A stretch of DNA of 64,000 bases from assembly GCA_965262635.1 (NCBI GenBank), contig OZ253547.1:4156234-4220233 (forward strand), in the 5' to 3' direction. Source of the stretch: Candidatus Versatilivorator sp. (GTDB lineage Bacteria; Acidobacteriota; Terriglobia; Versatilivoradales; Versatilivoraceae). The stretch's first letter is position 1, and the number at the start of each line of letters is the position of its first letter. Of this stretch, positions 1-64,000 are shown piece by piece. The notes under the pieces were generated by a model. The model had not been told where the DNA came from. It worked only from the letters and a program-made list of their open reading frames with translations, and did not search any database. The translations under genes were made by a program, and so were the position numbers.

Positions 1-3000
1 CCGCATCGATACTGACCCCGTCTGAGTCCTCGTCCCCCTCAACCACCTCGTAGCCGAACACCGGCGCCGCCGTCCCCGTGCCTCTCAGGTAGCCGGCCAC
101 CCGGGTCCTGGTCCCCACCCTCAGCCTCAACCGCGGGGCCCCCTCCACCTCCACCGTCTCGCTGAAGGTAACCGTCACCTCAATTCCGTCCCCCGCCGCG
201 TAGGTCCCGTCCACCCCCGGATTCGAATCGATGGCCAGGCTGCTCACCGCCGGCGGGGTGGTGTCCGGCGTGTCGTTCCTCACCGGCTCCCGGCTCACCC
301 CCCCTGCCTCGTTCCCAACTGCATCCCGGATCGGGTTGTTCCACGGTGTATAGCTCAGCTGGATCCCCGTCTCCCCGTGCTCGACCCCCGCATCCAGCGT
401 CAGCAACGCCGTGCTGCCGCTAACTCGGACTCCGGTGACCGTCCGGGGCTGGCTTCCCCCCGCCACCGTGAAGTCTCCCGCCTCGGGGGTCGAGCTGCCG
501 TCGAGCGGCTCATCGTAGGTGAGTGTCAGCATCGTCCCGTTCACCGTCGGCGGCGAAAGCATCGGCGCGCTGTCATCCACATCCAGAAGCCTCACCGTAA
601 GCGCGCCCTCCACCGGATTGGCGCCGTCGCTCACCTGCACCGTGACCTCGTAGTCGCGGTCCCTATCGGCGTCGTCCGGCTCCTCGTAGTCCTTCGCCGC
701 GGTGAAGTCGAGCTTGCCGTCAGCCGTCAGTATGAACTTGTCCCGATCCGCGCCCCCCGCGATCGCCCACGCCAGATCCTCCGCCGGTCGGTCTGCGTCA
801 GTCGCCGTGAGCGTCGCCACTGCCTTCTGATTCTCCACCACGAGAATCGGCGAGGTCGTCGTGATCACCGGAGACGAATCGTCATCGACGATCCTCAGCG
901 TCACGGCCGACGGAGGAGTCACCCCATTGATGTTTTCCGCCGTCCCCGACACCGTCACCATCGTGTCGGGAGCGTCCACGCTGTTGTCCACGGCCCGTAC
1001 CGTCACCACCCCAGTGCTCGATCTCTCACCCGCCGGGATCGTCAGGGTCCGGTTCTGACTCAGCGTGAAGTCTTCCAGCACCGCCGGAGCAACCGCCGTC
1101 GCCGACACCACCACCGTCGTCACCACTTTTGACGCCCGATCCAGTCCGGCCATCACCGTGCTGACGCCGCCGTTCTCACCGATCGAGTCCGGCGTCAGCT
1201 TCAGCGTCACCGGAATCGCCTCGTCCTTGATGACCCGGAGGATCCGGTCCTGACCGCCGCCGTTCGAGGTGGTCACATACAGGGCTCCGTCGGGACCCAT
1301 CATCGGGGTCCGGAGCCGACCGTAAGCGCCGTCGAACTCGGGGACGACGACCTGACTCACATAGTCACCTTCCGGAGTGAACTCGAACAGGCGCAGCTTA
1401 CTGTCCTTCAGCGTGGCCACCGCCAGCCGTCCCTCCCAGACGCCCCACTGGACACCCTCGAGGAAGATGCCGCCGCTGGTGGCCAAGGTCGATGACCCCG
1501 ACGACCACCTGGCCTCGATGGCACCAGGGAACTTCACCAGGTCGGTCATGGGAACCCCTTGGTTGTAGCCGGGCACCGGATCCCAGCCGTAGTTGCGGCC
1601 GGCGACCAGCAGGTTGATTTCGTCGTCAAACTCCGGGCCGTGCTCCACCGACCACATCTGGCTGGTGCCGGGACGGAGAGCCAGACCCTGCATGTTCCTG
1701 TGGCCATAGGTGTAGACCCGTGAGGGAGCAAACGGGTTTGTGGGCGCCCCGGCACCCGTAGTGGGATCGACTCGAAGGACCTTCCCTCCGAACGAGGTCA
1801 GATCCTGCGGGACCGTCCCGGTTGCCGCGTCCCCGGTCGCGATCCACAGATAGCCTTTCGGCCCGAAGCGCAGCCGGCAACCACCGTGACGGGAGCTGGC
1901 AGTGGGTATGTCCCCGACAAGGGGATCGTCGACCCGGGTGGCAATCGTGTAGGCAGCATCGATGGACCAAGCGATCACCTGTATCTCGGGCCCGACGTGT
2001 GCCTGGCAGGTGTAAAAGCGCCGGTTGGAGGCGAAATCCGGGTCAACAACGATTCCCATCAACCCGTTCTCTCCGGTGGACACCACGTCGGCGAAATCGG
2101 CGTCAACGGTCTCGACCGTGCCGTCGGCGCCTCGGCTGCTCAGCACCCCCGCCCGCTGAGTGAACAGCATCGTCCCGTCGGGCGTGAAGGCGAGGTCCCA
2201 GGGGATGGACAGGCCGGAGACGGGGGTGGAGACCAGGAGCTGGGGTGGAGTGATCTCGTAGGTGCTGACGCCCTGCGACTGCTTGCCGGAACCCTGCCCG
2301 TCCTCATAAGACACCCTGGCTCGCAAGTACATTTCGTCGTCGTCGCTGGATGGCGTGTAGCTGGCCGAGGTGGCGCTGCCGATGTTCCCCCATCCCGTGC
2401 GGCGGTTCGATGACCTGGCCCATTGCCAGTTCGGGCTGCTGACACCGCCGTCGGGATCGCTCAGTTCCGCCCTGATTTCAGCCCCGACCTTTGAGAAGCT
2501 CACCGTTCCGGCTTCCTCCAGGTTGCCCACGGTGACGGTGAGGGTCTGCTCCGCCGTCATCGCCCGATCGGCCGTGCCGCCGGTTGCCGTCACGGTCACA
2601 ATGTACTCGTTGTTGGCGGCGGCGTTGACGGGATCCGTGCCGGTGACATCCGCCGGTCTCTCGTAGTTCGGCGGAGTGGCGAAGGTCAGCGCACCCGTCG
2701 CTTCGCCGATTTGAAACTGCGAGGCGTCGGCACCGCCGGTGATCCCATAGGTGACCTCGTCACCCCTGTCCGGGTCCCGGGCAACCACCGTGCCTACCGC
2801 CGTCCGGTTTTCGTCCACCTCGAAGCTGGTGCCGCTGGTGAAGGACGGCGCGGTGTTGAGCGTTTGACGGGTGAAGGTCAACCTCGCCATGCGCACGTTC
2901 GAGAACTTGCCTATTCCCTTGATGCTGGTGATGACGCCTTGTGGAGAGGTGGCAGGGTTCGACAGCGAGAACTCGGTTCCTTCCTCGGTCCCGGCATCGT

Positions 3001-3694
3001 AGGGAAACAGGTCGACCTCAAGCGTCGACATCCATTGTCCCTGGGTATTGAGCAGGGACAGCCCCGAGACGCCCACAAACCAGTCCGGGCTGGGTCCGAT
3101 CATCGAGAGCAGCGTGACCAGGGGGTGTTCGTTGGTAAGCGTGATATCGAATGCCGCGCTGCCGGTCCCGCCTCCGCTGACACCCTTCTCGACTACGGAG
3201 ATCGCATTCGAGTTGGCATTGATTTCAGACTTGAAAGTGCCCGTAGAACCGAGTTCCGCGACATTCTCGACCCCCGGGGTGGCCGTTCCTCCGCTTTCCC
3301 AGAAGGTCACCATGTCATTGTGTATGGCGCCGATCAGGGTGGTGAAGTGCGCACTGGATACAACGCCGCCGGGCGTGCTGGCGGTTGTCCAGTTGCCCTG
3401 AAACGTCACCGCGTAGGTGGCTGACGACTGGACCGAGACCATCGAATCGCTCTCCGTTGAGCTCAGCCCAATATTAGGCAGCGGATCGTCGCCGGTTCCT
3501 GTCGCCCCTTTGGCTTGGTTGTCCCCGCTGGTCTTTATGGGGTTGATCGTCGCCGTCACAGCCTCCGTGACGTCCTCGTCCGCCGTCACCGGCGGGGCGC
3601 TCAGTATCTGCACGGGTGTTGGAACCAAGACGCTGAGACAGAAGAACACCACCGGGGCGGAAATTCCTGCGGCGCGTCGTGTTGGATGAATCAT
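1..3694 (-). CDS. giant secreted multidomain protein (signal peptide; Spondin_N-like domain; soluble quinoprotein glucose/sorbosone-dehydrogenase-type beta-propeller; cadherin/Ig-like repeats); C-terminus runs off the window
   Basis: Reverse-complement reading from ATG at 3694 gives MIHPTRRAAGISAPVVFFCLSVLVPTPVQILSAPP... The motif ...GPSPDWFVGVSG... is Spondin_N-like. The stretch ...YTYGHRNMQGLALRPGTSQMWSVEHGPEFDDEINLL... is an SGL/PQQ-GDH-like propeller. Tested segments at 1-420, 1600-1700, 3050-3100 and 3540-3694 are all in one open frame. The ORF track has no complete ORF because the 3' end is off-window, and the + strand ORFs listed here are antisense artefacts. Confidence 0.7.
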   Translation of the reverse strand, partial: MIHPTRRAAGISAPVVFFCLSVLVPTPVQILSAPPVTADEDVTEAVTATINPIKTSGDNQAKGATGTGDDPLPNIGLSSTESDSMVSVQSSATYAVTFQGNWTTASTPGGVVSSAHFTTLIGAIHNDMVTFWESGGTATPGVENVAELGSTGTFKSEINANSNAISVVEKGVSGGGTGSAAFDITLTNEHPLVTLLSMIGPSPDWFVGVSGLSLLNTQGQWMSTLEVDLFPYDAGTEEGTEFSLSNPATSPQGVITSIKGIGKFSNVRMARLTFTRQTLNTAPSFTSGTSFEVDENRTAVGTVVARDPDRGDEVTYGITGGADASQFQIGEATGALTFATPPNYERPADVTGTDPVNAAANNEYIVTVTATGGTADRAMTAEQTLTVTVGNLEEAGTVSFSKVGAEIRAELSDPDGGVSSPNWQWARSSNRRTGWGNIGSATSASYTPSSDDDEMYLRARVSYEDGQGSGKQSQGVSTYEITPPQLLVSTPVSGLSIPWDLAFTPDGTMLFTQRAGVLSSRGADGTVETVDADFADVVSTGENGLMGIVVDPDFASNRRFYTCQAHVGPEIQVIAWSIDAAYTIATRVDDPLVGDIPTASSRHGGCRLRFGPKGYLWIATGDAATGTVPQDLTSFGGKVLRVDPTTGAGAPTNPFAPSRVYTYGHRNMQGLALRPGTSQMWSVEHGPEFDDEINLLVAGRNYGWDPVPGYNQGVPMTDLVKFPGAIEARWSSGSSTLATSGGIFLEGVQWGVWEGRLAVATLKDSKLRLFEFTPEGDYVSQVVVPEFDGAYGRLRTPMMGPDGALYVTTSNGGGQDRILRVIKDEAIPVTLKLTPDSIGENGGVSTVMAGLDRASKVVTTVVVSATAVAPAVLEDFTLSQNRTLTIPAGERSSTGVVTVRAVDNSVDAPDTMVTVSGTAENINGVTPPSAVTLRIVDDDSSPVITTTSPILVVENQKAVATLTATDADRPAEDLAWAIAGGADRDKFILTADGKLDFTAAKDYEEPDDADRDRDYEVTVQVSDGANPVEGALTVRLLDVDDSAPMLSPPTVNGTMLTLTYDEPLDGSSTPEAGDFTVAGGSQPRTVTGVRVSGSTALLTLDAGVEHGETGIQLSYTPWNNPIRDAVGNEAGGVSREPVRNDTPDTTPPAVSSLAIDSNPGVDGTYAAGDGIEVTVTFSETVEVEGAPRLRLRVGTRTRVAGYLRGTGTAAPVFGYEVVEGDEDSDGVSIDA

Positions 3695-3942
3695 GCCGGA
3701 CCTTTGAAAGCTGGCGCGACCAGTGACCGCACGGAAATCGACGGCATCCAGACAGGTTCTAGAGCTAGGAGCCTGCGTCGTGGAACGATTCCGAGCCCTT
3801 CTGGTGGACTATGAGCCCTATTATTGGTGGACAATCAACTTCGGAAAGGATCGTCTGCCCTATTCACAGCAATAATGTATCCTTTTTATGGAAGACTATC
3901 CCTCCACATTTTTCTGCGGCGCAGGCTCCTAGCCCGCATTTC

Positions 3943-5448
3943 TCACCGGGGGGCTAGTGGCTGGCGGCCCTCCCAACCCGGGTCCGGAAAGATCCAGGAA
4001 AGGATTGCGGCCGCCAGCAGCCCTGAGACACATCCCCCCGGAATAATCCACATGAAGGAGATGCCCCACGCCTGGCCGAACAGCTCACTGCTGAAGGTGA
4101 TCAGCCAGCCGCAGACCATGCTGACCGCAGCCCCGGCCAGCACCGACCGGGGACCGCAGCGGGGCAGCAGCACCCCGGCCAGCACAATCATGCCAAGCGT
4201 GCCCGGCAAACCGCCGGTGGACTTGTTCATCACCTCGTACAGGTTACCCTGAATCAACTGCATCCCGAAGGCCATGACGACGGCCAGCAAGCCGGCCAGA
4301 AGCGTCACCAGCTTGGCCACCCACAGCGCCGGCCGAGGGTCGCCGGCGGCGGCGCGGAACCGCTGGTGGAAATCGACGGTGACCACGGCCGAGAGACTGT
4401 TGATTCCGGAGTCGATGCTGGACATGGCCGCCGACAGAAGCCCCGCCACCACCAGCCCGCGAACCCCCACCGGCAGCGAGTGGGCAATGAACCAGGGAAA
4501 CACCTCATCCGGGTGGGAGGCCCCCTCCCAGCCGACGCCCTGGGGACCGTACTGGGAGTAGCTGGTCAGCGCCAACCCCAGCACGGCCATCACCACCGAC
4601 AGGACCATGCCGCACCCCACGTAGGCCAGGAACGAGCGGCCGGCGGCTCCCGGCGAGGGCGTCGACAGGTAACGCTGCACCGCCACCTGATCCGCACCGT
4701 GCAGGCAGACCTTGGCGAAGAAGGTCTGCAGGATGACTCCGAAGGCGGTGATCCGCACCCTGGGGTCCAGATCGAAGAGCGGCTGGGGCTGGTAGGGCAC
4801 CAGCCTGGCCGCCTCCCACCAATCGAACAGACCGGTCGAGGTGCGGACCATGATGTACCCGATGCAGAAGAGACTGCCGCCGAGGAGCACCGACCACTGG
4901 ATGACGTCGGTCCACATCACGGCCCGCAGCCCGCCCAGCCAGGTATAGACCGTACCCACCACGGCCACCCCCACGATGATGGTCGAAAGTTCCCAACCGG
5001 TAATTCGGGTCAGGGCGAAGGAGGCGGTGTATACCACCAGACCCATCCAGATGATGCGAAGCCCCATGAAGATGACTGCCCCGACCATGCGGACCCGCAG
5101 GTCAAAACGGTGCTCCAGCAGCTCGTAAACGGTGGTGATGCGCCCGCGCATGAAGTAGGGCAGCAAGCGGTAGTTGATGACCAGGATCGCGGGGAAGACC
5201 CCCAACTGAGCGGCGTGAAACATCAGGCCATTCTTGATCTGTTCCCCGGGAACGGACAGATAGCTGATGGTCGACATCAGTGAGGCCTGAATGCTGATGC
5301 CCACAATCAGCCAGTGCATGCTGCGGCGGCCGAGGAAATACTCTTCGGTTGAGTTCTGCTTTCGGGAGAGGGACATCCCCGTGAAGACGATCGCCGCGAA
5401 GTAGATCAATACCACGGCGGTATCGACAGGTCCGATGAGGCCAAGCAT
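3943..5448 (-). CDS. sodium:solute symporter family (SSF) transporter
   Basis: 501 aa, multi-TM, SSF-type N-terminus (MLGLIGPVDTAVVLIYFAAIVFTGMS...) and SSF-like helices throughout. Confidence 0.85.
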   Translation of the reverse strand: MLGLIGPVDTAVVLIYFAAIVFTGMSLSRKQNSTEEYFLGRRSMHWLIVGISIQASLMSTISYLSVPGEQIKNGLMFHAAQLGVFPAILVINYRLLPYFMRGRITTVYELLEHRFDLRVRMVGAVIFMGLRIIWMGLVVYTASFALTRITGWELSTIIVGVAVVGTVYTWLGGLRAVMWTDVIQWSVLLGGSLFCIGYIMVRTSTGLFDWWEAARLVPYQPQPLFDLDPRVRITAFGVILQTFFAKVCLHGADQVAVQRYLSTPSPGAAGRSFLAYVGCGMVLSVVMAVLGLALTSYSQYGPQGVGWEGASHPDEVFPWFIAHSLPVGVRGLVVAGLLSAAMSSIDSGINSLSAVVTVDFHQRFRAAAGDPRPALWVAKLVTLLAGLLAVVMAFGMQLIQGNLYEVMNKSTGGLPGTLGMIVLAGVLLPRCGPRSVLAGAAVSMVCGWLITFSSELFGQAWGISFMWIIPGGCVSGLLAAAILSWIFPDPGWEGRQPLAPR

Positions 5449-5746
5449 GCCGTTTTCCAGGGGCGAGCCAAGATGAAGAAGACGGAGGTCAGTGGAAATT
5501 GGAGGGTACCATAAACGGCGCCGGCACCGCCGTAGACAGGGCGGACATCACCGCCGCAGAGATTGGCCGGCTGCGATCGGCCGTGTGCCGCCAGGGCTTG
5601 GGCTGCGCTGCAGCTCGAGACGCAGCCATGGGCCGGGATTTCAGCATCTTGTGACCTGGTCAGCGACAGTTGTATTCTTACCACCGACCCGAAACGACAT
5701 CCCCCAATCATTGTGCATTTCCCGAGGAATCCCTGAGGTCCGACCC

Positions 5747-7342
5747 ATGAACCCTCTCATCACAGACAGCGTCTACCTTCGCGTGGGCAACCGGAGGCAG
5801 TTCTTCTTCGACGACCTGTTGCTGGAGCAGACCCAAAACCTGACGCGGCGATTCCATTCGCCCCAACCGGCCGGCGACCGGCCCGTCCTGGGCAAGGACC
5901 GGCCCTGGGAGCATGTGCTCTATTTCACCTGCAATACCTGGAACGTGATCCGGGATCCGAAAGACGGCCTCTTCAAGTGCTGGTACGAGGACTGGCAGAT
6001 CGACGATCTTTCCAGGGCCATCTCCTGGATTCGCCCCTCGGACCGCAAGCTCTGCCTGAATCTCCACCGTTCCTGGCCTTCGCGGGTGCTGTACGCCCAG
6101 TCCCGCGACGGGATCGCCTGGGAAAAACCGGCCTTGGGAATGGCGACCGAAAAGGGCCGGAGCACCAACGTGGTGCTCGGCGGCCGCGAGCCGGTGGGTG
6201 CGGCCCATTGCGCCTACGTGCTGCTGGACACTCTCGAAACCAACCCGTCTCGACGCTATAAGGCGATCTTCGAGAACCGGGCCAGCCAGGAAGCCGACGA
6301 CCAGGGCGGCGGGACCTTCCGCAGCGCATTCTCAAGCGACGGGATCCACTGGAAGGTCCACTCGGAGCCTGTCCGCTACGGCCGGTGCGGTCCGGTCGCA
6401 GGCGACGTGGTGACGGTCTCGATCGACCCCGAATCCGGCATCTATCGCTTGAACGGGCGGCACCCTACCATGTGCTCCAACGTCGTCCAGGACATGCGCA
6501 ACCCCACCGACGGCGGCTGGATTGCGCCCAGCTATCCCCATCGGTTCGGACAAGAGAACCGGCGGCGGATTTTCCGGATGGAGAGCAGCGACATGATCCG
6601 CTGGTCCACCCCGACACCGCTGGTCGTTCCCGAACACGACACCGACAACATCGACGATGAGTTCTATGGCATGGAGCAGTTCCAGATCGGCGACGATTGG
6701 CTGGGACTGCTCAACGTCCTTCACAACACCGACAACACCATGGACGTCCAGTTGACCTATTCGCGCAACGGAAAGGATTTCAAGCGGGTCCGACCGGGAC
6801 AGTCCTGGCTGGCCCCGGGGGCGGAAGGGAGCTGGTATCCCTACCTGTGCACCGTGTGCAGCAAGCCGATCGAGGTGGGGGACGACCTGTACGTGTACCA
6901 CGGAGGGGCCAATGTCCATCACGACTGGTGGATGGTGGGACTCCCCGAAGGGCTGAAGGTGGCCGAGAGCGGCAATCTGGACGGGGTGAACTACGCCCTG
7001 GGTCTGGCCAAAATGAAGCGGGACCGCTTCGTCTCGCTGGCCGCCGGCCCGGCCCGCACCGGGATTCTGGTGACCCGGCCCATCTTTCCAACCGGAGGCA
7101 GCCTGATCGTCAACCTGAAATGCCACCCCGGAGGCCGGCTGCAGGCGGCCATCGCCGACGGACAGGGGAACGTTCTTCCCGGTTTCGAGCGTCGAAACTG
7201 CCGGACCGTCTCAGCCGATGGCGTCTGCTGCCCGCTGACCTGGCGAGGTCAATCCAGGGTTCCCTCGGGGAGATTTCTGAAGCTGCACTTCTTTCTGCAG
7301 AACGCCGAACTGTTCAGTTTCCAGTTCATCCAGGAGACTTGA
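5747..7342 (+). CDS. five-bladed beta-propeller glycoside-hydrolase-like protein (GH43/GH32/GH130-clan-like)
   Basis: ATG at 5747 (MNPLITDSVY...) is downstream of junk N-terminal extension of the track ORF. Motifs NTWNVIRDPKDG and DDEFYGMEQFQIGDD are typical of furanosidase-type propellers. Confidence 0.5.
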   Translation: MNPLITDSVYLRVGNRRQFFFDDLLLEQTQNLTRRFHSPQPAGDRPVLGKDRPWEHVLYFTCNTWNVIRDPKDGLFKCWYEDWQIDDLSRAISWIRPSDRKLCLNLHRSWPSRVLYAQSRDGIAWEKPALGMATEKGRSTNVVLGGREPVGAAHCAYVLLDTLETNPSRRYKAIFENRASQEADDQGGGTFRSAFSSDGIHWKVHSEPVRYGRCGPVAGDVVTVSIDPESGIYRLNGRHPTMCSNVVQDMRNPTDGGWIAPSYPHRFGQENRRRIFRMESSDMIRWSTPTPLVVPEHDTDNIDDEFYGMEQFQIGDDWLGLLNVLHNTDNTMDVQLTYSRNGKDFKRVRPGQSWLAPGAEGSWYPYLCTVCSKPIEVGDDLYVYHGGANVHHDWWMVGLPEGLKVAESGNLDGVNYALGLAKMKRDRFVSLAAGPARTGILVTRPIFPTGGSLIVNLKCHPGGRLQAAIADGQGNVLPGFERRNCRTVSADGVCCPLTWRGQSRVPSGRFLKLHFFLQNAELFSFQFIQET

Positions 7343-7349
7343 GGAGGCA

Positions 7350-7500
7350 TTTCTCGCCACGGGGCACGGTGTTTGCCCCCCACCGGCTCGACTGCGGGCT
7401 CCGCCCTCTCGCCGACTCCCCCTCAAGGGGGGAGTGATCGTGAGGCTTGCATAAGGCGTTCCAGTATCACTCCCCCCTTGAGGGGGAGTCGCAGAAGCCG
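7350..7500. repeat. REP-like palindromic repeat, family B copy 1 (long perfect hairpin gactccccctcaaggggggagtgat ... atcactccccccttgagggggagtc)
   Basis: Related copies at 57775-57900 and 58240-58330. Confidence 0.7.
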
Positions 7501-7591
7501 AGCCGGCAGGCGAAGGCTGATGCGGTGGGGGGTGAACGCCGGGGCCACCTCACTGAGACGGAAAGTCGCGCGGGAAGCAGGGTGAGAGGCA

Positions 7592-9496
7592 TCAACCCGG
7601 GGTCACATAGGAGAGATCCCAGTCCCCGAGTCTGGTGAGAGTGCTGCCGGGTCGTTCCAACTTGGGAGAGCCCTGGCGAACCCAGGATTGAAGCTCCTCA
7701 CGCTGGCCCAGGCGCCGTAAGGCATTCCAGGAGGCGCTGAAGTCATTGCGGGCGTTGGTGTCCCAAAAGAAGAGGTGCTCGATGCCGGCCCGGTAGAGGG
7801 TGTGAGCCCGTTTCCGGTAATCCTCCGGAGCCAGCTGGCGCGGCATGAGGTTGAGCGCCAGCCGGCAGGCCGTCCCCCGGGTGATCCGCTGAAAGAACAA
7901 AGCCTCCTTGGGGTCCATCCAGGAATCGGCGCCGCTGTTCAAGCCCGTCACCGAAGTGTAGGGAATCATGGCATCGACCAGGCCCTCCCGGACCCAACCT
8001 TCCACATCCATGGCGTAGTAGAGGTTTTCCTCCCGGCTGCTCATCACGATGGCGGTGACCTGGATCGGCTTTTCCCTGTTCTGTTCTCGAGCCGCCTGGT
8101 TCATGGCCTGGCAAACCTCGCGCATGAACCGGGTCAGAAAGGTGGCGCGATAGGAAAGCCAACGGGGGTCTTTTTCATCCAAACTGGTGGGGTCTCGTCC
8201 GTACCTGGATTTGAAGCCCTCGACCACAGGAGGCTCATATTCCACCAGCGGCGGGCGCCGATTGTAGAGCAGACAGACCCCGTCGATGGGGTAGCCGGCG
8301 ACTTCTTTCAGGATCGAGACCACGAACCGCCGAACTTCCGGGTAGGCATAGGAGAGTCGGGGGGTATTGCGACCCTGACGATCCACCCCGCGCCATTCGG
8401 GATGACGATCGTAAAAGCCGCGGCTGTTCCACTCCCGGTGTGGCACCGGGAAGTGAAATCCGGCCGTACGGTAGGCCGCGTGAAACTGCAGGCCGGCCTC
8501 ATGACAAGCCTCCAGGGCCACTCGAAAGGGATCGATATTCTTCCGGCGCAGGATACGCCAGCTTTCCGCGGCCAGCCGATCCCCGACTCTGTAGGGGTCG
8601 TCGATCCAGTCGTCTGAAGGCATCAGCCCGATCTTGGTGAAATAGTTGCAGCGATCCCCGGAGGCGGCTTCCCAATACAGCCGGGAGAAATCGCTATCCC
8701 GAAACGGCTCGATCTCACGCCGGATGTCGGCCGCGCTGACGGGTCGAAAGGCGTAATGGTAGCTCCAGGCATCATTGTGAGCCCAGAGCCTCCGGTTTTT
8801 CCCGCCCTCCCGCTCCTCCTTCACGCGCTTGACCCTCTCCTCGGACAACGGCACCAGCTTGATATAGGCCACCCAGGCCCCGTGGGACGGATTTCCCACC
8901 GAGTCGGGGCTATCGGGGACAACCTGGGACGTCCATTGCCCCATGACAATGTCCTGGCCCGTCAAGTCCGCCTCTTTCCAAAAGACGTCGTCGACGCGGT
9001 ACCTTTGGCTCGGATCCGAGAGATGAGAGATCAGGGAAAAGGCGGTGTCGGTCTTCAAGCGCACCAACAGCCGGGTGTTGTCCTCGTTGTAGCCATAGGA
9101 CCGGATTCCGAAGTAGATGGCGTGCCAGCCCTTCCGGTCCAGGGGACAGGTCACCGGAGGGGCGGCCGTGTTCTGTCCGGCAACCAGCATGGTTCCCTTC
9201 AATCGATCGGTTTGGTAATCCAGAAGCCTCCAGCGATTTCTCCCAGGTTTCCGGGAAAGCGCCGAGGCCGGCCGGCAACGACCCAGGTCGGTGAGATAGA
9301 TCGCTTCCCCCGATTCCGAGGGGCCTGCCGCGGACATCGCCGGCCCGGCCTTCAAGGACGACAGGGCCACCGAGGCGCCCGATGCCATGGCCGCTGCCTG
9401 CAAAAATTCCCGGCGGCCCACTGAACCCGGCCGCGGGGCGTCTTTATTATTGTTCATGATGGCGGCGATTCTATCGAGCGGGGCTTCCGGGGTCAA
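7592..9496 (-). CDS. TAT-secreted TIM-barrel glycoside-hydrolase-like protein (GHL10/DUF187-type), paralogue of the next gene
   Basis: 634 aa with a twin-arginine motif RREFLQAAAMASGASVA. It shares motifs with 9522..11108 (HPEW, GxDGV/EGFELDF-type barrel motifs). Confidence 0.5.
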   Translation of the reverse strand: MTPEAPLDRIAAIMNNNKDAPRPGSVGRREFLQAAAMASGASVALSSLKAGPAMSAAGPSESGEAIYLTDLGRCRPASALSRKPGRNRWRLLDYQTDRLKGTMLVAGQNTAAPPVTCPLDRKGWHAIYFGIRSYGYNEDNTRLLVRLKTDTAFSLISHLSDPSQRYRVDDVFWKEADLTGQDIVMGQWTSQVVPDSPDSVGNPSHGAWVAYIKLVPLSEERVKRVKEEREGGKNRRLWAHNDAWSYHYAFRPVSAADIRREIEPFRDSDFSRLYWEAASGDRCNYFTKIGLMPSDDWIDDPYRVGDRLAAESWRILRRKNIDPFRVALEACHEAGLQFHAAYRTAGFHFPVPHREWNSRGFYDRHPEWRGVDRQGRNTPRLSYAYPEVRRFVVSILKEVAGYPIDGVCLLYNRRPPLVEYEPPVVEGFKSRYGRDPTSLDEKDPRWLSYRATFLTRFMREVCQAMNQAAREQNREKPIQVTAIVMSSREENLYYAMDVEGWVREGLVDAMIPYTSVTGLNSGADSWMDPKEALFFQRITRGTACRLALNLMPRQLAPEDYRKRAHTLYRAGIEHLFFWDTNARNDFSASWNALRRLGQREELQSWVRQGSPKLERPGSTLTRLGDWDLSYVTPG

Positions 9497-9521
9497 AGGT
9501 GCACCACCACGGGTCAGGGGA

Positions 9522-11108
9522 TCAACGGTAGCGGACCCACAGCTCGACTTCGGTCAACTCCAGCTTGGCCGTGACCATCGGATTGCGTTTTCTCAGGAAG
9601 AAACGGACTTGGTTGCTGCCGGGGTTGGGATAGGGACCTGAGGTGAGGTCGATTTCGATCCAGCGCTCGCCGAAGGCCACCGGGTCGGCCTGGCAACGCT
9701 GCTGCCGGCGAGGAATGGGCGCTCCGTTCAGATGGACCTCCCACTCGTCGCTTTCCGGGGTGATGCCGGGTACGCCCAACTTCAGATTAACCTGCTTGAC
9801 TAGCTTGGAGGCCGCGGCTGCCGGGAGGTCATCGCCCACAATCAGGGAAATGGAATGGCCGTCGGCCCGGGTGTCCAGCTCTATCGGAATCTGCCTGGGG
9901 CTGTCCGCCAGGTCGTGCCTCGAGTTCGGCAGGAGGAAGTAGTGTTTATCCCGCAGCCGGATGCCCTCGGGGTCGCCGATCTCCCGCAGGATTCTCCTGT
10001 CGTCCTGGCAGAGGGGGTGAGGTCGATGGTTGAAAAAGTTGTAGAGGTAGAGGCTGTCCACCCCCGCCTGCCAGTATCTGGCCGCCGCCGCCCGGAACTG
10101 CTCGTCGCTGACGTCCATTCTCTGCTCCAGGCAGGGCGCCACCGCAATGGAGGTCCCGGAGGTCAGCTTCAGAAAATCTTCCACCGGAACATCCATGTTG
10201 AACCGGATGTAGTGCTTGGGCACGACCGAATCCACCAGGCCCTCCTCGATCCAGGCCCGCACGTCCAGTCCGATCTGCAGGGCCCCCTCCAGAGTTCTCG
10301 GCACCAGCACCTGGAGTTGCAGCTCCCGGCCCTTCTCGCGCGCGATTTCCTGCATGCGACGGCGCACCTTCCTCACGAATTCCGTCATGACAGAAGCCTT
10401 GCCGCGGGCCTCCTCCGGCTTGAAGTAGAAGGGGTGCCTCAGGAAATCGAGCTCGAAGCCCTCGATGTCATAGCGCTGGCAGGTCTCTTCGATGATGGCC
10501 AGGTGAAAGTCGTGGATCTTCGGGTGGGAGAAGTCAAAGAGATGCCGGGAAAAGTGCTTCGTATTGCCGCCGATGCGCAATTCCGGGTGCTGGTGCCAGA
10601 AGGTTCCCGTCCAGAAATTCTTCTCCGGCCCCTCCTTGGAGTAGGCGAAATGGGCATCGTTCATGCGCTGGCTGACAAAATACTGAAGCCCTTGCTGGTG
10701 AGCGCGCTCGCCCAGCACCCGTACCGGGTCGTTCCCCTGCTCCACCAGGTGGCGGGCGTTTTCCCCTCTTCGAAAATCGAAGGCGCTGGAATAGGTCCCC
10801 TTGGCCAGGTCCCAGGCTCTTTCGCCAACCTTGGTGTCGTGCAGGAAGACCCGAGGGAGCACCAGGCAGTAGACGTACCGGTCCACCGGGGTCCCCGAGA
10901 ACTGATCCACCAGGTCGGTGAGTTCCTCCACCTTCATGGGATAGCGGTGGGGGATGAAGACCACGCTGTTGCCGTCGTCGTTATAGATCAGGCGAGGCTT
11001 GCCGGTCTGGCTCCGAGTCTCGCGCCCGGAGCCCGGGCTGGGCGCCGGCGCTGCCAGCAGCCCGGCGGCGCCGGCGCCGACTTTGAGAAACTGTCGTCTT
11101 GTGGCCAT
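9522..11108 (-). CDS. TAT-secreted glycoside-hydrolase-like protein (GHL10/DUF187-type)
   Basis: 528 aa; TAT signal MATRRQFLKVGAGAAGLLAAP; LIYNDDG...WHQHPE...IEGFELDF motifs. Confidence 0.5.
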   Translation of the reverse strand: MATRRQFLKVGAGAAGLLAAPAPSPGSGRETRSQTGKPRLIYNDDGNSVVFIPHRYPMKVEELTDLVDQFSGTPVDRYVYCLVLPRVFLHDTKVGERAWDLAKGTYSSAFDFRRGENARHLVEQGNDPVRVLGERAHQQGLQYFVSQRMNDAHFAYSKEGPEKNFWTGTFWHQHPELRIGGNTKHFSRHLFDFSHPKIHDFHLAIIEETCQRYDIEGFELDFLRHPFYFKPEEARGKASVMTEFVRKVRRRMQEIAREKGRELQLQVLVPRTLEGALQIGLDVRAWIEEGLVDSVVPKHYIRFNMDVPVEDFLKLTSGTSIAVAPCLEQRMDVSDEQFRAAAARYWQAGVDSLYLYNFFNHRPHPLCQDDRRILREIGDPEGIRLRDKHYFLLPNSRHDLADSPRQIPIELDTRADGHSISLIVGDDLPAAAASKLVKQVNLKLGVPGITPESDEWEVHLNGAPIPRRQQRCQADPVAFGERWIEIDLTSGPYPNPGSNQVRFFLRKRNPMVTAKLELTEVELWVRYR

Positions 11109-11299
11109 GGGACAGGCACCTTTCTCTGTACATCTCTGTGCAGTCTTTTTCGACGCCGGCGGGGCCGGCGTTCAACCAGTCTGGATTGATTTAGGGACAG
11201 GCTAACAAATTCGCTGCTGCCTGGAAAGGCACGGGATCCTGAGCTGGCGCCGATGGACCGCATCTTGGGCGTCATCCGAGCTCAAGACAATAGAAAGTC

Positions 11300-13093
11300 T
11301 CAACGACCTTCCGACGCCTGTGCCTGTGCTTCGCTCAAGGGGTGGGCCAGCAGCGGCGGGCGGGGAATATCTCCGGGGGGACGCCGCAGCGCCAGGTCTT
11401 CGAACAAGAGCGATGGAACGACCAGCGAGACAACCGGGGGCGGCCCCATGAAACCAACGGAAGAAAAGGGGAAGTTCATCTGGAGACGAAGGGTTGTATG
11501 GTGGGAAGTCAGAGCATCGGAGGCGGCCACGATCTCCCGGAAGCTGGACGCGCTGAGGCCCAGGAGAACCGCCTTGCGAATCGGCTCCTCACGCCCGTCG
11601 GGAAATACCTTGTAGGCCTCGGTTACGGGCTTGAGCTTCGGTCTCGCCTCCCCACCCGGCATCGCGAAGAAGGAATCTCGGTCTCGGGACAACGTCATAT
11701 TGGGACTGCCCACACGCCGGACGACGATTCCGAAATCCAGGCCCCGCTCCTCCACCAGGTCGAGCAACTCCTGCCTGATTTCCTCCGACTTCAACCCGTT
11801 CCTCGGCATCAGGAAGAGGTTGGAGGGACTTGGTCCCGTATTTCTTCGATTCCCCGTACTGTTGGACACCCCTGAAACCGGGGTGCGGGTGGCAAGCAGG
11901 GTCTTGAGAATGCCTCTTTGGACGACTGTTGTGCGGCGGGAGCGCACCCCCTCCTCATCGACCTCATACCCCCCCAGCAGCGGCGCTTCGCCGTGCATCC
12001 CGGCCGTGGGGTCGTCGACGACGTTGAGAAACCGGGGCAGGACCCTGGAGCCCAGCTTTTCCAGAAACGGATTTTCGGGACCGGATCCGAATCGACCGAA
12101 CATGGGATTGTCGGCGATGGGGGTCCGCAGCGCCAGCAGCCTGGGCGCCAGTATCTGGTTCACCAGCTCCGCCGCGGCCTGCCCTTCAAACAACACCGGA
12201 CCGCTGTAACGCTCCACAAACCCGGCTTCCCGGAGCCGGCCCAGCCGTTCAGCCGTGGCCCGAATCCTTGCCTCCAGTTCGGCCTGGTCGGGAAGGTCCT
12301 TCCACTGACGGCCGCGGGCGACCACGAAGTCCTCCAGGGGTGTCCCGTCCACGGCTTGCGTGGCCGCCAGGGCTTGTATGGAGGCGGAGGAGAAGTTCCT
12401 GACATAGGAAGAACCTTCACTGTTGACGAAGTAAACCTTCCCGCTACTCACGCTGGCGCTGACACGGGAGTCGAAGATATGCGGCATTTCCTTGAAGAGG
12501 GCGGACAACTCCTGCACCGTCTCCTCTAATTGAGCCGCATCCGGCAGAGGGACCGGTGATCCATCGTCTCTGTACTCAACCGGTTCTTCACGGCTGAAGT
12601 CGGGAATAATCTCGACCCGCGTCTTGTTCTGAAGGGTGGCGCGCTTCTTGGCAAGGCTGTGGACGGCCTGCTTGTAGGCCCCGTCGGTAGCCAGCCAGAT
12701 CTGCCGCCTCAGCTCCTTGTAGTCGTCTCGCAGTGGGAGAGACACCGGAAACCCGTCTCGGACCACCCTGGAACGCAATCGACCGAAATCCATGAAATTG
12801 GTGTTGTCGAGGTCGTGATCTCCAACCCTCAGCTCCACAGACAGGAATCGACTGCCGGTCCCGCGGCCGCGACCGAGCAGGCCGCCCAGAATGGCCGTGC
12901 TGCCCCGGCCTTCGGATTCGCGAACCCAGTAGGCCACGTAATAGGGTCTGTCCATATCCTCCAGTTGCAGCCTTTCCATGGTTCGACCCATCTCGTCCCG
13001 CAGGGCCTTCATCAGCACGTTTTCCTGGGCCTGAAGCGGGAGACCGGTCAGCAGAACAGTAATCCAGAGGGTGCAAATGGCGCCGCGTTTCAT
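11300..13093 (-). CDS. secreted TldD/PmbA-family (peptidase U62) protein
   Basis: 597 aa, signal peptide, TldD/PmbA-type core (..VELRVGDHDLDNTNFMD.., C-terminal GG..G motifs). Confidence 0.8.
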   Translation of the reverse strand: MKRGAICTLWITVLLTGLPLQAQENVLMKALRDEMGRTMERLQLEDMDRPYYVAYWVRESEGRGSTAILGGLLGRGRGTGSRFLSVELRVGDHDLDNTNFMDFGRLRSRVVRDGFPVSLPLRDDYKELRRQIWLATDGAYKQAVHSLAKKRATLQNKTRVEIIPDFSREEPVEYRDDGSPVPLPDAAQLEETVQELSALFKEMPHIFDSRVSASVSSGKVYFVNSEGSSYVRNFSSASIQALAATQAVDGTPLEDFVVARGRQWKDLPDQAELEARIRATAERLGRLREAGFVERYSGPVLFEGQAAAELVNQILAPRLLALRTPIADNPMFGRFGSGPENPFLEKLGSRVLPRFLNVVDDPTAGMHGEAPLLGGYEVDEEGVRSRRTTVVQRGILKTLLATRTPVSGVSNSTGNRRNTGPSPSNLFLMPRNGLKSEEIRQELLDLVEERGLDFGIVVRRVGSPNMTLSRDRDSFFAMPGGEARPKLKPVTEAYKVFPDGREEPIRKAVLLGLSASSFREIVAASDALTSHHTTLRLQMNFPFSSVGFMGPPPVVSLVVPSLLFEDLALRRPPGDIPRPPLLAHPLSEAQAQASEGR

Positions 13094-13124
13094 GGGAATG
13101 CTCCTCCACAGCCGTCAGGCAAGG

Positions 13125-14813
13125 TTACGGTGACTCCCAGGGAGGGGGAAGGATCGGAAGTCGTTCCGGGGATTTCTCTTTCTTCTGGACCTCGATCTGC
13201 GAAACCAGCACAGCCGGAGAGACGGCAGACACCGGCACGCCTCCTGACTCGGCTCCACAGATGCCGTTAAAGGACTCGAATTGATCGTCCGCAGCCGCGA
13301 TCTTGCTGAAGGAGGTCAGCGGCGTGCCAATGAGGTCCACGCCTCGCACCAGTTCCTCGCGCCCGTCGGCGTAGATCCGGTACACCAGGGTGGGCAGCAC
13401 GTTAAAGGAATTCGGCGTGAACCTGCCGGTCATGGTGAACCCGCCCTGGACGTCCTTGAAATAGAGTCCGAAGGGTTTGTCCTCCCGCTTGAGGCTGTCG
13501 ATCAACATGGCCTTGAGCTCTTCGCGGGAGTGGGACCGGGTGACCTCGACGAAAAGGTTCGACTGGCGCGCCACCGCCGCCAGGCCCGACTGTTTTCGAC
13601 CGTGCCCATTGGAGCGGGAGAATCCCTCGACCGGAGTCCGGGACATCAGGAAGTTCTTCAACACTCCCTTTTCAATGACCGGCACCCGCCGAGCCTTCAC
13701 CCCCTCATTGTCGTAGCCGTAGGCCCCGACCAGGTCCATCTCCCCCCTGCGCCGGACGGTGGGGTCGAAAATGACCGAAAAGGTCTCGGGCAGCACCTTC
13801 TGATTCACCATCTTCTTGAAGGTCTGGCCCTCGTCTTCCCTTTTCTGGCGATGGCCTTCGACCCGATGGCCCAGAATCTCATGGAAGAACACCCCGCTGG
13901 CCCGGCCGGAGAGAATGGCCGGTCCGGTATAGGGATCCACCAGCGGGGCCTCCCGCAGGGCCTTGAGATCGGCAATCATTTCCTGGACGGTCTCCAGAAT
14001 CTCGCTGTCGTCGGGGAGCCCCTCGGCAGTGAAGGAGAAGAAGGACTCGTAGCGCGGCAGCTCCATCCCGTCCTCGGCCTTGGTGTAGGCCATGATCATC
14101 AGGCGGTAGTAGGATTGAGAGGTCCGAATCTCACTGCCTTCGCTGTTCACGTACCAGCGAGTCTCCACACTCGCCGACAGCGTGGCATCGGCAGAGTAGA
14201 TGTAACCGGAACCGGAAAAAGGAGCCGTGTATCTGCGCAGCTTCTCCTCCCAGGTAGTCCGGTCGTAATTCAGAGGCAGCGGCTCCTCCAGCCATTTCTG
14301 AGCGGGTTCGGCCGAGAAGTCTCCGGCCTGATCCTCCTCTTCCACCTTGACCTGCACGTTGGCCCTGACCTTGGCCAACTGCTCGACGGCTGCCTTGTAC
14401 TGCTGGTCGGTGCGGCGCCAGAGGATGCTTCGAAGCGCCCCCGGATCCTCCAAGGGCGCCTGCTGGTAGGCAAAACGAGGGAAATTGGACAACCTGTCTC
14501 CCCGGATGGGGTGGGTGTTGTCCAGCTCGGGGCTGCCCACGCGGAGATCGACGTCGACCACGGCGTGATCACCCTCCGAGCTTCCGGTAACGTTCCCGAA
14601 CGAGGCTCTCACCGAAAATCGCCGATTTCCGGTGACCTCGTAGCTGAGAAAGTAAAGCGGCGTCGGCTGTTTCGAGAGCGCTTCGACCGAACGTTGCAGC
14701 TCTTCCTTCATGGCGTCCAGCACCGGAGTGGCGCCACGGACCGGATGGCCGGCCAGGATGGACGCCGCCACCAGCAGGGTTGGAAACAGGAGGCTTCGGT
14801 GGGGTGATCTCAT
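13125..14813 (-). CDS. secreted TldD/PmbA-family metallopeptidase (HExxxH-containing partner)
   Basis: Start at MRSPHRSLLFPTLLVAASILA (signal peptide). The motif FHEILGHRVEGHR is the TldD zinc-binding HExxxH. It is a paralogue of the upstream gene, making a TldD/TldE-like pair. Confidence 0.8.
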   Translation of the reverse strand: MRSPHRSLLFPTLLVAASILAGHPVRGATPVLDAMKEELQRSVEALSKQPTPLYFLSYEVTGNRRFSVRASFGNVTGSSEGDHAVVDVDLRVGSPELDNTHPIRGDRLSNFPRFAYQQAPLEDPGALRSILWRRTDQQYKAAVEQLAKVRANVQVKVEEEDQAGDFSAEPAQKWLEEPLPLNYDRTTWEEKLRRYTAPFSGSGYIYSADATLSASVETRWYVNSEGSEIRTSQSYYRLMIMAYTKAEDGMELPRYESFFSFTAEGLPDDSEILETVQEMIADLKALREAPLVDPYTGPAILSGRASGVFFHEILGHRVEGHRQKREDEGQTFKKMVNQKVLPETFSVIFDPTVRRRGEMDLVGAYGYDNEGVKARRVPVIEKGVLKNFLMSRTPVEGFSRSNGHGRKQSGLAAVARQSNLFVEVTRSHSREELKAMLIDSLKREDKPFGLYFKDVQGGFTMTGRFTPNSFNVLPTLVYRIYADGREELVRGVDLIGTPLTSFSKIAAADDQFESFNGICGAESGGVPVSAVSPAVLVSQIEVQKKEKSPERLPILPPPWESP

Positions 14814-15022
14814 TCCGCACCTCTCGTCAAGAACGAATCGAAACACTGGGATTGATTGGCTTATTAGAACCATTGTAACCGTAAAACTGGCCGCCGATCA
14901 AAAATCCACCGCGGACATGGACGGAAGCCGGGACGGGCGAAAGCCGCCCCCCTTGAGTCGGACCGACCCCACTCGGAATCCGTCCCCTGGCCAATTGAGC
15001 AACTTTCAGCCACCCCCCACCG

Positions 15023-17386
15023 TCAGCGCGGCCGTTTCCAATCGAGGTGCCTGCGCAGAAAGCGGAAGGTTCCTTCCCCGTGGATCCGGTGCTCGCCTTC
15101 GAACCATTCGATCTCGGTGCGGCTGCCTTGGCCCAGTTCCCGGTAGAGACGCCGGACCTTGGCGTATTCGTGGGCGACCCACTCGTCCAGGCCCACGGCG
15201 TCCCGATGCCCACGCTCCACCATGAAGGGACGGGGGAAGATCAGGTAGGCCATCTCCGCATAATTGAAGCTCGTTCCCAAGCCGAACTCCGGCATTTCGT
15301 ACTCTCCGGTGAACATGTAGCTGTTGGGCCACTCCACGGTCACGTTCTTCCAGATCCACTGGTTGAAATCCCCGGAACAGATGGAGAGGGCGTAGTCCTC
15401 CAGAACCGCCGGGACTCTCATGGCGGTCTTGCCGCCGTAGCTGAGGCCATAGAAGCCGATCCGCTCGCCGTCCACCCAGGGAAGGGTCTTCAGCCAGTCC
15501 AGGATCCGGCGGTGCTGGCCGACGATGAAGGAAAAGATGGAGAGCTTGAGGGGGTTGGCCTTGCGCTGCAGCACCCGGAAGCGGTCTCCTCCCCGGTAGG
15601 GGTTGTGGGGGGCGAAGACGATGAAACCCTCGTCGGCCAGGCGGGAGGCAAAGGCCCGATAGTAGCGAAATCCGTCAACGTCGGTCCGAATCACGTCCCC
15701 GGGAAGCCCCTCCAAACCGTGCTGAGCCACCACCACCGGCCGTCGTTCCCCGGGCTGAAGATCTTTGGGAACCAGCAAAATTCCCCAGGCGAAGACCTCG
15801 GGCCAGACGTCGAGCACCACCTCGTACCCCGTCCACTTCCCGGTCTCCCGCCACCGGCGTGAACGCGGGTTGGCTGCAACCATGGGGTCCTCGATCTTGC
15901 CCAGGATCTCCTTCCAGAAGGTGGAGCGCCAGCGGGCCGATTCTCGGGTGAAGGACTCGGCAGACTCCCGGCCGGCTCGCTTCAGATAGCGTTGGTCCCG
16001 GATTCGGTCCGAGATTGGCAGGAGGTCCTGCAGCGTCCTTTGGATGTCGCGCACCAAGCGCCGCTGCTGCCCGATCGCGTCGGGACCCTCCCCGGTGCGC
16101 TCCGGCTCCGCAGCCGAATCTGCCGCAACCACCGCCAGGGGTTCCAGCAACCCCTGCAGCGCCCGCGCTGACCCTGCAGGGACCGTCCCGGCCCGCGGAT
16201 CCGGGGGGACCAGCTTGACCCGGGTCCCGGCCCCGGCGGGAAGGGCCTGCGCCCACCGCTTGAGCCGCTCGAACTCGGAGATCACCCCCTCGGCCGGCGG
16301 AGTCTCGATCCTGCCGGGAGCCGCCACCGGCTTGCGGCCTCCTTCGGCGGGAGGGGGCCCCTCCACCCGAGGGGCTCGGGAGTGCTCGACCACCAGGGTG
16401 CGGGGCAGCACCAGGCTCCCGATCTCGGCATCTCCGAACTCGGTCAGCAGGGCCCAGACATTGCGGTAGATCGGTTCCTGCCAGATCCGCTCCCGAGCGG
16501 AAAAATAGCCGCTCACCAGGCAGGAATCGATTCTCGGGTCCGCCGCCGCGGCGTAGAGCGCGATCAGGCCTCCCTCGCCGTGGCCGGCCACGCCAATTCC
16601 AACTCCCGGCGAGCTTGTCGACTCCAGCCAGTCCACCAGGGCCAGGACCTTCTGCACTTCGTATCCGATCGGGTGGCGCCCCAGGGGATAGGCCATGCGG
16701 TAGAGCCATTCCCGGTGAGGCATGTTGGTCATTGCCGGCCGGCCGGTCTCGAGAGCCGGGTTGCCCGAGAACCGGCTGGTGCGGTCGACAAGCGCGGGCA
16801 CAATCACCTGGCAGCCGGATTCCGCCAGGCGAAGGGCAAACCTGTCCTCCGGCCGAACCCCCGGCTCCACTCCCACCAGTTGCCGCGGGGTGACGTCGGC
16901 ATCCGGCAGGGCGATCACCTGGGCAATGGGCGCCCGGTTCCTGGGTCGAACCAGCAGGCCCTCCGCCCCCAGGCCCGCCACAACGTCCCAACGGACCCGC
17001 CAGACGGTCACCGAAGCGCTTTCCGCCAGGGGCGCCCCTCCCTCGGCCGAGAGGAACTCCAGCCGCACCGGGGACCTCCGGTCGACCACTCCGATGATTT
17101 TGCGGAAACGCTCCCGGTTGGCCTCGACCGAGCGGGCGTAGTCGGCCTCGGCGGAGAAATCTCTCTCCCAGAAAGCCGCTCGTCCTTCAGGGGACGCCTC
17201 CAGCCGACGCATGAGGAAACGGTCGATCCCGGCCACCATGCGAGCCGACAGATCGCCGTCCCAGGTCAGCTCGGCGGTGCCGGGGAGGTTCCCGGGTTGC
17301 CGGGACAGGACCCCGGGGCCGGCCTGAACCAGCAAAACCAGTCCGAAAAGAAGAATTCGCTTCCACATGTACATGGGCTTCACCAT
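15023..17386 (-). CDS. secreted tandem alpha/beta-hydrolase (dienelactone hydrolase / acetyl-xylan-esterase-like)
   Basis: N-terminal signal peptide (MVKPMYMWKRILLFGLVLLVQA), a GLSYGG nucleophile elbow (GxSxG), and two hydrolase-like halves. Confidence 0.7.
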   Translation of the reverse strand: MVKPMYMWKRILLFGLVLLVQAGPGVLSRQPGNLPGTAELTWDGDLSARMVAGIDRFLMRRLEASPEGRAAFWERDFSAEADYARSVEANRERFRKIIGVVDRRSPVRLEFLSAEGGAPLAESASVTVWRVRWDVVAGLGAEGLLVRPRNRAPIAQVIALPDADVTPRQLVGVEPGVRPEDRFALRLAESGCQVIVPALVDRTSRFSGNPALETGRPAMTNMPHREWLYRMAYPLGRHPIGYEVQKVLALVDWLESTSSPGVGIGVAGHGEGGLIALYAAAADPRIDSCLVSGYFSARERIWQEPIYRNVWALLTEFGDAEIGSLVLPRTLVVEHSRAPRVEGPPPAEGGRKPVAAPGRIETPPAEGVISEFERLKRWAQALPAGAGTRVKLVPPDPRAGTVPAGSARALQGLLEPLAVVAADSAAEPERTGEGPDAIGQQRRLVRDIQRTLQDLLPISDRIRDQRYLKRAGRESAESFTRESARWRSTFWKEILGKIEDPMVAANPRSRRWRETGKWTGYEVVLDVWPEVFAWGILLVPKDLQPGERRPVVVAQHGLEGLPGDVIRTDVDGFRYYRAFASRLADEGFIVFAPHNPYRGGDRFRVLQRKANPLKLSIFSFIVGQHRRILDWLKTLPWVDGERIGFYGLSYGGKTAMRVPAVLEDYALSICSGDFNQWIWKNVTVEWPNSYMFTGEYEMPEFGLGTSFNYAEMAYLIFPRPFMVERGHRDAVGLDEWVAHEYAKVRRLYRELGQGSRTEIEWFEGEHRIHGEGTFRFLRRHLDWKRPR

Positions 17387-17472
17387 TGTGGCTTGAAACG
17401 CAATCGGCCGCAATAGGAGTAGAATCTGTCCAAGCATCACCTACTCTTGAACGAGTTGAAGGAGGGAGAGCA

Positions 17473-19086
17473 ATGAAGACTGGAAGAAGATCCGCAAAAC
17501 AGGCCGATCCGGTCCCGATGAAACTTGCGGCTTGCCTGGCCCTGGTCCTGGCCGCGGCTGGATGCGGTGGAACGGCACCCGCTGGATTGGAGGTCACGGC
17601 CTCCCAGCGCGTGCATCCGGTGCTGATCCGGAATGATCACAATCCCCTGATGCGGCTGACGGTCGAAGCCAGGGACCCCGGCCTCAGCGCCCGATCCTTC
17701 ACATTCAGGCTGAGCGGCACCGACGATCCCAACGACATTGAATCGCTTGAGTTGTTTTTCTCGGGCGATGGGGAGGATTTTCAGGCCGGGAACCGCTTCG
17801 GCGACCCCACCGGTCCCGCCCCTGAACTGGTCTTCCGCGGCGACCGGGAACTTTCGCCGGGGAAGAACGTCTTCTGGCTTTCCGTGAAACTGCGGCCCAC
17901 CGCCGACCTGGGCCACCGGATCGATGCGGTCTGCACCGCCGTGGAAACCTCGGCGGGGACGGCCAGGCCCAGGGACAAAACCCCCCAGGTCAGCAAGCGC
18001 ATCGGGGTGGCGCTGCGCAAACACATGGAGGACGGGGTGCATACCTACCGCATCCCCGCGCTAGCTACTACTCCCAAGGGCACCCTGCTGTGCGTCTACG
18101 ACCTGCGGAGACGGAAGTCGCGAGACCTGCAGGAAGACATCGACGTCGGGCTGAGCCGCAGCACCGACGGCGGCCAGACCTGGGGATCCCAGCGCGTGAT
18201 CATGGACATGGGAGAGTGGGGCGGGCTGCCCCAGCAGGAGAACGGCATCGGCGACCCGGGCATCCTGGTCGATCCCAGCACCGGAGAAATCTTCGTCTCG
18301 GCCGTGTGGATGTGGGGCAAGCTTGGCAAGCACCAGTGGGTCGAGGACGGCTCCGAGCCCGGATACGACATCGCCAGGAGCGCCCAGTACATGATGGTCC
18401 GCTCCCGGGACGACGGGCTTGGCTGGACCGAGCCGCAGAACCTCACCCGCACGCTGAAGCAGCCGGAATGGTGGCTCTTCGCCCCGGCTCCCAATCAGGG
18501 CATCGCTCTTTCCGACGGCACCCTGGTCATGCCCACCCAGGGGCGGGACCGGACGGGATATCCGTTCGCCAACATCACCTACAGCCGCGACCACGGCGCC
18601 ACCTGGACCGTGAGCAACTTCGCCTTCAGCGGCGGCAACGAATGCCAGGCGGTAGAGCTCGGCGACGGTTCCATCATGCTGAACATGCGCAATGACAAGA
18701 AAGACCCCTACCGGGCCGTCTTTGTGACCCGGGACCTGGGGCAGACCTGGGAACCGCACCCCACCGACCGCAAGGCCCTGGTGGAACCCAACTGCAACGG
18801 AAGCCTTTATCGGTTCGACTACCGGGAAAGGGGCGAGTCGAAGACGCTCCTGCTATTCGCCAATCCCAACGCCACCGACGGCCGGCACCACCACACCCTG
18901 AAACTCAGCTTCGACCAGGGGATGACCTGGCCGGAGGAATATCAGATCCTGCTGGATGAAGGCCGCGGGCGGGGCTACCCCAGCATCAGCCGGGTGGACG
19001 ATCGCCACGTCGGAATCGTGTACGAGGGAAGCCAGGCCGACCTGGTCTTCGAAAAGCTGTCGCTGGAGGAGCTGCTGAAGCGGTAA
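17473..19086 (+). CDS. exo-alpha-sialidase (GH33, BNR repeat) lipoprotein
   Basis: Lipobox LAAAGC. The YRIP motif (YRIPALATT) and Asp-boxes (SRSTDGGQTW, SRDDGLGWT, SRDHGATWT, TRDLGQTWE, SFDQGMTW) are present. Confidence 0.8.
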   Translation: MKTGRRSAKQADPVPMKLAACLALVLAAAGCGGTAPAGLEVTASQRVHPVLIRNDHNPLMRLTVEARDPGLSARSFTFRLSGTDDPNDIESLELFFSGDGEDFQAGNRFGDPTGPAPELVFRGDRELSPGKNVFWLSVKLRPTADLGHRIDAVCTAVETSAGTARPRDKTPQVSKRIGVALRKHMEDGVHTYRIPALATTPKGTLLCVYDLRRRKSRDLQEDIDVGLSRSTDGGQTWGSQRVIMDMGEWGGLPQQENGIGDPGILVDPSTGEIFVSAVWMWGKLGKHQWVEDGSEPGYDIARSAQYMMVRSRDDGLGWTEPQNLTRTLKQPEWWLFAPAPNQGIALSDGTLVMPTQGRDRTGYPFANITYSRDHGATWTVSNFAFSGGNECQAVELGDGSIMLNMRNDKKDPYRAVFVTRDLGQTWEPHPTDRKALVEPNCNGSLYRFDYRERGESKTLLLFANPNATDGRHHHTLKLSFDQGMTWPEEYQILLDEGRGRGYPSISRVDDRHVGIVYEGSQADLVFEKLSLEELLKR

Positions 19087-19154
19087 CGGCGAGGGAAGCG
19101 CACCCGCGGCTCTGATGCCAGGTAAGCCGGCCCCCGCCCTGCCGTGCGGATCAT

Positions 19155-19630
19155 TCGAGGAAGAAACTGCCGATCGTTTTTTAAGACGAACCACCAATGG
19201 ACACGAATAGGGATGGACCACCTTCAATGACCAACCGCGCCCGAATGCATCTGCGATATCGTGACCTTGATATCACGACGTCATGGGAGGAAGCCCACCC
19301 GGGAGCGCGGGCGTCCCGCCCGCACAACACTGGCAAAACCTCGCCCATCTCCTCGAACCGGGTCGACCGGCAACGGCGCCAGGACTCTGCTTCGGCCGAG
19401 CCCATGCCGTTCCCGCCGACAGGGTAGCCGGGTGTCGCATCGCAGGGAAACTGAGCGGCAACCCAAGGGAGAGGATGCGGGCGGGACGCCCGCGCTCCCG
19501 GGGGGGGGCCGCTTTCGTCACGATTGCCCTTCAAGGGAGAGTCAGCGCAACCGAACTGGCTGGATGGTCGCCTTAAATCCCAATTTGACAATCCCTTAGT
19601 GGCCCTTCGTGGATAACTCTTTTTCTTTTG
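19155..19630. repeat. MITE-like intergenic repeat, family A copy 1 (core 19298-19504 bounded by 27-bp TIR cccgggagcgcgggcgtcccgcccgca)
   Basis: Four copies in the window. The others are at 21960-22420, 57925-58175 and 59040-59665, the last inverted. Each TIR contains a gcgggcg-tcc-cgcccgc mini-hairpin. Confidence 0.75.
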
Positions 19631-19646
19631 TTTCAGGTAAGCCGTC

Positions 19647-20498
19647 TCAGGGCTTGGCGGCGGCCACCCGGTTCTTGAGAACCCCGACCCCCTCGATTTC
19701 CACCGTGACCACGTCGCCCGGCTGCATTCCCTTGGTGGTTCCGGGGGTACCGGTGAAGATCAGGTCTCCGGGCTCCAGGGTCACGTACCTGCTGATGAAG
19801 CTGACGGTTTCGGGTATCCCGTGAATCATGTCGGAGAGGCTGGCTTGCTGGCGCACTTCCCCGTTCAGCTTGAGAACCATCTTCAGCCGGCTGTAGTCCA
19901 CACCCGAGAGAATGTAGGGACCCGTCGGACTGAAGGTATCGGCGCCCTTGGCCCGCCACCACTGCACGTCCCCCTTCTGCCAGGTCCGGGCGCTGATGTC
20001 GTTGCCGCAGGTAATCCCCAGCACATGGTCGAGAGCAGCCTCCTCGGAGACGTTCCTGGCCCGCTTGCCGATGACGACCACCACCTCGGCTTCGTAGTGC
20101 ACCGGATCGGTGTCGGCAGGCTGGACAATCTCTCCGCCGTGGGGCAGCAGGGAGGAGGGCAGCTTGATGAACGGCTGCGGATGGGGGCTGGGCTCGGCGT
20201 CCGCAAGGTGGGACTTGTAGTTGCCCGCCAGGGCCAGCACCTTGGAGGGATTCCCGCTGGGCACCAGAATCCTGACCTCGGCCAAGGCATGAGTGGTCTC
20301 GGTCTTTTCCCAGGTTCCGAAAAGGTCGCCCTTGAGCTCTCGGACCCGGTCCCCTTCCAGGATGCCGTAGGCTTCGCGGTCACCCAGGCTGAAGCGAAGA
20401 TATCGAGTCCCTCGATCCCTTTGAGTCCCGGCCTGGCAGGACTGCGCGAATCCCAGCCCAGCCAGCAACAAAAATACCGCCATCCGCTGCAAAATCAT
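19647..20498 (-). CDS. fumarylacetoacetate hydrolase (FAH) family protein with signal peptide
   Basis: 283 aa; FAH-family C-terminal core (..GDLIFTGTPGTTKGMQPGDVVTVEIEGVGVL..). Confidence 0.85.
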   Translation of the reverse strand: MILQRMAVFLLLAGLGFAQSCQAGTQRDRGTRYLRFSLGDREAYGILEGDRVRELKGDLFGTWEKTETTHALAEVRILVPSGNPSKVLALAGNYKSHLADAEPSPHPQPFIKLPSSLLPHGGEIVQPADTDPVHYEAEVVVVIGKRARNVSEEAALDHVLGITCGNDISARTWQKGDVQWWRAKGADTFSPTGPYILSGVDYSRLKMVLKLNGEVRQQASLSDMIHGIPETVSFISRYVTLEPGDLIFTGTPGTTKGMQPGDVVTVEIEGVGVLKNRVAAAKP

Positions 20499-20565
20499 CC
20501 CGACCCCCGTTCATTCGACATTCCGGTGCAAGGCGAGCCAGCATATCCCGACCCTTCCGGCACTG

Positions 20566-21384
20566 TCAACGTGGGCGGGCGGGAGACTGGCCTGAGGATG
20601 TCAAGGCGCGGTTGCTGCCCATGGAGGTCTCGCCGCCGTCGGCGAAGAGGCAGGCGCCGGTGACGTAGGAGGCCTCGTCGGAAGCCAGGAACAGGACGCA
20701 GGCGGCGATCTCCGGCGGTTCGGCAGGCCGCTTGAGCATGGTGGGCCGCCCGAATTCTTCCCTGAAATCCTCAAGGCTTTTCCCGGCCTCGGCGGCGCGC
20801 CGCCGGTGAAAGGGAGTCAAGGTAGGTCCCGGACACAGCGCATTGACCCGGATGCCGTCCTCGGCATGGTCCCGGGCCATGGCGCGGGTCAGGCCGGTGA
20901 CCGCCGCCTTGGTGGTATCGTACTGAACCGAGTGGTAGCTGGCGATGACTGCACTGTTGGAGGCGATGTTGACGATACTGCCCTTGCCGAAACGCCGCAT
21001 CACCGGGACGGCCGCTTGGGCGCAGAAGGCGTACCCCTTGACGTTGACGCCCCAAATGGTGTCCCAGCTTTCCTCGCTGGCATCGGCCACGGTGTGGTAG
21101 AGACGGATGGCGGCGTTGTTTACCAGAATATCCAGCCGCCCGAAGCGCTCTACCGTGCGCCGGATGAAGGCTTGGGCCTCGGCCTGGCGCTCCATCCGGG
21201 CTTCCACGAAAAGAATCTCGCCTCCCCCCGCCCGGATTTGCTCAGCCACCTCGCTGCCGCGGGCGCCGTCCCGGTCGGCAAAGGCCACCCGCGCCCCCTC
21301 CGCCACAAACAGCCGCACCGTCGCTTCGCCAATGCCGGAGGCGCCACCGGTGACCGCCGCCACCTTGCCGTCCAGTCTTCCCAT
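20566..21384 (-). CDS. short-chain dehydrogenase/reductase (SDR)
   Basis: TGGASGIGEAT Rossmann motif and SDR catalytic Y/K region. Confidence 0.9.
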   Translation of the reverse strand: MGRLDGKVAAVTGGASGIGEATVRLFVAEGARVAFADRDGARGSEVAEQIRAGGGEILFVEARMERQAEAQAFIRRTVERFGRLDILVNNAAIRLYHTVADASEESWDTIWGVNVKGYAFCAQAAVPVMRRFGKGSIVNIASNSAVIASYHSVQYDTTKAAVTGLTRAMARDHAEDGIRVNALCPGPTLTPFHRRRAAEAGKSLEDFREEFGRPTMLKRPAEPPEIAACVLFLASDEASYVTGACLFADGGETSMGSNRALTSSGQSPARPR

Positions 21385-21438
21385 CGGTCCTGTCCTTGAA
21401 AACCTGGGTCGGCCCAGTAGTCAGGCCCGCCCGAGGAA

Positions 21439-21807
21439 TCAGTGCGGCGCCTCTGCGGTGGGGAAATCCGCCGGCAGGCAGATCTCGATCACTTCGAAAT
21501 CCTCGGAGAACTCCAGCACCTCGTGCTTGATATTGGGAGGCTGGTACCAACAGTCGCCGGCCTCGAACCGGACCTCGCCGACGTCCTCGAATTCGACCCG
21601 GGTCCAGCCGCGCAGCACGTAGTTCATTTGGAACTCGAGGTCGTGGGTGTGACGGCCGCCGGGACCGCTGCAGGACTCCCTGGCCCGGATGTGGTGCGCC
21701 AGGACCTTGCCCTTGGTGGCCGCAACGATGCCAAGATCCCGGTACTCGAAGTAGGTGCGGAGACCGGTCTTCCATTCCGCCGACTTGTGAAACGCCATTG
21801 TGGTCAT
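21439..21807 (-). CDS. cupin-domain protein
   Basis: Cupin motifs (HTHDLEFQMNYVLRGW...GDCWYQPPNIKHEV). The track ORF extends to 21882, but MTTMAF at 21807 is the more likely start. Confidence 0.65.
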   Translation of the reverse strand: MTTMAFHKSAEWKTGLRTYFEYRDLGIVAATKGKVLAHHIRARESCSGPGGRHTHDLEFQMNYVLRGWTRVEFEDVGEVRFEAGDCWYQPPNIKHEVLEFSEDFEVIEICLPADFPTAEAPH

Positions 21808-21959
21808 GGTGACTGACCCTCCCTGGGTTGGAATAGTATGGACAGGCATTCTAATCCGAACCCCACTCCCCCGCCCCATCAATTTTCAGGGGAAGGCGAA
21901 CAGCAAAAGAATCCTGAGGAGTTCAGACAAGCCTTGCCCCCGCCCTGGAGCGCGGACCC

Positions 21960-22420
21960 TTCGAGGAGAAACAGCCGACCGTTCATAAAGACGAACCACG
22001 AATGAACACCAATGGGCGCGAAGACCGATGGACCTCCTTTGGTGCGACGACGTCATGGGATGAAGCCCCCCCGGGAGCGCGGGCGTCCCGCCCGCACAAA
22101 GCCTGGCACAGCCTTGGCCATTTCCTCGACCCGGGTCGACCGGCAACGGCGCCATGGCTCTGCTTCGGCCGGGCCCATGCGGTTCCCGCCGGCAGGGTGA
22201 CCGGCTGCCGCATCGCAGGGAAACCGAGCGGCAGGCGAAGGGAGAGGATGCGGGCGGGACGCCCGCGCTCCCGGGGGGTCCTCCTCCCATCACTCTTGCC
22301 CCTCAAGGGGGCGGATGCCGGATTGCCAGGCCGCGGCCGGTGCCGATCCGGCAGACCCGTCCCGCTTCGTGTCCCTTCGTGGATAACTCTTTTTCCCTTC
22401 GTGTCCTGGGTGGATTCCCT
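21960..22420. repeat. MITE-like repeat, family A copy 2 (core 22068-22277)
   Basis: Same TIRs and internal sequence as copy 1, including the flanking ccttcgtggataactcttttt segment. Confidence 0.75.
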
Positions 22421-22563
22421 TAGTGGGGTTCTTTTCTCCAGCCTGGTAGATCTTGACTCTCCGGCGGGGCCATGAAATCCTTGCCAACCCCCAAGGCAAT
22501 CGACCCGGGCGTTGCGCCCCCGGCGCAAGTAAGCAACGTTGCCGCTACCCTGAGGTGAAACCC

Positions 22564-23364
22564 ATGATGGAACGCAGGCAGTTCCTGGCATTCCTCGCCG
22601 CCGCCCCGGCGATCGGCAAGATCCCCATGCGCGAGCCCGGCCGCGTGGAGACCGTCTTCAAGAGCCCCGGGCCCTACCCCAACGGCCTGCAGGCAACCGA
22701 CGAGGGTCTGTGGATTATTGATGGAGAGGACGCCCGCGTCCACCTCGTCAGCTACAGCGACGGAACGGTGCTGCGGGGTTTCGATACCGAGGCCGTCCAC
22801 CCCAGCGGGATCACTTTCGACGGCGAGGCGATCTGGGTGGCGTCCACCTACAGTCGGGAGATCATCCGAGCCGATGCCTCCAGCGGCAAGACGCTTGCGA
22901 AGCATTTCACGCCGGGCGCCGGCGTGATCTACAAAATGCCCTCGGATCCCCCCGGCCGCCGAAGCCCGCTGGCCCCTGCCCTGCCGCCACCGAGCTCGCC
23001 CCCCGCGCCTGCCCCGCCCCGCCCCGCAACCGGTGCTCATGGTCTGGAATGGCGAGAGGGCAAGCTGTGGGCCGCGGTGCCGCCGTCGCGCATGATCTAC
23101 CGCATCGATCCCGAGAGCTGGATGGTCGAGCAGCGCTTCCCCTCCGCGGGCAACCGCCCCCATGGCATCGGCTGGGAAGGCGACTACCTGTGGTGCACCG
23201 ACACCAACCGCAACGCCTTCTTCAAGCACGATCCCAAATCCGGCGAGATCGTCGAGAAGATCCAGCTTACCGACGAAGACCCCCTACCCCACGGAATGAC
23301 CATCCGGGACGGCGTTCTGTGGTACTGCGACGACGTCGGCATCGTTTGCCGCTTCAAGCTCTGA
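22564..23364 (+). CDS. TAT-secreted beta-propeller protein (glutaminyl-cyclase / Vgb / SMP-30-like fold)
   Basis: TAT signal MMERRQFLAFLAAAPAIG, repeated ...G..W... blade motifs, and a Pro/Ala-rich linker. Confidence 0.55.
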   Translation: MMERRQFLAFLAAAPAIGKIPMREPGRVETVFKSPGPYPNGLQATDEGLWIIDGEDARVHLVSYSDGTVLRGFDTEAVHPSGITFDGEAIWVASTYSREIIRADASSGKTLAKHFTPGAGVIYKMPSDPPGRRSPLAPALPPPSSPPAPAPPRPATGAHGLEWREGKLWAAVPPSRMIYRIDPESWMVEQRFPSAGNRPHGIGWEGDYLWCTDTNRNAFFKHDPKSGEIVEKIQLTDEDPLPHGMTIRDGVLWYCDDVGIVCRFKL

Positions 23365-23603
23365 CCCGCACCACTTCCAGACCAGGTCCACCCTCCACCG
23401 CCCGAGCCCGCCGGCTGTCGCTTGCCTGAAGCGGTTCATCGCCCCGATGGGCGGAGTAGGTGGAAAAGAATCAATCAGCAGGCGTTGGGTATATACCAAC
23501 TACTAAAATTCACGAAAAATGCGAAATCATACGATCACGAGGCATAAGACCTCTTTGCAACGATCCACGGATAGTGTATTATAATGACGGTAATTCTCAT
23601 AAA

Positions 23604-24443
23604 ATGAGAATTATAACAAACATACTATATCTGATCGTGAGCCCCAAAAACGCCATACCCAAGGGACGCCGCAGGCTGGCAGCGGTCATTCAGGCAGCCG
23701 GCGACATCATTCGTATTTCCGATGCTGAACGTGCCCTTGGTATCGACCGTTCCGATGCCGCCAAACTGCTCTCACGGTGGAGCGCACAAGCGTGGATGCG
23801 GCGTGTCGGCCCGGGTGCTTACGCAGCAGTCGATCTTGACACCCTTACCAGTGAGCGGGTGCTTGATGATCCCTGGGTGCTGGTGCCGGCGCTCTTCCAG
23901 CCGGCCTACATCGGCGGTCGAACGGCCGCCCATCACTGGGACCTGACGGAGCAGATCTTCCGCGACATCGTCGTGATGTCCGCGCGGACGGTGCGGGTGA
24001 AAAACCAGCATCACCACGGTGCACACTTCACTCTAAAGCACGTTCAGCACCGCAGGATCTTCGGCACCAAGACCGTCTGGCGAGGAAAAACCCAGATCGC
24101 CATATCCGACGTTCATCACACGATCATCGATATGCTCGACGATCCAAGCCTGGGATCAGGAATCCAGCATGTGGCTGACTGTCTTGCGACCTATTTCGAG
24201 CGCGAGGACAGAGACGACGACAAGCTGATGTCCTACGCGGGACGGCTCGGTAACGGCGCCGTCTTTAAACGTCTGGGCATTGTAGCCGAACGCAGACCCG
24301 ATACCTCCGCTCTGGTTGAGGCCTGCCTTGCGCGCCTTACCCAGGGAAATTCCAAACTCGATCCGGCAATTCCCTGCCCCCGCCTGATATCCCGATGGCG
24401 CCTTTTTGTCCCTGGGAGCTGGGCCAGGGCGGCATCGGTATGA
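23604..24443 (+). CDS. AbiEi-family antitoxin / transcriptional regulator (type IV TA)
   Basis: N-terminal AbiEi domain (..RISDAERALGIDRSDAAKLLSRWSAQAWMRRVGPGAYAAV..). It lies in an AT-rich islet, and an ATGA overlap couples it to the downstream gene. Confidence 0.75.
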   Translation: MRIITNILYLIVSPKNAIPKGRRRLAAVIQAAGDIIRISDAERALGIDRSDAAKLLSRWSAQAWMRRVGPGAYAAVDLDTLTSERVLDDPWVLVPALFQPAYIGGRTAAHHWDLTEQIFRDIVVMSARTVRVKNQHHHGAHFTLKHVQHRRIFGTKTVWRGKTQIAISDVHHTIIDMLDDPSLGSGIQHVADCLATYFEREDRDDDKLMSYAGRLGNGAVFKRLGIVAERRPDTSALVEACLARLTQGNSKLDPAIPCPRLISRWRLFVPGSWARAASV

Positions 24444-25672
24444 TCTCCCGCCGCGAAATTCTCGATATCTCGCATACTCTAGGCTTGCTACCCCAAATCG
24501 TTGAGAAGGACTATGTGCTCGGCTGGATTCTTGCCGGCATTTATCAGCATGCCGCTCTCAAGGAAACCTGGATATTTAAGGGCGGGACGTGTCTGAAGAA
24601 ATGCTACTTCGAAACTTTTCGATTCTCAGAAGACCTCGACTTTACGCTATCCGACCCATCCCAGATCAATCAGGAGTTTCTGGAAAGTGTTTTCCGTGAA
24701 ATCGGCGAATGGGTCTATGAGAAAACAGGAATCGAACTCCCGGAAGAGCTGCAGAAATTTAAACAGTTCCCAAATCCTCGCGGCACAGTGTCATGCCAAG
24801 GCAAACTCAGTTACCGGGGACCGATCGCTCCGCGTTCAGGTGGTTTGCCACGCATCAAGCTCGATCTAACGCCCGATGAACTGCTTGTTCTGCCACCGGC
24901 GAAGCGTGTGATCTTTCACGACTACAGCGATGCGCGGGAAGAGGGGATTTCCGTCAGGTGCTACGCCTATGAGGAAGCTTTTGCGGAAAAGGTACGTGCC
25001 CTGGGCGATCGTGCCCGGCCCCGTGATCTTTACGACGTCATCAATCTTTTTCGCAATGCCGAAGCACGACCGCAGTCCGCCGTCCTGCACGGTGTCCTTC
25101 GGCAAAAGTGTGCTCACCGCCACATCCCTGTTCCAACCCTCGTCGGACTGGAGACACATCGAGATGATCTGGAAGGCTCGTGGCGTCCGATGCTGAGTCA
25201 CCAGCTCCAGGCCTTGCCGCCGGTCGAATCATTCTGGAGTGAGCTTCCCAGCCTCTTTGCCTGGCTGGAATCCGGTGTGGCGCCTACGGAGCCGGCCGCC
25301 TACCGGATGGCTGCAGGCGAAACCCTGATCAGACAACCCACGCGGCGTCTTAGGGTGGCTGCCGCTGCTCAGTCCTCCCTGGAAATCATCCGTTTTGCAG
25401 GCGCTAACCATTTGTGCGTGGATTTGCGGTATCAAGGATCTATCCGGCGGGTTGAGCCCTATTCCCTGCGGCGCACCCATGAAGGAAACATCCTCCTGCA
25501 CGCCGTAAGAGCCTCGGATGGCCAGCACCGCAGCTATCGCATCGATCGAATTCAGGGCGTACAGACAACCGAGCAAAGCTTCATCCCCCGCTATGCCGTG
25601 GAGTTAAGTCCGCGTGGTCCAGCCGCCATCCTGCCGACGACAACCGGAACGGCGTCCAGGAGGCACCAGTAA
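24440..25672 (+). CDS. AbiEii/AbiGii-family nucleotidyltransferase toxin (DUF1814) with a ~120-aa C-terminal WYL-like extension
   Basis: The motif WIFKGGTCLKKCYFETFRFSEDLDF is the AbiEii signature. The C-terminal stretch RRVEPYSLRRTHEGNILLHAVRASDGQHRSYRIDRIQGV matches the WYL-domain pattern (R.V.P..L....WYL.A......R.FRLDRI). Confidence 0.8.
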   Translation: MISRREILDISHTLGLLPQIVEKDYVLGWILAGIYQHAALKETWIFKGGTCLKKCYFETFRFSEDLDFTLSDPSQINQEFLESVFREIGEWVYEKTGIELPEELQKFKQFPNPRGTVSCQGKLSYRGPIAPRSGGLPRIKLDLTPDELLVLPPAKRVIFHDYSDAREEGISVRCYAYEEAFAEKVRALGDRARPRDLYDVINLFRNAEARPQSAVLHGVLRQKCAHRHIPVPTLVGLETHRDDLEGSWRPMLSHQLQALPPVESFWSELPSLFAWLESGVAPTEPAAYRMAAGETLIRQPTRRLRVAAAAQSSLEIIRFAGANHLCVDLRYQGSIRRVEPYSLRRTHEGNILLHAVRASDGQHRSYRIDRIQGVQTTEQSFIPRYAVELSPRGPAAILPTTTGTASRRHQ

Positions 25673-25984
25673 TGCCCACTTCCGGACCACAACGCAGACC
25701 AGAAAGCTGGTCCACCCGGACAAAATATCTCTGTGAGTGTGCTTACCGTAGTCGCCGATCACCCGTTCCCGCTCGGCATTTAACCGGTGAACCCCTCGCC
25801 GGGACCGCGTTTCCTTCGGACCTGTGCAGAACCGCTCGACCAGGTTCAACCATGAGGTTGGCGTGAAGTGCGCGGACGCCGGGCGAACCGGTCGCGGACC
25901 GTCTTCGTCTGGTGGGTTGATTGGTTGTCCGTGACGAAGTGGATGTCGAGACCGGGAAGAACAACTCGCACCGGGAGGCTGCCC

Positions 25985-26407
25985 CTACTCCACGATTCCG
26001 GAGAGGCAGGCACGATGCACGGCGGAGAGCGCAGCTATAACAAGCACCACCAGCACGCCGAGGGCGATGGTCAGGTGGGAGTTGCGGAAGCGGCCCATGA
26101 TCTCGGGCCGGTTCGCAATGACCAGCAGCACTAGCACCACCGGTAGGAAGAGGACGTTGGCTGCCTGCGCCAAAACGATCACTCTGTAGGGCAAGCCGCC
26201 GAACAGTGTTCCGAACAGCACGCCGGTGACCAGCACGAATCCGCCAGGCAGCCGAAGGCGGGCGCTCCGCAGGTCGGAGGGCCAGCCAACGGCGCCGGAG
26301 ACGCCGTAGGCGGCCGCAAGCGGGGCGGTGATCGGCGAGGTCAGCCCGGCGGCGAACAGGGCAACGTGAGCCTGATAGGACCGCCGTTCGCCTGGAAAGC
26401 CCAGCAC
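25985..26407 (-). pseudogene. 3' fragment (duplicate) of the Nramp transporter gene
   Basis: The 140-aa ORF is ~80% identical to the C-terminus of 27347..28582. Nucleotide homology 25960-26370 matches 27320-27720, including 50 bp downstream of the stop. Confidence 0.7.
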
Positions 26408-26422
26408 GCGGCGCGGGAGCGC

Positions 26423-27283
26423 CTACGGCTTTTGGCCGATCGCTTCTCCCCAGGCGATGGCGGAGACAGCACCCGGGGATTTCTTCCATTGATCCAGCAA
26501 GCGGCGCCAGTTCTCGAACTGCTCCCGAGTTGCCAGCCCGTGTTTGATGGCAGCCTCGACGGTCTTAGGGGAAAAGAACCAAGCCACGGAAAAGGTGTGG
26601 TAGAAAGCAACATCCTCAGGCGTGCCGTAGTATTCGAACGAAGCGCTTCCATGGATCACCGAGAACCCGGCCTGAAGAAATCTTCTCGGCAGTTCCTTGC
26701 CCATCTCCGGATGGGATCCGTTAGCCTCCAGCAGCTTCGAGAACGTCACCCACGCATCGGCAAGGGCGTCAAATTGCGGTTCGGAAAACGACGACGAACC
26801 GATCATTTCACGTCCGGAGAGGAGGCCTCCTGACTTCAACACCCTTTTCACCTCGGCCAGGACGGCATCGGTGTCGGGAACGTGCATGAGTAGGGCGTGA
26901 CAGTGGGCGGCATCGAACGTATTGTCCTCAAAGGGAAGTCGGGTCACGTCGCCTGCCCGGAAGACCGCGTTGTGGTGTCCGCCAGCGGTAGCGGCAGCTT
27001 GGGCTATCTCGATCTGGGACTCTTCCATGTCGACGCCGTGCATCTCTCCGGGGTCTACCGCTTTCGCCAACCCCATCGAGATCGTCCCCGGACCGCACCC
27101 CAGATCGAGTAAGCGCATTCCGGGCTTGAGGTGGGCCAGCAGATGGGCGGCATTGGTCTCGGCATTCCGGCGGTCGAGCAATTTCAGGAACTCGTCGCTG
27201 TAACCCATGGTGTAGGAAGGCGTGGGAGTATCCGGGTTCCGGTTACTGTTCATAGCCTGTTCCCTCCCGATCCGTTGCGCCAA
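26423..27283 (-). CDS. class I SAM-dependent methyltransferase
   Basis: LLDLGCGPG motif I, acidic motif II, and post-I region. Confidence 0.8.
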   Translation of the reverse strand: MAQRIGREQAMNSNRNPDTPTPSYTMGYSDEFLKLLDRRNAETNAAHLLAHLKPGMRLLDLGCGPGTISMGLAKAVDPGEMHGVDMEESQIEIAQAAATAGGHHNAVFRAGDVTRLPFEDNTFDAAHCHALLMHVPDTDAVLAEVKRVLKSGGLLSGREMIGSSSFSEPQFDALADAWVTFSKLLEANGSHPEMGKELPRRFLQAGFSVIHGSASFEYYGTPEDVAFYHTFSVAWFFSPKTVEAAIKHGLATREQFENWRRLLDQWKKSPGAVSAIAWGEAIGQKP

Positions 27284-27346
27284 TCGCTTCCGCGGGTGAA
27301 ACTGGCTGATGGCGCGGAAAAGAAACGCACACCGGGAGGCTGCCCG

Positions 27347-28582
27347 CTATTCCACGATTCCGGACAGGCGGGCGAGTTGCAGAGCCGAGAGCGCGGCGAT
27401 GACCAGCACCACCAGCACGCCGAGGGCGTTGGTCAGGCGGGAGTTGCGGAAGCGGCCCATGATCTCGGCCCGGTTCGCAATGATCAGCAGCAGCACCAGC
27501 ACCACCGGCAGGAAGAGGGCGTTGGCCGCCTGCGCCAGAATGATCACCCGGTAGGGCGAACCGCCGAACAGCACACCGAACAGCACGCCGGTGACCAGCA
27601 CGAATCCGCCCAGCAGCCGCAGGCGGGTGCTCCGCAGGTCGGGCGGCCAGCCGAAGGCGCCGGAGACGGCATAGGCGGCTGCCAGCGGGGCGGTGATCGA
27701 CGAAGTCAGCCCGGCGGCGAACAGTCCTGCGGCAAACAGCACCGGGGCCACCGGACCGAGGAGCGGCTCGAGCCGCTGGCCGACGGTGGCCGCACTCACC
27801 TCGACCCCCAGGCCGTGGAGGGGGATGGCGGTGACCAGCACCGAGGCGGTGACCAGCCCGCCGAGCGTGACCGAGCAGAGGGTGTCGAGCCGCGCCTCTT
27901 TCACACTCACGTCCTTGCGCGCGGCGTCCGGCCACTGCTCCAGAGCGGTGCTGGCGTGCAGAAACAGGTTGTAGGAAACGACCGTGGTGCCGATCAGCGC
28001 CAGGACGATGAGCAGCGAGCCCGACGGCACGCTCGGCACCAGCGCGCCCACCGCCAACTCCCGCCAGCTCGGGGCGGTCAGGGCGGCGACGATGCAGAAC
28101 ACGACGCCCATCACCACCACCAGCCCCACCAGGACGTTCTGAATCGTCCGGTAACTGCCGGTCAGCAGCAGACCCGCGGCAAGAGCGCCCAGCAAGGCAA
28201 TTGCGACGCCCGGGTGCAGGCCGGTCAGCGCGTTGAAGCCAAGCGAGGCTCCCAGCAGGTTGCCGGCCTGGAAGGCGGCGTTGCCCAGCAGGATGGTCAC
28301 CGCGATAAGCAGGATTACCGCGCCTCTGAGCACCGGCGACGCGATGCTGGCGCGTATCGACTCGGCCAGGCCCCGGCCCCCGGCAATACCTGCCCGGGCC
28401 GCCATGTCCTGGAGGACGATGGTGGCCGCTACCGAAAAGAGGATGGCCCAGAGCAGGGCGGCGCCGTAACCGGCCCCGGCGGTGCTGGCCGTCACGATGG
28501 TGCCTGGGCCGATGAACGCGGCCGATACCAGCAGCCCCGGTCCAAGTCGGAATTTGGTCATGGGAAGGATCTTAACCCGCAT
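27347..28582 (-). CDS. Nramp-family divalent metal (Mn2+/Fe2+) transporter
   Basis: 411 aa, 11-12 TM, Nramp-like N-terminal GPG motif region. Confidence 0.75.
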   Translation of the reverse strand: MRVKILPMTKFRLGPGLLVSAAFIGPGTIVTASTAGAGYGAALLWAILFSVAATIVLQDMAARAGIAGGRGLAESIRASIASPVLRGAVILLIAVTILLGNAAFQAGNLLGASLGFNALTGLHPGVAIALLGALAAGLLLTGSYRTIQNVLVGLVVVMGVVFCIVAALTAPSWRELAVGALVPSVPSGSLLIVLALIGTTVVSYNLFLHASTALEQWPDAARKDVSVKEARLDTLCSVTLGGLVTASVLVTAIPLHGLGVEVSAATVGQRLEPLLGPVAPVLFAAGLFAAGLTSSITAPLAAAYAVSGAFGWPPDLRSTRLRLLGGFVLVTGVLFGVLFGGSPYRVIILAQAANALFLPVVLVLLLIIANRAEIMGRFRNSRLTNALGVLVVLVIAALSALQLARLSGIVE

Positions 28583-28817
28583 TTCTCACCGGGTCGCTGA
28601 AACATGGTGAAAGACGCGTTATTTTCAGCTACTTGTTGGTTCGATTGTGATGCCTTGCGGTTACACACGGTGCTGGGCGCGCTCTGGCTTGTCCTTTTTC
28701 CCTCAGCGCGCACATGCTCGCTCGAACGTAGTCCCCGCTACGCTCTTCGCTCCCGAGCACGCGCTGAGGGAAAAATTCCTGCGCCATCATCACGCCCCCC
28801 GGTGAGAAATGCGGGTT
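28576..28817. repeat. MITE-like element, family D (18-bp TIR cccgcatttctcaccggg with an internal complex hairpin)
   Basis: Left end cccgcatttctcaccggg at 28576 and right end ccccggtgagaaatgcggg at 28797. A solo TIR copy sits at about 3943-3960. Confidence 0.55.
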
Positions 28818-29207
28818 GAGGGACTGACCACGAGCCGGCGAGCGGTGGTTTTCAAAGGTTTGTCTCCGATTCGCCGCAGGCGGTAGGTTACCACGTTTGT
28901 CGGTTGCCGGGGTGGGTCGCGAGTTCTCCCGGGGAGGTGCCGGGCCCATGCCTCGCCGGCGCGCCCCACTTCCCCGGCGCCTCTCATTCACTGCTTCCCT
29001 CGGTACCGGACCTCGGATTGCGCCATCCGAAGCACCAGCCCTCGGCGACAGGGTCAAAACAAGAAAGCATCCGCCACGATCGAACGACAGGTAACGAAAT
29101 TTTCATCCGGGACAGGGGCGCGCGCTCACATTGGAGCCGCCGGCATCGCGGTGTTTGGGGAATATTTGGGACTTGACAACAGCTCAAGTGTATACTATGT
29201 CGTACAC

Positions 29208-29561
29208 ATGACACATTTTGGAAGTACCATTCGAACCCGCCGGGAGCAGCTCCACCTGAAGGAGAAGCGCTTTTCCTTGCGCCAGGTGGCCCTGCGCATC
29301 GGGATCGAGCCGGCCTATCTGAGCAAGATCGAGCGGGGCCAGGTGGCGCCGCCATCGGAGGCCACCACGGTCCGGCTGGCGCGGGAACTCGGCGAGGACC
29401 CGGACGTGCTCCTGGCCTTGGCCGGGAAGGTCTCGGGCGACCTTCAGAACATCATCCGCAAGCGGCCCAGGCTGTTCGCGGAATTGATCCGGCAACTGAG
29501 GGAAGCGCCCGACCACGCTCTCCTCCGCGTGGTGCGAGAGGTGCGGGACGGTGAATGGTGA
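29208..29561 (+). CDS. XRE-family helix-turn-helix transcriptional regulator
   Basis: HTH ..FSLRQVALRIGIEPAYLSKIERGQ.. . A sigma70-like promoter and palindromes sit upstream (cttgaca-N17-tatgtc). Confidence 0.75.
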   Translation: MTHFGSTIRTRREQLHLKEKRFSLRQVALRIGIEPAYLSKIERGQVAPPSEATTVRLARELGEDPDVLLALAGKVSGDLQNIIRKRPRLFAELIRQLREAPDHALLRVVREVRDGEW

Positions 29562-29588
29562 GGACGAACCGACAAGGAGACATCGACG

Positions 29589-30611
29589 ATGATCACCCTC
29601 AAAAACGACAACCTGGAGTTCCGCTTCCCCGAGGTGCACCGCAACGCAGGCTGCGAGATCGAGTTTCAGCGTACCCTGCGCATCCCCGATGACGACAGGG
29701 ACTACCCGCTGCCCCCGGGCCTGGGCCGCTTCCCGTTGCGGCATATCGACGACTATGCGCGGCGCTTGCCTGAGGAATGGCGCCGCCGGGGCGGCGTGAT
29801 CGCGCCCATGCACCAGGCCGAAGCCATGTGGATCGCTTTTGGGGCCCATTGCGATTATCCCTTTGCGGTGAAGATCGCAACCGGCAAGATCTGCGCGGTC
29901 ACCGGCGACCCCTGGGTCAATCACCTGAACGACCATCCGCAGGACTACGTGGTGCTGCCCGAACAGCCCTGGCTGGACGGCTATTGCGTGGAGAAAGGAG
30001 TCATCCGCCAGTTCGTGGCCATGCCCCTGGGCAAAGGCTACACGGTGGAGGAACAGTTGACCGGAGCGGCGCAACACGGCGGCCTTCAGATCGTGGTCTA
30101 TCCGATGAAGCGGGAACGATACAAGCAGTTGATGGCTCGGGTTCCCGATTGGGTGCGCGGACCCCACGCGCCGGCAGACGTTCTCTATTGCGCGGCCCCG
30201 GAGGCCATGGGCCTGGCTCCCGGCGGGCGTATGAGACAGGAAGTCTATGACGACCCTTATGGTCTGGACGCCTGGGACCAGCAACATTCCAGGCGCTGCT
30301 TCGTCACCATCGCCAATTCCAACCAGTGGATGGCCATCACCGGTGAACGGCCGCCGACAGTCCCGCCGTCGGCGAGGGAGTACACCGCGGCGGGTCTTCC
30401 CTGGTTCGAATGGTATGGGGGCGATGCTGCGGCGGTCGCCGGCGCGAATAAGCTCAAGTCGCTTGCGAGTATCGCCCAACTGGGCAAGACAAAGGGCGAG
30501 CAACCGCTGCCGGAAAACGAAGGAGTCGAAGTGACCCAGGTTGTGGAGATTTCGGCCGGAGGCGCCACCCTTGACCGGGAGTTCTCTTCCGATGAGATCC
30601 TGCGTTCATGA
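29589..30611 (+). CDS. hypothetical cytoplasmic protein (340 aa, no recognisable domain) co-transcribed with the XRE regulator
   Basis: Complete ORF, 27 nt after the XRE gene, with protein-like composition. Confidence 0.6.
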   Translation: MITLKNDNLEFRFPEVHRNAGCEIEFQRTLRIPDDDRDYPLPPGLGRFPLRHIDDYARRLPEEWRRRGGVIAPMHQAEAMWIAFGAHCDYPFAVKIATGKICAVTGDPWVNHLNDHPQDYVVLPEQPWLDGYCVEKGVIRQFVAMPLGKGYTVEEQLTGAAQHGGLQIVVYPMKRERYKQLMARVPDWVRGPHAPADVLYCAAPEAMGLAPGGRMRQEVYDDPYGLDAWDQQHSRRCFVTIANSNQWMAITGERPPTVPPSAREYTAAGLPWFEWYGGDAAAVAGANKLKSLASIAQLGKTKGEQPLPENEGVEVTQVVEISAGGATLDREFSSDEILRS

Positions 30612-30954
30612 GATCACGCCCCTGTCTCGAGGGTAGCCAGGGTGGCGACTGTGGTGCGGAGCGAGGCTACGCAGGGTTGCACGGCGGTCGTAGGAGGAAT
30701 GGCCGGGCCAAGCCCTGGAAATGAAGACAAGACCGGAGAATTGGATCAGCTGCGGGTACGGGGCAGACCTTGTCCAGGACCGGATCGGCCCGCGTGGTCT
30801 TCAGGATCGGGCTCCACAAGTGGCTTGGAAGCGCCTATGACGGAGGGCTCGTATCCGGCTTGGCCGGATTGGAGAGGGGATGGCGTTGTGCCTCGGCCGG
30901 TCCGACAGGTCGAAGATCTCCTGTTCGCCGACCCGGCCGGCTGCGCTATGCGTT

Positions 30955-31953
30955 TCAGTTCCCCGATTGCTGCCCGCCTGTGCTCGGCCCACCCAAATCC
31001 AGATAATAGCCAGCGCCGATCAGAAGCGGAACCCCGAAGGACGTAACCCTCTTGACGAAGGTCACCTTTCGCTGCCACTGGTTGGTGGCTGGATTGCGGT
31101 TCCAGTAGTAGAGAAAGGACTCACCGAAGGCATCGGCAACCCCCAGGACATTCCGGCCCCCGAAGCTGCCGATGTAGATGGAGGACAACTCGGACCCGAT
31201 CAGGGGGTTTGCCGGAGAGCCGGTAAAGAGAGTGTAGCCGTAGGTGTCCAGACCGAACAGGTAGATCGAGCCGTTTTTCCAACGGGGATCGTTGGCCAGG
31301 CTGACCGAGGCGAAATAGCCCCTCGAATCCAGCTCCATGGCGGCGCAGCGGACAAACTCCTGAAGCCGCGCCTCGGAGGGACCGGAGTCGAGCATGGCGG
31401 CATTGACCTCGTCGCTCCTGCAACTGCTGGGCAGGTCACGCCGATAGATCCCCGCCCCAATGGCAGCGGACACCCCGTTCCACTCGATGGACTTGAAGTA
31501 GGAGGCCTTGGGCTCAGCCCTGCCGGTGGCCGGATTGGTGAAGGAATAGTAGACCCAACCCTCACCGAAGTTGGTCGCCACGCGATAAAACTCCAGGATC
31601 AGGTCGGTGCCGAAGTCGTCCACCAGAGGTCCCCAGGCCAACCCTTCTCTCGACGGGTCGGGCGGGAAGACGAAAGCACGGGAGGCCCCGAGCACATCCG
31701 TCATTTCATCGACGAAGACATAGGTCGGACCACTCTTCCAGCGTTCGTCCTCGTTGAAAGCCCTGCGGGCCTCCTCGAAGCCTACTTCCTGGACGAACTC
31801 GTAGGCGCATTGGACAAAGGCCTGGACGTCACCCGTGGTGCGCACGGCGCTGGCCACGATGTAGCGGTCCGCACAGGAATCAGATTCAGCCAGGGCCGGC
31901 GAGACGAGGATGGACGCCAGACAAATCAAGATCGAAAGAGATTGGGTTTTCAT
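30955..31953 (-). CDS. secreted protein with two Cache-like (sCache_2-type) ligand-binding domains
   Basis: Signal peptide and duplicated motifs GPTYVFVDEMTDVLGASRAFVFPP and GSIYLFGLDTYGYTLFTGSPANP. Confidence 0.5.
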   Translation of the reverse strand: MKTQSLSILICLASILVSPALAESDSCADRYIVASAVRTTGDVQAFVQCAYEFVQEVGFEEARRAFNEDERWKSGPTYVFVDEMTDVLGASRAFVFPPDPSREGLAWGPLVDDFGTDLILEFYRVATNFGEGWVYYSFTNPATGRAEPKASYFKSIEWNGVSAAIGAGIYRRDLPSSCRSDEVNAAMLDSGPSEARLQEFVRCAAMELDSRGYFASVSLANDPRWKNGSIYLFGLDTYGYTLFTGSPANPLIGSELSSIYIGSFGGRNVLGVADAFGESFLYYWNRNPATNQWQRKVTFVKRVTSFGVPLLIGAGYYLDLGGPSTGGQQSGN

Positions 31954-32191
31954 AGTGCGGTCAGCCTACCGAAACTCGACGAGATTGCGCAACCGATTTT
32001 CGTTTTTCATTTGCACTGATTTGATGGAATTGGACAAGGCCTGAGCGCTGAAAGAATGGGATGGTTGGGAGTGGGGGCTAACGGACCTTCTCGGACGACT
32101 TTGGAAAAGGCTTTGGAGGTGGCGGGGACTCTCGAATCCAGCGGCTACGACCATGTTCCGTTCTTGCTCGCGAATCTTGCGCGGGAAGCGC

Positions 32192-32524
32192 CTACTCGAC
32201 CACAGGCTGTTCCAGAGCATTCTTTAGTACCGGGAGATCATCCTGAATGGTGAGCCATACGAACTCAAGATCGAACTGGTAATAATCGTGGACCGCTCGG
32301 TCACGAAACCCCGCGATTTGTTTCCAAGGAAGGGGAATACGCTTCTTGAATTCCTTCGAGAATCGCTTGGACAATTCACCAATCACGGCAAGCTGCATGA
32401 TGACCGCGCTCTGAACGACTTCACTGGATAGAAATGCGCCTTTGCCAAGGCCCGCAACAAAGCGCTCAATCTTTGCGCACGCTTCCACGATCTGCCGCCG
32501 GTAGACGTCATCGGACTTCTTCAT
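32192..32524 (-). CDS. hepT: HepT-family (DUF86) toxin, HEPN/MNT type VII TA
   Basis: Rx4HxY motif (FRDRAVHDYYQF). Confidence 0.8.
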   Translation of the reverse strand: MKKSDDVYRRQIVEACAKIERFVAGLGKGAFLSSEVVQSAVIMQLAVIGELSKRFSKEFKKRIPLPWKQIAGFRDRAVHDYYQFDLEFVWLTIQDDLPVLKNALEQPVVE

Positions 32525-32801
32525 AGACGGTTTGGAGTTCCTCGAGAGCGAAGGGCTTCACGTGGGGATTCAAACTGTTTCTGGTGACGAGATCGACCCT
32601 GCATCCAAGTGCGGTTTCGAGTTCGTCGTTCAGCGCAAAAAACTTGAGCAGACTTACCGGATGTTTGAGATCGACGAGGACATCAACGTCACTCTCCGGC
32701 GTATCCTCACTGCGGGCGACAGATCCGAAGACACCGGCGTATTGCACGTCGTAGCGTTCGAGTATTGGGGCCGCTTTCCGACTGATTTCGCTGAGGGTCA
32801 T
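32508..32801 (-). CDS. mnt: MNT nucleotidyltransferase antitoxin
   Basis: GSVARSEDTPESDVDVLVD (GSx10DxD) motif and a 17-nt overlap with hepT. Confidence 0.8.
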   Translation of the reverse strand: MTLSEISRKAAPILERYDVQYAGVFGSVARSEDTPESDVDVLVDLKHPVSLLKFFALNDELETALGCRVDLVTRNSLNPHVKPFALEELQTVYEEVR

Positions 32802-33069
32802 TGCTTCAGTGTACGACGGCTGATTTGGCTTGGCAAGATTCCAAACTCCCGTCGGGCAGTATTATCCCGCTTCGATATCGTGTTTCATTTCTGCGGGCAA
32901 ACCAATAGTCGAGTCTGAGCGTTCAGTTGCGTACCGGCTTCAAGCGCAATGTCTCTCTCCGCGCTGTTGGCCCGCCGCCGGGCGTGTGAGAGAATGGACC
33001 CGGAACTGTTGGAGAAAGCTAACCACATACATCCGTGTGTTTGGATCTTCGTAGCGAATCCGGGGGGAA

Positions 33070-33930
33070 ATGGTGTCGCAAATGATCCGTAAGTGGTTTG
33101 GAAGGATAACAGTCCTCCTGCTCATAATTTTAGCGGTCGATGCACGAGCGCAATCGTCAGCCCAGTCGGCAGAGCGGTCCGCAGAGCAGTCGTTGGAGCA
33201 GTCGGTAGAGCAGCCTCCAGTGCAGTCCCCAGAGCAGTCGGCAGCCCAGCCGGCAGAGCAGTCGGAAGCCCAGCCGTCGGTGCAGTCGGCAGCCAAGGCG
33301 TACCGATTGACCGTGACCATTCACGGTTCATTCGGACTTTGCGGCAACGATGAATTTGGGTCGCAGGAATTGTACGTCGTCGTCAAGCGTCTGGATTTGG
33401 AACTACAGGACCAGATCGACGATACAGAGCGCGAGGCTCAACAAATTACAAGCAGAATGTCCTGGTGGCATGCCGAGCAGCGCGTGGATTCCTTGCGGAA
33501 ACAGGACTTCAACAACAAGAGCGATCCTCTTTCCGAGGTTGAACTAGAGTCATTGGAGAGGTTGCGCAGCATCAGGCGATCCGAGCGTACGGATGACGAA
33601 GTTCAAGAGTATAGGTCGCTCCAGGCCAGAGCGCCGATTTCGGCAGCCGATGCGTCGGTGTTGGCCCGGATGAAGGAGTTGAAGACACAGCGGCGCAGAT
33701 TGCTTCGCCAGGTTCATATTCGCTCCAGCGCGACCAAACCCGGCTCCTTACGTGTCTATCCGGACGACGAACTCCAGGTCGTCCTCATGGAAGACGATCC
33801 TTTTTTTGACGATACCTGTTTCGGTTCGACAGTCGTGCTCGATCCATCCGTCCTGGCCACGCCATCCGTGGAAATCAAAAAGGACGACAATATCTTGTTG
33901 ACGTTGAACTTGACGCCGCTTGACAGGTGA
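33070..33930 (+). CDS. secreted hypothetical protein with N-terminal (A/P)EQS tandem repeats
   Basis: Signal peptide and a 12-nt periodic repeat gagcagtcggca at 33160-33300. Local GC is lower. Confidence 0.5.
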   Translation: MVSQMIRKWFGRITVLLLIILAVDARAQSSAQSAERSAEQSLEQSVEQPPVQSPEQSAAQPAEQSEAQPSVQSAAKAYRLTVTIHGSFGLCGNDEFGSQELYVVVKRLDLELQDQIDDTEREAQQITSRMSWWHAEQRVDSLRKQDFNNKSDPLSEVELESLERLRSIRRSERTDDEVQEYRSLQARAPISAADASVLARMKELKTQRRRLLRQVHIRSSATKPGSLRVYPDDELQVVLMEDDPFFDDTCFGSTVVLDPSVLATPSVEIKKDDNILLTLNLTPLDR

Positions 33931-34067
33931 GCGTCGATTGGATTCCGTCACTCGGGAATACTCCGGCTGCTTCAGTTGTGGAGGCCGCGCCCACCAAATA
34001 AAGATCGTAAGCGACCGATTCCAAGAACAGTTTCACTGCTGCAGATTCTCAGGCTCCATGGAGGGCG

Positions 34068-34310
34068 TCAGGGACTCCGTCTCACCCCTCTCCTTCTACC
34101 CCGCTCACGCCTGATGAGTGCGACAACCTCCTGCGTAGAGATGTTCGCGTTTACAGAGGGAACGTCCAGGGGCGAGTTGGGCATTCTCTCCGGAACCAGC
34201 GAATAAGTCCTGCCATCTCTTCGACGTATGAATACCTTTCCCGTTGACTCGGCCTCGTCGAGCACGCTGGAAAGTTTCTGTCTGGCTTCCGAGTATGAAT
34301 AGATCTCCAC
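34068..34310 (-). CDS. Phd/YefM-family antitoxin (GTG start)
   Basis: VEIYSYSEARQKLSSVLDEAESTGKVFIRRRDGRTYSLVPE. Confidence 0.7.
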   Translation of the reverse strand: MEIYSYSEARQKLSSVLDEAESTGKVFIRRRDGRTYSLVPERMPNSPLDVPSVNANISTQEVVALIRRERGRRRGVRRSP

Positions 34311-34311
34311 C

Positions 34312-34710
34312 TTACACCTCCAGATTTACGAGCGTAACGTCAAGTCTTTCCGCAGCGCGTCTCAGTGGCCGGTCCAACGTCAGCAGGGGTGCACGGTACC
34401 GGGCTGCGCAATCCAGAAAGTATGCGTCGTAGGCATATAGGCCTGCGCTGGACGCGATGGACAATACGTTCGCCATGTCTGTATGCACATATCGCAACGG
34501 AATCCTGTCGAAAATTTCCAGACCCTTTCGGGCGTCCGCAACATTAATTCGGCGCTGCTTCACCATCGCCGTGAAAGCATTTCCGACTTCCCAAGGGATG
34601 GAACCGGGGCCGATAAGCGTCTGGCCCGATGTAACCGAAACAATCGCATCCCGTTCGGGCTCACCGACGATCACTGCAATGAGCGCCGACGTGTCGATCA
34701 CAAGATCCAA
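34312..34710 (-). CDS. vapC: VapC PIN-domain toxin (TTG start; track ORF extends to 34830)
   Basis: PIN acidic residues (IDTS...WEVGN...YDAYFLD...TLDRP). An RBS aagggagg sits 6 nt before TTG at 34710. Confidence 0.8.
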   Translation of the reverse strand: MDLVIDTSALIAVIVGEPERDAIVSVTSGQTLIGPGSIPWEVGNAFTAMVKQRRINVADARKGLEIFDRIPLRYVHTDMANVLSIASSAGLYAYDAYFLDCAARYRAPLLTLDRPLRRAAERLDVTLVNLEV

Positions 34711-34733
34711 TACAGCCTCCCTTTCCTTTAATA

Positions 34734-34761
34734 ATTGTACAATTGTCCATATTAATGTCAA
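34734..34761 (-). promoter_or_regulatory. consensus sigma70 promoter for the vapC operon (ttgaca-N16-tacaat) overlapping the palindrome acaattgt
   Basis: The minus strand reads ttgacattaatatggacaattgtacaattattaaaggaaagggagg. Confidence 0.45.
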
Positions 34762-34947
34762 GCGGCGGCAAGGACCTCGGGGCTGAAGGAACACACGACC
34801 CGCCATCGCGTGAGCATTTCCGGCTAGCAACTCACGTCAACCCTGATCATGGGACCAGCAGTTAGGCGGAAATCGATGAAAACCAGACTGTTTCACGACA
34901 GGATACCGGGCACATTCGTGTCGAATGACGAACTCAGGGGGTGCCTG

Positions 34948-36120
34948 CTACGCGGGCGGCGGGCTCCAGATCGTGGCTCCGATGTAGCGTTCCGGGCCAG
35001 AAGCCTCGTCAGTGAAGTAGTACATTGCAACGACTTTACCGTCCGGCCTTTGGACAGCCCTCACGTAACCGATATCTCGGCTGGCCCCGTCGTCGCGGAG
35101 CGTGATGGGGTCGCTCCAGGTCCTGCCCCTGTCGCTGCTAAGGATGGCGCGAATGCTGTAGGGCTCGGCCCGGTAGCCATAGAGCAGGCAGATCCGTCCG
35201 TCCTGCAGCTTGATCATCGCGGGCGGGTTGCCCACGCCTGCGTCAGGCACCGCCTCGTTCAGGGACTCCCAACTGGCGCCGTTGTCGGTTGACAGGTAGG
35301 TCCTGATCCACCTCCTGGTCTCCTCTCGCATGCGAACAGCGACAAGAATGTCCGTTTCGGAAAGCCGGACCGAGGCCGGCATGATGGAGAACCCTTCGGG
35401 CTCCGGACCGATCCAGGAAACCAATTTCCAGGTTTTGCCGGAGTCGGTGGTACGCACGCATAGAGGCCTTCCCTCCCTTCCGTTCGCCTTTGCGGCCGTG
35501 ATGAAAAGCGTGCAGGTGTGATGGTCATCAATGATGTAGTCCGTGCGGGGGGCAATGCCGGGCGAGTCGAAGCTCGGCAGGCGGAACGGGCCGTCCCAGG
35601 TGTGGCCTCTGTCATAGGAATAGAAGATGCGGCCGATTCCGGCGTGAATGCTGTTGGTGCGAACGGTCAGGGCGAGGTCCGGGTGTGTGAAGTCGATGCC
35701 ACCCTCGCTTTCTTTCAGCGCCGGGATGGTTACACCCGGACGGGTGACACCGTGCAGGTATCCGCCCTCCGTCAGCAGGTACCCCTTCGCCCCCGGGTCC
35801 TCTATCGACCAGGTCTCGCCGCCATCAAAGCTTCGGGCCAACATCGGAATCTCCGGCTTCTCGCGATCGATGTGGTGGCCCAGACCCTGGTCCTTGTAGT
35901 AACCCATCCCGAAACCGACCAGGATCTCGTTACCCCAGCTCCAGATGCCGTGATTGGCCGGCCAGCCGCCGAACATGCCTTTCTCGAAGTAGACCTTGAC
36001 ATGCCGGGGTTCGTCGGCCGTTACCTGCTTCTCGCCGGAAGGACTCGTTTCATCCGGTGTGGAACAAGCGACCATTCCGGCCGCCAGCAGGCACGTGACA
36101 AAAAAGATTCTCAATTTCAT
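34948..36120 (-). CDS. BNR/Asp-box repeat sialidase-like lipoprotein
   Basis: Lipobox LLAAGMVAC and five Asp-boxes (SFDGGETW, SYDRGHTW, TTDSGKTW, STDNGASW, SSDRGRTW). Confidence 0.8.
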   Translation of the reverse strand: MKLRIFFVTCLLAAGMVACSTPDETSPSGEKQVTADEPRHVKVYFEKGMFGGWPANHGIWSWGNEILVGFGMGYYKDQGLGHHIDREKPEIPMLARSFDGGETWSIEDPGAKGYLLTEGGYLHGVTRPGVTIPALKESEGGIDFTHPDLALTVRTNSIHAGIGRIFYSYDRGHTWDGPFRLPSFDSPGIAPRTDYIIDDHHTCTLFITAAKANGREGRPLCVRTTDSGKTWKLVSWIGPEPEGFSIMPASVRLSETDILVAVRMREETRRWIRTYLSTDNGASWESLNEAVPDAGVGNPPAMIKLQDGRICLLYGYRAEPYSIRAILSSDRGRTWSDPITLRDDGASRDIGYVRAVQRPDGKVVAMYYFTDEASGPERYIGATIWSPPPA

Positions 36121-36137
36121 TCGATTCCCCGCCTCTC

Positions 36138-36262
36138 TGCAGACAGCACTGGTTGATTGAGTGACCGAGCTTCGAACCTCCGGTTCAGGCGTGGCAACGC
36201 TTTGCTTTGGAACCGGCCGCTTGAGTATGGTGGGTCTTATCTGTCCAAAGAACCAGGGGCGG
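36138..36262 (+). repeat. family C direct repeat, copy 1 (~125 bp)
   Basis: ~85% identical to 36748-36872. Confidence 0.7.
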
Positions 36263-36292
36263 AACGTTACAGAGTTGTATTGGATTCGACGG

Positions 36293-36508
36293 CTAGGCCA
36301 GGAAGGATCTGAGTAACCACACCAGAAGGAATCCGACCAGGATTCGGACCAGCCATTTTGTTTCCGAGAGGTCCCTCTTGATCGTCTTAAGGTCTGACTC
36401 GATGCCCGCCAACCGATTCTCGTAGGTGCCAAGCTCTTCTGCGGCCTCCTGGGCCTGGAGATCGGAGGCCCCAGAGGCTTTGAAAGCCGCGTAGGTTTTT
36501 GACAGCAT
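36293..36508 (-). CDS. XhlA-like small coiled-coil/TM protein
   Basis: 71 aa, coiled coil then C-terminal TM (..LKTIKRDLSETKWLVRILVGFLLVWLL..). Confidence 0.45.
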   Translation of the reverse strand: MLSKTYAAFKASGASDLQAQEAAEELGTYENRLAGIESDLKTIKRDLSETKWLVRILVGFLLVWLLRSFLA

Positions 36509-36747
36509 GATTGCTATGGTGCTCTCTCGTGCTTAGAGTTTACCACATCTTCTCAGAGAGCGAAGCCCTCCCCCCCTGTGGGGAAAGCAGCGATTTTCGC
36601 CGCATTGCTTTAATCTCCAGCGACCGCTTACGACAGTTCGGAACACCAACTATTTGCTGAGTTTGCTTCATCAGCAACTGCTGTGGGTCCGGCACTTCCA
36701 GTCGATCCCGGAACTGGTTCGAGCACTGGAAGAGTTTCGCGCTCTCT

Positions 36748-36872
36748 ACAACCAGCATTGGTTGATTGAGCGCCTCGGCTTCGAGCCTCTGGTTCAGGCA
36801 AGACAACGCCTTGCCTTGCAACCGACCGCTTGAGTATGGTGGGTCTTATCTGTCCAAGAAATCAGGGGCGGT
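36748..36872 (+). repeat. family C direct repeat, copy 2
   Basis: Shares ...ccgcttgagtatggtgggtcttatctgtccaa... with copy 1. Confidence 0.7.
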
Positions 36873-37183
36873 ACACTTGAGCCAATCTTGCACCTGACCT
36901 GGTAGCGACTTCGAATTTCAATAGGGGTAGAGCGTCGATGAGCAGAGTCCGTAGAAAAGCCTCAAGGTCACCAAACTGCAGTACAACTGAGACACGTTGC
37001 GTGGGGGTAGGGAGGGCTCGACCTCTACCCGAATGCGCTCGCTGCCCACACGAATTCCTGAAGCGGTCTCAAATTAGTCAACGCCTCGGCTGTTGGTCGC
37101 GGCAGATAGTGCCGTGTCAAACAATTTCCCTAGTGATAGCGCCACGCTTCCGGGGTCTGAAATTGTGCCGCTGAGTCTCAACT

Positions 37184-38410
37184 ATGCGCTTTGGCAAAAA
37201 ACAAGGCCCGGCCATCCGTTCCCAACTCTTCAGCCTCAATTTGGCGATCCTGCTATTCGCGCAGGCAGTGGGGGTCACCGGCTGGTTCGCTGTCGTTACG
37301 GCTGGCGGAATCCTTGGCCGTAGCCTGGCGGCAAACCCGGCCCTGGCGACCTTGCCGGTGTCACTGCTCGTCGTGGGCAATGCCGTTTCCACGATCATCG
37401 CTTCGTGGACCATGGCGCACGTGGGCCGCGCCCGTGGCTTTGCGATTGGCGCCACGGTGGGCGCCTTCGGAGCAGCCTGTGCTTTCCTTGCAACCCTGAC
37501 TCACGACTTCGCGCTGCTTTGTGGCGGCTCGATCACGATCGGCTGCGCGGCCGCGTTTTCTCAGCAATACCGCTTTGCCGCCACTGAATGTGTCGGTGCG
37601 GCGGCCGCACCAAAAGCGATCTCAATCGTGCTTTTGGGCTCCATCTTTGGCGCTTTCCTCGGCCCGGGACTGATGTCGTGGGGCGAGGCCTGGGTCGCGG
37701 GCGCACCGTTCGGTGGCTCATTCGCCGCTATTGTGGCGTGCAATTTACTTGGCGCTGCCGCCCTCCTTGCCTTGCGGCCGATGACCCCTTCGGCCGAGGA
37801 AGAAACAACCGGGGGCGCTCGTCCTCTGCGCGTCATAGTTCGCGGCCACTTCTTTATCGCGGCCGTCACGGGGGGCGCGATCGGGTGGGGCGTCATGACT
37901 GTCTTGATGACGGCCGTACCGCTGGCCATGCATATTGTCGACGGGTATTCCCTGGCGGCAACGGTGGCGGTCATCCAGGCCCATGTGCTGGCCATGTACC
38001 TTCCTTCATTGATCAGTGGTGCTCTCATCGGACGCTTCGGCGCCGGGCGGGTGATGATTGGGGGAGTGGCGCTGCTTGGCGCCACCCTGGTTGCGGGCCT
38101 GGCGGGCCGCCACATGCTGCACTACGGCCTGGCCATGGTGGCGCTCGGCGTCGGTTGGAATTTCCTCTATGTTGGAGGAACGACGCTACTGGCCCGAGCC
38201 CATCGTCCAGCCGAACGCTTCCGTGTTCAGGCGCTGAACGATTTCAGCATTATGGGTATCTCGGCCTTTGCCTCCTGGAGTTCGGGGGCAGTCATGGAGC
38301 TGCTTGGCTGGAACGGGGTGCTCTACGCGTCGATTCCCGCCATCCTCGTTGCAGCTATGGTCATTCTCTGGGTACGTCCGGACCCTCCGCCAGCAGCTGA
38401 CCGCGCATGA
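37184..38410 (+). CDS. MFS transporter
   Basis: 408 aa, 12 TM-like segments. Confidence 0.85.
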   Translation: MRFGKKQGPAIRSQLFSLNLAILLFAQAVGVTGWFAVVTAGGILGRSLAANPALATLPVSLLVVGNAVSTIIASWTMAHVGRARGFAIGATVGAFGAACAFLATLTHDFALLCGGSITIGCAAAFSQQYRFAATECVGAAAAPKAISIVLLGSIFGAFLGPGLMSWGEAWVAGAPFGGSFAAIVACNLLGAAALLALRPMTPSAEEETTGGARPLRVIVRGHFFIAAVTGGAIGWGVMTVLMTAVPLAMHIVDGYSLAATVAVIQAHVLAMYLPSLISGALIGRFGAGRVMIGGVALLGATLVAGLAGRHMLHYGLAMVALGVGWNFLYVGGTTLLARAHRPAERFRVQALNDFSIMGISAFASWSSGAVMELLGWNGVLYASIPAILVAAMVILWVRPDPPPAADRA

Positions 38411-38490
38411 GAGCAGGGGCGGCTGTCAACGGTCATCAGAAACCGCGTCAATCTGAACAGATGGTGGACCACAACATCTTGTAAGAATTA

Positions 38491-39845
38491 GGGGACGTTG
38501 TTGAATTACTGGAATAACTGTCTCCGTTTCCTATTCCTGACCGACTGAAACGGCGTAGCAGATGCCTTCCCGAACGCTTCGGTACACTCGCAGGCACTCA
38601 CACCGCGATTCGTCCTCGAAACGCGGCCGAATCGTTGCACCAGCAACTCGCACACGGTATCCTTAATTCTCCGCCTGTTTTTTCCTCCCTCCCTAAGCGT
38701 CGTCGCACGCTTGGTTCTCCAGGTTTTCGATGACAACCACCCCGTCCCGAAAACAGCAGGTGTGCTGTACGGGACGTTTTTGAAGTACCGAAAAAACCCT
38801 ACACAGTTTCTCCCTACACAGTTTCCAAGTTGTCACTACCCAAAGGAGAGCAGCAATGCCTCGCCAGGCACGGCTGGACGCTCCCGGCACCCTCCACCAC
38901 GTCATGCTGCGCGGTATCGAGCGCCGGGCGATTGTGACCGACGACGCAGACCGTCACGAGTTTGTCAGGCGCTTGGGAGCCTCGGCCATGCAGAGCCGAA
39001 CGTCGGTCTATGGCTGGGTCTTGTTGACCAATCATGCCCACCTGCTGCTACGTAGCGGTCCTGATGGGTTACCCTGGTTGATGCGCCGCTTTCTGACCGG
39101 GTATGCCCAAGCCTACAATCGGCGCCACCAGCGTCACGGTCACCTGTTTCAGAATCGCTACAAGTCCATTGTGTGCGAGGAGGACGGCTATTTCATGGAG
39201 TTACTCCGCTACATCCATCTCAATCCTATTCGTGCCAGGCTGGTCAGGACCTTAAGCGAATTGGAGCGTTATCCCTGGAGCGGGCATGGAGTACTGTTGG
39301 GAGAGATAGCGGGGAGCTGGCAAGAACGGGAGTGGGTGCTGAGTTGGTTTGGCAAAACGACCGATAGTGCCATACAGGCCTATCGCGAATTTGTAGCGGA
39401 GGGCGTGGGACAAGAGCGACGGCCTGAGCTGGTCGGAGGCCGGCAGGTCCGATCAGGAGGGAGTTGGTCGGTAGTCCGCGGCCGAAGTCGGCAAAAAGTA
39501 GGCGATGAGCGGATCCTTGGCGGTAAGGTCTTCGTGGCCACGGTACTACGGGAAGCGGAAGAGCGAATACGCCGACAACTGGCGGTGCGAAGAAACCAGT
39601 CTGGGGTGTCCGAGGCAATAGAGCGGGTCTGTCGGCAGGCTGGTGTCAGCGCTCGGGAACTGCAGGCGGGCAGTCGGCGAAGGCCGGTGTCGAAGATTCG
39701 AGCCTTGCTGGCACAACGGCTAGTGGCAGAGTTCGGGCTGTCCCTGGCGGAAGTTGCTCGCCAATTAGGGGTCTCCCTCTCCGCAATTGCCAAGAGTTTA
39801 CAGAATCGCCAGACAGAATAATTCCAGTAATTCAACAACGTCCCC
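38491..39845 (+). mobile_element. IS200/IS605-superfamily-like insertion sequence with 27-bp TIRs (ggggacgttgttgaattactggaat) flanked by TA
   Basis: Left end at 38491, right end ...aattccagtaattcaacaacgtcccc at 39845, and flanks tta|...|tac. Confidence 0.8.
38856..39821 (+). CDS. Y1 HuH transposase (IS200-like Y1_Tnp domain) fused to a DnaA-C-like HTH
   Basis: HuH motif LLTNHAHLLL, catalytic Tyr region YIHLNPIRARLV, and C-terminal ..AEFGLSLAEVARQLGVSLSAIAKS.. Confidence 0.85.
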   Translation: MPRQARLDAPGTLHHVMLRGIERRAIVTDDADRHEFVRRLGASAMQSRTSVYGWVLLTNHAHLLLRSGPDGLPWLMRRFLTGYAQAYNRRHQRHGHLFQNRYKSIVCEEDGYFMELLRYIHLNPIRARLVRTLSELERYPWSGHGVLLGEIAGSWQEREWVLSWFGKTTDSAIQAYREFVAEGVGQERRPELVGGRQVRSGGSWSVVRGRSRQKVGDERILGGKVFVATVLREAEERIRRQLAVRRNQSGVSEAIERVCRQAGVSARELQAGSRRRPVSKIRALLAQRLVAEFGLSLAEVARQLGVSLSAIAKSLQNRQTE

Positions 39846-39864
39846 TACTGACTCCTAGCGGCTG

Positions 39865-40330
39865 GTGCGGGTGGAGGAGTCACTGCCCTACAGCAGGGGC
39901 TGGCGGCGCCGTCCGCTGAAGGATCGTGCGGCGCTGGCGCGGGCCTTTCTGGCGAAGGCGGTGCTGGACGTGCCCACCACCCGGGGGCTGGTCGAGCGGC
40001 TGAGGACGGAGGGTCTGCTGCGTCGGCTGTGCGGCTGGGAGGCGGCAGGGGCGGTGCCGAGCGAGGCGACCTTCTCGCGCGCTTTTGCGGAATTCGCCGC
40101 CAGCGACCTGCCGGGGCGCCTGCATGAGGCGCTGCTCGACAGAACGCTGTAGGGCCACCTGGCGGGCCACGTGTCGAGGGACTCGACCGCCATCCCGGGA
40201 CGAGAATCGCCGGCGCCCAAGCCCGCCCCGACGGCCAAGCCGAAGCGCCGACGAAGTCGGCCGCGCAAGGACGAGCCACGGGCGAAGGAGCCGCGACGCC
40301 TGCAGCGGCAGGCATCGATGACGCTGGAGG
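39865..40330 (+). pseudogene. IS1182/IS5-family transposase internal fragment (in-frame stop at 40150, truncated at both ends)
   Basis: Matches the IS1182-type N-terminal region (..RPLKDRAALARAFLAKAVLDVPTTRGLVERL..LCGW..VPSEATFSRAF..). After the TAG stop it continues with HVSRDSTAIPGRE (the DSTAI DDE-region motif). Confidence 0.5.
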
Positions 40331-40768
40331 GACGTCCTCGCTCCCTTCAAAGCTCAGCCCTGGAAGGGGCCGCCGCCGGAAGTCGCCACTCACAGCTTTG
40401 GCGATCACGGGGGCGAATCACCGGAGCATCAAGCGTTCAAGGAGGCCGTCCGCTTGCATCCAGTCTGGTTTGGGATCCCAGAGCGTCCTGCGTCCGTTGA
40501 ATATCCCTTCGTGACCGGTGACGCCGTCGACGTCCTGTTCACTCAGGGCACTCGAATGTGGGGAGGCGCGGTGAAGTCGGCAGTGTCTCAGGAAGGGGAT
40601 ATTCTCCGAGGCCTGTTTCAGTGCGTGAAGTACCGCGCCCTCCTTCAGGCGGAGCAGGTAGCCGCCGGCAATGCGTGCTTCGTCGATGTCTATCTTGCTT
40701 GTGAGCATGAGTTCCCAGCGAAGCTGCTCGGTGTTGGCCACGTTCTAGCAGCCCGTGGTTAAAGGGCG

Positions 40769-41212
40769 ATGAGGGGATCGACACGATCGATCCTGTGTAC
40801 TACACTCCGGCATGGCCATCAGACGATGCAAGAACCGGGCACGCACGCCGGGGTTGCCGAGATGATCTCGCAGCTGATCGACTTGGCGAAGAGCCTGCGA
40901 GACGCGCAGCGGCACGGCGAAGAACTCGGCCTGAGCGGCGAGGAAACTGCCTTCTACGACGCCCTGGCGGAGAACAGGTCAGCCAGAGAAGCGATGCAGA
41001 GCGATACGCTGCGTCTCTTGGCCCGGAAACTGACCGAAATGGTCAAGTACATGCCCAAGCTTGACTGGACCCATCGCGCGTCGGTACGGGCGAGCCTGCG
41101 GCGGAATGTTCGCCGGTTGCTGGCAAAGTACGGCTACCCTCCGGATCTGGCCGAAGACGCGACGCAGCTCGTCTTGCGACAGGCAGAGTTGTCCACGGAG
41201 AACTCGGAGTAA
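40769..41212 (+). pseudogene. C-terminal fragment of a type I restriction enzyme R subunit (HsdR C-terminal/DUF3387 region)
   Basis: ..EELGLSGEETAFYDALAENRSAREAMQSDTLRLLARKLTEMVKYMPKLDWTHRASVRASLRRNVRRLLAKYGYPPD.. matches the conserved HsdR C-terminus. There is no helicase/nuclease core upstream. Confidence 0.55.
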
Positions 41213-41625
41213 ACCAGGATGGCTTGGCCTCGCCGCTACTGTTTGGTAGCGCCATTCGACAAGCAGCGCGCCAGTTGACGCGGGTCGCCGGCCCGAAACT
41301 CGTGGAAGTACGCCGCACCTTGATCCTGGGCGAGCGAATCCTTCATGTTAACGGGACTTATGGATCATCTTTCCGACTGATGTTTTACCCCTTCACGGAG
41401 GGAAACATTGACCCTGAGCGACCCCAACATCACCTCATGGGCCGGCGTCCGAAATTCCGGCCCGTGAGCACGGCCCAGACCCGCTCAAAGACGCTCCCAG
41501 AACGGGCGTTAGGCGTCTTTAGAACGGGCCGGGGGGCGAGCATTGAACAAGTGCCCGAGGACTCATAGCCGTGATCTACGTGAACCGCCGTGGCGATCGC
41601 AGGCGAGGCAGACGTACGGCTTGAT

Positions 41626-41926
41626 GATGAAAGGGCATCACGTCAGATACCTCCAGCAGTTCGTTCATATTCTTCCCGGTGACTTGGTACTTCTTCCGAC
41701 GGATGGTCGCTGCTATCAGGTGCATCTGCGAGTGGTAGTACCGCCCCGCTGCCAGGAACTTGCCCGCGCTGGGATACCGGCCTACTACTACTATTTCGAT
41801 ATCCCTGGTCGGAACTGGTACGAGCACGCCCACCGAGTGGCACGGCATCCCGCGTCCGCAAGCGCACCCTCCGAGGTGCTGGCCGTCGATCCGGATGCGT
41901 GCGCCGACTTGGACGGAGACGCATAA
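41626..41926 (+). CDS. hypothetical small protein (100 aa), possibly first gene of the nuclease-helicase operon
   Basis: The ORF ends 2 nt before the ATG of the next gene; there is no homology call. Confidence 0.3.
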
Positions 41927-41928
41927 CC

Positions 41929-42726
41929 ATGGTCGCCGCGCTTGCACCGGAGATACGCTACTCGGGGTCGAAGGACTCCGCGCAGTGGCGCGGCCACGTT
42001 GTCGTGGATGAGGACCGCTTCAAGTCCTACGTGGCAGGCCGCGTGAAGGCGCGGATGGAAGACGACGAAGCCCAAGGCCAATTTGCGGCAGAACTGCACG
42101 GCATGGCCACGACGGGGATGGCCACCGAGTTCGTGGAGACTCTCCTTCAAGCAGTTTCGGAGGAAAAGTCGTGGGCTGTCGGAGAGGCCCTGGCAGAGTG
42201 TGTTCTTGCCGACGACGAGACGCGTGAGGTCTGCTGGCCTTGGAATCTCGTACGTGACCGCCGCACGCCAAGGGCCAGTCTGCCGGGGGCGGACCTGGTT
42301 GGCTTCTGCAAGGAGGGCGATGCCGTCCTCTTGCTCTTTGGGGAGGTGAAGACATCCTCCGATGCAAGCACCCCTCCCAACGTGATGAACGGAAGCGGGG
42401 GGATGGCATGGCAGCTCAAGAACGAAGCGACTGACCTCAACATCCAGCACGCATTGCTGAAGTGGCTTCGCGCGCGATGCGCATCTGCCGAGCACCAGGC
42501 GCTCTATCAGGCGGCGGTTCATCGCTATGTCCAGTCGCTTGGGAAGGAGATCCTTCTCGTAGGGATACTTCTTCGCGACACGGAGCCCAATGAACTGGAC
42601 GTGACTGCCCGGGCTAAGGTCCTCGCAAAGAGCCTTGGCAGCCCGACGCGCATCGAAATCACCGCTTGGTATCTGCCTGTTCCTATCAAGGACTGGCCGG
42701 CTTTGCTTCATGGGGGTGCACCATGA
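41929..42726 (+). CDS. PD-(D/E)xK nuclease-like protein (HamA/DUF1837-like candidate)
   Basis: 265 aa. The motif ..PGADLVGFCKEGDAVLLLFGEVKTS.. gives D122...E139-V-K141. An RBS ggaga lies upstream, and the stop overlaps the next gene's start (ATGA). Confidence 0.55.
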   Translation: MVAALAPEIRYSGSKDSAQWRGHVVVDEDRFKSYVAGRVKARMEDDEAQGQFAAELHGMATTGMATEFVETLLQAVSEEKSWAVGEALAECVLADDETREVCWPWNLVRDRRTPRASLPGADLVGFCKEGDAVLLLFGEVKTSSDASTPPNVMNGSGGMAWQLKNEATDLNIQHALLKWLRARCASAEHQALYQAAVHRYVQSLGKEILLVGILLRDTEPNELDVTARAKVLAKSLGSPTRIEITAWYLPVPIKDWPALLHGGAP

Positions 42727-45700
42727 CAGCAGCCACCTGGCTTCGAACGGCAGTTGGCGAGGAGCGCCTTCGCCAGACTTCGACAGAGGCGAGTCGCCGG
42801 AGGCTCACCAATGCTCTGAGTTCACCTTCTCAAGCAACAGACGATCGGGAACTCCAGTTCGTCACGAACGCGCTTGAGTTGCAGCTATTCGATGCCCTGG
42901 ATGACGAGGGTCGTGTGGTTGAGCTCCGCGCTGTTGCTGCGGAGACCTTCCGGATCGCCAGAACACTGGCATGGCCGCAGGAGCCGGTTGCCGCAGCTCA
43001 GTGGCTCGTACGGTTGGGGTGCATCGCGGTGCTCGGTGATCGCTCGGCCGATTTCCGTCGCATTGTCACGGAGTGCGAGCTTCCGGCGCTTGCGCCCGAT
43101 TCGGCCGACTGGGGAGTCCGCGTCTGGTCGTCAGTCTTGGACGTGTGGTTGCGTCTCCTGCGAAAAAAAGGGTGGGGCGATCTCGATGCTGTCCAGGAGC
43201 GAATCGTCGCCATTCGCGAAGCACAGCGAGCTTTCGAACCAGCATTCCTGAAAGAAGCGGAGGCTCGCAAGGATGTGCGACCGGCCTGGGAACTCATGGC
43301 CCAGTACCATCTCGCGAAGGCTGCTGAGATTCTGGGCGCCTATGTCGGCCAGGGCTCAGTCGATGGCCGCTATGACATTCGACAGCAGCTTGAAGCGCAA
43401 TTTGACCGAGCTATTGCCGCGTCGGCTCGTGGGCAACTGGTCGAGCGAGAGATGCTGTCGCGGCTCCTTGCTCGGGCCGCACGCGTGATGGTGGACAACA
43501 GCATCTGGACAGTGACGCGCGCGGTGAACAGCAGGGTGACCCGATTTGTGCAGTCGTTGACAGCTCGCGATCGAAAGCGCCCGATCTTCGAGATGCTACC
43601 GCCTCAGAGACGGACCCTTAGGGAACACGGCCTCCTCGGGTCTGGCCATCGATCAGTCGTAGTGAGCTTGCCGACTTCAAGCGGCAAGACGTTCATCGCC
43701 GAGTTCCGGATCCTCCAGGCGCTAAACCAGTTCGATCAAGAGAACGGGTGGGTTGCCTATCTGGCCCCCACGCGAGCACTCGTGAATCAGCTCACCACGC
43801 ACCTCCGCCGCGATTTCTCCCACCTTGGGACTGTCGTAGAAAAGGTGAGTCCGGCACTGGAGGTGGATGGTCTCGAAGCAGGGATGCTGACCGAGGCCGA
43901 CCGGGCGCAGCAGTTCCGAATCCTCGTGACCACCCCTGAGAAGCTGGACCTAATGTTGCGCGGGGGATGGGAGGACGAGATTGGCCGTCCCCTCACGCTG
44001 GTCGTCGTGGACGAGGCGCACGGCCTGGCCTCCGAGAACCGCGGGCTCAAGCTCGAGCTGCTTCTAGCGACCATCAACCGCGAGTGCCGCTACGCGCAGT
44101 TCCTCTTGTTGACGCCTTTCATCCGCAACGGCGCAGAGATTGCCCGCTGGCTTTCGCCAGACAGCAACAAGAATATCGACATCGGCGTCGATTGGACCCC
44201 GAACGACCGCGTAGTGGCGATCGCCCGGGTGAACCAAGGCAATCGTAGAGGCGAATTCAGCTTGTCTCTGCACACTCGACACACGACGCACAACACCCTC
44301 GACGTCCCGGAACAGATTGGCATCGGCGAGCCGCGTCCTCTCGGCTTGGCCTGGTCTGCAGTGAAGAACTCGCCGGGCAAGATCGCAGCAACAACCGCAC
44401 AAGTTCTTAAGAAGCGTGGCACCGTCATTGTGCTCGCTGACACTCCGTTGGCAACGTGGGGGATCGCCGACGCATTCAAAATCGAAGAGAACAAGCGAAC
44501 GCTAGAGGGTGACGACCTCGGACACGTGCAACGGTTCCTCATCGACGAAATGGGAGGGGACTTTCCGCTGGCCCGCTTGCTCGAATATGGAGTCGGTGTT
44601 CACCACGCGGGAATGTCCGAGGACACGCGCTCTCTCGTGGAGTGGCTGACCGAGAACGATCGCCTGGGGGTTTTGGTCGCAACGACCACCATTGCTCAAG
44701 GCGTGAATTTTCCGGTGTCCGGCGTCGTGTTTGCCAGCCACCAGTACCGGCTCAGAGAGAGGCCATGGCGAAAGGACATGCCTCCCGAGGATTTCTGGAA
44801 CATTGCCGGACGAGCGGGTCGGGTGGATCAGGGAGACCTTGGGGTTATCGCTCTTGCGGCCAAGGATGACGCTAAACAACAAGTGCTTGAGCAGTTCATC
44901 GATGCTTCAGTCAGCGAGCTCAACTCGACGCTCATCGAGTTGGTACAGACAGCGGCGAATGCCGGCTCGCTGCTGCAGTTGGAATCGCTGTCGTATCAGC
45001 CCGGTTGGTCCGCCTTTGTCCAATACCTGGCTCACACGTACCGTCAGATCGGGAATCACGAGCAGTTCGCAGCGCAGGTCGAGCAAGTTCTCCGGGGCAC
45101 ACTTGGCTTCCAGTCGCTGCGCAAGAGCCACAAGGGATGGGCGGACAGTTTGGTGCAAGGCGTGTACGCCTATGCCGAGAGAATCAAGGGGAAGCCGCTA
45201 AGCCTCGTCGATGCAACGGGGTTCTCCTGGGAGTCGGTCAATGCCACGCTGGCAAGGCTCGGCCAGGAGAAACTGCCGAACGACGTATGGTCGCCCGAGT
45301 TGTTCGCCGGCCGCAGAGACGACCTTCGTAGGATGATGGGACTCCTCCTGCAGGTGCCTGAGCTGCAAGATTCGCTCAAAGACGTCACTGGCGGAACGAG
45401 CCCGGATGGAGACAAACTCGCCCGAATCATCTGCGCCTGGGTTCAGGGGCGTCCGCTCATCGAGATGGCCACCGATTACTTCAGCCAACCCGGCGAGGAG
45501 GAGAGTGATGAAGCCGCAACGGGTCCCGTCACTGCAATGACCAAGTGCTGCCAGAGCGTGTTCGGGAGGTTGACACAAACTGCATCGTGGGGCCTCTCCG
45601 CGCTTCAGTCACTCACGCTTGGAAATGCCTTCGATGAGTTGTCTCCCGACGAGCAACGAAGCCTCCGCAACCTGCCGGCGCGCGTGTACTACGGCGTCAA

Positions 45701-45911
45701 CAGCGACGAGGCCGTCGCCCTCAGGCTGCTGGGGGTGCCCAGGACGGCAGCGCCGGCGCTCGCGATGGGTCTTGCGGTCAAAGCGGACGAGCCGCTTCAC
45801 CAGGTTCGCGGTCGGCTCCGAGCGGCCGACGTGAGCGAGTGGACGAAGGCGATGGGCGAGCGCGGGGTGAGCTACCATCGAGTCTGGTCAATCATGGAAG
45901 GCGAGTCTTGA
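42723..45911 (+). CDS. SF2 DEAH-box helicase, 1062 aa (Ski2/Hel308-like; HamB-like candidate) with ~320-aa N-terminal and ~400-aa C-terminal helical extensions
   Basis: Walker A LPTSSGKTFIAEF, DEAH box LVVVDEAHGL, motif VI NIAGRAGRVDQG, and VLVATTTIAQGVNFP. Confidence 0.85.
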   Translation: MTAATWLRTAVGEERLRQTSTEASRRRLTNALSSPSQATDDRELQFVTNALELQLFDALDDEGRVVELRAVAAETFRIARTLAWPQEPVAAAQWLVRLGCIAVLGDRSADFRRIVTECELPALAPDSADWGVRVWSSVLDVWLRLLRKKGWGDLDAVQERIVAIREAQRAFEPAFLKEAEARKDVRPAWELMAQYHLAKAAEILGAYVGQGSVDGRYDIRQQLEAQFDRAIAASARGQLVEREMLSRLLARAARVMVDNSIWTVTRAVNSRVTRFVQSLTARDRKRPIFEMLPPQRRTLREHGLLGSGHRSVVVSLPTSSGKTFIAEFRILQALNQFDQENGWVAYLAPTRALVNQLTTHLRRDFSHLGTVVEKVSPALEVDGLEAGMLTEADRAQQFRILVTTPEKLDLMLRGGWEDEIGRPLTLVVVDEAHGLASENRGLKLELLLATINRECRYAQFLLLTPFIRNGAEIARWLSPDSNKNIDIGVDWTPNDRVVAIARVNQGNRRGEFSLSLHTRHTTHNTLDVPEQIGIGEPRPLGLAWSAVKNSPGKIAATTAQVLKKRGTVIVLADTPLATWGIADAFKIEENKRTLEGDDLGHVQRFLIDEMGGDFPLARLLEYGVGVHHAGMSEDTRSLVEWLTENDRLGVLVATTTIAQGVNFPVSGVVFASHQYRLRERPWRKDMPPEDFWNIAGRAGRVDQGDLGVIALAAKDDAKQQVLEQFIDASVSELNSTLIELVQTAANAGSLLQLESLSYQPGWSAFVQYLAHTYRQIGNHEQFAAQVEQVLRGTLGFQSLRKSHKGWADSLVQGVYAYAERIKGKPLSLVDATGFSWESVNATLARLGQEKLPNDVWSPELFAGRRDDLRRMMGLLLQVPELQDSLKDVTGGTSPDGDKLARIICAWVQGRPLIEMATDYFSQPGEEESDEAATGPVTAMTKCCQSVFGRLTQTASWGLSALQSLTLGNAFDELSPDEQRSLRNLPARVYYGVNSDEAVALRLLGVPRTAAPALAMGLAVKADEPLHQVRGRLRAADVSEWTKAMGERGVSYHRVWSIMEGES

Positions 45912-46226
45912 GACCCGGGAACCGGCCCACACTCGCCTTGGAGTTGCCCCAGTTCCGCGCACAGGCTAAGGCTTTCGCTGCTGCCGGCGTTGTCAGCTCG
46001 TGGTCGTCCCCCGCCGCGCCGGCCGCTGCCGGCTGGCTTGTAACGGCTCGACGACCGAGGACCGCGCATTGATCAGTCTGCGCGTGGCGTTGATCCCGGT
46101 CACTCGTCTCCCTTACGCGAACGACTGCGCGTCCACTTCCACCTCAGCGGTGATGCTGGCATCGTCGGGCCAGGACTGCGTGGGGAACGCGTTCTTGTCC
46201 GGGTTGTCACTGACGGACGAAAAATA

Positions 46227-46486
46227 GGGGACGTTGTTGAATTACTGGAATAACTTTCCCATTTTCTTATTCCTGACTGACCAAAACGGCGAAGCAGATG
46301 CCTTCCCGAGCGCTTCGGCACACTCGCAGGCACTGACACCAAGATTCGTCGTCAAAACGCGTCCGAATCGTTGCACCAAGCACTTTCCCCACGGTTTTCG
46401 CGGATTTTCACTCTGTTTTTTCCTCCCTCTCTAGGCGTCGACAAAATCGCCGGAAAGAGTAATTCCACTAATTCAACAACGTCCCC
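46227..46486 (+). mobile_element. MITE derived from the IS at 38491-39845 (left 215 bp + right 45 bp, no transposase), TA-flanked
   Basis: ggggacgttgttgaattactggaataac...taattccactaattcaacaacgtcccc with flanks ata|...|tat. Confidence 0.8.
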
Positions 46487-46853
46487 TATTGACCCGGAGA
46501 AAAGAGGAACACCACATCTTGCGGACGGCCGCGCTCGAGTAGGCCGAGCTCGGCACCGGACACCCCACGCATCGGGGATGCTCGCTGATCCTCAAGCCAC
46601 CGTATCAAACTGCACGGGCAATACCTTGCAATTTCAAATACTTAGATGCCGGTGGCGCTGCCCTTCGGACTCCTCCTTGCCACAAACCCAGCTTCATGCT
46701 CAGGACACGACTGTGGCATGCTGGCACTCCCAGCGCTAAGCTATCTACACACAGGGGAACACCATGAACTGACGGTGCGCGCCTCCAAAGCAGCGTAAGC
46801 ATCCGGCGAAAGCCGCAGGGTGTGTCGGTCTGGAGCCAGGACCGGGCATGCCG

Positions 46854-47381
46854 TCAGCCTTCGAGCTCGCGCGGTACCACTTTCCGAAGCCCTATTGCCG
46901 AGTGTGCCCGACCTCCGAGCGTGCTGGCCAGTTTCCGGAGGGCCGCCGCATGCTTCCTTATCGTATCTGCCACAGGAGGTTGCCCGGTCTGCTCTCCCAA
47001 AGATCCTCCGTACCTCAGGGTAACGGCGGCGTCTTTGTAATGCCCGAAGGCTTCCCGTATATCTTCCATCGGGACGCAGGACGCCACAGCGACCTTTTCC
47101 CTCCACTCGTCGGTCAGGCGGTTCCAAAGAATGACGAGGTCGTGCTTTTTGGGAACGGACCTCCCCATCTCCCGGTCGAGAATGTGCTTCAGGCCCAGTT
47201 CGATACTGTTGATCCGCAAAAGGACGGAACCTAAGGTGAGCGCGAACATCACATCGCCCTTGGAGAGGCCGCGCGCCTTCCATTCCTCTTCGTCCACGCC
47301 TTCAAGCATGTTGGCAGCCATGGCGTAAATCCTTGCCCCCAAGCCGAAATTTTCGAGGTTCTTCTGGCGTGACTTGGACAT
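46854..47381 (-). CDS. hypothetical protein, possible HEPN-like (Rx5H)
   Basis: 175 aa; LKHILDREMGRSVPKKHDLVILW. Confidence 0.4.
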   Translation of the reverse strand: MSKSRQKNLENFGLGARIYAMAANMLEGVDEEEWKARGLSKGDVMFALTLGSVLLRINSIELGLKHILDREMGRSVPKKHDLVILWNRLTDEWREKVAVASCVPMEDIREAFGHYKDAAVTLRYGGSLGEQTGQPPVADTIRKHAAALRKLASTLGGRAHSAIGLRKVVPRELEG

Positions 47382-47485
47382 GTGCAGCCGTCTCCTCGAA
47401 GCGACATATTGATGCCACCAGCAATCTTAATTGCACTCTAAATGGTGGCAGATGGATAACGCCGGTTCGCGTCAATCGCCGGCGA

Positions 47486-47851
47486 TCACAACTCGTCCCA
47501 ATTCTTTGGCCGACCCTCGTGAAGGAGCTTGAACAGCGTCCTTCTGGCGATATCGAATCCGCTGGCGAACCACCGCTGAGTTTCCAGCGGAGAGGCGTTG
47601 CGCCGCCCGCCGTGAACGATGTTCGACCGTGCGTTGTAGAATCTCCTGACGGTCTCCTTGATCCGTTCCCTGCTCACGGAATGGGTTCCAAGGTACCGGG
47701 AAGCCCTGTTCTGTAATGTAGCGGAAATGTCCCGCCGCGGTAGGTCGTACATGTTTTCCAACGCGATCACAACATCGACAATCCTCATCTCATCCGCGAA
47801 CCCTTCGCCCCTTGCAAGTGCCTGGGAAAGCCGACTCACAATCGGCGCCAC
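47486..47851 (-). CDS. HEPN-domain protein (Apea-like Rx4HG motif), possibly 5'-truncated by MITE insertion
   Basis: YNARSNIVHGG motif. It has a GTG start, and the reading frame stays open upstream right to the MITE edge at 47879. Confidence 0.5.
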   Translation of the reverse strand: MAPIVSRLSQALARGEGFADEMRIVDVVIALENMYDLPRRDISATLQNRASRYLGTHSVSRERIKETVRRFYNARSNIVHGGRRNASPLETQRWFASGFDIARRTLFKLLHEGRPKNWDEL

Positions 47852-47878
47852 CTGGACGTACCGCTCAGGCTCAAAATA

Positions 47879-48137
47879 GGGGACGTTGTTGAATTACTGG
47901 AATAACTTTCCCAGTTTCTTATTCCTGACTGACTAATACGGCGAAGCAGATGCCTTCCCGTGCGCTTCGGCACACTCGCAGGCACTGACACCGCGATTCG
48001 TCCTCAAAACGTGTCCGAATCGTTGCACCAAGCAGTTCCCCCACGGCATCCTGGATTTTCACTCTGTTTTTTCCTCCCTCTCTAGGCGTCGACAGAATCG
48101 CCAGACAGAGTAATTCCACTAATTCAACAACGTCCCC
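47879..48137 (+). mobile_element. second MITE copy derived from the same IS, TA-flanked
   Basis: ~95% identical to 46227-46486, with flanks ata|...|tat. Confidence 0.8.
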
Positions 48138-48651
48138 TATTGATGTTCGTTGCCCGCAGGTCCTTCATGAGCAAGAACAGGTGATAGGGATCCGTGGGGC
48201 TCGGCTCGAACTCCAAGGCTTCGTACCAGCCGCGCGCCTCGTCGTCCTTGGCATGGACGAGAAGCGCCCGAATACCGGCGATGTCGGCGGCGGCGGCGGT
48301 TCTGAGCAGTGCGTCCTTGACGAGCGCCTTGCCCAGGCCTCGTGCTTGCCAGGTCAGGTCGACCGCGAGACGGGCGAGGAGCATCACGGGGATCGGGTGC
48401 CGGGCCAGCCCCTTGCCGCCTCGGAGAGGTGCGTCGGCATGTTCGACTGCTCCCGCCGCAAGGCTGTAGTAGGCGAGCACCGTCAATCCCCGGCAGGCGA
48501 CATAGGTCCGGGCACTGTCGGCCTTCTGGTTCGCCAGCGCGAAACGCTTCAGAAAACGATCGAGTGGCTCTTTCCCGCACTCGAAGGAATCGACATCGTG
48601 CGTTGCGTCGAGCTTCTCGACTGGAGACAACCCCTCCTGTCCCGGCGTCAC
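48124..48651 (-). CDS. GNAT-family acetyltransferase toxin (TacT/KacT-like)
   Basis: GNAT core (..VLAYYSLAAGAV..RLAVDLTWQARGLGKALVKDAL..). The GTG start overlaps the antitoxin stop (GTGA). Confidence 0.7.
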   Translation of the reverse strand: MTPGQEGLSPVEKLDATHDVDSFECGKEPLDRFLKRFALANQKADSARTYVACRGLTVLAYYSLAAGAVEHADAPLRGGKGLARHPIPVMLLARLAVDLTWQARGLGKALVKDALLRTAAAADIAGIRALLVHAKDDEARGWYEALEFEPSPTDPYHLFLLMKDLRATNINRGRC

Positions 48652-48924
48652 TCCAGCACGCTCTTCTCCGCAAGCAATCGAGTCAAGCGGGGCTTGTCGG
48701 CGACCGGACGGTCGAGGATAGCCTGGAAGGCCTGCCACTGGCGATCGTCGAGCCGGAAAATCCGCCGGTCGACCAGGGCGTCCTCAGCGGCGTTGATCCC
48801 TGCCTCGAGCAGAAACTCCGTGACGTTCTTGTGTGACGAGGCCGCAGCCCGCTGAAGCAACGCCTTCACGTTTGAGGTCGTCCGAACCTCAATGCGTTCC
48901 GACTTGTTTTCGGCGATGGCCATG
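48648..48924 (-). CDS. DUF1778-family antitoxin (TacA-like)
   Basis: MAIAENKSERIEVRTTSNVKALLQRAAASSHKNVTEFLLEAGINAAEDAL... is the typical RHH/DUF1778 sequence. Confidence 0.7.
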
Positions 48925-49516
48925 AATGTTCCTCCGATTGGATCCACAGACTTTCTGCCATACGGATAGTGTACGGACAAGAACGCATCGACAGGCACCC
49001 CACAGTGCCTCACATCCTCCTGACAGTCCACGGCACGGTGCCGACGATGTGGGCCCTCATCGGCCAGGCAGGCATAGGGCTCGCAGGCTAGGTTGGCGGA
49101 GATCAGCCGCAACCGAGGCGGGGCTCGTCGCCGCGCAATGTCTCGACGCTCTTGACCGCCAGGCTGCCGCCCACAGCACGGCCATCTCGCCGGTGCCCCG
49201 GCCCACTCATCTGGTCGTCACGCTCCCAGACAACGGCTGGAACCAGGCGATCCGTCGAGCGCGGAGATCGCAAAAAAAGTTGCGCGGAAAGTTTGCGCAC
49301 AACTCGTCTTCTCTATCCTTCTGATTTCAGATGGGTTACGCCTGCGATCGATCGGCCGCCGACTGAAAGTCGCCGCGCGCCGTGCTCGCCGAGGCCCGTA
49401 TTCATTGATTTTTTTTGGCACAGGGGGTTGCCGATCCCCTCTGTTCGCGCACAACACGCACAGCTACGGTGGTGGGAGTTCGTTTGCACAGTCAGCAGGG
49501 TGACGATGCCGCAACG

Positions 49517-49990
49517 ATGTTGAGATTTCCGACCGTCAAGGCCCGCACGGGTCTGTCGCGCAGCACGATCTATCTCCGCATCTCCCGCGGCACGTTTCCC
49601 GCCCCCGTGTCCCTCGGGGGCCGTGCAGTGGGCTGGATCGAGGCCGAGGTGAACGCCTGGCTCACCGCGCGGATCGCGCAACGCCGGCTGATCGCGGCCC
49701 GGGGAGCGGGGGCTCCAGGCAGCGTTTGCCGGCAAGCTCAAAGACCAGATCGAGCAGGGCGTGGCGTCGTGGCAGAAGCGGTGGAAGCCCGGCGAGCGCC
49801 GAGCGCGTCGGCGAAAGTGGTGGAGGCGGCGGGAGTCGAACCCGCGTCCGAAATTACTTGGCGAAAAGAATCTACGTGTGTATCCGGTTCCTTTTTGGTT
49901 TCGCCGCCCGACATTGAGAACCGGCAAGAGTGCCTGGCGACTAGACCGGTGAGTTTCACCGGCGGCCCCCGGACGTCTGCCACCGGCTAG
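49517..49990 (+). CDS. AlpA-family phage/island regulatory protein (excisionase-like HTH); only the first ~65 aa are conserved and the ORF has no stop before 49990
   Basis: MLRFPTVKARTGLSRSTIYLRISRGTFPAPVSLGGRAVGWIEAEVNAWLTAR matches AlpA. The C-terminal 90 aa are low-complexity and antisense to ssrA. Confidence 0.55.
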   Translation: MLRFPTVKARTGLSRSTIYLRISRGTFPAPVSLGGRAVGWIEAEVNAWLTARIAQRRLIAARGAGAPGSVCRQAQRPDRAGRGVVAEAVEARRAPSASAKVVEAAGVEPASEITWRKESTCVSGSFLVSPPDIENRQECLATRPVSFTGGPRTSATG

Positions 49991-50176
49991 CCTGTTAGTC
50001 GACGCTCCACATCCGCCGCACAGGTATCAGCGGAGGGAACGGCTACTTAAGTTTTTTTAAGCAGCAAGTGCCAATGGTTCATCAGCAGTTACATTTAGGT
50101 CCATCTTTTTAACGAGGGGATGGTCCTCGACACGCATCTTCAGCCTTGATAATCCCGTCGAAACCCTTTCGCCCCC
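49818..50176 (-). ncRNA. ssrA: tmRNA (ssrA)
   Basis: The minus strand reads 5'-GGGGGCGAAAGGGUUUCGACGGG...GGACGCGGGUUCGACUCCCGCCGCCUCCACCA-3'. The 5' GGGGGCG pairs with the 3' CGCCUCC to form a 7-bp acceptor stem. The T-arm is GGUUCGACUCC and the end is CCA. A tag-like frame ...ADEPLALAA-UAA lies ~90-120 nt from the 5' end. Confidence 0.75.
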
Positions 50177-50424
50177 AAGGAGATCAGCCCCACTGAAAAC
50201 TCGACAGCGGGTGAGGTAGAGCCATTATAGGCTGGGCACCAAGAGCCTGTCAAGCCGCCCACCTGCCACGTTAGTCTTTTTAAAATGAGGGGGATAGCCG
50301 TGGGACTGCGGGTCTTCATTCCCACCCCGGCACGCGGTGGGCCAACCCCGTAAACCGGACCCTGACCGAGCGGAAACGCCCGCCTCGGAAGGCGTCTTCA
50401 CCCGCGATCCGCCGGTGCGGTTCC

Positions 50425-51180
50425 CTACCCCGCCTCCATCCCCGCGAACAGGTCGGTCTCGGGCCTCGAACCGAGCGAAGGCCCCCAGGCCTGGCGGAAG
50501 GGTTCGCTCCAGAGCGCCCGTTCCGGATCGGGTCGATCGAACCAGATCCGATTGATGGAGAGGTGCTGGGTGCGGTGGGCCCGCAAGGCCTCGGCCTTTC
50601 GGGCCCACCAGGCCTGGACGTCCACCAGAAAATCCACTCCCGGCCGGTCGCCCAGCGCCGGTCCGGCCCCGATCTCTTCCGGCCGTAGCGGCGGCGTCCA
50701 CAGCAGCCGGGTCACCCGGTGGGGCTCGCCGACCTCCGGCAACCAGCGGGGGTCGGCCGCCGCGGCGATGGCGTCCGAGGTGAACCGGCTGATGGCGATA
50801 TGGTCGGGGTGCCGGTTGAACCCGCTGGGGTCGAAGGTGATGACCAGGGCCGGCCGGTAGCGACGCAGCAGCCGCACCAGTTGCCCGCGGATCCGCGCCG
50901 GATCGGCGTCACCCAACTTCTTGTCCCGGAATCCCAGCAGGTGGAGCGAGTCGATGCCCAGAAGATCCACCGCCCGGCGTAGCTCGCCTTCTCTTACCCG
51001 GGGCAGTTCTTCCCTCGAACAGACAGGAGGATCTCCCACCTTTCCGGCATCCCCCAGGGTAGCGGTGGCCAGCACCAGCCGGACTCCCCGGGCGCCGTAC
51101 TTGCAGGCCACGCCCGCCACCATGAAGCTCTCGTCGTCGGGATGGGCCAGGCTGAAGAGGATGGTGGGGCGATGTCCCAT
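50425..51180 (-). CDS. PIG-L/LmbE-family N-acetylglucosaminyl deacetylase
   Basis: AHPDDESF motif, HPDH motif. Confidence 0.8.
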   Translation of the reverse strand: MGHRPTILFSLAHPDDESFMVAGVACKYGARGVRLVLATATLGDAGKVGDPPVCSREELPRVREGELRRAVDLLGIDSLHLLGFRDKKLGDADPARIRGQLVRLLRRYRPALVITFDPSGFNRHPDHIAISRFTSDAIAAAADPRWLPEVGEPHRVTRLLWTPPLRPEEIGAGPALGDRPGVDFLVDVQAWWARKAEALRAHRTQHLSINRIWFDRPDPERALWSEPFRQAWGPSLGSRPETDLFAGMEAG

Positions 51181-51412
51181 AGAACGCCTCGTAGTCTATC
51201 AAAGACGGAGGACAACCCGGCATGCAAGGCCCTCCCCCTTGAGACTTCACTATTGCTGGAGCCGGCACCCTCGGATAGAGTAGCCCTTCTTGTCAGTGCG
51301 GTTCCGATCGGGCGATCAGGATCTTGCCGCAAGCGGCGGCGCTCCCGGCCTTGTATCCCGCTGCCGGGGCGTCCCTCTCGTTTCGTTGCCAGGCATAGGA
51401 GGCAATATTCTC

Positions 51413-52216
51413 ATGCTTAGACCGGTTTCTCTCATCTCGAACACCCTGATGCTGGTGCTCCTGGTCACAAGCTTGTTGGGCTCAACGACACGGGCCGATA
51501 CCGCCCCATCGAACGATACGAAAGCTCAAAAGGTCGCCGCCAAACTGATGGAAGCCCTGGGGGGACAGGAAAACTGGGACCGCGCTCGCTATCTCCGTTT
51601 TGACTTTGTGGTGAAGCGCGAGGGAAAGATCGTGTCAACGGTCAAACACCTCTGGGATCGTTACACTGGGCGATATCGCCTGGAAGGCAGGACCCAAGAC
51701 AAGGGGGACTACGTGGTCTTGTTCGAGGACATCAATGCGAAAAAGGGCCAGGCCTTTCGCAATGGCAAAGCCGTCCAGGGGGAGGACCACAAGAAGCTGA
51801 TCGATATGGGCTATGGCCGCTTCATCAACGACACCTACTGGCTGCTGATGCCCTTCAAGTGGAACGATCCGGGGGTTCACCTGAAGTACGAAGGAACTGC
51901 CAGCGGGGACGAGGGCACCTTGTGGGATAAAGTCCTTCTGACCTTTGACGACAACGTGGGTCTCACGCCCAAGGACCGCTACTGGGCTTACATCAACCAA
52001 AAGACGGGGCTGATGGATCGCTGGGAATACATTTTGAAAGGTGGAAAGGGTCCGGCGACCGGGGCCGACTGGGTCCGGTGGGAGAAGTTTGGAGGCATCC
52101 TGCTGTCTCAAGAAAAAGTCGTCCAGGGACGTTCCGTGCGCATTCTTTTTCACAACCTGCAGGTATCGTCAGCCACCGACGAAAATCCCTTCACTTCGCC
52201 GGAAGCACATCTGTAA
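51413..52216 (+). CDS. secreted hypothetical protein
   Basis: Signal peptide MLRPVSLISNTLMLVLLVTSLLGS; no domain call. Confidence 0.5.
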   Translation: MLRPVSLISNTLMLVLLVTSLLGSTTRADTAPSNDTKAQKVAAKLMEALGGQENWDRARYLRFDFVVKREGKIVSTVKHLWDRYTGRYRLEGRTQDKGDYVVLFEDINAKKGQAFRNGKAVQGEDHKKLIDMGYGRFINDTYWLLMPFKWNDPGVHLKYEGTASGDEGTLWDKVLLTFDDNVGLTPKDRYWAYINQKTGLMDRWEYILKGGKGPATGADWVRWEKFGGILLSQEKVVQGRSVRILFHNLQVSSATDENPFTSPEAHL

Positions 52217-52235
52217 TGGCCACCGGGAGCAGACC

Positions 52236-53396
52236 ATGCCCGACAAACCCCACCGGATGGAAACCGACCTGATCCATGCGGGCGAACCCAGGCCCCGCAT
52301 CGAAGGGGCGGTGACCCTGCCGATCTTCCAGTCATCCACCTTCGAGTTCGGGGGAGAGTCCGACTACGACCGCATCCGCTATCTGCGACTCAGCAACACC
52401 CCCAACCATGAGGCTCTTCACCAGAAGCTGGCGGCTCTGGAAGGGGGCGAGGCGGCCCTGGTGACCGCCAGCGGCATGGCGGCCATCGCCACCACGCTGC
52501 TGGCCTGCCTGGATGCCGGGGATCACCTGCTGGCTCAGGACTGCCTCTACGGAGGCACCCACGGGTTGATCACCCGGGAATTGGTGCGCCTGGGCTTGAG
52601 CTTCGACTTCATCCAGGGCGACGACCCCCAATCCTGGCGGCGGTCCCTGAAGCCCAACACCCGGGTCCTCTATCTGGAAGCCATCACCAATCCCCTGATG
52701 CAGGTGGCCGACCTGGAAGCCCTGGCCCGCTTCGCCCGGGAGCACGGCTTGATCTCGGTCATCGACAACACCTTCCCCACCCCGGTCAATTTTCGGCCCC
52801 TGGAATGGGGATTCGACCTGTCCCTGCACAGTGGCACCAAGTATCTGAATGGTCACTCCGACATCGTGGCCGGGGCCGTGATCGGCTCCCACGGGCACAT
52901 CCGCAAGATCCACCATACGCTGAACCACCTGGGCGGCTCGCTGGACTCCCACGCGGCCTTCCTGCTCCATCGAGGCATCAAGACCCTGGCGCTGCGGGTC
53001 GCGGCCCAGAATCGCAGCGCCCTCGAGCTGGCCCAGTTCCTGCAGACCCATCCTGCCGTGGCCCGGGTCAACTATCCGGGCTTGAAGGACCACCCCGACC
53101 ACCAGCGGGCCTCCCGTCTTTTCAGCGGCTTCGGCGGCATGCTGAGCTTCGAGTTGCACGGCGGAACCGAGGGGGCCGAGCGGTTCCTGAAGGCCCTGCG
53201 CCTTCCCGTCAACGCCCCCAGCCTGGGGGGCGTGGAATCGCTGGTCACCCGGCCGGCCTCCACCTCCCACGCCGGCCTTTCCCGGGAAGAGAGGCGACGT
53301 GCCGGGATCTCCGAGGGGCTGATCCGCCTGTCGGTCGGCCTGGAAGCTCCCGAAGACCTGATTCAGGACCTGGAATCGGCTCTCCAGGAAGCCTGA
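52236..53396 (+). CDS. Cys/Met-metabolism PLP-dependent enzyme (cystathionine beta-lyase / gamma-synthase / methionine gamma-lyase family)
   Basis: PLP-lysine motif SGTKYLNGHSD; the family fold is recognisable throughout. Confidence 0.85.
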   Translation: MPDKPHRMETDLIHAGEPRPRIEGAVTLPIFQSSTFEFGGESDYDRIRYLRLSNTPNHEALHQKLAALEGGEAALVTASGMAAIATTLLACLDAGDHLLAQDCLYGGTHGLITRELVRLGLSFDFIQGDDPQSWRRSLKPNTRVLYLEAITNPLMQVADLEALARFAREHGLISVIDNTFPTPVNFRPLEWGFDLSLHSGTKYLNGHSDIVAGAVIGSHGHIRKIHHTLNHLGGSLDSHAAFLLHRGIKTLALRVAAQNRSALELAQFLQTHPAVARVNYPGLKDHPDHQRASRLFSGFGGMLSFELHGGTEGAERFLKALRLPVNAPSLGGVESLVTRPASTSHAGLSREERRRAGISEGLIRLSVGLEAPEDLIQDLESALQEA

Positions 53397-53545
53397 GGGA
53401 ACCGCGGCTGTGGTAAGATCGGCGAATTGCCGAGGCGGCCGCGGATCGGCCGGCCGTGACCATTTCTGTGATCGGCCGTGGAGGAGATTGCCCGGGCAGC
53501 GCCGGAGCGACCGGACAGCGGCAGATCAGCCGCTCCCAGAGGAAA

Positions 53546-55828
53546 ATGGCAGCCATGAAGTCCAAGCGGCTGGAGGTCTCCAGCCGGCGCCCAGTCAATC
53601 AGGACAGCTTCATCCAGGAATGGCCGGAGACCGGGCTGATCCTGTTCAACAGCCCCTTCGATCCCAAACCCGGGATTCGGCTGTCCCAGGGCCGCCTCTG
53701 CGAACTGGACGGCAAGCCTGAAGCCGCATTCGACCTCATCGACCAATTTATCGCCCGCTACGCCATCGACTTGACCCGGGCCGAAGCAGCCATGGCGCTG
53801 GACTCCACCGAGCTGGCCCGCCGGCTGGTCGACATCGGCGTGCCCCGAGGGGAGCTGGTGCAGCTCTTCGGCGCTCTGACCCCCGCCAAGATCGTGGAGG
53901 TGGTCAACCGGCTCAATACCGTGGAAATGATGATGGCCCTGCAGAAGATGCGGGCCCGCCGGACCCCCTCTAACCAGGCCCACGTGACCAACCGCAAGGA
54001 AAATCCGGCCTTGCTGGCCGCCGACGCGGCCGAAGCGGTGGAGCGGGGCTTCTCCGAGCTGGAGACCACGGTCGGCGTCTCCCGCTACGCCCCCTTCAAC
54101 GCCCTGGCCCTGCTCATCGGTTCCCAGACCGGCCGGGGCACGGCCCTGACCCAGTGCGCCGTGGAGGAGGCCCTCAGCCTGAAGCTGGCCTTGCTGGGCC
54201 TGACCACCTACGCCGAGACCCTCTCCGTCTACGGCACCGAGAAGGCCTTCCGGGACGGCGACGACACCCCCTGGTCCAAGGCCTTTCTGGCCTCGGCCTA
54301 CGCCTCCCGCGGCATCAAGGTGCGGTTTACCTCGGGGACCGGATCGGAGGCGCTCATGGGCCATGCCGAAGCCAAGTCCATGCTGTATCTGGAAGCCCGG
54401 TGCTTGATGGCCATCAAGGGGGCCGGTTCCCAGGGAGTGCAAAACGGCTCCATCAGTTGCATCGCCCTGCCGGAGTCCCTGCCGGGCGGCGTCCGGGGAG
54501 TGCTGGCCGAAAACCTGATCGCGACCCTGCTGGACCTGGAGCTGGCCTCGGGCAACGACGCCCTGGCCTCCCATTCCTCCATCCGAAAATCGGCCAAGCT
54601 GATGCTGCAGTTTCTCCCCGGAACCGACTACATCTTCTCCGGGTACAGCTCCATGCCCAAGGAAGACAATCTCTTCGGCGGCGGCAACTTCGATGCCCAC
54701 GACCTGGACGACTACAACGTCCTGCAGCGGGACATGCAGGTCGACGGCGGGCTGCGGCCCGTCAGCGACGAAGCCGTCTTGAGGGTGCGCCACCGAGCCG
54801 CCCAAGCCGTGCAGGCCGTCTTCCGGCAGCTTGAACTCCCGCCGGTGAGCCACGCCGAGGTCGAGGCCGCCACCCGGGCGGAAAACAGCGAGGACATGCC
54901 GGAGCGGGATGTGGCGGGCGACCTGGAGGCCGCCGGCCGTTTTCTGGAGGAAGGCAGGAGCGGACTGGACGTGATCCGCGCCCTGGCCCGGGAGGGGTTT
55001 GGCGATATCGCCCAAAAAATTCTGGCGATCCAGAAACTGAGGCTTTCCGGAGATCACCTGCAGACCTCGGCCATGGTGCTCCCCGGACCCAGAGTGGTCA
55101 GCGCCATTAACGATCCCAACGACTATCGGGGGCCCGGGACCGGCTACAGCCTCAGCCCCGAACGCCGGCAGGAGATCGCTTCGCTCAACCAGGCCCTGGA
55201 TCCGCGGGAAATCGGGCGGGAACCCTCCGCCCAATCCGCCGGCTTCCTCAGAGAGACCGGAGAGGCCCACGCCGGAACGGATCCGAGGGAGATCGTCATT
55301 GCCCTGGGGCCCGCTTTCGGTACCGCGCTTCGATCCACCCTGTTGGGCATCCCCCACCGGGAGGTGCTGCAGGCTCTGATCGACGGCATCCGCATGGAGG
55401 GCTTGCGGCCCAGAGTGGTGAAGATCTACGCCACCTCCGATTGCGGCTTCATCGGCCACCGGGGGGCTCAATTGAGCGGCTCGGGGATCAGCATCGGCAT
55501 CCAGTCCAAGGGGACTACCATCATTCACCAGCGCGACCTGGAGCCCTTGAACAACCTCGAGCTGTTCCCCCAGGCTCCCAACCTCGACTTGAATTCCTAC
55601 CGGACCATTGGCCGGAACGCCGCCAAGTACGCCAAGAAAGAGCCGGTGACGCCCGTCCCGACCAGGATCGACAACACGGCCCGGCTCAAGTACATCGTCA
55701 AGACCACGATCCTCCACCTCCACGAAACCCGGCAAGTGGTGAAGGACCGCAAACCGCAGGAACTGGACTGGAGCCCGATTCAGGCTGCCGCCGGGTCCGG
55801 CCCGGTGGAAAAGGTGGTGCGGGCCTGA
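53546..55828 (+). CDS. coenzyme B12-dependent diol/glycerol dehydratase, fused large (PduC/DhaB1-like) + medium (PduD/DhaB2-like) subunit
   Basis: The N-terminal 550 aa are collinear with PduC (..RPVNQDSF..DPKPGIRL..HVTNRKENP..MPERDVAGDLEAAGRF..). After the junction ..ALDPREIGREPSAQSAGFLRETGEAHAGTDPREIVIALGPAFG.. it continues as PduD (SGSGISIGIQSKGTTIIHQ...LELFPQAPNL...) in one ORF. Confidence 0.85.
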   Translation: MAAMKSKRLEVSSRRPVNQDSFIQEWPETGLILFNSPFDPKPGIRLSQGRLCELDGKPEAAFDLIDQFIARYAIDLTRAEAAMALDSTELARRLVDIGVPRGELVQLFGALTPAKIVEVVNRLNTVEMMMALQKMRARRTPSNQAHVTNRKENPALLAADAAEAVERGFSELETTVGVSRYAPFNALALLIGSQTGRGTALTQCAVEEALSLKLALLGLTTYAETLSVYGTEKAFRDGDDTPWSKAFLASAYASRGIKVRFTSGTGSEALMGHAEAKSMLYLEARCLMAIKGAGSQGVQNGSISCIALPESLPGGVRGVLAENLIATLLDLELASGNDALASHSSIRKSAKLMLQFLPGTDYIFSGYSSMPKEDNLFGGGNFDAHDLDDYNVLQRDMQVDGGLRPVSDEAVLRVRHRAAQAVQAVFRQLELPPVSHAEVEAATRAENSEDMPERDVAGDLEAAGRFLEEGRSGLDVIRALAREGFGDIAQKILAIQKLRLSGDHLQTSAMVLPGPRVVSAINDPNDYRGPGTGYSLSPERRQEIASLNQALDPREIGREPSAQSAGFLRETGEAHAGTDPREIVIALGPAFGTALRSTLLGIPHREVLQALIDGIRMEGLRPRVVKIYATSDCGFIGHRGAQLSGSGISIGIQSKGTTIIHQRDLEPLNNLELFPQAPNLDLNSYRTIGRNAAKYAKKEPVTPVPTRIDNTARLKYIVKTTILHLHETRQVVKDRKPQELDWSPIQAAAGSGPVEKVVRA

Positions 55829-55886
55829 TCGCCGCGCCGGGGCACTCAAGTTCTGTTCCGTCCAGGCTCCGTGCGGCAAGACAACC

Positions 55887-56279
55887 ATGAGCAAGGTCAC
55901 CGACAACTATCCGCTGTCTGAAAAGAGGCCCGACCGGCTGACCACTCCCACGGGCGTGTCGTGGAAGGATATCGACCTGCAGTCGGTCCTGGACGGCACC
56001 CTGCGCATGAGCGATCTGCGAATCGCTCCCGAAACCCTGGAGCTTCAGGCCCAAATCGCCGAAAGCGCCGGCAGGCGCCAACTGGCGGAAAACCTGAGAC
56101 GGGCGGGCGAGCTGGTGAAGGTTCCGGAGACCAAGATCCTGGAGGTCTACCAGGCCCTGAGACCCGGCCGCAGCACCCGAAGCCAGCTTGAAGGATTGGC
56201 CGGCGAGCTGGAATCGGAGTACCGGGCCTGCCGGTGCGCCCGCTTCCTGCGGGAAGCCGCTCAGGCCTACCACTCCTGA
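55887..56279 (+). CDS. diol/glycerol dehydratase small (gamma, PduE/DhaB3-like) subunit
   Basis: ..RIAPETLELQAQIAESAGRRQLAENLRRAGELVKVPETKILEVYQALRPGRST.. resembles PduE. Confidence 0.8.
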   Translation: MSKVTDNYPLSEKRPDRLTTPTGVSWKDIDLQSVLDGTLRMSDLRIAPETLELQAQIAESAGRRQLAENLRRAGELVKVPETKILEVYQALRPGRSTRSQLEGLAGELESEYRACRCARFLREAAQAYHS

Positions 56280-56332
56280 GTCCGCCGGCCGACCTGTTCC
56301 GTTGTTCCCACTGAACCCATCGAGAGAGGATC

Positions 56333-57520
56333 ATGACCCACCACACCTTGCGACGTTCCCCCCTGGCACCGGCCGGCGGCTCGACGGCCGGCCTTTTGAG
56401 CCGGCTGGACTCGGGCGAGCCCGTCCACCTGGACCAGCTGCCCACGCCCTGCCTGCTTCTGGATATGGATCTGTTCGAGGCCAACCTCGACAAGATGAGC
56501 CGGAACGCCAAGCGTCACTCCATCGGGCTGCGGCCTCACGCCAAGACCCACAAGTGCCCCGAAATTGCCCGGCGGCAGGTCGAGGCGGGTGCGCTGGGCG
56601 CCTGCACCGCCACCATCCACGAAGCCGAGGTGCTGGCGGCGGGAGGCATCCGCGGCCTGCTGATCACCTCAGAGATGGTGGGGCGCAACAAGATGGAGCG
56701 GCTGGTGGCGCTGACCCAAAGGCAGCCCGACACCCTGTCGGTGGTTGACGACCTCGCCCACGCACGGCAGCTCAACGACGCGGCGGAGGCGGCGGACGTC
56801 CGGCTCAACCTGCTGGTCGACATCGACCCCATGGGACGCCGGACAGGGACAACGGCCGGAGATCCGGCCATGGCTCTGGCGGAGGGGATCCTGAAGCTGT
56901 CCAAGCTGAACCTTCGCGGGGTGCATTCCTACTCCGGGGCCAGCTCCCACGTGGTCGGATTCGCCGAGCGCAAGGCCCATTCCGAAGAGGTGATGGCCCC
57001 TCCCATAGAAACCTATCAACGGATGAAAAAGGCGGGAATGCCGGTCGAGATTCTCACCGGGGCCAGCACCGGCACCTACAACATCGACCCCTTTCTGGAG
57101 GAAATCACCGAGCTGCAGGTCGGGTCCTACATCTTCATGGACGTCGATTACCAGATCATCGGGGGGGAAGGCGGGGATCTCTACGACGATTTCGGCCCCG
57201 CCCTGACCGTGCTGACCACCGTCATGAGCAAGCGCCACCGGGACCTGGCCACCCTGGACGCCGGCATGAAGGCCTTTGCCACCGACCGGGAGTCGGTACC
57301 CGAAGTCAAGGGCATCAGCGGCACCGAATATCAATTTGGCGGCGACGAGCACGGGATGCTCAACCTGCCCAACCCCAGCCGGGAGATCAAGCTGGGGGAC
57401 CGGCTGGAGTTTGTGGTGCCCCACTGCGATCCCACCGTCAACCTCTATAACTACCTTTACTGCCGCCGGGGAGAGCAGGTGGAAGGCTACTGGCCGGTGG
57501 CCGGCCGCGGGCACTCGTAG
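56333..57520 (+). CDS. DSD1/alanine-racemase-N-domain family PLP enzyme (D-serine dehydratase / D-threonine aldolase-like)
   Basis: LPTPCLLLDMDLFEANLDKM, PHAKTHKCPEIA (PLP Lys), metal-binding His/Cys C-terminal region. Confidence 0.75.
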   Translation: MTHHTLRRSPLAPAGGSTAGLLSRLDSGEPVHLDQLPTPCLLLDMDLFEANLDKMSRNAKRHSIGLRPHAKTHKCPEIARRQVEAGALGACTATIHEAEVLAAGGIRGLLITSEMVGRNKMERLVALTQRQPDTLSVVDDLAHARQLNDAAEAADVRLNLLVDIDPMGRRTGTTAGDPAMALAEGILKLSKLNLRGVHSYSGASSHVVGFAERKAHSEEVMAPPIETYQRMKKAGMPVEILTGASTGTYNIDPFLEEITELQVGSYIFMDVDYQIIGGEGGDLYDDFGPALTVLTTVMSKRHRDLATLDAGMKAFATDRESVPEVKGISGTEYQFGGDEHGMLNLPNPSREIKLGDRLEFVVPHCDPTVNLYNYLYCRRGEQVEGYWPVAGRGHS

Positions 57521-57774
57521 GGGTCGGGTGACTGGGACGACAATCTTCGGGCGCATGCCCGGTACGTGATTAGCGCGGTTGGGAAGGTGCCTGCTTCGTG
57601 GTTTCTGGAGAGGCAGTGCGTTTCGGGACGGCGCTTCCGATTCGCTGCCTTCACGACAGCGGGCGGTGAAAATTCACACGACTATGTTATTGGCAGAAGG
57701 TGCGCCATGAGACGGGCCGGAAGCCCTCAAGCGCTCGAACGACGCCGCTAACGTGCCGCTGCCCGTGCCGTTGA

Positions 57775-57900
57775 TAGTCACTCACGGGGCGCGGCGTTTG
57801 CCCCCCTCCGGCTCGACTGCGGGCTCCGCCCTGGCCTCGCCGACTCCCCCTCAAGGGGGGAGTGATTCTTGAGGCCTGCACAAGGCTTCTTGCCCGATTC
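57775..57900. repeat. family B REP-like repeat copy 2
   Basis: ccggctcgactgcgggctccgccct..gactccccctcaaggggggagtgat. Confidence 0.7.
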
Positions 57901-57924
57901 CTGGGCATGATGTAAACGATGCTC

Positions 57925-58175
57925 CCGGTCTAATGTGTGGATGATGCCCCCCCGGGAGCGCGGGCGTCCCGCCCGCACAATAGCCCGGCACGACCTCGCC
58001 CATCTCCGCCACTTGGATCGACCGGCAACGGCGCCGTGAGTCTCCTCGGGCCTTGCCATTGCGGTTCACGCCGAAAGGTCGGCTGCCTGCCTGCAAAATC
58101 GTGCCGACGCTCCGCAACCTCCATCAAGGAATAAGGATGCGGGCGGGACGCCCGCGCTCCCGGGGGGATCCCTCT
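57925..58175. repeat. MITE-like family A copy 3 (core 57951-58167)
   Basis: Same 27-bp TIRs, nested between two family B repeats. Confidence 0.75.
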
Positions 58176-58239
58176 TGGGCGCCTCGTGCCGGTGAAATGA
58201 CTTCATACCGCTTCGCGGCTCTGCAAGTACTGCTGATCG

Positions 58240-58330
58240 TAACGCCCCGGTCGCCGCGTTTGTCCCCCTCCGGCTCGACCGCGGGCTGCCCCCTGGGTCT
58301 CGCCGACTCGCCCTCAAGGGGAGAGTGATT
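58240..58330. repeat. family B REP-like repeat copy 3
   Basis: ccggctcgaccgcgggctgccccct..gactcgccctcaaggggagagtgat. Confidence 0.7.
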
Positions 58331-58392
58331 CGGTGGATGGATTGGGGGAAGCCGATCCATGCCGGCGTCAGCTATCCTCCCTCTCCTTCCCT

Positions 58393-58845
58393 TCACAGCG
58401 ACTGCAGCAGCGCCTCCACGTGGCCCTTCACCTTGACCTTGCCGTGGACCTCGGCGATGTGGCCTTCTTCGTCTATCACGAAGGTGGAGCGAACGATACC
58501 CATGTACTTCCTCCCGTACATGGACTTCTCCTGCCAGGCTCCGTAGGCCTCGGCGATGTCGTGGCTGCCGTCGCTGAGCAACGGAAAAGGCAGGGAGAAC
58601 TTGACCTTGAACTTCTGGTGGGATGAAACCGAGTCCGGGCTGACGCCCAGCACCGCCACGCCCTTTTGGCTGAGGCCGGCCATCGAATCCCGAAAGTCGC
58701 AGGCCTCCCGGGTGCATCCCGACGTGTTGTCCTTGGGGTAGAAGTAGAGCACCACCTTCCGGCCCCGAAAATCCTTGAGGTCCACGGTTTGACCCCGATC
58801 GTCGGTGCCCGTGAAATCCGGGGCCTTGTCCCCTGCCTTGAGCAT
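58393..58845 (-). CDS. bcp: thiol peroxidase / peroxiredoxin Bcp
   Basis: Start at MLKAGDKAPDF; peroxidatic Cys motif YFYPKDNTSGCT. Confidence 0.85.
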   Translation of the reverse strand: MLKAGDKAPDFTGTDDRGQTVDLKDFRGRKVVLYFYPKDNTSGCTREACDFRDSMAGLSQKGVAVLGVSPDSVSSHQKFKVKFSLPFPLLSDGSHDIAEAYGAWQEKSMYGRKYMGIVRSTFVIDEEGHIAEVHGKVKVKGHVEALLQSL

Positions 58846-59039
58846 GCCATCCTCCTTGCGTTGGTCGTAAACGTCGGAACAAAACGGAATCTCGGGCCGG
58901 AAACGCACCATCGCCCGAGTTGCGGCGGCCTACGGTGGCAACTCCAAGCCGCCTGGACCCCTTATCCTAATCGGAGGCGGCGCCATCGCAAAGCCCCAGG
59001 AAAAGATATCCGCGAAGGGGATCCAGCAAGGGCGCGAAG

Positions 59040-59665
59040 GGGAAAAGAGTTATCCACGAAGGGCCACGAAGGGGTTGGAGGAGAGTCAAGAGGGATGCGC
59101 CAAGGGTTGGGAAGAGAGAAAGGATTTCCAGAAGGGGGCCGAAGTATCTGTTTCTGAAACGCCCCTGTTTCGTCCTATAGGATCCGTGCCGACGAGTGGG
59201 ACGGGGGCGGGGTTCAGTGAAAAGAGGGGGCACGGCATGCGGGCAAACGGGAGCTTCCCAAAGGAGGCAGGTCGGCTTTCAGAGAAGTCGCCCGCCGGAG
59301 ACCCCCGCCGCACCATCGGGACGACACCCCCCGGGAGCGCGGGCGTCCCGCCCGCATCCTCTCCCTTTGCCTGCCGCTCAGTTTCCCCGCGATTCGGCAG
59401 CCGGCCACCCTGCCGGCGGGAACCGCATGGGCCCGGCCGAAGCAGAGCCCTGGCGCCGTTGCCGGTCGATCCGGGTCGAGGAGATGGGCGAGGCTGTGCC
59501 AGGATTTGTGCGGGCGGGACGCCCGCACTCCCGGGGGGCTTCATCCCATGACATCGTGACACCAAGGGCACAAATTCGCAGAAGCATTCGCGCACCGCTG
59601 GTCATTGAAGGAGGTCCATCGGTCTTCGGGCCCATGGGAGCAACCGGGCAACCACAAGGGATGCC
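59040..59665. repeat. MITE-like family A copy 4, inverted orientation (core 59330-59538)
   Basis: Reverse complement of copies 1-2 including flank gagttatccacgaagggccac. Confidence 0.75.
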
Positions 59666-59782
59666 CCTACTTGGAGGGGGGAGCGCGGGATGGCCCTGCC
59701 CGTCAAGGCCCGGCCTCTTGACTCTTCCGCCTCGCTTCACTAATCTAAACCTAACGAGCACGACCCCCACGAGGCCAACCGC

Positions 59783-62776
59783 ATGGCTGCGCTGTTGTCC
59801 CGAGCGTCTCTAATCCGCCTTTCACTGCTGGCTGCCTGCCTGGCAATCGCACCCGGCGCCATCCCCGCGGCCGCCGAAACCGATCCTCCAGCGGGCTTTG
59901 AGACCCGGATTCTCCCCATCCTGCAGGCCAAATGCCTGGCTTGCCACGGCCCCCAAAACCAGGAAAAAGAGTTGGACCTGGGTTCTCGCCAGAGTCTGCT
60001 CAAGGGGGGAGCCTCAGGGCCTTCCATCGTTGCGGGGTCGGCTGAGCAGAGCCTGCTTTTTCAAAAGGTAGAGACGGGGGAGATGCCGCTGGGTCAGGAT
60101 CCGTTGAGCCCCGGGGAGCTGGACAGCATCCGGCGCTGGATCGACCAGGGCGCTCTGGCGGATGGCCAGGATCCTGCGGCGTTCCAGGCCCGAAACGATC
60201 TGAAACCCGCCGTCACCAGCCACGACGTGCTGATGCCGATCCTGCACGTGCGCTGCCTGATCTGCCACGGCCGCAGAAAGCAGGAAGCCGGCCTGGATCT
60301 GCGGACCCGGGCCAGCATCCTGAAAGGGGGGAAGTCCGGGGCCGCCATGGTTCCCGGCAAGCCCGAAGAGAGCCTGCTGCTGCTGCGCATCCAGGCCGAG
60401 GAGATGCCTCCTCCCAAGTCCCTTTCCCAGTACTGCGTCCGCCCCGTCACCTCGGGCGAACTGGAGAAACTGCGCCGCTGGATTGCCGAAGGAGCTCCGG
60501 AAGCCCCGAAAAAAGCGGCCTCGGGAGCCGCCGAGGGGTCAACGGAGAGGGAGAAGGCCACAGCACTCTGGTCCCTTCAGCCGCCCCGAAGCCCCGACGT
60601 CCCCCGGGTCGCCCAAGGCGCCCTGGTAAGAACCCCGATCGACGCCTTTCTGTTGGAAAGGCTGGAGGCCCGCGGGCTCACCTTCTCTCCTCCGGCCGAC
60701 CGCCTGAGCCTGATGCGCCGAGCCTACCTGGACCTGGTGGGCTTGCCCCCCACCCCCGCTGAAGTCAGAGCCTACCATCAGGACCCGGACCCTCAAGCCT
60801 ACGAACGGCTGGTCGACCGGCTGCTGGATTCCGGGCACTACGGGGAACGTTGGGGCCGATACTGGCTGGATGCCGCCGGCTATGCCGATTCCGAAGGAAA
60901 GGTCCATGCCGACAATCTGCGGCCCCATGCCTACCGCTACCGGGATTACGTCATCCGATCCTTCAACAACGACAAACCCTACGACCGCTTCCTGTTGGAG
61001 CAGATCGCGGGCGACGAGCTGGTGGACCACCGCACCATTCAATCCCTGACTCCCGACCAGATGGAACCTCTGATCGCCACCGGTTTCCTGCGCATGGCTC
61101 CCGACGGCACCTGGTCGGGGGCCCAGAACTTCGTCCCCGAGCGGCTGGACGTGGTGGCCGATCAGGTGGAGGTGCTGAGCTCGACGGTGATGGGCCTGAC
61201 CCTGGCCTGCGCCCGCTGCCATGACCACAAATACGACCCGCTCCCCCAGCGCGACTTCTATCGCTTCAGCGCCATCCTGCGCTCGGCCTACGATCCCTAC
61301 GACTGGATGATTCCCCAGGAGCCTCTGCTGGCGGCGGCGGGAGGACCCTTCCCCAAACGGCTGCTCCGCTACGGGTCGGAGAAGGAACAGCGGCAGGTGA
61401 AGCGGAACAACGGGCCCCTGGAGCAGGAGATCAAGCGTCTGAAGGACTCCCTGGAAGAGAAAGCAGCCCCCTTGCGAGAGCAGTTGCTGCGGGAAAAGCG
61501 GGAAAAGATCCCGGCGGCATTGCGGGCGGACGTGAAAGCCGCCGCAAAGGTCGCCGAGGACAGCCGCAACGAGCTGCAAAAATACCTGGTGGCGGCCTTC
61601 GAAGAATTCCTCACGGTGGAACCCAACGAGTTGGAGAAGCGCTTCGAGGACTTCCGGGAGGAGTCGGCCAAGGTCAAGAAAGCGGTCACGGAGGCCGAGA
61701 AGAAGCTGCAGCCCCGTCCTTCCATCCGGGCGTTGTTCGACATGCCGGGGGAACCGACACCGGCCTACCTGCTGCTGCGGGGGGAGCACACCCGCCCCGG
61801 CGATGCGGTCGATCCCGGAATCCCCTCGGCGCTCCGGCCCCAAACCAGGCCCTACCGCATCGAGAAGCCGGCCTGGAGCAGCGGGCGCCGCCTGGCTCTG
61901 GCCCGGTGGTTGGGACAACCCGATCACCCCTTGACAGCCCGGGTGATGGCGAACCGTATCTGGCAGCACCATTTCGGCAGCGGCCTGGTGGCCACGCCCG
62001 GAAACTTCGGAAAGCTGGGCGCCGCCCCTTCCCATCCGGAACTGCTGGACTGGCTGGCCACGGAGTTCGTCAGGCGAGGCTGGAGCGTGAAGGCCATGCA
62101 CCGGCTGATCATGACCTCCAGCGCCTACCGGCAGGCCTCCGGCAGCCCCGGCGCCGAGGCGGCCAACGGCCATTCGGACAACTCCCTGCTTTCCCGATTT
62201 CCCCTGCAACGCCTGGACGCCGAGGCCTTGCGCGACTCGATACTGAAGATCTCGAACCGACTGGATCCCACCCCCTTCGGCCCTGCGGACCAGGTCGAGG
62301 TCCAAAGCGACGGTGAGGTCACCAGCCAGTGCACCTCGGCCGGCTGCCGGCGCAGCATCTACATGCTGCAGAGACGCACCACTCCCCTGACCATGCTGGA
62401 CACCTTCGACGCACCCCAGCTCAACCCCAACTGCGTCAAGCGTTCCCAGTCCATGGTCACCTCACAGGCGCTGCAGCTCTGGAACAGCCAGTTGGCCCGG
62501 GAGAGCGCCCGCCATTTTGCCGGCCGGGTCATGGATGCGGTGGGCAGCGACCTGGAGAGGCAGGTGGAGCAGGTCTATCTGGCCGCCCTGTCCCGCTGGC
62601 CCACCGCCGCCGAGAAGGAAGCCGTCCTGGGGGAGATCGGACAACTGGACCGGCACTGGACCGAGCATCTGGACAGCCACACGCCCGCCGAGCCCAAGCG
62701 GTCGCGGGCCCGCTGGCTGGCCCTGTCCACCTTTTGCCATGCCATTCTGAACTCGGCGGAATTTATCTACTATTGA
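59783..62776 (+). CDS. PSCyt1 x2 + DUF1549 (PSCyt2) + DUF1553 (PSD1) Planctomycete-type protein
   Basis: Signal peptide and two CxxCH-like cytochrome-C-like motifs (KCLACHGP, RCLICHGR); the canonical domain order follows. Confidence 0.85.
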   Translation: MAALLSRASLIRLSLLAACLAIAPGAIPAAAETDPPAGFETRILPILQAKCLACHGPQNQEKELDLGSRQSLLKGGASGPSIVAGSAEQSLLFQKVETGEMPLGQDPLSPGELDSIRRWIDQGALADGQDPAAFQARNDLKPAVTSHDVLMPILHVRCLICHGRRKQEAGLDLRTRASILKGGKSGAAMVPGKPEESLLLLRIQAEEMPPPKSLSQYCVRPVTSGELEKLRRWIAEGAPEAPKKAASGAAEGSTEREKATALWSLQPPRSPDVPRVAQGALVRTPIDAFLLERLEARGLTFSPPADRLSLMRRAYLDLVGLPPTPAEVRAYHQDPDPQAYERLVDRLLDSGHYGERWGRYWLDAAGYADSEGKVHADNLRPHAYRYRDYVIRSFNNDKPYDRFLLEQIAGDELVDHRTIQSLTPDQMEPLIATGFLRMAPDGTWSGAQNFVPERLDVVADQVEVLSSTVMGLTLACARCHDHKYDPLPQRDFYRFSAILRSAYDPYDWMIPQEPLLAAAGGPFPKRLLRYGSEKEQRQVKRNNGPLEQEIKRLKDSLEEKAAPLREQLLREKREKIPAALRADVKAAAKVAEDSRNELQKYLVAAFEEFLTVEPNELEKRFEDFREESAKVKKAVTEAEKKLQPRPSIRALFDMPGEPTPAYLLLRGEHTRPGDAVDPGIPSALRPQTRPYRIEKPAWSSGRRLALARWLGQPDHPLTARVMANRIWQHHFGSGLVATPGNFGKLGAAPSHPELLDWLATEFVRRGWSVKAMHRLIMTSSAYRQASGSPGAEAANGHSDNSLLSRFPLQRLDAEALRDSILKISNRLDPTPFGPADQVEVQSDGEVTSQCTSAGCRRSIYMLQRRTTPLTMLDTFDAPQLNPNCVKRSQSMVTSQALQLWNSQLARESARHFAGRVMDAVGSDLERQVEQVYLAALSRWPTAAEKEAVLGEIGQLDRHWTEHLDSHTPAEPKRSRARWLALSTFCHAILNSAEFIYY

Positions 62777-62787
62777 GGGAGGAAACC

Positions 62788-64000
62788 ATGAAACCCGGGG
62801 ACCGAACATCTCTGGAGTCCACCTTCTTGAGACGGGATTCCGCGGAAACGGCGGATCCTCTTCCCTCCCGCCGGGAGCTGTTTTCGAGCCTGGGCAATGG
62901 GTTTCTGGGGGGAGCCCTGGCCTACCTGCTGGGGAAAGACCTTGTCTCCGCCCGGCCCCTGCTGGCCGATAGCGGGCAGGCGCCCGACCTGAAGCCCAGG
63001 AGACCCCACTTCCAGCCCCGGGCGAAGTCGGTGATCCATCTCTTCATGAACGGCGGGCCCAGCCAGATCGATCTGTTCGACCCCAAGCCCATGCTCAAGA
63101 AGTACGAGGGACAGCCGCCCGGCCGCGACCTGGCCAACGACGTGGAACAGATCGCCACCGTCGGCACCCTGATGCCCTCCCCCTTCGAGTTCCGGAAACG
63201 GGGTCAGTGCGGAATGGAGATATCGGAGCTTCTTCCCTACCTGTCCCGCAAGGTGGACGACATCGCCCTGGTCCGCTCCATGTTCACCAAGCACTTCAAC
63301 CACGAGCCCGCCATTTTCCTCATGCAGTCGGGACGGACCATCGTGGGGCGTCCCAGCCTGGGGTCCTGGGTGGTCTACGGGCTGGGCAGCGAGAACCAGA
63401 ATCTTCCCGCCTACGTGGTGCTGGACGACCCCAAGCAACTCCCGGTGAACGGCCTTCAGAACTGGCAGGCGGGATGGTTGCCGCCCCTCTATCAGGGAAC
63501 CCGCTTGAAGTCGGAAGGCTCGCCCCTGCTCAACCTGCATCCCCGGGAGGAATTCCCGGCTCCGGTGTTGAACCTGGCCCGGTCGATCCTCACCCGGCTG
63601 GACCGGGGCCACCTGCACCGCCATCCCAGCCAACCGGAACTGCAGGCCCGCATCACCAACTACGAGCTGGCGGCACGCATGCAGATCGCCGCCAGCGACG
63701 CCCTGGATCTGTCCCAGGAGAGTCCGGCCACCCACGAGATGTATGGCTTGAACGACGAGGCCACGGCTTCCTACGGGCGGCGCTGCCTGATGGCCCGCCG
63801 GCTGGTGGAACGAGGGGTCCGCATGGTCCAGCTCTATATCGAGGAGCAGATCTGGGACCAGCACCAAGACCTGGTGGGCGGCCTGCGCTACGCCTGCGGC
63901 AAGACCGACAAGCCCGTTCACGCCCTGCTGACCGACTTGAAGCAGCGAGGCCTTTGGGACAGCACCCTGGTGGTATGGGGAGGCGAGTTCGGCCGGCTGC
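62788..64000 (+). CDS. DUF1501 (sulfatase-like) protein, partner of the DUF1549/DUF1553 gene; 3' end off window
   Basis: ATG 9 nt after the upstream stop, TAT-like RRELFSSLGNGFLGGALA, and DUF1501 motifs (HLFMNGGPSQIDLFDPKP...). Confidence 0.8.
   Translation, partial: MKPGDRTSLESTFLRRDSAETADPLPSRRELFSSLGNGFLGGALAYLLGKDLVSARPLLADSGQAPDLKPRRPHFQPRAKSVIHLFMNGGPSQIDLFDPKPMLKKYEGQPPGRDLANDVEQIATVGTLMPSPFEFRKRGQCGMEISELLPYLSRKVDDIALVRSMFTKHFNHEPAIFLMQSGRTIVGRPSLGSWVVYGLGSENQNLPAYVVLDDPKQLPVNGLQNWQAGWLPPLYQGTRLKSEGSPLLNLHPREEFPAPVLNLARSILTRLDRGHLHRHPSQPELQARITNYELAARMQIAASDALDLSQESPATHEMYGLNDEATASYGRRCLMARRLVERGVRMVQLYIEEQIWDQHQDLVGGLRYACGKTDKPVHALLTDLKQRGLWDSTLVVWGGEFGRL

Follow-up and report, generated by a model that had tools for sequence, protein, structure and literature searches.

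Remnant of an integrase-less island at the ssrA 3' end of 'Ca. Versatilivorator': a probable strain-variable cassette store reshuffled via MITE copies

The window analysed here is a stretch of 64,000 nucleotides from 'Ca. Versatilivorator', a sponge-associated Acidobacteriota. Its intact ssrA (tmRNA) gene is followed by a series of genes, gene relics and repeats that reaches to an MFS-transporter gene and beyond (Table 1). An earlier note on this DNA had listed the features between ssrA and the MFS gene, an intact IS and two MITEs among them; searches with ARAGORN, Rfam, Pfam and PADLOC and for repeats recovered all of them. The AlpA-like ORF next to ssrA has no stop codon before that gene and extends 172 nt antisense into it (ORF list); AlpA is kept in nearly all sibling strains and missing in L026. 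The genes of the TacA-like antitoxin and the TacT-like toxin overlap by 4 nt, and homology with several siblings stops at 48150, just beyond the TacT stop codon.

Table 1. Features at and beyond the ssrA 3' end, in window coordinates.
Feature	Position	Strand	Basis
BNR-repeat (sialidase-like) gene	34948..36120	-	Pfam BNR_2
Strain-specific replacement segment, island far junction	36148..36900	.	133-bp direct repeats and two small ORFs
MFS-transporter cassette	37040..38484	+	Gene 37184-38410; Pfam MFS_1; inside attL..attR in siblings
TIRYT IS	38485..39851	+	36-38-nt terminal inverted repeats starting GGGGACGT
IS5/IS1182-type transposase N-terminal relic	39865..40152	+	Pfam DUF772 1.8e-10
HsdR C-terminal relic, Type I restriction	40769..41212	+	Pfam T1RH-like_C 8.3e-45; PADLOC REase_I C-terminus
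PDC-M23A, 265 aa, helicase partner	41929..42726	+	PADLOC PDC-M23A 1.6e-94
PDC-M23B, Ski2/Hel308-like SF2 helicase, 1062 aa	42723..45911	+	PADLOC PDC-M23B E=0, full-length profile
MITE-1	46221..46492	.	Chimera of two MITE types; joins M23 cassette to p175-p121 cassette
p175, partner of p121	46854..47381	-	Pfam HEPN E=0.033, sub-threshold
p121, small protein	47486..47851	-	RSNIVH (Rx4H) motif, read from translation
MITE-2, non-autonomous TIRYT IS derivative	47873..48143	.	Repeat and terminal-repeat search; 22 nt upstream of p121 start
TacT-like GNAT toxin, ~175 aa	48124..48651	-	Pfam Acetyltransf_7/10/1 (span 48124-48738); siblings 171-177 aa
TacA-like antitoxin, 91 aa	48648..48923	-	Pfam TacA1 6.8e-25 (assignment span 48648-49112); 91 aa in siblings
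AlpA-like gene	49517..49990	+	Domain ~49517-49663; Pfam Phage_AlpA 1.1e-17 within ORF 49415-49990
ssrA (tmRNA), intact	49818..50176	-	ARAGORN, tag peptide ADEPLALAA; Rfam RF00023 190 bits, full-length model
Candidate sigma-70 promoter of ssrA, perfect consensus TTGACA-18-TATAAT	50224..50253	-	Promoter scan, 12/12 matches; putative function

What had been described as a nuclease-helicase operon corresponds to the PADLOC candidate system PDC-M23. The helicase half of that description is borne out by PADLOC and by Pfam (DEAD, ResIII and Helicase_C, assignment span 42666-45911), HamB being the next-best PADLOC model. The nuclease half goes back to a motif: PDC-M23A had no match in Pfam or the PDB, and its D122..E139-x-K141, invariant across 1760 homologues, makes it a putative PD-(D/E)xK nuclease. 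Both genes that had been called HEPN-like are present and the label could be verified in part, by the sub-threshold match of p175 and the Rx4H motif of p121; the latter gave no hit in Pfam, PADLOC or NCBIfam, and a HEPN identity is possible for it. The AlphaFold2 model of p175 is all-alpha (pLDDT 71) and had no significant match in the PDB by Foldseek; none of its 78 homologues is annotated, and the gene always stands beside p121 and TacT. Among the relics, that of HsdR covers only positions 214-328 of the 329 of the T1RH-like_C profile, and the DUF772 relic has a full-length relative in L029 with DDE_Tnp_1 and DDE_Tnp_1_6. Codon usage agrees with the proposed accessory status of the block, GC3 being 0.65-0.79 in its genes, MFS included, versus 0.84-0.88 in clear core genes. 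The cargo may serve to defend against phage, with PDC-M23 and p121/p175 as candidate defence systems.

The protein of the TIRYT IS (38856-39821) is a Y1/HUH tyrosine transposase with a C-terminal HTH (Pfam Y1_Tnp and HTH/Bac_DnaA_C; NCBIfam REP_Tyr_transpos, 63.5 bits). The MITEs are 272-bp derivatives of this IS, and derivatives of ~115 bp also occur. All six terminal-repeat hits in the 64-kb window fall within 38489-48139 (0 expected by chance), and 112 terminal-repeat ends were counted in the 238 kb downstream of ssrA versus 2 in the 239 kb upstream.

Related genomes bear on how the block came to lie at ssrA. In sister species, islands of 7-8 kb are flanked by a 14-nt copy of the ssrA 3' end, cGCCGCCTCCACCA, and lie exactly between the CCA end and the chromosomal genes that directly follow ssrA elsewhere, which defines the empty site. 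PSCyt/PSD1 and DUF1501 genes are found beyond the second 14-mer in L026 and L029 and directly after ssrA in L023, L025, L031 and L040, relatives with an empty site; the earlier note had held that a lack of empty sites among relatives, or of any attachment-site repeat, would count against an island, and relatives have both. Siblings belonging to the same species as the window (L011-L020) are occupied as well; they have this 14-nt repeat, and to the left of the MFS gene a conserved arm. L026 and L016 each contain two copies of the 14-mer as a direct repeat, and two hits were obtained in 0 of 100 shuffles. The attachment-site core (attL) consists of the last 14 nt of ssrA (49818-49831) and is found again in relatives as attR. 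Across species, at least 110 nt of the arm left of attR are conserved, and in the 24 nt upstream of the core a further 12 match ssrA. Homology between the window and the same-species strain L009 ends exactly at 49818, and at least six different sequences start right after the CCA across the genus. A second, imperfect core copy in L015 hints at tandem or rearranged islands. Beyond attR the window's own species has MazE-PemK-BNR, versus the PSCyt/DUF1501 flank of the sister species, so that it is other species that provide the clean comparison of occupied with empty sites.

Could the block never have been a site-specific island, and instead be a permissive intergenic hotspot by ssrA in which exchange proceeds by homologous recombination in conserved flanks? 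Conserved flanks (PIG-L/ssrA and MFS/BNR) around differing cargo, and the lack of any integrase in the ~40 loci examined, would fit such a hotspot. However, divergence begins at the first base after the CCA in many independent configurations, a 14-nt direct repeat and a conserved arm bracket the insert, and precise empty sites exist; this reading is disfavoured, and we regard it as extremely improbable. By its direct repeats and the empty sites of relatives, a site-specific origin of the island at the ssrA 3' end can be regarded as demonstrated.

The left edge of the island had been placed at the end of the MFS gene (38410). Because the siblings' far attachment site lies beyond that gene, between HepT/MNT and MazE-PemK-BNR, the MFS gene is island cargo and not core flank. 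Its GC3 (0.71) is island-like; L018 and L019 have two copies of the gene, and in L015 and L023 it is located elsewhere. Outside the island, the BNR gene is the first whose place downstream of ssrA is constant from species to species: it lies 9 kb from ssrA in L024 and L040, and siblings have it on the far side of attR. At its true far edge, near 36.1-36.9 kb, the island of the window's strain has lost the far site by deletion: a segment with 133-bp direct repeats (36133-36265 and 36742-36874) stands in place of ~6.4 kb that in sibling L016 comprise PemK-MazE, attR with its arm, HepT-MNT, an IS fragment, an integrase relic and PIN. The same arrangement is present in L115 and L021. As had been stated for the distal boundary, no repeat of the ssrA 3' end was found, here anywhere in the 64-kb window; the attR core and its arm are both absent, and of an attR-like site only 'gtaccGCC' survives (~36866-36873). 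The 7-mer tggtgga at 38463, put forward earlier as a candidate repeat, is a chance match: the window has 23 occurrences of TCCACCA.

Recombinase families had no match in any stop-to-stop frame of at least 75 aa in 36100-49900, in agreement with the integrase-less block described before, and no member of the island family examined keeps an integrase. Sibling strains have a 129-aa integrase N-terminal relic (Phage_int_SAM_1) abutting a truncated IS copy, with no more of the integrase kept. Since no family island with an intact integrase was found, we infer the enzyme from the attachment-site anatomy and the relic. An integrase supplied in trans might still mobilise such a CIME- or satellite-like island, with AlpA as the excision-directionality factor. 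This would be in keeping with AlpA and attL being intact and conserved, with the attL and attR of siblings having identical 14-nt cores, and with TacAT identities of 95-97% between species that share ~90% identity in core proteins. The window copy, however, lacks attR and the arm and is therefore not excisable by site-specific recombination; its AlpA ORF has lost its natural end and no candidate integrase was identified, which makes present mobility very improbable. The island of the window has lost both integrase and attR. The earlier description 'old, decayed, now immobile' stands for these losses and for immobility as a unit, but not for the contents, which turn over quickly between strains.

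More than ten sibling configurations have different defence cassettes, including Gabija, restriction-modification systems, AbiTii and PycTM. At least ten different cargos follow TacT among strains with identical PIG-L and MFS proteins, and at least five versions of the cassettes follow the M23 pair. The junctions are at MITE/IS ends (46222, 46493, 47868-47873, 48150 and 39851-39856): in seven sibling loci (L017, L115-L120) homology with the window is lost at 46493, and sibling homology also breaks at 47868-47873, by MITE-2. Alignment places a single, clean crossover in MITE-1 at 46430-46443, where 30 diagnostic sites of the M23-side type give way to the p175-side type, represented on that side by two diagnostic SNPs and the flank only; the A/A variant is rare (5 versus 46). 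Since MITE-1 is chimeric, it points to homologous recombination between MITE copies. Cassettes differ from strain to strain and their junctions lie at MITE ends; the window itself bears the mark of one MITE-by-MITE crossover; MITE recombination would also be the main driver of turnover.

The M23-side MITE is identical up to its terminus in five siblings with three different downstream cargos, which fits end-specific (transposase-mediated) joining as well as homologous recombination. Under the former, the TIRYT transposase would move cassettes by excising a MITE-bounded segment and pasting it (single-strand 'peel and paste') beside another MITE end, and the array would have been built by transposition, not homologous recombination. 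Junctions exactly at MITE termini would then be expected, and tandem MITE-MITE pairs (L001, L005), the apparently intact transposase gene, the lack of a target-site duplication in the flanks of 57 copies (expected for Y1 enzymes) and the lack of any simple filled/empty MITE polymorphism among 140 copies all agree with it. The chimera in MITE-1 is nevertheless a signature of homologous recombination, and L001, L007 and L010 have a mosaic or divergent TacT-side MITE (~8% for MITE-2 versus ~2% for the adjoining TacT). Moreover, no copy of the p175-p121 or the M23 cassette was found outside the ssrA locus, the MITEs seen elsewhere in metagenomes stand between ordinary housekeeping genes, and cassettes of 1.5-6 kb would be long for single-strand transposition of the IS608 type. 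We consider assembly by transposition unlikely.

We favour, with a probability of roughly 0.8, the reading that the ssrA block is an integrase-less island remnant that is now a strain-variable cassette store reshuffled via MITE copies. A tyrosine integrase would once have inserted the island into the ssrA 3' end, with the last 14 nt, cGCCGCCTCCACCA, as crossover core, and the backbone of the family is attL, (AlpA), TacA and TacT, cargo, a conserved AT-rich arm and attR. The strain of the window has also lost attR, by deletion or replacement at ~36.1-36.9 kb, and its island is therefore fixed in place as a unit, probably stabilised by the TacAT addiction module. The interior would by now serve as a store of defence and toxin-antitoxin cassettes that varies from strain to strain. 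In the window the store comprises PDC-M23 as an intact pair of helicase and putative nuclease, the p121-p175 pair, TacAT and the MFS transporter, and copies of the TIRYT IS and its 272-bp MITEs separate the cassettes. These repeats would act as portable homology, and cassettes would be deleted, joined and swapped when MITE copies of one genome or of co-resident strains recombine. The kind of island is familiar; unusual is the clarity of its record of how contents get swapped.

The E. coli element CP4-57 (IntA/AlpA) is an island or prophage at the ssrA 3' end, and Williams's 2003 'Traffic at the tmRNA gene' is said to deal with islands integrated there. A comparable set is the ssrA 'genomic archipelago' of Acinetobacter (bioRxiv 10.1101/2023.09.20.558655). 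The present island shares with these the insertion exactly at the 3' end, a short direct repeat on the far side, an AlpA-type gene, defence cargo and different occupants per strain and species. Unlike them, no member seen here has an integrase, the window's far repeat is deleted, and AlpA directly abuts ssrA, the usual place of the int gene. CIMEs (cis-mobilisable elements) are integrase-less derivatives of integrative elements that keep their att sites, as do the sibling-strain copies with attL and attR, whereas the window copy is without attR and no helper element was identified. Pangenome studies of E. coli and P. aeruginosa have described slots between conserved genes as defence islands or 'core defence hotspots'. 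Pipolins are exchangeable defence reservoirs (PMC11551731). Like both, the island is one slot with different defence systems in close strains (Gabija, restriction-modification, AbiTii, PycTM, PDC-M23 and toxin-antitoxin modules); unlike both, the slot is subdivided by MITE copies and MITE-by-MITE crossover is directly visible.

TIRYT elements have Y1 'RAYT-like' transposases and terminal inverted repeats, subclass 2.1 with Bac_DnaA_C/HTH tails (PMC6006769). The window IS resembles them in its Y1_Tnp N-terminus, its C-terminal HTH, its repeats beginning GGGG and its lack of REP hairpins. Its repeat, GGGGACGT, differs from the consensus GGGG[AT][CG]A[CG] (PMC6006769) at position 7, and abundant 272-bp and ~115-bp MITEs concentrated in one island set it apart from published elements. 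PDC-M23 is, like Hachiman (HamA-HamB), a two-gene operon of a small protein and a large Ski2/Hel308-like helicase, and PDC-M23B matches the HamB profile (2e-54) and PDB 8vx9_B (7.8e-21); its best match by far is, however, the separate PADLOC candidate family PDC-M23, and PDC-M23A has no HamA/DUF1837 profile match. Finally, integron cassette arrays offer a parallel in their linear promoter-poor cassettes, repeated separator and strain differences, but the island has neither an IntI integrase nor attC sites, its separators are transposon-derived MITEs, and exchange proceeds, at least in the case of MITE-1, by ordinary homologous recombination.

Because the intact ssrA (tmRNA) gene lies on the minus strand, its CCA (3') end is at 49818, and the block studied here lies downstream of that position. 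Relatives were gathered by searching for exact matches to the flanking PIG-L and MFS proteins, which yielded about 20 long-read metagenome contigs whose flank proteins are identical to those of the window and whose conserved parts share about 98% nucleotide identity with it. A genome scan placed the relatives in Acidobacteriota, among 'Candidatus Versatilivorator' and its kin, many of them sponge-derived MAGs. The genes upstream of ssrA (diol-dehydratase, Cys/Met-PLP enzyme, a 267-aa protein and PIG-L) occur in the same order in all relatives, and the downstream side is the variable one. When the window was aligned with L009, a strain of the same species, homology stopped at the base after CCA, i.e. 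at 49818; within the genus, six or more unrelated sequences start at the base right after CCA. These junctions bear out the earlier note, which had placed one end of the island at the 3' end of ssrA, and the features it had listed for the block (IS, MITEs, relics, operon, TacAT, AlpA and ssrA) were all found (see the table). The third-position GC content (GC3) of the cargo genes is 0.65-0.79 versus 0.84-0.88 for four core genes; the bulk GC profile has no sharp step.

Features of the ssrA-linked island (window positions unless a locus is named)
Feature	Position	Strand	Remarks
MFS transporter gene	37184-38410
TIRYT insertion sequence, 1.37 kb	38485-39851		terminal inverted repeats of 36-38 nt
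DUF772 transposase relic	39865-40152
HsdR C-terminal relic	40769-41212
Two-gene operon PDC-M23	41929-45911		PADLOC
M23A, small partner in PDC-M23	41929-42726
MITE-1 (second MITE)	46221-46492
p175	46854-47381		Pfam HEPN E=0.033, below threshold
p121	47486-47851		RSNIVH motif
MITE-2, 271 bp	47873-48143
tacT (GNAT)	48124-48651		Pfam GNAT 2.9e-6
tacA	48648-48923		Pfam TacA1 6.8e-25
AlpA-like gene	49415-49990	+	ORF; domain ~49517-49663
ssrA (tmRNA), intact	49818-50176	-	ARAGORN and Rfam agree; tag ADEPLALAA; 190 bits, full-length model
Sigma-70 promoter (predicted)	just upstream of ssrA		promoter scan; perfect consensus
Integrase N-terminal relic	7884-8273 of L016	-	next to truncated IS

A second copy of the final 14 nt of ssrA, cGCCGCCTCCACCA, is present downstream in the same orientation in two sister species, 7.4 kb away in L026 and, with 1 mismatch, 8.4 kb away in L029, and likewise in the window's own species (strains L011-L020). 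Two copies per 21-kb locus were obtained in 0 of 100 shuffles. Right after the second copy, L026 and L029 carry a PSCyt1/PSCyt2/PSD1 gene and a DUF1501 gene, and these same genes directly follow ssrA, as an unoccupied site, in L023, L025, L031 and L040. This is the classic occupied-versus-empty comparison, and it supplies the empty sites that the earlier note had proposed to look for in related genomes. To the left of the second copy (attR) is an AT-rich arm conserved over at least 110 nt in L026, L029 and the sibling strains; in the 24 nt before the core, 12 positions still match ssrA, as would be expected of a displaced, decaying ssrA 3' fragment. L009 was considered as a simple empty site and rejected: only about 20 nt of ancestral flank are recognisable, followed by different restriction-modification cargo. 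The 3.9 kb of native flank downstream of ssrA (PSCyt/PSD1 and DUF1501; 11251-15186 of L023, L025, L031 and L040) are 99% identical among these four genomes with empty sites, the PIG-L proteins of which are 79-92% identical to that of the window; the near-identity of the flank hints at recent between-species recombination of the segment.

The window has no attR that could be found with 25-, 16-, 13- and 7-mers or with the conserved arm, in agreement with the observation from the sequence alone that no convincing repeat of the ssrA 3' end was present. The one candidate then put forward, a 7-mer at 38463, is a chance match, TCCACCA occurring 23 times in the window. Siblings have their attR between a HepT/MNT pair and MazE-PemK-BNR, i.e. 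to the left of the MFS gene, and the MFS gene is therefore inside the island; an edge just past this gene, as previously drawn, does not hold. The MFS gene is further marked as cargo by its GC3 of 0.71, versus 0.84-0.88 for core genes, and by its variation among strains: it is duplicated in L018 and L019, adjoins TacT in L015 and lies beyond the native flank genes in L023. At window 36148-36900, about 750 bp stand in for about 6.4 kb of L016 that hold PemK-MazE, attR with its arm, HepT-MNT, a RiboL-PSP HEPN gene, an IS fragment, the integrase relic and a PIN gene. This segment is common only to the window, L021 and L115 and is bracketed by 133-bp direct repeats; of an attR-like site, only 'gtaccGCC' survives at about 36866-36873, a site that is intact in L015. 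The 133-bp repeats (36133-36265 and 36742-36874, 83% identical) are also found between a MITE and the MFS cassette in L002, L012, L016 and L018, and further copies of a core of about 20-36 nt (ccgcttgagtatggtggg...) are present in other places, including window 20726-20745; they may constitute a second small repeat family.

No match to recombinase families was obtained in any reading frame of at least 75 aa between 36100 and 49900, which upholds the earlier statement that no integrase is present. Nor was an integrase found near ssrA in any of the approximately 40 loci, and in six other species the ORFs downstream of ssrA comprised defence genes and IS elements and no integrase. What sibling strains do carry is a 129-aa Phage_int_SAM_1 relic that reads towards attR and directly adjoins a truncated IS copy at its 3' end. 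The 221 homologues of this relic (P0001-P0120 included) are all 71-226 aa long, none of them full length, and no intact integrase was found for the island family; the two homologues that we inspected lie in unrelated variable regions (SMODS and SLATT; ankyrin/pentapeptide). The window copy thus has attL with neither attR nor an integrase, and the unit cannot be excised by site-specific recombination.

Further features were seen to the left of the island. A HepT/MNT pair and a PIN (VapC-like) gene, at 32192-32801 and 34312-34830 to the left of the BNR gene, have a GC3 of 0.59-0.61, and this stretch varies between sibling strains, for instance as PhdYeFM and PIN in L011, L018 and L115. About 11 kb from the island, at 23460-25672, an AbiEi-like antitoxin and an AbiEii toxin with a WYL domain form a further putative abortive-infection or toxin-antitoxin module. 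Direct repeats of about 400 bp, 86-88% identical (25982-26359 and 27344-27724), surround an Nramp gene; in L021 an Nramp gene is followed by a methyltransferase and by a fragment of Nramp, and the region looks like a local duplication or disruption. Two inverted-repeat pairs with arms about 150-160 nt apart (45 nt, 91%, 22052-22096/22249-22293; 57 nt, 70%, 28558-28614/28777-28833) look like unrelated small MITE-like elements.

The description of the island as old, decayed and immobile holds as regards the loss of integrase and attR, but its contents are not static: beyond TacT, at least 10 different arrangements were found in sibling strains. These are (1) p121-p175, two adjacent small proteins; (2) IS1595 with Sel1, pentapeptide and SMC-like genes; (3) a KAP fragment, an AAA_13 ATPase and a HEPN protein; (4) four unknown genes and Gabija (OLD-TOPRIM, UvrD); (5) SDH-protease and HTH-M78; (6) Dcm, HD-CE and ORC/CDC6-like genes; (7) a type IIG restriction-modification enzyme; (8) DUF6602; (9) MFS directly; and (10) a 461-aa protein and then the M23 cassette. 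What lies past the M23 pair comes in five or more versions across strains, namely p175-p121 (the window), 295- and 167-aa proteins, IS with AbiTii and TM2, the 461-aa protein, and PycTM with Gabija. Other species carry at the same site HerA, a methyltransferase and GmrSD/Schlafen; an Eco57I-like enzyme; or Dcm, PRTase-CE and ORC/CDC6. Breaks of homology between the window and its siblings fall at 46222 (seven loci), 46493 (seven sibling loci: L017 and L115-L120), 47868-47873, 48150 and 39851-39856, where they coincide with MITE and IS ends, and also at 38418, 38555 and 49818.

The IS encodes a protein with a Y1_Tnp N-terminus and a C-terminal HTH (HTH_23/Bac_DnaA_C) that scores 63.5 bits against the NCBIfam model for REP-associated tyrosine transposases, below the cutoff of that model. 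Its terminal inverted repeats start GGGGACGT. Terminal-inverted-repeat-associated tyrosine transposases (TIRYT) have been described as a class, with a subclass 2.1 (PMC6006769), and by its domains and terminal inverted repeats the window IS matches this subclass: it has a Y1 (HUH) transposase with a C-terminal HTH, GGGG-starting terminal repeats and no REP hairpins, and its repeat shares 7 of the 8 nt of the published consensus (PMC6006769). The MITEs share about 215 nt of the IS left end and about 60 nt of its right end and fold as long hairpins. All six terminal-repeat matches in the 64-kb window are inside the block, and across the window and 20 loci there are 112 such ends in 238 kb downstream of ssrA versus 2 in 239 kb upstream. 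Inspection of 57 distinct copies revealed no target-site duplication, and none of 140 MITE or IS copies presents a simple filled-versus-empty difference between collinear sequences. Elsewhere, a 20-nt terminal repeat, TAGGGGACGTTGTTGAATTA (window 38489-38508), is exactly conserved in 47 metagenome contigs with GC contents from 36% to 67%, and in one of them (L111) the transposase beside the repeat is only 56% identical; the enzyme is much less conserved than the TIRYT DNA end. The LXNI and LXNJ contigs contain mini-MITEs of about 115 bp. The idea that the MITEs are defence-specific elements was rejected, as they have housekeeping-gene neighbours in other metagenome contigs. A plasmid or phage origin of the island was likewise rejected, there being no nucleotide match to it in either collection; the terminal repeat was not found in viral contigs.

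One cassette exchange can be followed at the nucleotide level. We aligned MITE-1 with MITEs of two reference types, one that follows M23B (L115, L117, L118, L017) and one that precedes p175 (L002, L004, L016). From 46221 to 46429, 30 of 30 diagnostic sites are of the M23-side type, and the p175-side type is seen at the two diagnostic sites 46444 and 46455 and throughout the flank beyond them, with no mixed sites. Few distinct MITE right ends (5 against 46) have the A/A state at these last two positions, and this state is therefore a shared derived marker, not an ancestral one. On this sequence evidence, MITE-1 is the product of a single crossover between two MITE copies within the 14-nt interval 46430-46443, by which the M23 cassette was joined to the p175-p121 cassette. 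The crossover is recent, because L115 is 99.2% identical to window 33196-46493 and different beyond. For the MITE next to TacT the picture is similar: the copies of strains with other cargo differ by about 8% from that of the window, mostly in the distal half, and the adjoining TacT differs by about 2%.

The best-supported account of the locus begins with site-specific insertion at ssrA, followed by loss of the recombination functions; homologous recombination between dispersed copies of the TIRYT MITE and IS, within and between co-resident strains, would then diversify the contents. Junctions lying exactly at MITE termini would also be explained if the TIRYT Y1 transposase itself mobilised MITE-bounded defence cassettes, inserting them end-to-end at existing MITE termini in an ssrA-linked array. 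Such exchange would fit the M23-side MITE, which has three different neighbours among strains and is identical in them as far as its terminus, as well as the occurrence of tandem MITEs and the lack of target duplication, and it would explain the absence of simple MITE insertion polymorphisms. Yet the window's MITE-1 is chimeric, the p175 and M23 cassettes, which composite transposition predicts to occur elsewhere, were found only at the ssrA-linked locus, and the same MITE family has ordinary housekeeping neighbours in other metagenomes; we consider transposase-driven exchange improbable. If it were true, an uncultured sponge symbiont would possess an integron-like array of defence genes driven by a transposase.

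No part of the island other than AlpA-TacAT has been retained by nearly all strains. Lacking a stop codon ahead of ssrA, the AlpA ORF extends antisense into the tmRNA gene by 172 nt; in siblings, gene callers give AlpA a length of 161 or 328 aa, with a predicted tail of about 105 aa. The tacA gene is directly upstream of tacT with a 4-nt overlap, judging from the coordinates, a layout consistent with a TacAT toxin-antitoxin pair. TacAT probably discourages loss of the anchor, and in L026 it is kept and AlpA is absent.

The cargo of the window includes two uncharacterised systems. The first is PDC-M23, a PADLOC candidate system (component A, 1.6e-94; component B, E=0 over the whole profile). 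Its helicase, M23B, is Ski2/Hel308-like and resembles the HamB helicase of Hachiman, both as the next-best PADLOC family (HamB, 2e-54) and in its match to the sequence of the solved HamB structure (PDB, 7.8e-21). Unlike Hachiman, the operon has no HamA (DUF1837) match and both proteins fall under PDC-M23; because the HamA partner is unmatched, we assign it to PDC-M23 and not to Hachiman proper. The small partner M23A has no Pfam, HamA or PDB match, and its AlphaFold model (pLDDT 40) is too poor for structure-based annotation. A D..ExK motif is invariant across its 1760 close homologues, so the name 'nuclease' that it had been given is plausible but putative. The best 120 of the 1760 homologues are at least 75% identical across phyla (Gammaproteobacteria, Gemmatimonadota, Acidobacteriota), which suggests strong constraint and wide horizontal transfer. 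The second system is the p121-p175 pair, for which the label 'HEPN-like' is unproven: p121 has its motif only, the Pfam score of p175 is sub-threshold, and the all-alpha, moderate-quality model of p175 gave no significant fold match (Foldseek best E=0.86), with HEPN proteins among the weak matches (TM 0.40-0.47).

Islands at tmRNA genes and defence hotspots are already known, and a degenerate, integrase-less ssrA island is in itself routine annotation; literature searches on 'Versatilivorator', 'PDC-M23' and MITEs combined with defence islands found nothing relevant. The value of the locus is in an unusually complete comparative series and a visible MITE crossover. About 40 strain- and species-level versions from long-read sponge metagenomes show, step by step, insertion at ssrA, loss of the integrase and of one attachment site, and a rapidly changing defence store, and the recombinant MITE of the window records one cassette swap. 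From the series comes a concrete and testable mechanism by which anti-phage repertoires could diversify between strains of an uncultured symbiont; it also draws attention to two cargo systems, PDC-M23, with its very strongly conserved small subunit, and the p121-p175 pair. Because it has no IntI integrase and no attC sites, the locus is not an integron, and its separators are MITEs. The sibling copies resemble integrase-less CIMEs. With defence and toxin-antitoxin genes clustered between conserved flanks and varying in content among close relatives, the locus exemplifies both 'traffic at the tmRNA gene' and a defence hotspot.

Follow-up and report, generated by a model that had tools for sequence, protein, structure and literature searches.

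A candidate TIRtron with a RAYT-like Y1 HUH transposase gene and co-oriented miniature copies in a hypervariable defence island of an acidobacterial genome

The window analysed is a stretch of 64,000 nucleotides from Candidatus Versatilivorator sp. A long repeat-bounded copy of 1355 bp was located at 38491–39845 (about 1367 bp with its terminal hexamers) and two miniature copies lie to its right, the three being co-oriented within a segment of about 10 kb that extends from an MFS transporter gene (37184–38410) to a TacA/TacT-like toxin-antitoxin pair, in which the TacT-like GNAT toxin gene occupies 48124–48738 on the reverse strand. From left to right, the long copy comprises the terminal hexamer GAATTA (38485–38490, forward strand), a variant of the RAAATA consensus that lies outside the core of the terminal inverted repeat (TIR) yet is counted here as part of the element; the left TIR core GGGGACGTTGTTGAATTACTGGAATAA (38491–38517, forward strand), obtained in the repeat search; a left non-coding region (38518–38855, forward strand), of which the first ~185 nt (to ~38702) are kept in the miniature copies; the TIRYT gene (38856–39821, forward strand), an intact ORF of 321 aa with a Y1 HUH core; the right TIR core (39819–39845, reverse strand), which overlaps the stop codon of the gene; and the terminal hexamer TACTGA (39846–39851, forward strand), a point variant of TATTGA. 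The junction at which the window has TACTGA reads TATTGA in strain L146.

The TIRs of the long copy showed a perfect core of 25/25 nucleotides and 26/27 identical positions over the 27 bp given in the initial annotation, which had rightly described them as long and as a contrast to classical IS200/IS605 elements, which have none; once the flanking TA is counted in, the inverted repeat reaches 36 nt at 89% identity. The 25-mer GGGGACGTTGTTGAATTACTGGAAT, searched across the window with a tolerance of 3 mismatches, was present at six sites (38491+, 39821-, 46227+, 46462-, 47879+ and 48113-); no match was obtained in 100 shuffles of the window, and none is expected by chance. On folding, the TIR did not fold on itself, no conserved subterminal hairpin was demonstrated and only an end-to-end stem, formed by pairing of the long TIRs, was given. 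A short GGAATA/TATTCC hairpin is found in the left non-coding region, directly after the TIR. The left arm kept in the miniature copies (215 bp), initially designated as promoter or leader, showed no sigma-70-like promoter site in the promoter scan and no match in the Rfam scan, and that designation was not upheld.

The 321-aa ORF matched the Pfam model Y1_Tnp with 30.3 bits, above the cut-off of 23 bits, and the models Bac_DnaA_C (18.8 bits) and HTH_23 (19.9 bits), both under their Pfam cut-offs; precomputed matches to PF08299 or PF13384 exist for several clusters of homologues. The nearest NCBIfam model was REP_Tyr_transpos (REP-associated tyrosine transposase), with 63.5 bits, under its 80-bit cut-off. 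The HUH motif N59-H60-A61-H62 and the tyrosine Y119, within RYIHLNP, were invariant or nearly so in an alignment of 28 homologues. The AlphaFold model (mean pLDDT 78.5) shows a disordered linker at residues 194–223, followed by a helical C-terminal domain, and its best fold match was 4ER8, the TnpA-REP of E. coli on a REP hairpin (E 6.8e-6, target TM 0.73), with the TnpA proteins of IS200, ISDra2 and IS608 as subsequent matches. The RAYT structures were reached by the fold search alone and not by the PDB sequence and profile searches. Taken as a predicted protein, the product is a RAYT-like Y1 HUH enzyme in which Y119 would be a tyrosine of catalytic type, in agreement with the initial view of an IS-like unit that has a Y1 HUH enzyme, bearing a C-terminal HTH domain, as its sole gene product; for the HTH domain, the sub-threshold Pfam matches and the family-level description of Quentin et al. 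(2018, PMC6006769) weakly suggest the same assignment.

More than 7,900 protein clusters matched the TIRYT protein at E<=1e-5, many of them of ~320 aa and with 56–61% full-length identity, which come from MAGs labelled Thermodesulfobacteriota, NC10 or 'Deltaproteobacteria' and annotated as 'transposase' or 'REP element-mobilizing transposase RayT'; one cluster at 90% identity holds 361 member sequences of the TIRYT protein. Intact gene copies of different genomes gave dN/dS values of 0.19–0.31, which indicate that the gene is under purifying selection. By tblastn, several intact, truncated and frameshifted copies were recovered per genome, with at least 5 copies or fragments in OZ240232.1. Where a gene could be recognised in TIR-bounded units larger than 400 bp, it was the TIRYT gene or its remnants and nothing else. 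TIRs starting with GGGGACGTT enclose each of four homologues with 57–65% identity, one of which comes from an NC10 MAG; the repeats lie ~50–80 nt ahead of the start codon and at the stop codon. On these grounds the 1355-bp unit appears to be an intact IS-like TIRtron, with a single gene between inverted repeats of ~25–36 nt that begin with GGGGACGTT; it is well preserved and apparently active.

The structure of the element, thought initially not to have been described, corresponds to that of known systems. RAYT-like genes with TIRs in place of REPs were reported by Di Nocera et al. (2013, PMC3733652), who introduced the names TIRYT for the proteins and TIRtron for the units, described the motif GGGGWSAS as present in many TIRs, found some TIRs in dispersed repeat families and set the Acidobacteria apart as a TIRYT group. 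Quentin et al. (2018, PMC6006769) assigned 20/26 TIRYTs to TnpA-Y1 subclass 2.1, and in subgroup 2.1.2 the C-termini are Bac_DnaA_C, HTH_23 or HTH_28-like. The unit in the window shares with these TIRtrons (subclass 2.1, subgroup 2.1.2) a RAYT-like Y1 HUH protein of ~320 aa, a putative Bac_DnaA_C/HTH_23-like tail and GGGG-initiated TIRs, although the start of the window TIR, GGGGACGT, fits the published motif GGGG[AT][CG]A[CG] at the first 6/8 positions only (GGGGAC). It differs from them in a multi-copy gene, a series of deletion derivatives, a proliferated family of ~260 bp and a longer left arm, which is 365 nt of non-coding sequence in the window versus ~60–80 nt in the four distant homologues. 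Target sites, duplications and deletion derivatives are not treated in PMC3733652 or PMC6006769, the terms 'target site' and 'duplication' do not occur in the text of 2013, and end definition, co-oriented arrays and cassette swapping are absent from both papers.

In the species-representative genome collection, the exact 25-mer was detected in more than 110 stretches among the matches listed, distributed over at least 12 acidobacterial MAGs. All carriers among the matches listed were Acidobacteriota MAGs, labelled Ca. Versatilivorator spp., Versatilivoraceae, 'Terriglobia bacterium', Vicinamibacterales and 'Acidobacteria bacterium'. Two Vicinamibacterales MAGs have flanks 99% identical to those in the window, which places the host in the Acidobacteriota and not in the Planctomycetes or Verrucomicrobia, in which the initial annotation had called such transposase families common. 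A wider set of 273 copies, with up to 4 mismatches, showed the 25-mer at the ends of several modules that have no relation in their interiors and differ in their outer flanks. One of these, an inverted doublet of 116 bp present in 37 copies, has GTGCAGCGCT as one flank and either TATTCRCG or TACTCTCC as the second; in other modules with the same TIR, AGCGCT, AACA or GTAA replaces TA on one side. With all module types pooled, TA preceded the repeat in only 132/272 cases. Since the 25-mer ends several unrelated modules, the '27-bp TIR' is a widely shared REP-like core and not the private end of one IS.

TA is present on both sides of all three copies in the window, as first observed, and the likeness of the flanks exceeds TA: the left flanks are GAATTA, AAAATA and AAAATA and the right flanks TACTGA, TATTGA and TATTGA. 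Within the TIRYT element family, TA adjoins 27/32 left ends and 26/29 right ends, with a left-end consensus (32 ends) of (G)GRAAAAATA/GGGG and a right-end consensus (29 ends) of CCCC/TATTGA(C/T). The conserved flank is thus asymmetric and longer than TA, and the inverted repeat continues through AATA/TATT alone. The right end, ...CGTCCCC-TATTGACTCC, is the counterpart of the left end, GGRAAAAATA-GGGGACGTTGTTGAATTACTGGAAT.

Loci of closely related strains, fetched via the neighbouring genes (TacA, the 175-aa ORF, DUF1501 and MFS), permitted the junctions to be compared on the same backbone. On the TacT side, the right end lies 71 nt past the natural stop codon in L115 (...CAAAGT/TCAATA/GGGG), 32 nt past the stop codon in L144 (...TTTCCCA/GGGGTCAATA/GGGG, where L115 continues TGCCACGG) and 8 nt inside the gene in L116 and L118 (...GAGCGAACA/TCAATA/GGGG). 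On the MFS side, the left end lies 80 nt past the gene in the window (...GTAAGAATTA/GGGG) and 14 nt past it in L144 (...GAGCAGGG/AAAATA/GGGG), all other strains reading GAGCAGGG/GCGGCT. Downstream of the DUF1501 gene, right ends are placed at three offsets (L096, L003 and L029), each through TCAATA. In the species group of the window, the outer flanks were of 17 kinds on the left and 20 on the right, nearly all of which retain RAAATA or TATTGA. As the same backbone is joined at different offsets and does not itself carry the hexamers, RAAATA and TATTGA belong to the element; the mobile unit extends past each TIR core by 6 nt or more, and TA is internal to it. The strain comparisons thus place the boundaries outside the TIRs, an outcome that the initial annotation had named as one that would refute its reading, and the suggestion of TA as a target duplication or preference was abandoned in view of the asymmetric conserved hexamers that move with the element in the strain comparisons.

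Direct repeats outside the hexamers were not visible in the junction comparisons, from which, and not from an empty site, we infer the absence of a target duplication; part of the junction diversity could stem from illegitimate or homologous recombination and not from transposition. The search for an empty site, also proposed at the outset, recovered none from flanks, orthologous loci or metagenomes: all-against-all flank searches of 111 loci gave no locus with both flanks collinear, the orthologous loci fetched by TacA, the 175-aa ORF, DUF1501 and MFS all carry an element or differ on one side, and a metagenome scan for the 3' end of TacT found nothing. No abutted right and left ends were found. 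A hypothetical palindromic target, AAATATTGA, occurred once in 1.05 Mb, which is the chance level, and was rejected.

Miniature copy 1 (46221–46492, forward strand) consists of a core of 260 bp (46227–46486) with AAAATA and TATTGA, and is oriented as the long copy; miniature copy 2 (47873–48143, forward strand) has a core of 259 bp (47879–48137) and the hexamers. Both align to positions ~1–212 and ~1310–1355 of the long element, that is, to ~212 bp of its left and 46 bp of its right part, in accordance with their first description as non-autonomous deletion derivatives. The breakpoints at ~212 and 1310 are common to the miniature copies of the window and to L042, L047, L085, L096 and L098, and one deletion derivative was found across many unrelated loci and genera. 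The shared breakpoints indicate that the miniature copies multiplied as one family; this non-autonomous family of ~260 bp appears to go back to a single internal deletion of ancient date, with mobilisation presumably provided in trans. Between strains, the right junction of miniature copy 1 is constant and its left neighbour differs, and the GNAT toxin gene ends on a stop codon that lies in the right TIR of miniature copy 2. Folding of the two miniature copies, in which the end-to-end stem dominated, gave z-scores of -4.2 and -5.8.

The segment between the MFS gene and TacA/TacT is hypervariable between strains. The cassettes located between elements include a pair of genes of 117 and 175 aa and a pair of 354 and 110 aa, and further cassettes carry HEPN/AbiV genes, Mrr/McrB-like genes, an OLD-family gene and a type I restriction helicase; in L144 the island is shrunk to one miniature copy. 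Each element examined has one constant and one variable flank. According to a variable-site analysis, L116_a is chimeric, with its left half of the 'Mrr-linked' variant and its right half of the TacT-linked variant, and L115 and L118_b are alike in their left halves only. Such chimeric copies show homologous recombination between copies, which explains much of the cassette exchange; one-ended transposition, considered on account of the variable flanks, was dropped, since the pattern can be accounted for by this recombination. From the left end of the element rightwards, the window and L001 do not differ (100% identity in the CDS and in the right flank), versus only 81% in the left flank, which marks another recombination boundary at the element. 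Co-orientation was observed for all island copies and for 10/10 neighbouring pairs elsewhere, and fits unequal crossing-over or strand-specific insertion alike; in four complete chromosomes, orientation showed no significant relation to local GC skew. Judged from these sequence comparisons, the dispersed copies act as portable homology that swaps, deletes and duplicates the defence-gene cassettes in between.

Several other readings of the locus were considered. An IS630/Tc1-mariner-type origin, in which a DDE transposase encoded elsewhere would act on the TIRs and duplicate TA and the Y1 gene would be a passenger, draws on a real likeness to these elements and their MITEs, as TIRs with TA on both sides (27/32 left and 26/29 right ends) are the classic signature; however, neither a DDE gene nor any other second kind of transposase was found inside any TIR-bounded element, GGGGACGTT-type TIRs accompany the Y1 gene across distant homologues and phyla (see also PMC3733652), the TA forms part of hexamers that move together with the element, and other modules with the same TIR show AGCGCT, AACA or GTAA for TA on one side. 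With neither the DDE transposase nor the true TA duplication of the IS630/Tc1-mariner group found in this element family, such an origin is extremely improbable. The classical IS200/IS605 logic, by which the element would be GGGG...TATTGA inserted 3' of AAATA and the left hexamer would be target DNA, is unlikely. The Y1 HUH core, the lack of a visible duplication, asymmetric ends with an abutting short sequence as in IS608 (TTAC/LE...RE-TCAA/) and ISDra2, and the local co-orientation of copies (10/10 neighbouring pairs and all island copies) are shared with that group. However, AAAATA in L144 occupies a position that is GCGGCT in the backbone of other strains, so that it was no pre-existing target at that point and the left hexamer travels with the element; a true inverted repeat at both ends extends through AATA/TATT, and a TIR of 25–36 nt with no conserved or subterminal hairpins found differs from classical IS200/IS605 elements, which have no TIRs, carry subterminal hairpins on one strand and encode a TnpA of ~130–155 aa that lacks an HTH domain.

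A domesticated REP/RAYT-like system, with the 25-mer as a host-maintained dispersed repeat and the gene as a single-copy maintenance enzyme instead of a selfish IS, would account for the abundance of the exact 25-mer, found in more than 110 stretches and in 12 or more acidobacterial MAGs that belong to several named taxa, and for its position at the ends of unrelated short modules, including the 37 copies of the 116-bp inverted doublet. REP/BIME units with RAYT (TnpA-REP, 4ER8) and REPINs also provide the closest fold and curated model, RAYT being nearest among both the NCBIfam models and the solved structures, and have short inverted repeats flanking the gene and abundant short inverted doublets that can fold as long hairpins. 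Against this, the gene is multi-copy, with many truncated and frameshifted copies, and the copies lie in a strain-variable island and not at a conserved locus, whereas the gene of a REPtron is typically single-copy; the palindromes of REPtrons are GTAG-tagged, while the window TIR is not self-complementary and bears no GTAG tag; the NCBIfam score is under its cut-off; and the window protein has the extra putative HTH domain. Domestication of this kind is accordingly given a low probability. It is also doubtful that the copies are immobile relics and that all junction diversity arose by homologous and illegitimate recombination in a flexible island: chimeric copies exist, every site examined has one conserved and one variable flank, and the window and L001 are identical only from the left end rightwards (left flank 81%), but the ORF is intact and under purifying selection, the TIRs of the long copy in the window are perfect, a single deletion derivative has reached many unrelated loci and genera, and the end sequences are kept precisely at every new joint. 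Taken as a whole, the observations are probably best explained by a TIRtron with a miniature family, single-strand movement by the Y1 enzyme and a role of the copies as portable homology.

In the mechanism proposed, the HTH domain would bind the TIR, which would be read either as a duplex or as the stem formed by both ends when the element is single-stranded. The HUH/Tyr centre would then nick just outside the paired AATA/TATT at both ends, and the element would be excised and re-inserted through cutting and joining of single strands, with no duplication, in the manner of the IS200/IS605 and REP/RAYT systems. The manner in which the TIR is read by the Y1 enzyme is conjecture. A wider proposal, which we regard as speculative and rather improbable, is that TIRYT elements form a distinct active IS family whose Y1 HUH enzyme handles long inverted repeats and cuts single-stranded DNA at the stem base of the paired ends without duplication, and whose co-oriented miniature copies are the boundaries of a transposase-driven system of defence cassettes in acidobacterial islands. 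If true, an integron-like function would be run by an HUH nuclease, assembling and shuffling toxin-antitoxin, AbiV, Mrr/McrB, OLD and type I restriction genes.

The class of element is already known, and the useful additions are its defined ends and the part that the copies play as boundaries of cassettes in a defence island. Proteins of the TIRYT type abound, yet they are annotated merely as 'transposase' or 'RayT'. The locus and its strain variants supply a natural mapping of the ends, RAAATA-GGGG...CCCC-TATTGA, with no duplication detected; the proliferated non-autonomous family suits tests of mobilisation in trans, and the handling of inverted repeats by a single-strand-specific Y1 enzyme becomes testable with defined oligonucleotides. 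For the acidobacterial genomes concerned, the locus offers a concrete case of TIRYT repeats that would structure a variable defence island.

Comparison of window positions 36901-42821 with L001, one of the loci fetched from related strains and acidobacterial MAGs (L-numbers), covered the long element, the 1355-bp TIRtron. The CDS of the element and the 600 nt to its right were 100% identical, whereas the left flank was only 81% identical, and these sequence data thus indicate a recent recombinational replacement in this pair, with a boundary at about CTTGTAAGAATTA, adjoining the left end of the element. On the right-hand side of the long element, 17 nt away, starts a repeated element (39863-40350; ORF 39865-40152 and beyond) that encodes a DUF772 (IS5-type N-terminal) protein; copies with 80-90% identity are present in L079, L039 and L077.

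The ends of the GGGGACG-type elements showed additional fine structure. At six loci, short tandem duplications cover the element end plus its outer flank (L095:1322-1378, L025:25-77, L065:~880-935, L082:~6150-6190, L132:2470-2545 and L134:2490-2515). The repeated unit was 16-32 nt at left ends, and 38 nt (L132) and 14 nt (L134) at right ends. These duplications may be due to replication slippage at hairpin-prone ends or, alternatively, may be footprints of end processing. In most short copies, TIR position 19 was consistently C at the left end and G at the right end (ATTACTGG vs ATTAGTGG; right TIRs with G at, for example, window 46462-46486 and 48113-48137), and thus the end-to-end stem of these copies contains a fixed mismatch. 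This left/right difference is absent from the long copy of the window.

The commonest carrier of the 25-mer, the TIR core of the long element, in Versatilivorator genomes was a 116-bp inverted doublet, present many times among L008-L110 (for example, L059:2161-2276 and L079:4553-4668). It contains a third copy of the repeat, direct and degenerate, and a conserved 31-nt sequence, GAGCCTTTTGCAAAATTCGTCGTGCAGCGCT, often stands in front of it. No gene was tied to the doublet in Versatilivorator loci L008-L110.

A second family of miniature elements, each about 200 bp long and unrelated to the GGGGACG-type elements, has four copies in the window (19301-19499, 22073-22272, 57954-58161 and 59333-59532). 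It has perfect 24-bp TIRs, GGGAGCGCGGGCGTCCCGCCCGCA, with 8 matches in the window vs 0 expected, and was found in Versatilivorator loci too; GGGGACG-type elements interrupt its copies in L016 and L054.

The minus strand at 48124-49112 encodes TacA (DUF1778) paired with a TacT-like GNAT toxin. The natural C-terminus of the toxin is …RAMLSE* (L115, L144); in the window it is replaced by …RATNINRGRC*, as the reading frame runs on into the right-hand TIR of miniature copy 2, a ~260-bp derivative of the long element. At this junction, L112, L119 and the window differ from L116 by a 7-nt deletion, and L114 has a 6-nt insertion. The segment from the MFS gene to TacT (window 38410-48124; L112-L130 and L140-L149) is a defence island that varies between strains, with AbiV/HEPN, Mrr/McrB-like, OLD-family, type I restriction helicase, PIN and a fragment of a phage integrase among its cassettes. 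Two MFS gene copies are 4.5 kb apart in ERZ25071132 ctg820203, and in L144 the island is down to a single miniature copy. Co-oriented element copies stand between the cassettes of the island.

Follow-up and report, generated by a model that had tools for sequence, protein, structure and literature searches.

A probable divergent Hachiman-type nuclease-helicase pair, already catalogued as PADLOC candidate PDC-M23, in an acidobacterial defence island

Introduction

A nuclease-helicase gene pair in Candidatus Versatilivorator sp. (Acidobacteriota) raises the question of whether it belongs with the Hachiman anti-phage systems, and if not, whether it is an independent immunity system, a module of a type I R-M enzyme, or a housekeeping helicase with an unrelated neighbour. 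The window, by which we mean the whole 64,000-nucleotide stretch analysed (contig OZ253547.1), had previously been described from its letters and open reading frames in a first-pass annotation, which proposed an operon of a small ORF, a nuclease and a large helicase that was either Hachiman-like or new. The two large genes are called A and B here.

Gene layout and genomic surroundings

Genes A and B occupy positions 41929–45911, and both are intact. They are translationally coupled, as the stop codon of A ends at 42726 and the ATG of B begins at 42723, forming an ATGA overlap, with B ending at 45911. Upstream, the TAA of the small ORF at 41924–41926 leaves a 2-nt gap before the ATG of A at 41929. 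The three co-directional ORFs, the 2-nt gap and the ATGA overlap are all seen in the sequence as first described; the start given for the unit, 41626, is out of frame, with ATGs lying at 41624 and 41627. The features discussed below are the following.

40769–41212, plus strand: truncated HsdR C-terminal domain, left over from a type I restriction subunit (PF11867, PADLOC REase_I)
41624–41926, plus strand: small ORF, 100 aa from the ATG at 41624, rejected as a gene (unconserved, no family match)
41840–41928, plus strand: conserved leader of the A-B cassette, about 90 nt (homology to Vicinamibacterales locus L012)
41929–42726, plus strand: gene A, 265 aa, predicted HamA-like PD-(D/E)xK nuclease (full-length match to PADLOC PDC-M23A)
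42723–45911, plus strand: gene B, 1062 aa, HamB-like Ski2-like SF2 helicase (full-length match to PADLOC PDC-M23B)
46223–46490 and 47875–48141: two MITE-like elements of about 268 bp with 33-nt terminal inverted repeats
49818–50176, minus strand: tmRNA gene, 3.9 kb beyond B

The HsdR relic lies 0.7 kb upstream of A and matches both PF11867 (T1RH-like_C, E=8.3e-45, model positions 214–328 of 329) and PADLOC REase_I (E=5e-26, model positions 908–1020 of 1029). This relic, the MITEs and a tmRNA gene about 4 kb away had all been reported and were all found in the window. The island that carries A-B is rich in IS and integrase and adjoins the tmRNA gene, and the proposed defence-island setting is upheld as an island of defence and mobile elements. 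A duplicated tmRNA 3′ end marking the far boundary of the island was looked for and not found, and a scan upstream of A found no sigma-70-like promoter.

Assignment to PDC-M23 and distribution of the pair

Both proteins match PADLOC candidate PDC-M23 from end to end and in the order A then B. Protein A aligns to the PDC-M23A HMM (PDLC04527) with E=1.5e-94 over residues 7–261 (model positions 6–259 of 263), and protein B to the PDC-M23B HMM (PDLC04531) with E=0 and 1348 bits over residues 4–1061 (model positions 4–1060 of 1060). On these profile matches A-B is assigned to PDC-M23, and the pair is already catalogued. The suggestion that a nuclease outside DUF1837 would make the pair an undescribed system fails, A being related to HamA by fold and profile-profile comparison (see below). 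The window copy is intact, belongs to an already listed candidate and lies in a mobile island beside a tmRNA gene. PDC-M23 corresponds to cassette CAS_00096 (FAM_02460>>FAM_00699), proposed on the basis of its embedding in BREX, DISARM or type I R-M loci (Payne et al., 2024, bioRxiv 10.1101/2024.01.29.577857). In the literature searched, PDC-M23 is not mentioned in main texts, no published statement linking it to Hachiman was found, and no paper was found that uses 'Hachiman-like', 'HamA-like' or 'HamB-like' in the sense meant here; no experimental test of any PDC-M23 member was found in the searchable literature.

The family comprises 450 clusters at 50% identity. A genome-locus search with the single A protein yielded 10 loci, and in the set fetched via a PDC-M23A family member (L001–L024) A is followed directly by B in all 24 of 24 loci. 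The adjacency holds in every examined locus that extends past A, including those of members at 31–48% identity. Copies of A-B that are 68–92% identical occur in Acidobacteriota, Gemmatimonadota, Pseudomonadota, Bdellovibrionota and Rhodothermales, and the pair is spread over at least five bacterial phyla; no homologues of A were found in plasmid and phage collections. Values of dN/dS are 0.08–0.35 for A-B and 0.17–0.29 for B. The pair is under purifying selection and has spread horizontally.

Nesting in type I R-M operons

In six loci (L005, L011, L013, L017, L018 and L021) A-B lies between hsdM/hsdS and hsdR, and in several of the nested loci the start of A overlaps the hsdM stop codon and the stop of B overlaps the next gene. 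Such an arrangement might indicate that A-B is an accessory or 'guard' module dependent on the type I R-M enzyme, either PrrC-like, silenced by the R-M complex until phage inhibition of restriction sets it free, or triggered by DNA ends that HsdR produces. The independence of the six loci, the overlapping start and stop codons, the discovery of PDC-M23 through exactly such embedding and the HsdR relic kept upstream of A would all fit this reading, under which the window copy, with its R-M partner decayed, would be orphaned or non-functional. However, R-M genes are missing from the neighbourhood of A-B in at least five lineages (the window species, Vicinamibacterales L012/L025, Gemmatimonadota L007, Rhodothermales L016, and L014), and in these R-M-free lineages the genes remain intact and under purifying selection. 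Canonical Hachiman, moreover, acts alone (Tuck et al., 2024, PMC12278908), and many autonomous systems have been found embedded (Payne et al., 2024). We therefore regard dependence on R-M as unlikely.

It is comparably doubtful that PDC-M23 is a branch of Hachiman functionally wired to type I R-M, co-transcribed and translationally coupled with hsdM. If this were so, DNA ends made by HsdR might be the activating signal of PDC-M23, or the pair might fire on anti-restriction that disables the R-M complex, as PrrC does; a second line of defence would then be layered inside the first, and stand-alone copies, including that of the window, would descend from wired ones and have become autonomous again.

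Relationship of A and B to HamA and HamB

Protein A contains the motifs G120-A-D122 and E139-V-K141 (PGADLVGF...LFGEVKTS), exactly the signature first noted. In an alignment of 86 family sequences reaching down to 28% identity, E86, K141, S143 and Q162 are invariant and D110, D122 and E139 are conserved in at least 90%, and the predicted catalytic residues are E86, D122, E139 and K141. The structure of A was predicted using AlphaFold with the 86-sequence alignment, a single-sequence run having given a pLDDT of 37, and in the model A is a PD-(D/E)xK nuclease whose HamA fold spans ∼90% of its length, including insertions beyond the PD-(D/E)xK core. Fold and conservation together uphold the earlier view of A as a nuclease of this class, for which a structure prediction had been the proposed check.

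Profile searches with A itself give no match to Pfam HamA/DUF1837 (PF08878) even at E≤1, nor to the NCBIfam and PADLOC HamA models, whereas other members of the family do match: 16 of the 86 match PF08878 weakly (best E=2.4e-5) and 6 match PADLOC HamA1. When the family profile is compared with the PDB, the sole matches are to HamA, at a sub-threshold E=0.22, with the GE, G-x-D and E-x-K motifs in register and E139/K141 aligned with HamA E138/K140. Comparison with canonical HamA in hhalign gives a probability of 81.7% (E=1.1e-5, 109 columns), a moderate rather than overwhelming value that spans the N-terminal ∼150 residues, the canonical profile consisting of N-terminal fragments only (a search with a 102-aa fragment retrieved truncated HamA proteins only). 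The possible membership in DUF1837 thus finds no echo in Pfam, and kinship with HamA emerges instead from fold and profile-profile comparison, by which A appears to be a remote HamA homologue.

Protein B has the complete SF2 core that had been claimed, with GKT from residue 321, DEAH at 430 and GRAGR at 696, and extensions of ∼300 aa at the N-terminus and ∼320 aa at the C-terminus; Pfam detects DEAD, ResIII and Helicase_C. The next-best PADLOC matches after PDC-M23B are at least 16 HamB models (E=2.1e-54 to 1e-14), and three HamB1 profiles align from residues 172–221 of B, that is, 90–135 residues N-terminal of RecA1. The B family profile aligns to HamB in the PDB (8vx9_B) with E=7e-35, collinear through both RecA domains (309–741 against 322–748), and the core starting at 309 rather than 322 leaves an N-terminal extension of near-equal length. 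The HamB-like character of B is borne out by these PADLOC and PDB alignments. The N-terminal ∼300 aa showed no similarity to solved HamB as a stand-alone profile against the PDB, nor to one fragmented canonical HamB N-terminus in hhalign. Past the helicase core, B is ∼100 residues shorter than ECOR31 HamB, and the C-terminal OB-like barrel may therefore be absent. The objection that B is too large for a HamB does not stand, as ECOR31 HamB has 1174 aa and PADLOC HamB models extend to 1163 positions.

With a predicted HamA fold in A and a HamB-like B, the Hachiman-like alternative of the first-pass annotation is sustained, and A-B is probably a divergent relative of Hachiman, a HamAB-like anti-phage system of two genes, namely PADLOC's PDC-M23. 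Alternatively, an independent nuclease-helicase immunity system might have converged on the Hachiman architecture, with A unrelated to HamA and working by another mechanism. The silence of Pfam DUF1837 on A, the separate listing of PDC-M23 and Hachiman by PADLOC and an N-terminal domain of B that cannot be aligned to that of HamB are consistent with convergence, as is a Foldseek search of the A model against the PDB, which gave no significant match and placed FokI, not HamA, at the top. We consider convergence quite improbable.

The upstream ORF and the conserved leader

Since the small ORF does not qualify as a gene, the proposed three-gene operon comes down to a two-gene unit. Neither Pfam, PADLOC (including its HamC models) nor NCBIfam gives a match to it, and it is present only in contigs of the same species, while every locus from another species lacks it ahead of A, so that the co-occurrence seen for A and B does not extend to it. 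Its N-terminal two-thirds lie in DNA that the closest other-species locus lacks, and only its last ∼30 codons fall within conserved DNA, where the ancestral frame is broken by two frameshifts. Gene callers place a minus-strand ORF here in three of four contigs and a 233-aa fusion, produced via an indel, in the fourth, and in codon-position GC the ORF is indistinguishable from its antisense ORFs. The leader is near-identical to that of Vicinamibacterales locus L012 only from ∼41840 on, homology upstream being lost, and it holds a Shine-Dalgarno GGAG at 41915–41918. In locus L020 the corresponding upstream gene is intact, encoding 503 aa with HARE-HTH and Mrr_cat domains and ending in ...EHGIGVRKRTLEVLEVDADVFVDMERDS and a stop codon 2 nt before A; judged from this homology, the leader at 41840–41928 reads as the decayed 3′ end of a gene for an Mrr-like restriction endonuclease, with two +1 frameshifts. 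The co-directional placement of the ORF, its stop 2 nt before A and the third gene, hamC, upstream in type II Hachiman might suggest a regulatory or HamC-like third component, but the missing family match, the restriction to one species, the broken frame and the disagreement of gene callers on strand and extent make this very improbable. The 100-aa ORF is an artefact and lies outside the A-B system.

A housekeeping Hel308/Ski2-type repair helicase beside an unrelated gene, as might be read from the best NCBIfam matches of B (Hel308-type helicases) and its top PDB sequence matches (ASCC3, Brr2 and Hel308), is effectively refuted by NCBIfam scores that are all far under cut-off (e.g., 133 bits against 887), a patchy cross-phylum distribution at 68–92% identity, the strict pairing of B with A, and the position of the pair beside the tmRNA gene, within an island rich in IS and integrase.

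Proposed mechanism and significance

The divergent Hachiman-type pair probably works like HamAB, as a helicase sensor that releases a DNA-degrading nuclease, the model being E. coli ECOR31 HamAB (Tuck et al., 2024). B would bind A 1:1 through its N-terminal helical region and hold it inactive while intact DNA is surveyed. Once loaded on aberrant DNA, for instance free 3′ ends or the damage and replication intermediates of infection, B would hydrolyse ATP. Its helicase domains would move as a result and so release or activate A, whose PD-(D/E)xK site (E86, D122, E139 and K141) would degrade DNA indiscriminately, aborting the infection. Complex formation, trigger, DNA clearance and phage protection are features that we infer by analogy only.

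The proposed link ties an orphan candidate to the mechanistically understood Hachiman system, and PDC-M23 therefore gains a testable mechanism. The HamA family would reach well beyond Pfam DUF1837, NCBIfam and current HamA HMMs; if the family is wider than these models detect, the prevalence of Hachiman is underestimated. The frequent nesting of A-B in type I R-M loci also makes it a convenient system in which to study possible cooperation between an embedded defence system and its host.

Comparison with known systems

Like its PDC-M23 relatives, which are often lodged inside type I R-M operons, the window copy keeps the gene order A then B, although it differs from PDC-M23 as defined in having no functional R-M host, only the HsdR C-terminal relic. 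PrrC in the type I R-M locus EcoprrI, cited by Payne et al. (2024) as the archetype of embedding, is likewise a defence effector nested among type I R-M genes, but it is an unrelated protein, an anticodon nuclease, and the existence of stand-alone copies is at odds with a functional dependence of A-B on R-M. The type IIS nuclease domains of FokI, N.BspD6I and PaqCI superpose on A over only ∼115–140 residues, and they lack both the HamA-type insertions and a helicase partner. In contrast to type II Hachiman (HamC-HamA-HamB), A-B has no hamC, the ORF in its place being unconserved and without a PADLOC match. AbpAB, an E. coli variant of Hachiman (PDB 8ZUE), differs in that AbpA has 531 aa, with an extra N-terminal Cap4-like nuclease and an inactive HamA-like site, whereas A is a single-domain protein with its site intact. 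The closest comparison is with ECOR31 HamAB (PDB 8VX9/8VXY), where a D-ExK nuclease of ∼260 aa is also followed by a Ski2-like helicase of more than 1000 aa. Relative to ECOR31 HamB, B has DEAH rather than DEGH as motif II and a C-terminal region ∼100 aa shorter, stand-alone profile searches with its N-terminal domain find no similarity to the HamA-binding N-terminal alpha-helical bundle (NAH), and the PDC-M23 family, unlike ECOR31 HamAB, is often nested in R-M operons. Nevertheless, the predicted fold of A follows HamA over ∼90% of its length with the catalytic residues in register at 12% identity, and B aligns collinearly to HamB through RecA1 and RecA2 behind an N-terminal extension of near-equal length.

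Gene organization of the A-B locus

Region 41624–45911 contains three co-directional ORFs on the plus strand, as the first-pass annotation had described: a small ORF of 100 aa, gene A, encoding a nuclease of the PD-(D/E)xK type, and gene B, encoding a helicase. The truncated HsdR and the nearby tmRNA gene that it reported are likewise found.

Features of the A-B locus and its surroundings (window coordinates)
40769–41212, truncated HsdR C-terminus (PF11867, E = 8.3e-45, last third of the model only; also PADLOC REase_I)
41624–41926, plus strand, small ORF (ATGs at 41624 and 41627; stop TAA at 41924–41926, 2 nt before A)
41929–42726, plus strand, gene A (ATG start 41929, 265 aa)
42723–45911, plus strand, gene B (ATG start 42723, 1062 aa)
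46223–46490 and 47875–48141, two MITE-like elements of ~268 bp each with shared terminal inverted repeats
46854–47381, minus strand, ORF of 175 aa between the MITE-like elements
47486–47851, minus strand, ORF of 121 aa between the MITE-like elements
48124–48738 and 48648–49112, minus strand, GNAT toxin and TacA antitoxin pair
~49.5 kb, AlpA-family regulator
49818–50176, minus strand, tmRNA gene, 3.9 kb past the end of B

The A/B junction is an ATGA overlap. The translation of A contains D122 and E139-V-K141, the motif singled out in the first reading, and the GKT, DEAH and GRAGR motifs of B, by sequence a Ski2-like SF2 helicase, start at residues 321, 430 and 696.

Family assignment

A has no match in NCBIfam or in Pfam, whose profiles thus lend no support to the DUF1837 membership raised earlier. 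B matches only DEAD, ResIII and Helicase_C in Pfam and, far below threshold, only Hel308-type models in NCBIfam (e.g., 133 bits where the cut-off is 887). PADLOC-DB profiles match both proteins end to end, assigning them to the candidate system PDC-M23: A to PDC-M23A (E = 1.5e-94) and B to PDC-M23B (E = 0, 1348 bits, residues 4–1061 aligned to model positions 4–1060 of 1060). Behind the PDC-M23B models in PADLOC-DB, B next matches over 16 models of HamB (best E = 2.1e-54), in agreement with the suggested HamB relationship, and three of these align to B from 90–135 residues upstream of the helicase core. PDC denotes "phage defence candidate", a collection of single- and multi-gene sets drawn from genes nested in BREX, DISARM and type I R-M loci and placed in PADLOC for future testing; PDC-M23 is its cassette CAS_00096, FAM_02460>>FAM_00699 (Payne et al., bioRxiv 10.1101/2024.01.29.577857). 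No published experimental test of PDC-M23 was found in the literature; a later study assayed other PDCs and not M23.

Relationship of A to HamA

The A family is large and without annotation, with 1,760 matches in a 90%-clustered database and 450 clusters at 50% identity; among the 120 matches listed none has a Pfam domain, and the few with source names are called "hypothetical protein". In an alignment of 86 family members with identities down to 28%, E86, G120, K141, S143 and Q162 are invariant and D110, D122 and E139 are each at least 90% conserved, indicating from E86, K141, D122 and E139 that the E...D...ExK site is under selection. The only match of the alignment profile in the whole PDB is HamA, at a sub-threshold E of 0.22, with GE, G-x-D and E-x-K in register, such that E139 and K141 correspond to HamA E138 and K140, mutation of which abolishes Hachiman defence (Tuck et al. 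2024, PMC12278908). The Pfam HamA model is weakly matched by 16 of the 86 members and PADLOC HamA1 by six, and profile-profile comparison of the A family with canonical HamA gives a probability of 82% (E = 1.1e-5) over 109 columns, a stretch containing an RD-R loop that is the counterpart of the HamB-contacting loop of HamA.

The AlphaFold model of A built from this alignment is very confident (pLDDT 96.5, pTM 0.92). Generic PD-(D/E)xK nucleases score against it below a large gap (FokI, 6.8; N.BspD6I, 6.5; PaqCI, 6.0), and the same type IIS neighbours have been reported for HamA itself (Tuck et al. 2024, PMC12278908). The structure prediction bears out the nuclease fold expected at first reading; Foldseek missed the HamA relationship. 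We conclude that A is a remote HamA homologue beyond the reach of current DUF1837/HamA models.

Comparison of B with HamB

The B family profile matches solved HamB (8vx9_B) with E = 7e-35 in one collinear stretch, residues 309–741 against 322–748, and these starting positions imply N-terminal extensions of nearly equal length. The earlier objection that HamB usually has about 800–900 aa fails, as ECOR31 HamB has 1174 aa and the PADLOC models for HamB extend to as many as 1163 positions. The N-terminal helical bundle of HamB is its defining, HamA-binding element (Tuck et al. 2024, PMC12278908); the isolated N-terminal profile of B gives no match to solved HamB or to an N-terminal fragment of a canonical HamB.

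Co-occurrence, spread and selection

Conserved co-occurrence, proposed as a check in the first reading, is observed: B directly follows A in all 24 loci retrieved through a PDC-M23A family member (L001–L024), wherever the contig reaches past A; among them are distant A members (31–48% identity), whose helicases have 796–1089 aa. Copies 68–92% identical to that of the window occur in Vicinamibacterales, Bryobacterales, Gemmatimonadota, Bdellovibrionales, Rhodothermales, Pseudomonadales, Burkholderiales, Rhodanobacteraceae, Chromatiales and one member of Rhodobacterales; such identity across phyla indicates horizontal transfer of A-B. No homologues were found in plasmid and phage collections. 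The dN/dS values are 0.08–0.35 for A and 0.17–0.29 for B.

The small ORF and the leader of the cassette

The third gene of the proposed operon is not borne out. A start at 41626 would be out of frame with both ATGs; the ORF has no match in Pfam, PADLOC (including HamC models) or NCBIfam, and it is found only in same-species contigs, being missing upstream of A in all other loci. Relative to the closest locus of another species, L012, whose A is 92% identical, DNA similarity begins only at ~41840 (~90 nt before the ATG of A) and is lost further upstream. This conserved leader is what remains of the 3' end of a restriction gene of the Mrr-like kind. In locus L020 the gene immediately before A (925–2436) is of the Mrr type and encodes 503 aa with HARE-HTH and Mrr_cat domains and the C-terminus ...EHGIGVRKRTLEVLEVDADVFVDMERDS followed by the stop, ending 2 nt before A; in the window this 3' end is readable only through two +1 frameshifts. 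Gene callers predict a minus-strand ORF at the position of the small ORF in three contigs and an indel-created fusion of 233 aa in a fourth. Lack of matches, restriction to one species, the frameshifted Mrr relic and the discordant gene calls together show that the small ORF is a chance ORF across a pseudogene junction. A and B alone make up the system, and the conserved leader before them carries a GGAG ribosome-binding site.

The Mrr 3' end persists as cassette leader in genomes other than that of L020. In a canonical, frameshifted Hachiman locus (L029) an Mrr_cat gene (5344–5763) also lies directly upstream of hamA, and the Mrr-Hachiman association may be recurrent.

Nesting in R-M operons

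The pair is nested in a type I R-M operon in six independent loci, where it sits between hsdM/hsdS and hsdR and stop and start codons often overlap. The main rival explanation, a PrrC-like dependence of the A-B family on the enclosing R-M enzyme, is nevertheless improbable: in at least five lineages, including that of the window, the pair stands alone amid IS elements, integrases and toxin-antitoxin genes, and intact stand-alone copies under purifying selection speak against obligate dependence.

The ORF upstream of A in Thiorhodococcus (L005, 7670–8023; 117 aa) duplicates the hsdR N-terminus, with 52% identity to residues 1–114 of the hsdR downstream of B, which suggests that A-B entered by recombination within hsdR. 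Three R-M-embedded loci (L011, 11983–13163; L017, 7090–7812; L021, 13851–14822) carry after B a conserved ORF of ~176 aa, whose start overlaps the B stop, and then one of ~220 aa. Neither has a Pfam match, and both are missing from the window; possible identities are diverged half-HsdS subunits or an additional component in that sub-branch.

Mobile elements and island variation

A Y1 (IS200/RAYT-like) transposase gene (38856–39821) lies within 38489–39847, an element with 36-nt terminal inverted repeats (TAGGGGACGTTGTTGAATTACTGGAAT...). The two ~268-bp elements are non-autonomous copies with the ends of this element and bracket a 1.4-kb segment downstream of B; six repeat ends are observed in the window against zero expected. 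The MITE-like elements noted at first reading are present, but their arrangement with the transposase resembles RAYT/REPIN rather than a classical IS-derived MITE. Direct repeats unrelated to A-B occur at 25955–27724 (three colinear segments of 30, 160 and 242 nt, ~1.36 kb spacing, 83–88% identity) and within 36133–36874 (133 nt, at 36133 and 36742, 83% identity).

The 175-aa minus-strand ORF has a weak HEPN match (E = 0.033) and the 121-aa ORF an HEPN-like RSNIVH (Rx4H) motif; neither matches PADLOC, and together they possibly form an uncharacterised HEPN pair or a toxin module. The GNAT/TacA pair, the AlpA-family regulator and the tmRNA gene form the island end (48124–50176); a duplicated tmRNA 3' end was sought as the other boundary and not found. 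Same-species contigs L001, L003 and L004 have identical A-B and cargo after B that differs from the TacAT arrangement of L002 and the window: L001 and L003 carry AbiTii with a TM2 protein, and L004 carries PycTM together with a Gabija-like combination of OLD-TOPRIM ATPase and UvrD helicase. The tmRNA side of the island is a strain-variable defence hotspot.

Relation to Hachiman and other known systems

The window locus is an ordinary instance of the catalogued candidate PDC-M23, and the alternative of an undescribed system is accordingly set aside, whereas the Hachiman-like reading is correct, A being a remote HamA homologue and B matching HamB models. We place PDC-M23 as a divergent Hachiman branch. 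What is new here is modest, namely the link from PDC-M23 to HamA and the recurrent R-M nesting.

A variant locus, L024, encodes a 684-aa protein (1785–3839) with the PDC-M23A domain at residues ~450–664, followed by a 1089-aa helicase, with a Fic gene adjoining. The 450-aa N-terminal region has no Pfam match, and the fusion is reminiscent of the extra N-terminal domain of AbpA.

Beyond the fold, catalytic residues, helicase motifs, coupling, co-occurrence, selection and defence contexts observed here, the most likely working of the pair is that of its homologue ECOR31 HamAB (PMC12278908). By this analogy B would scan intact DNA as a heterodimer with A, keeping the nuclease inactive, and on damaged or free-ended DNA would load and hydrolyze ATP; the resulting helicase-domain movement would release or activate A, which would then degrade DNA non-specifically, and the infected cell would die.
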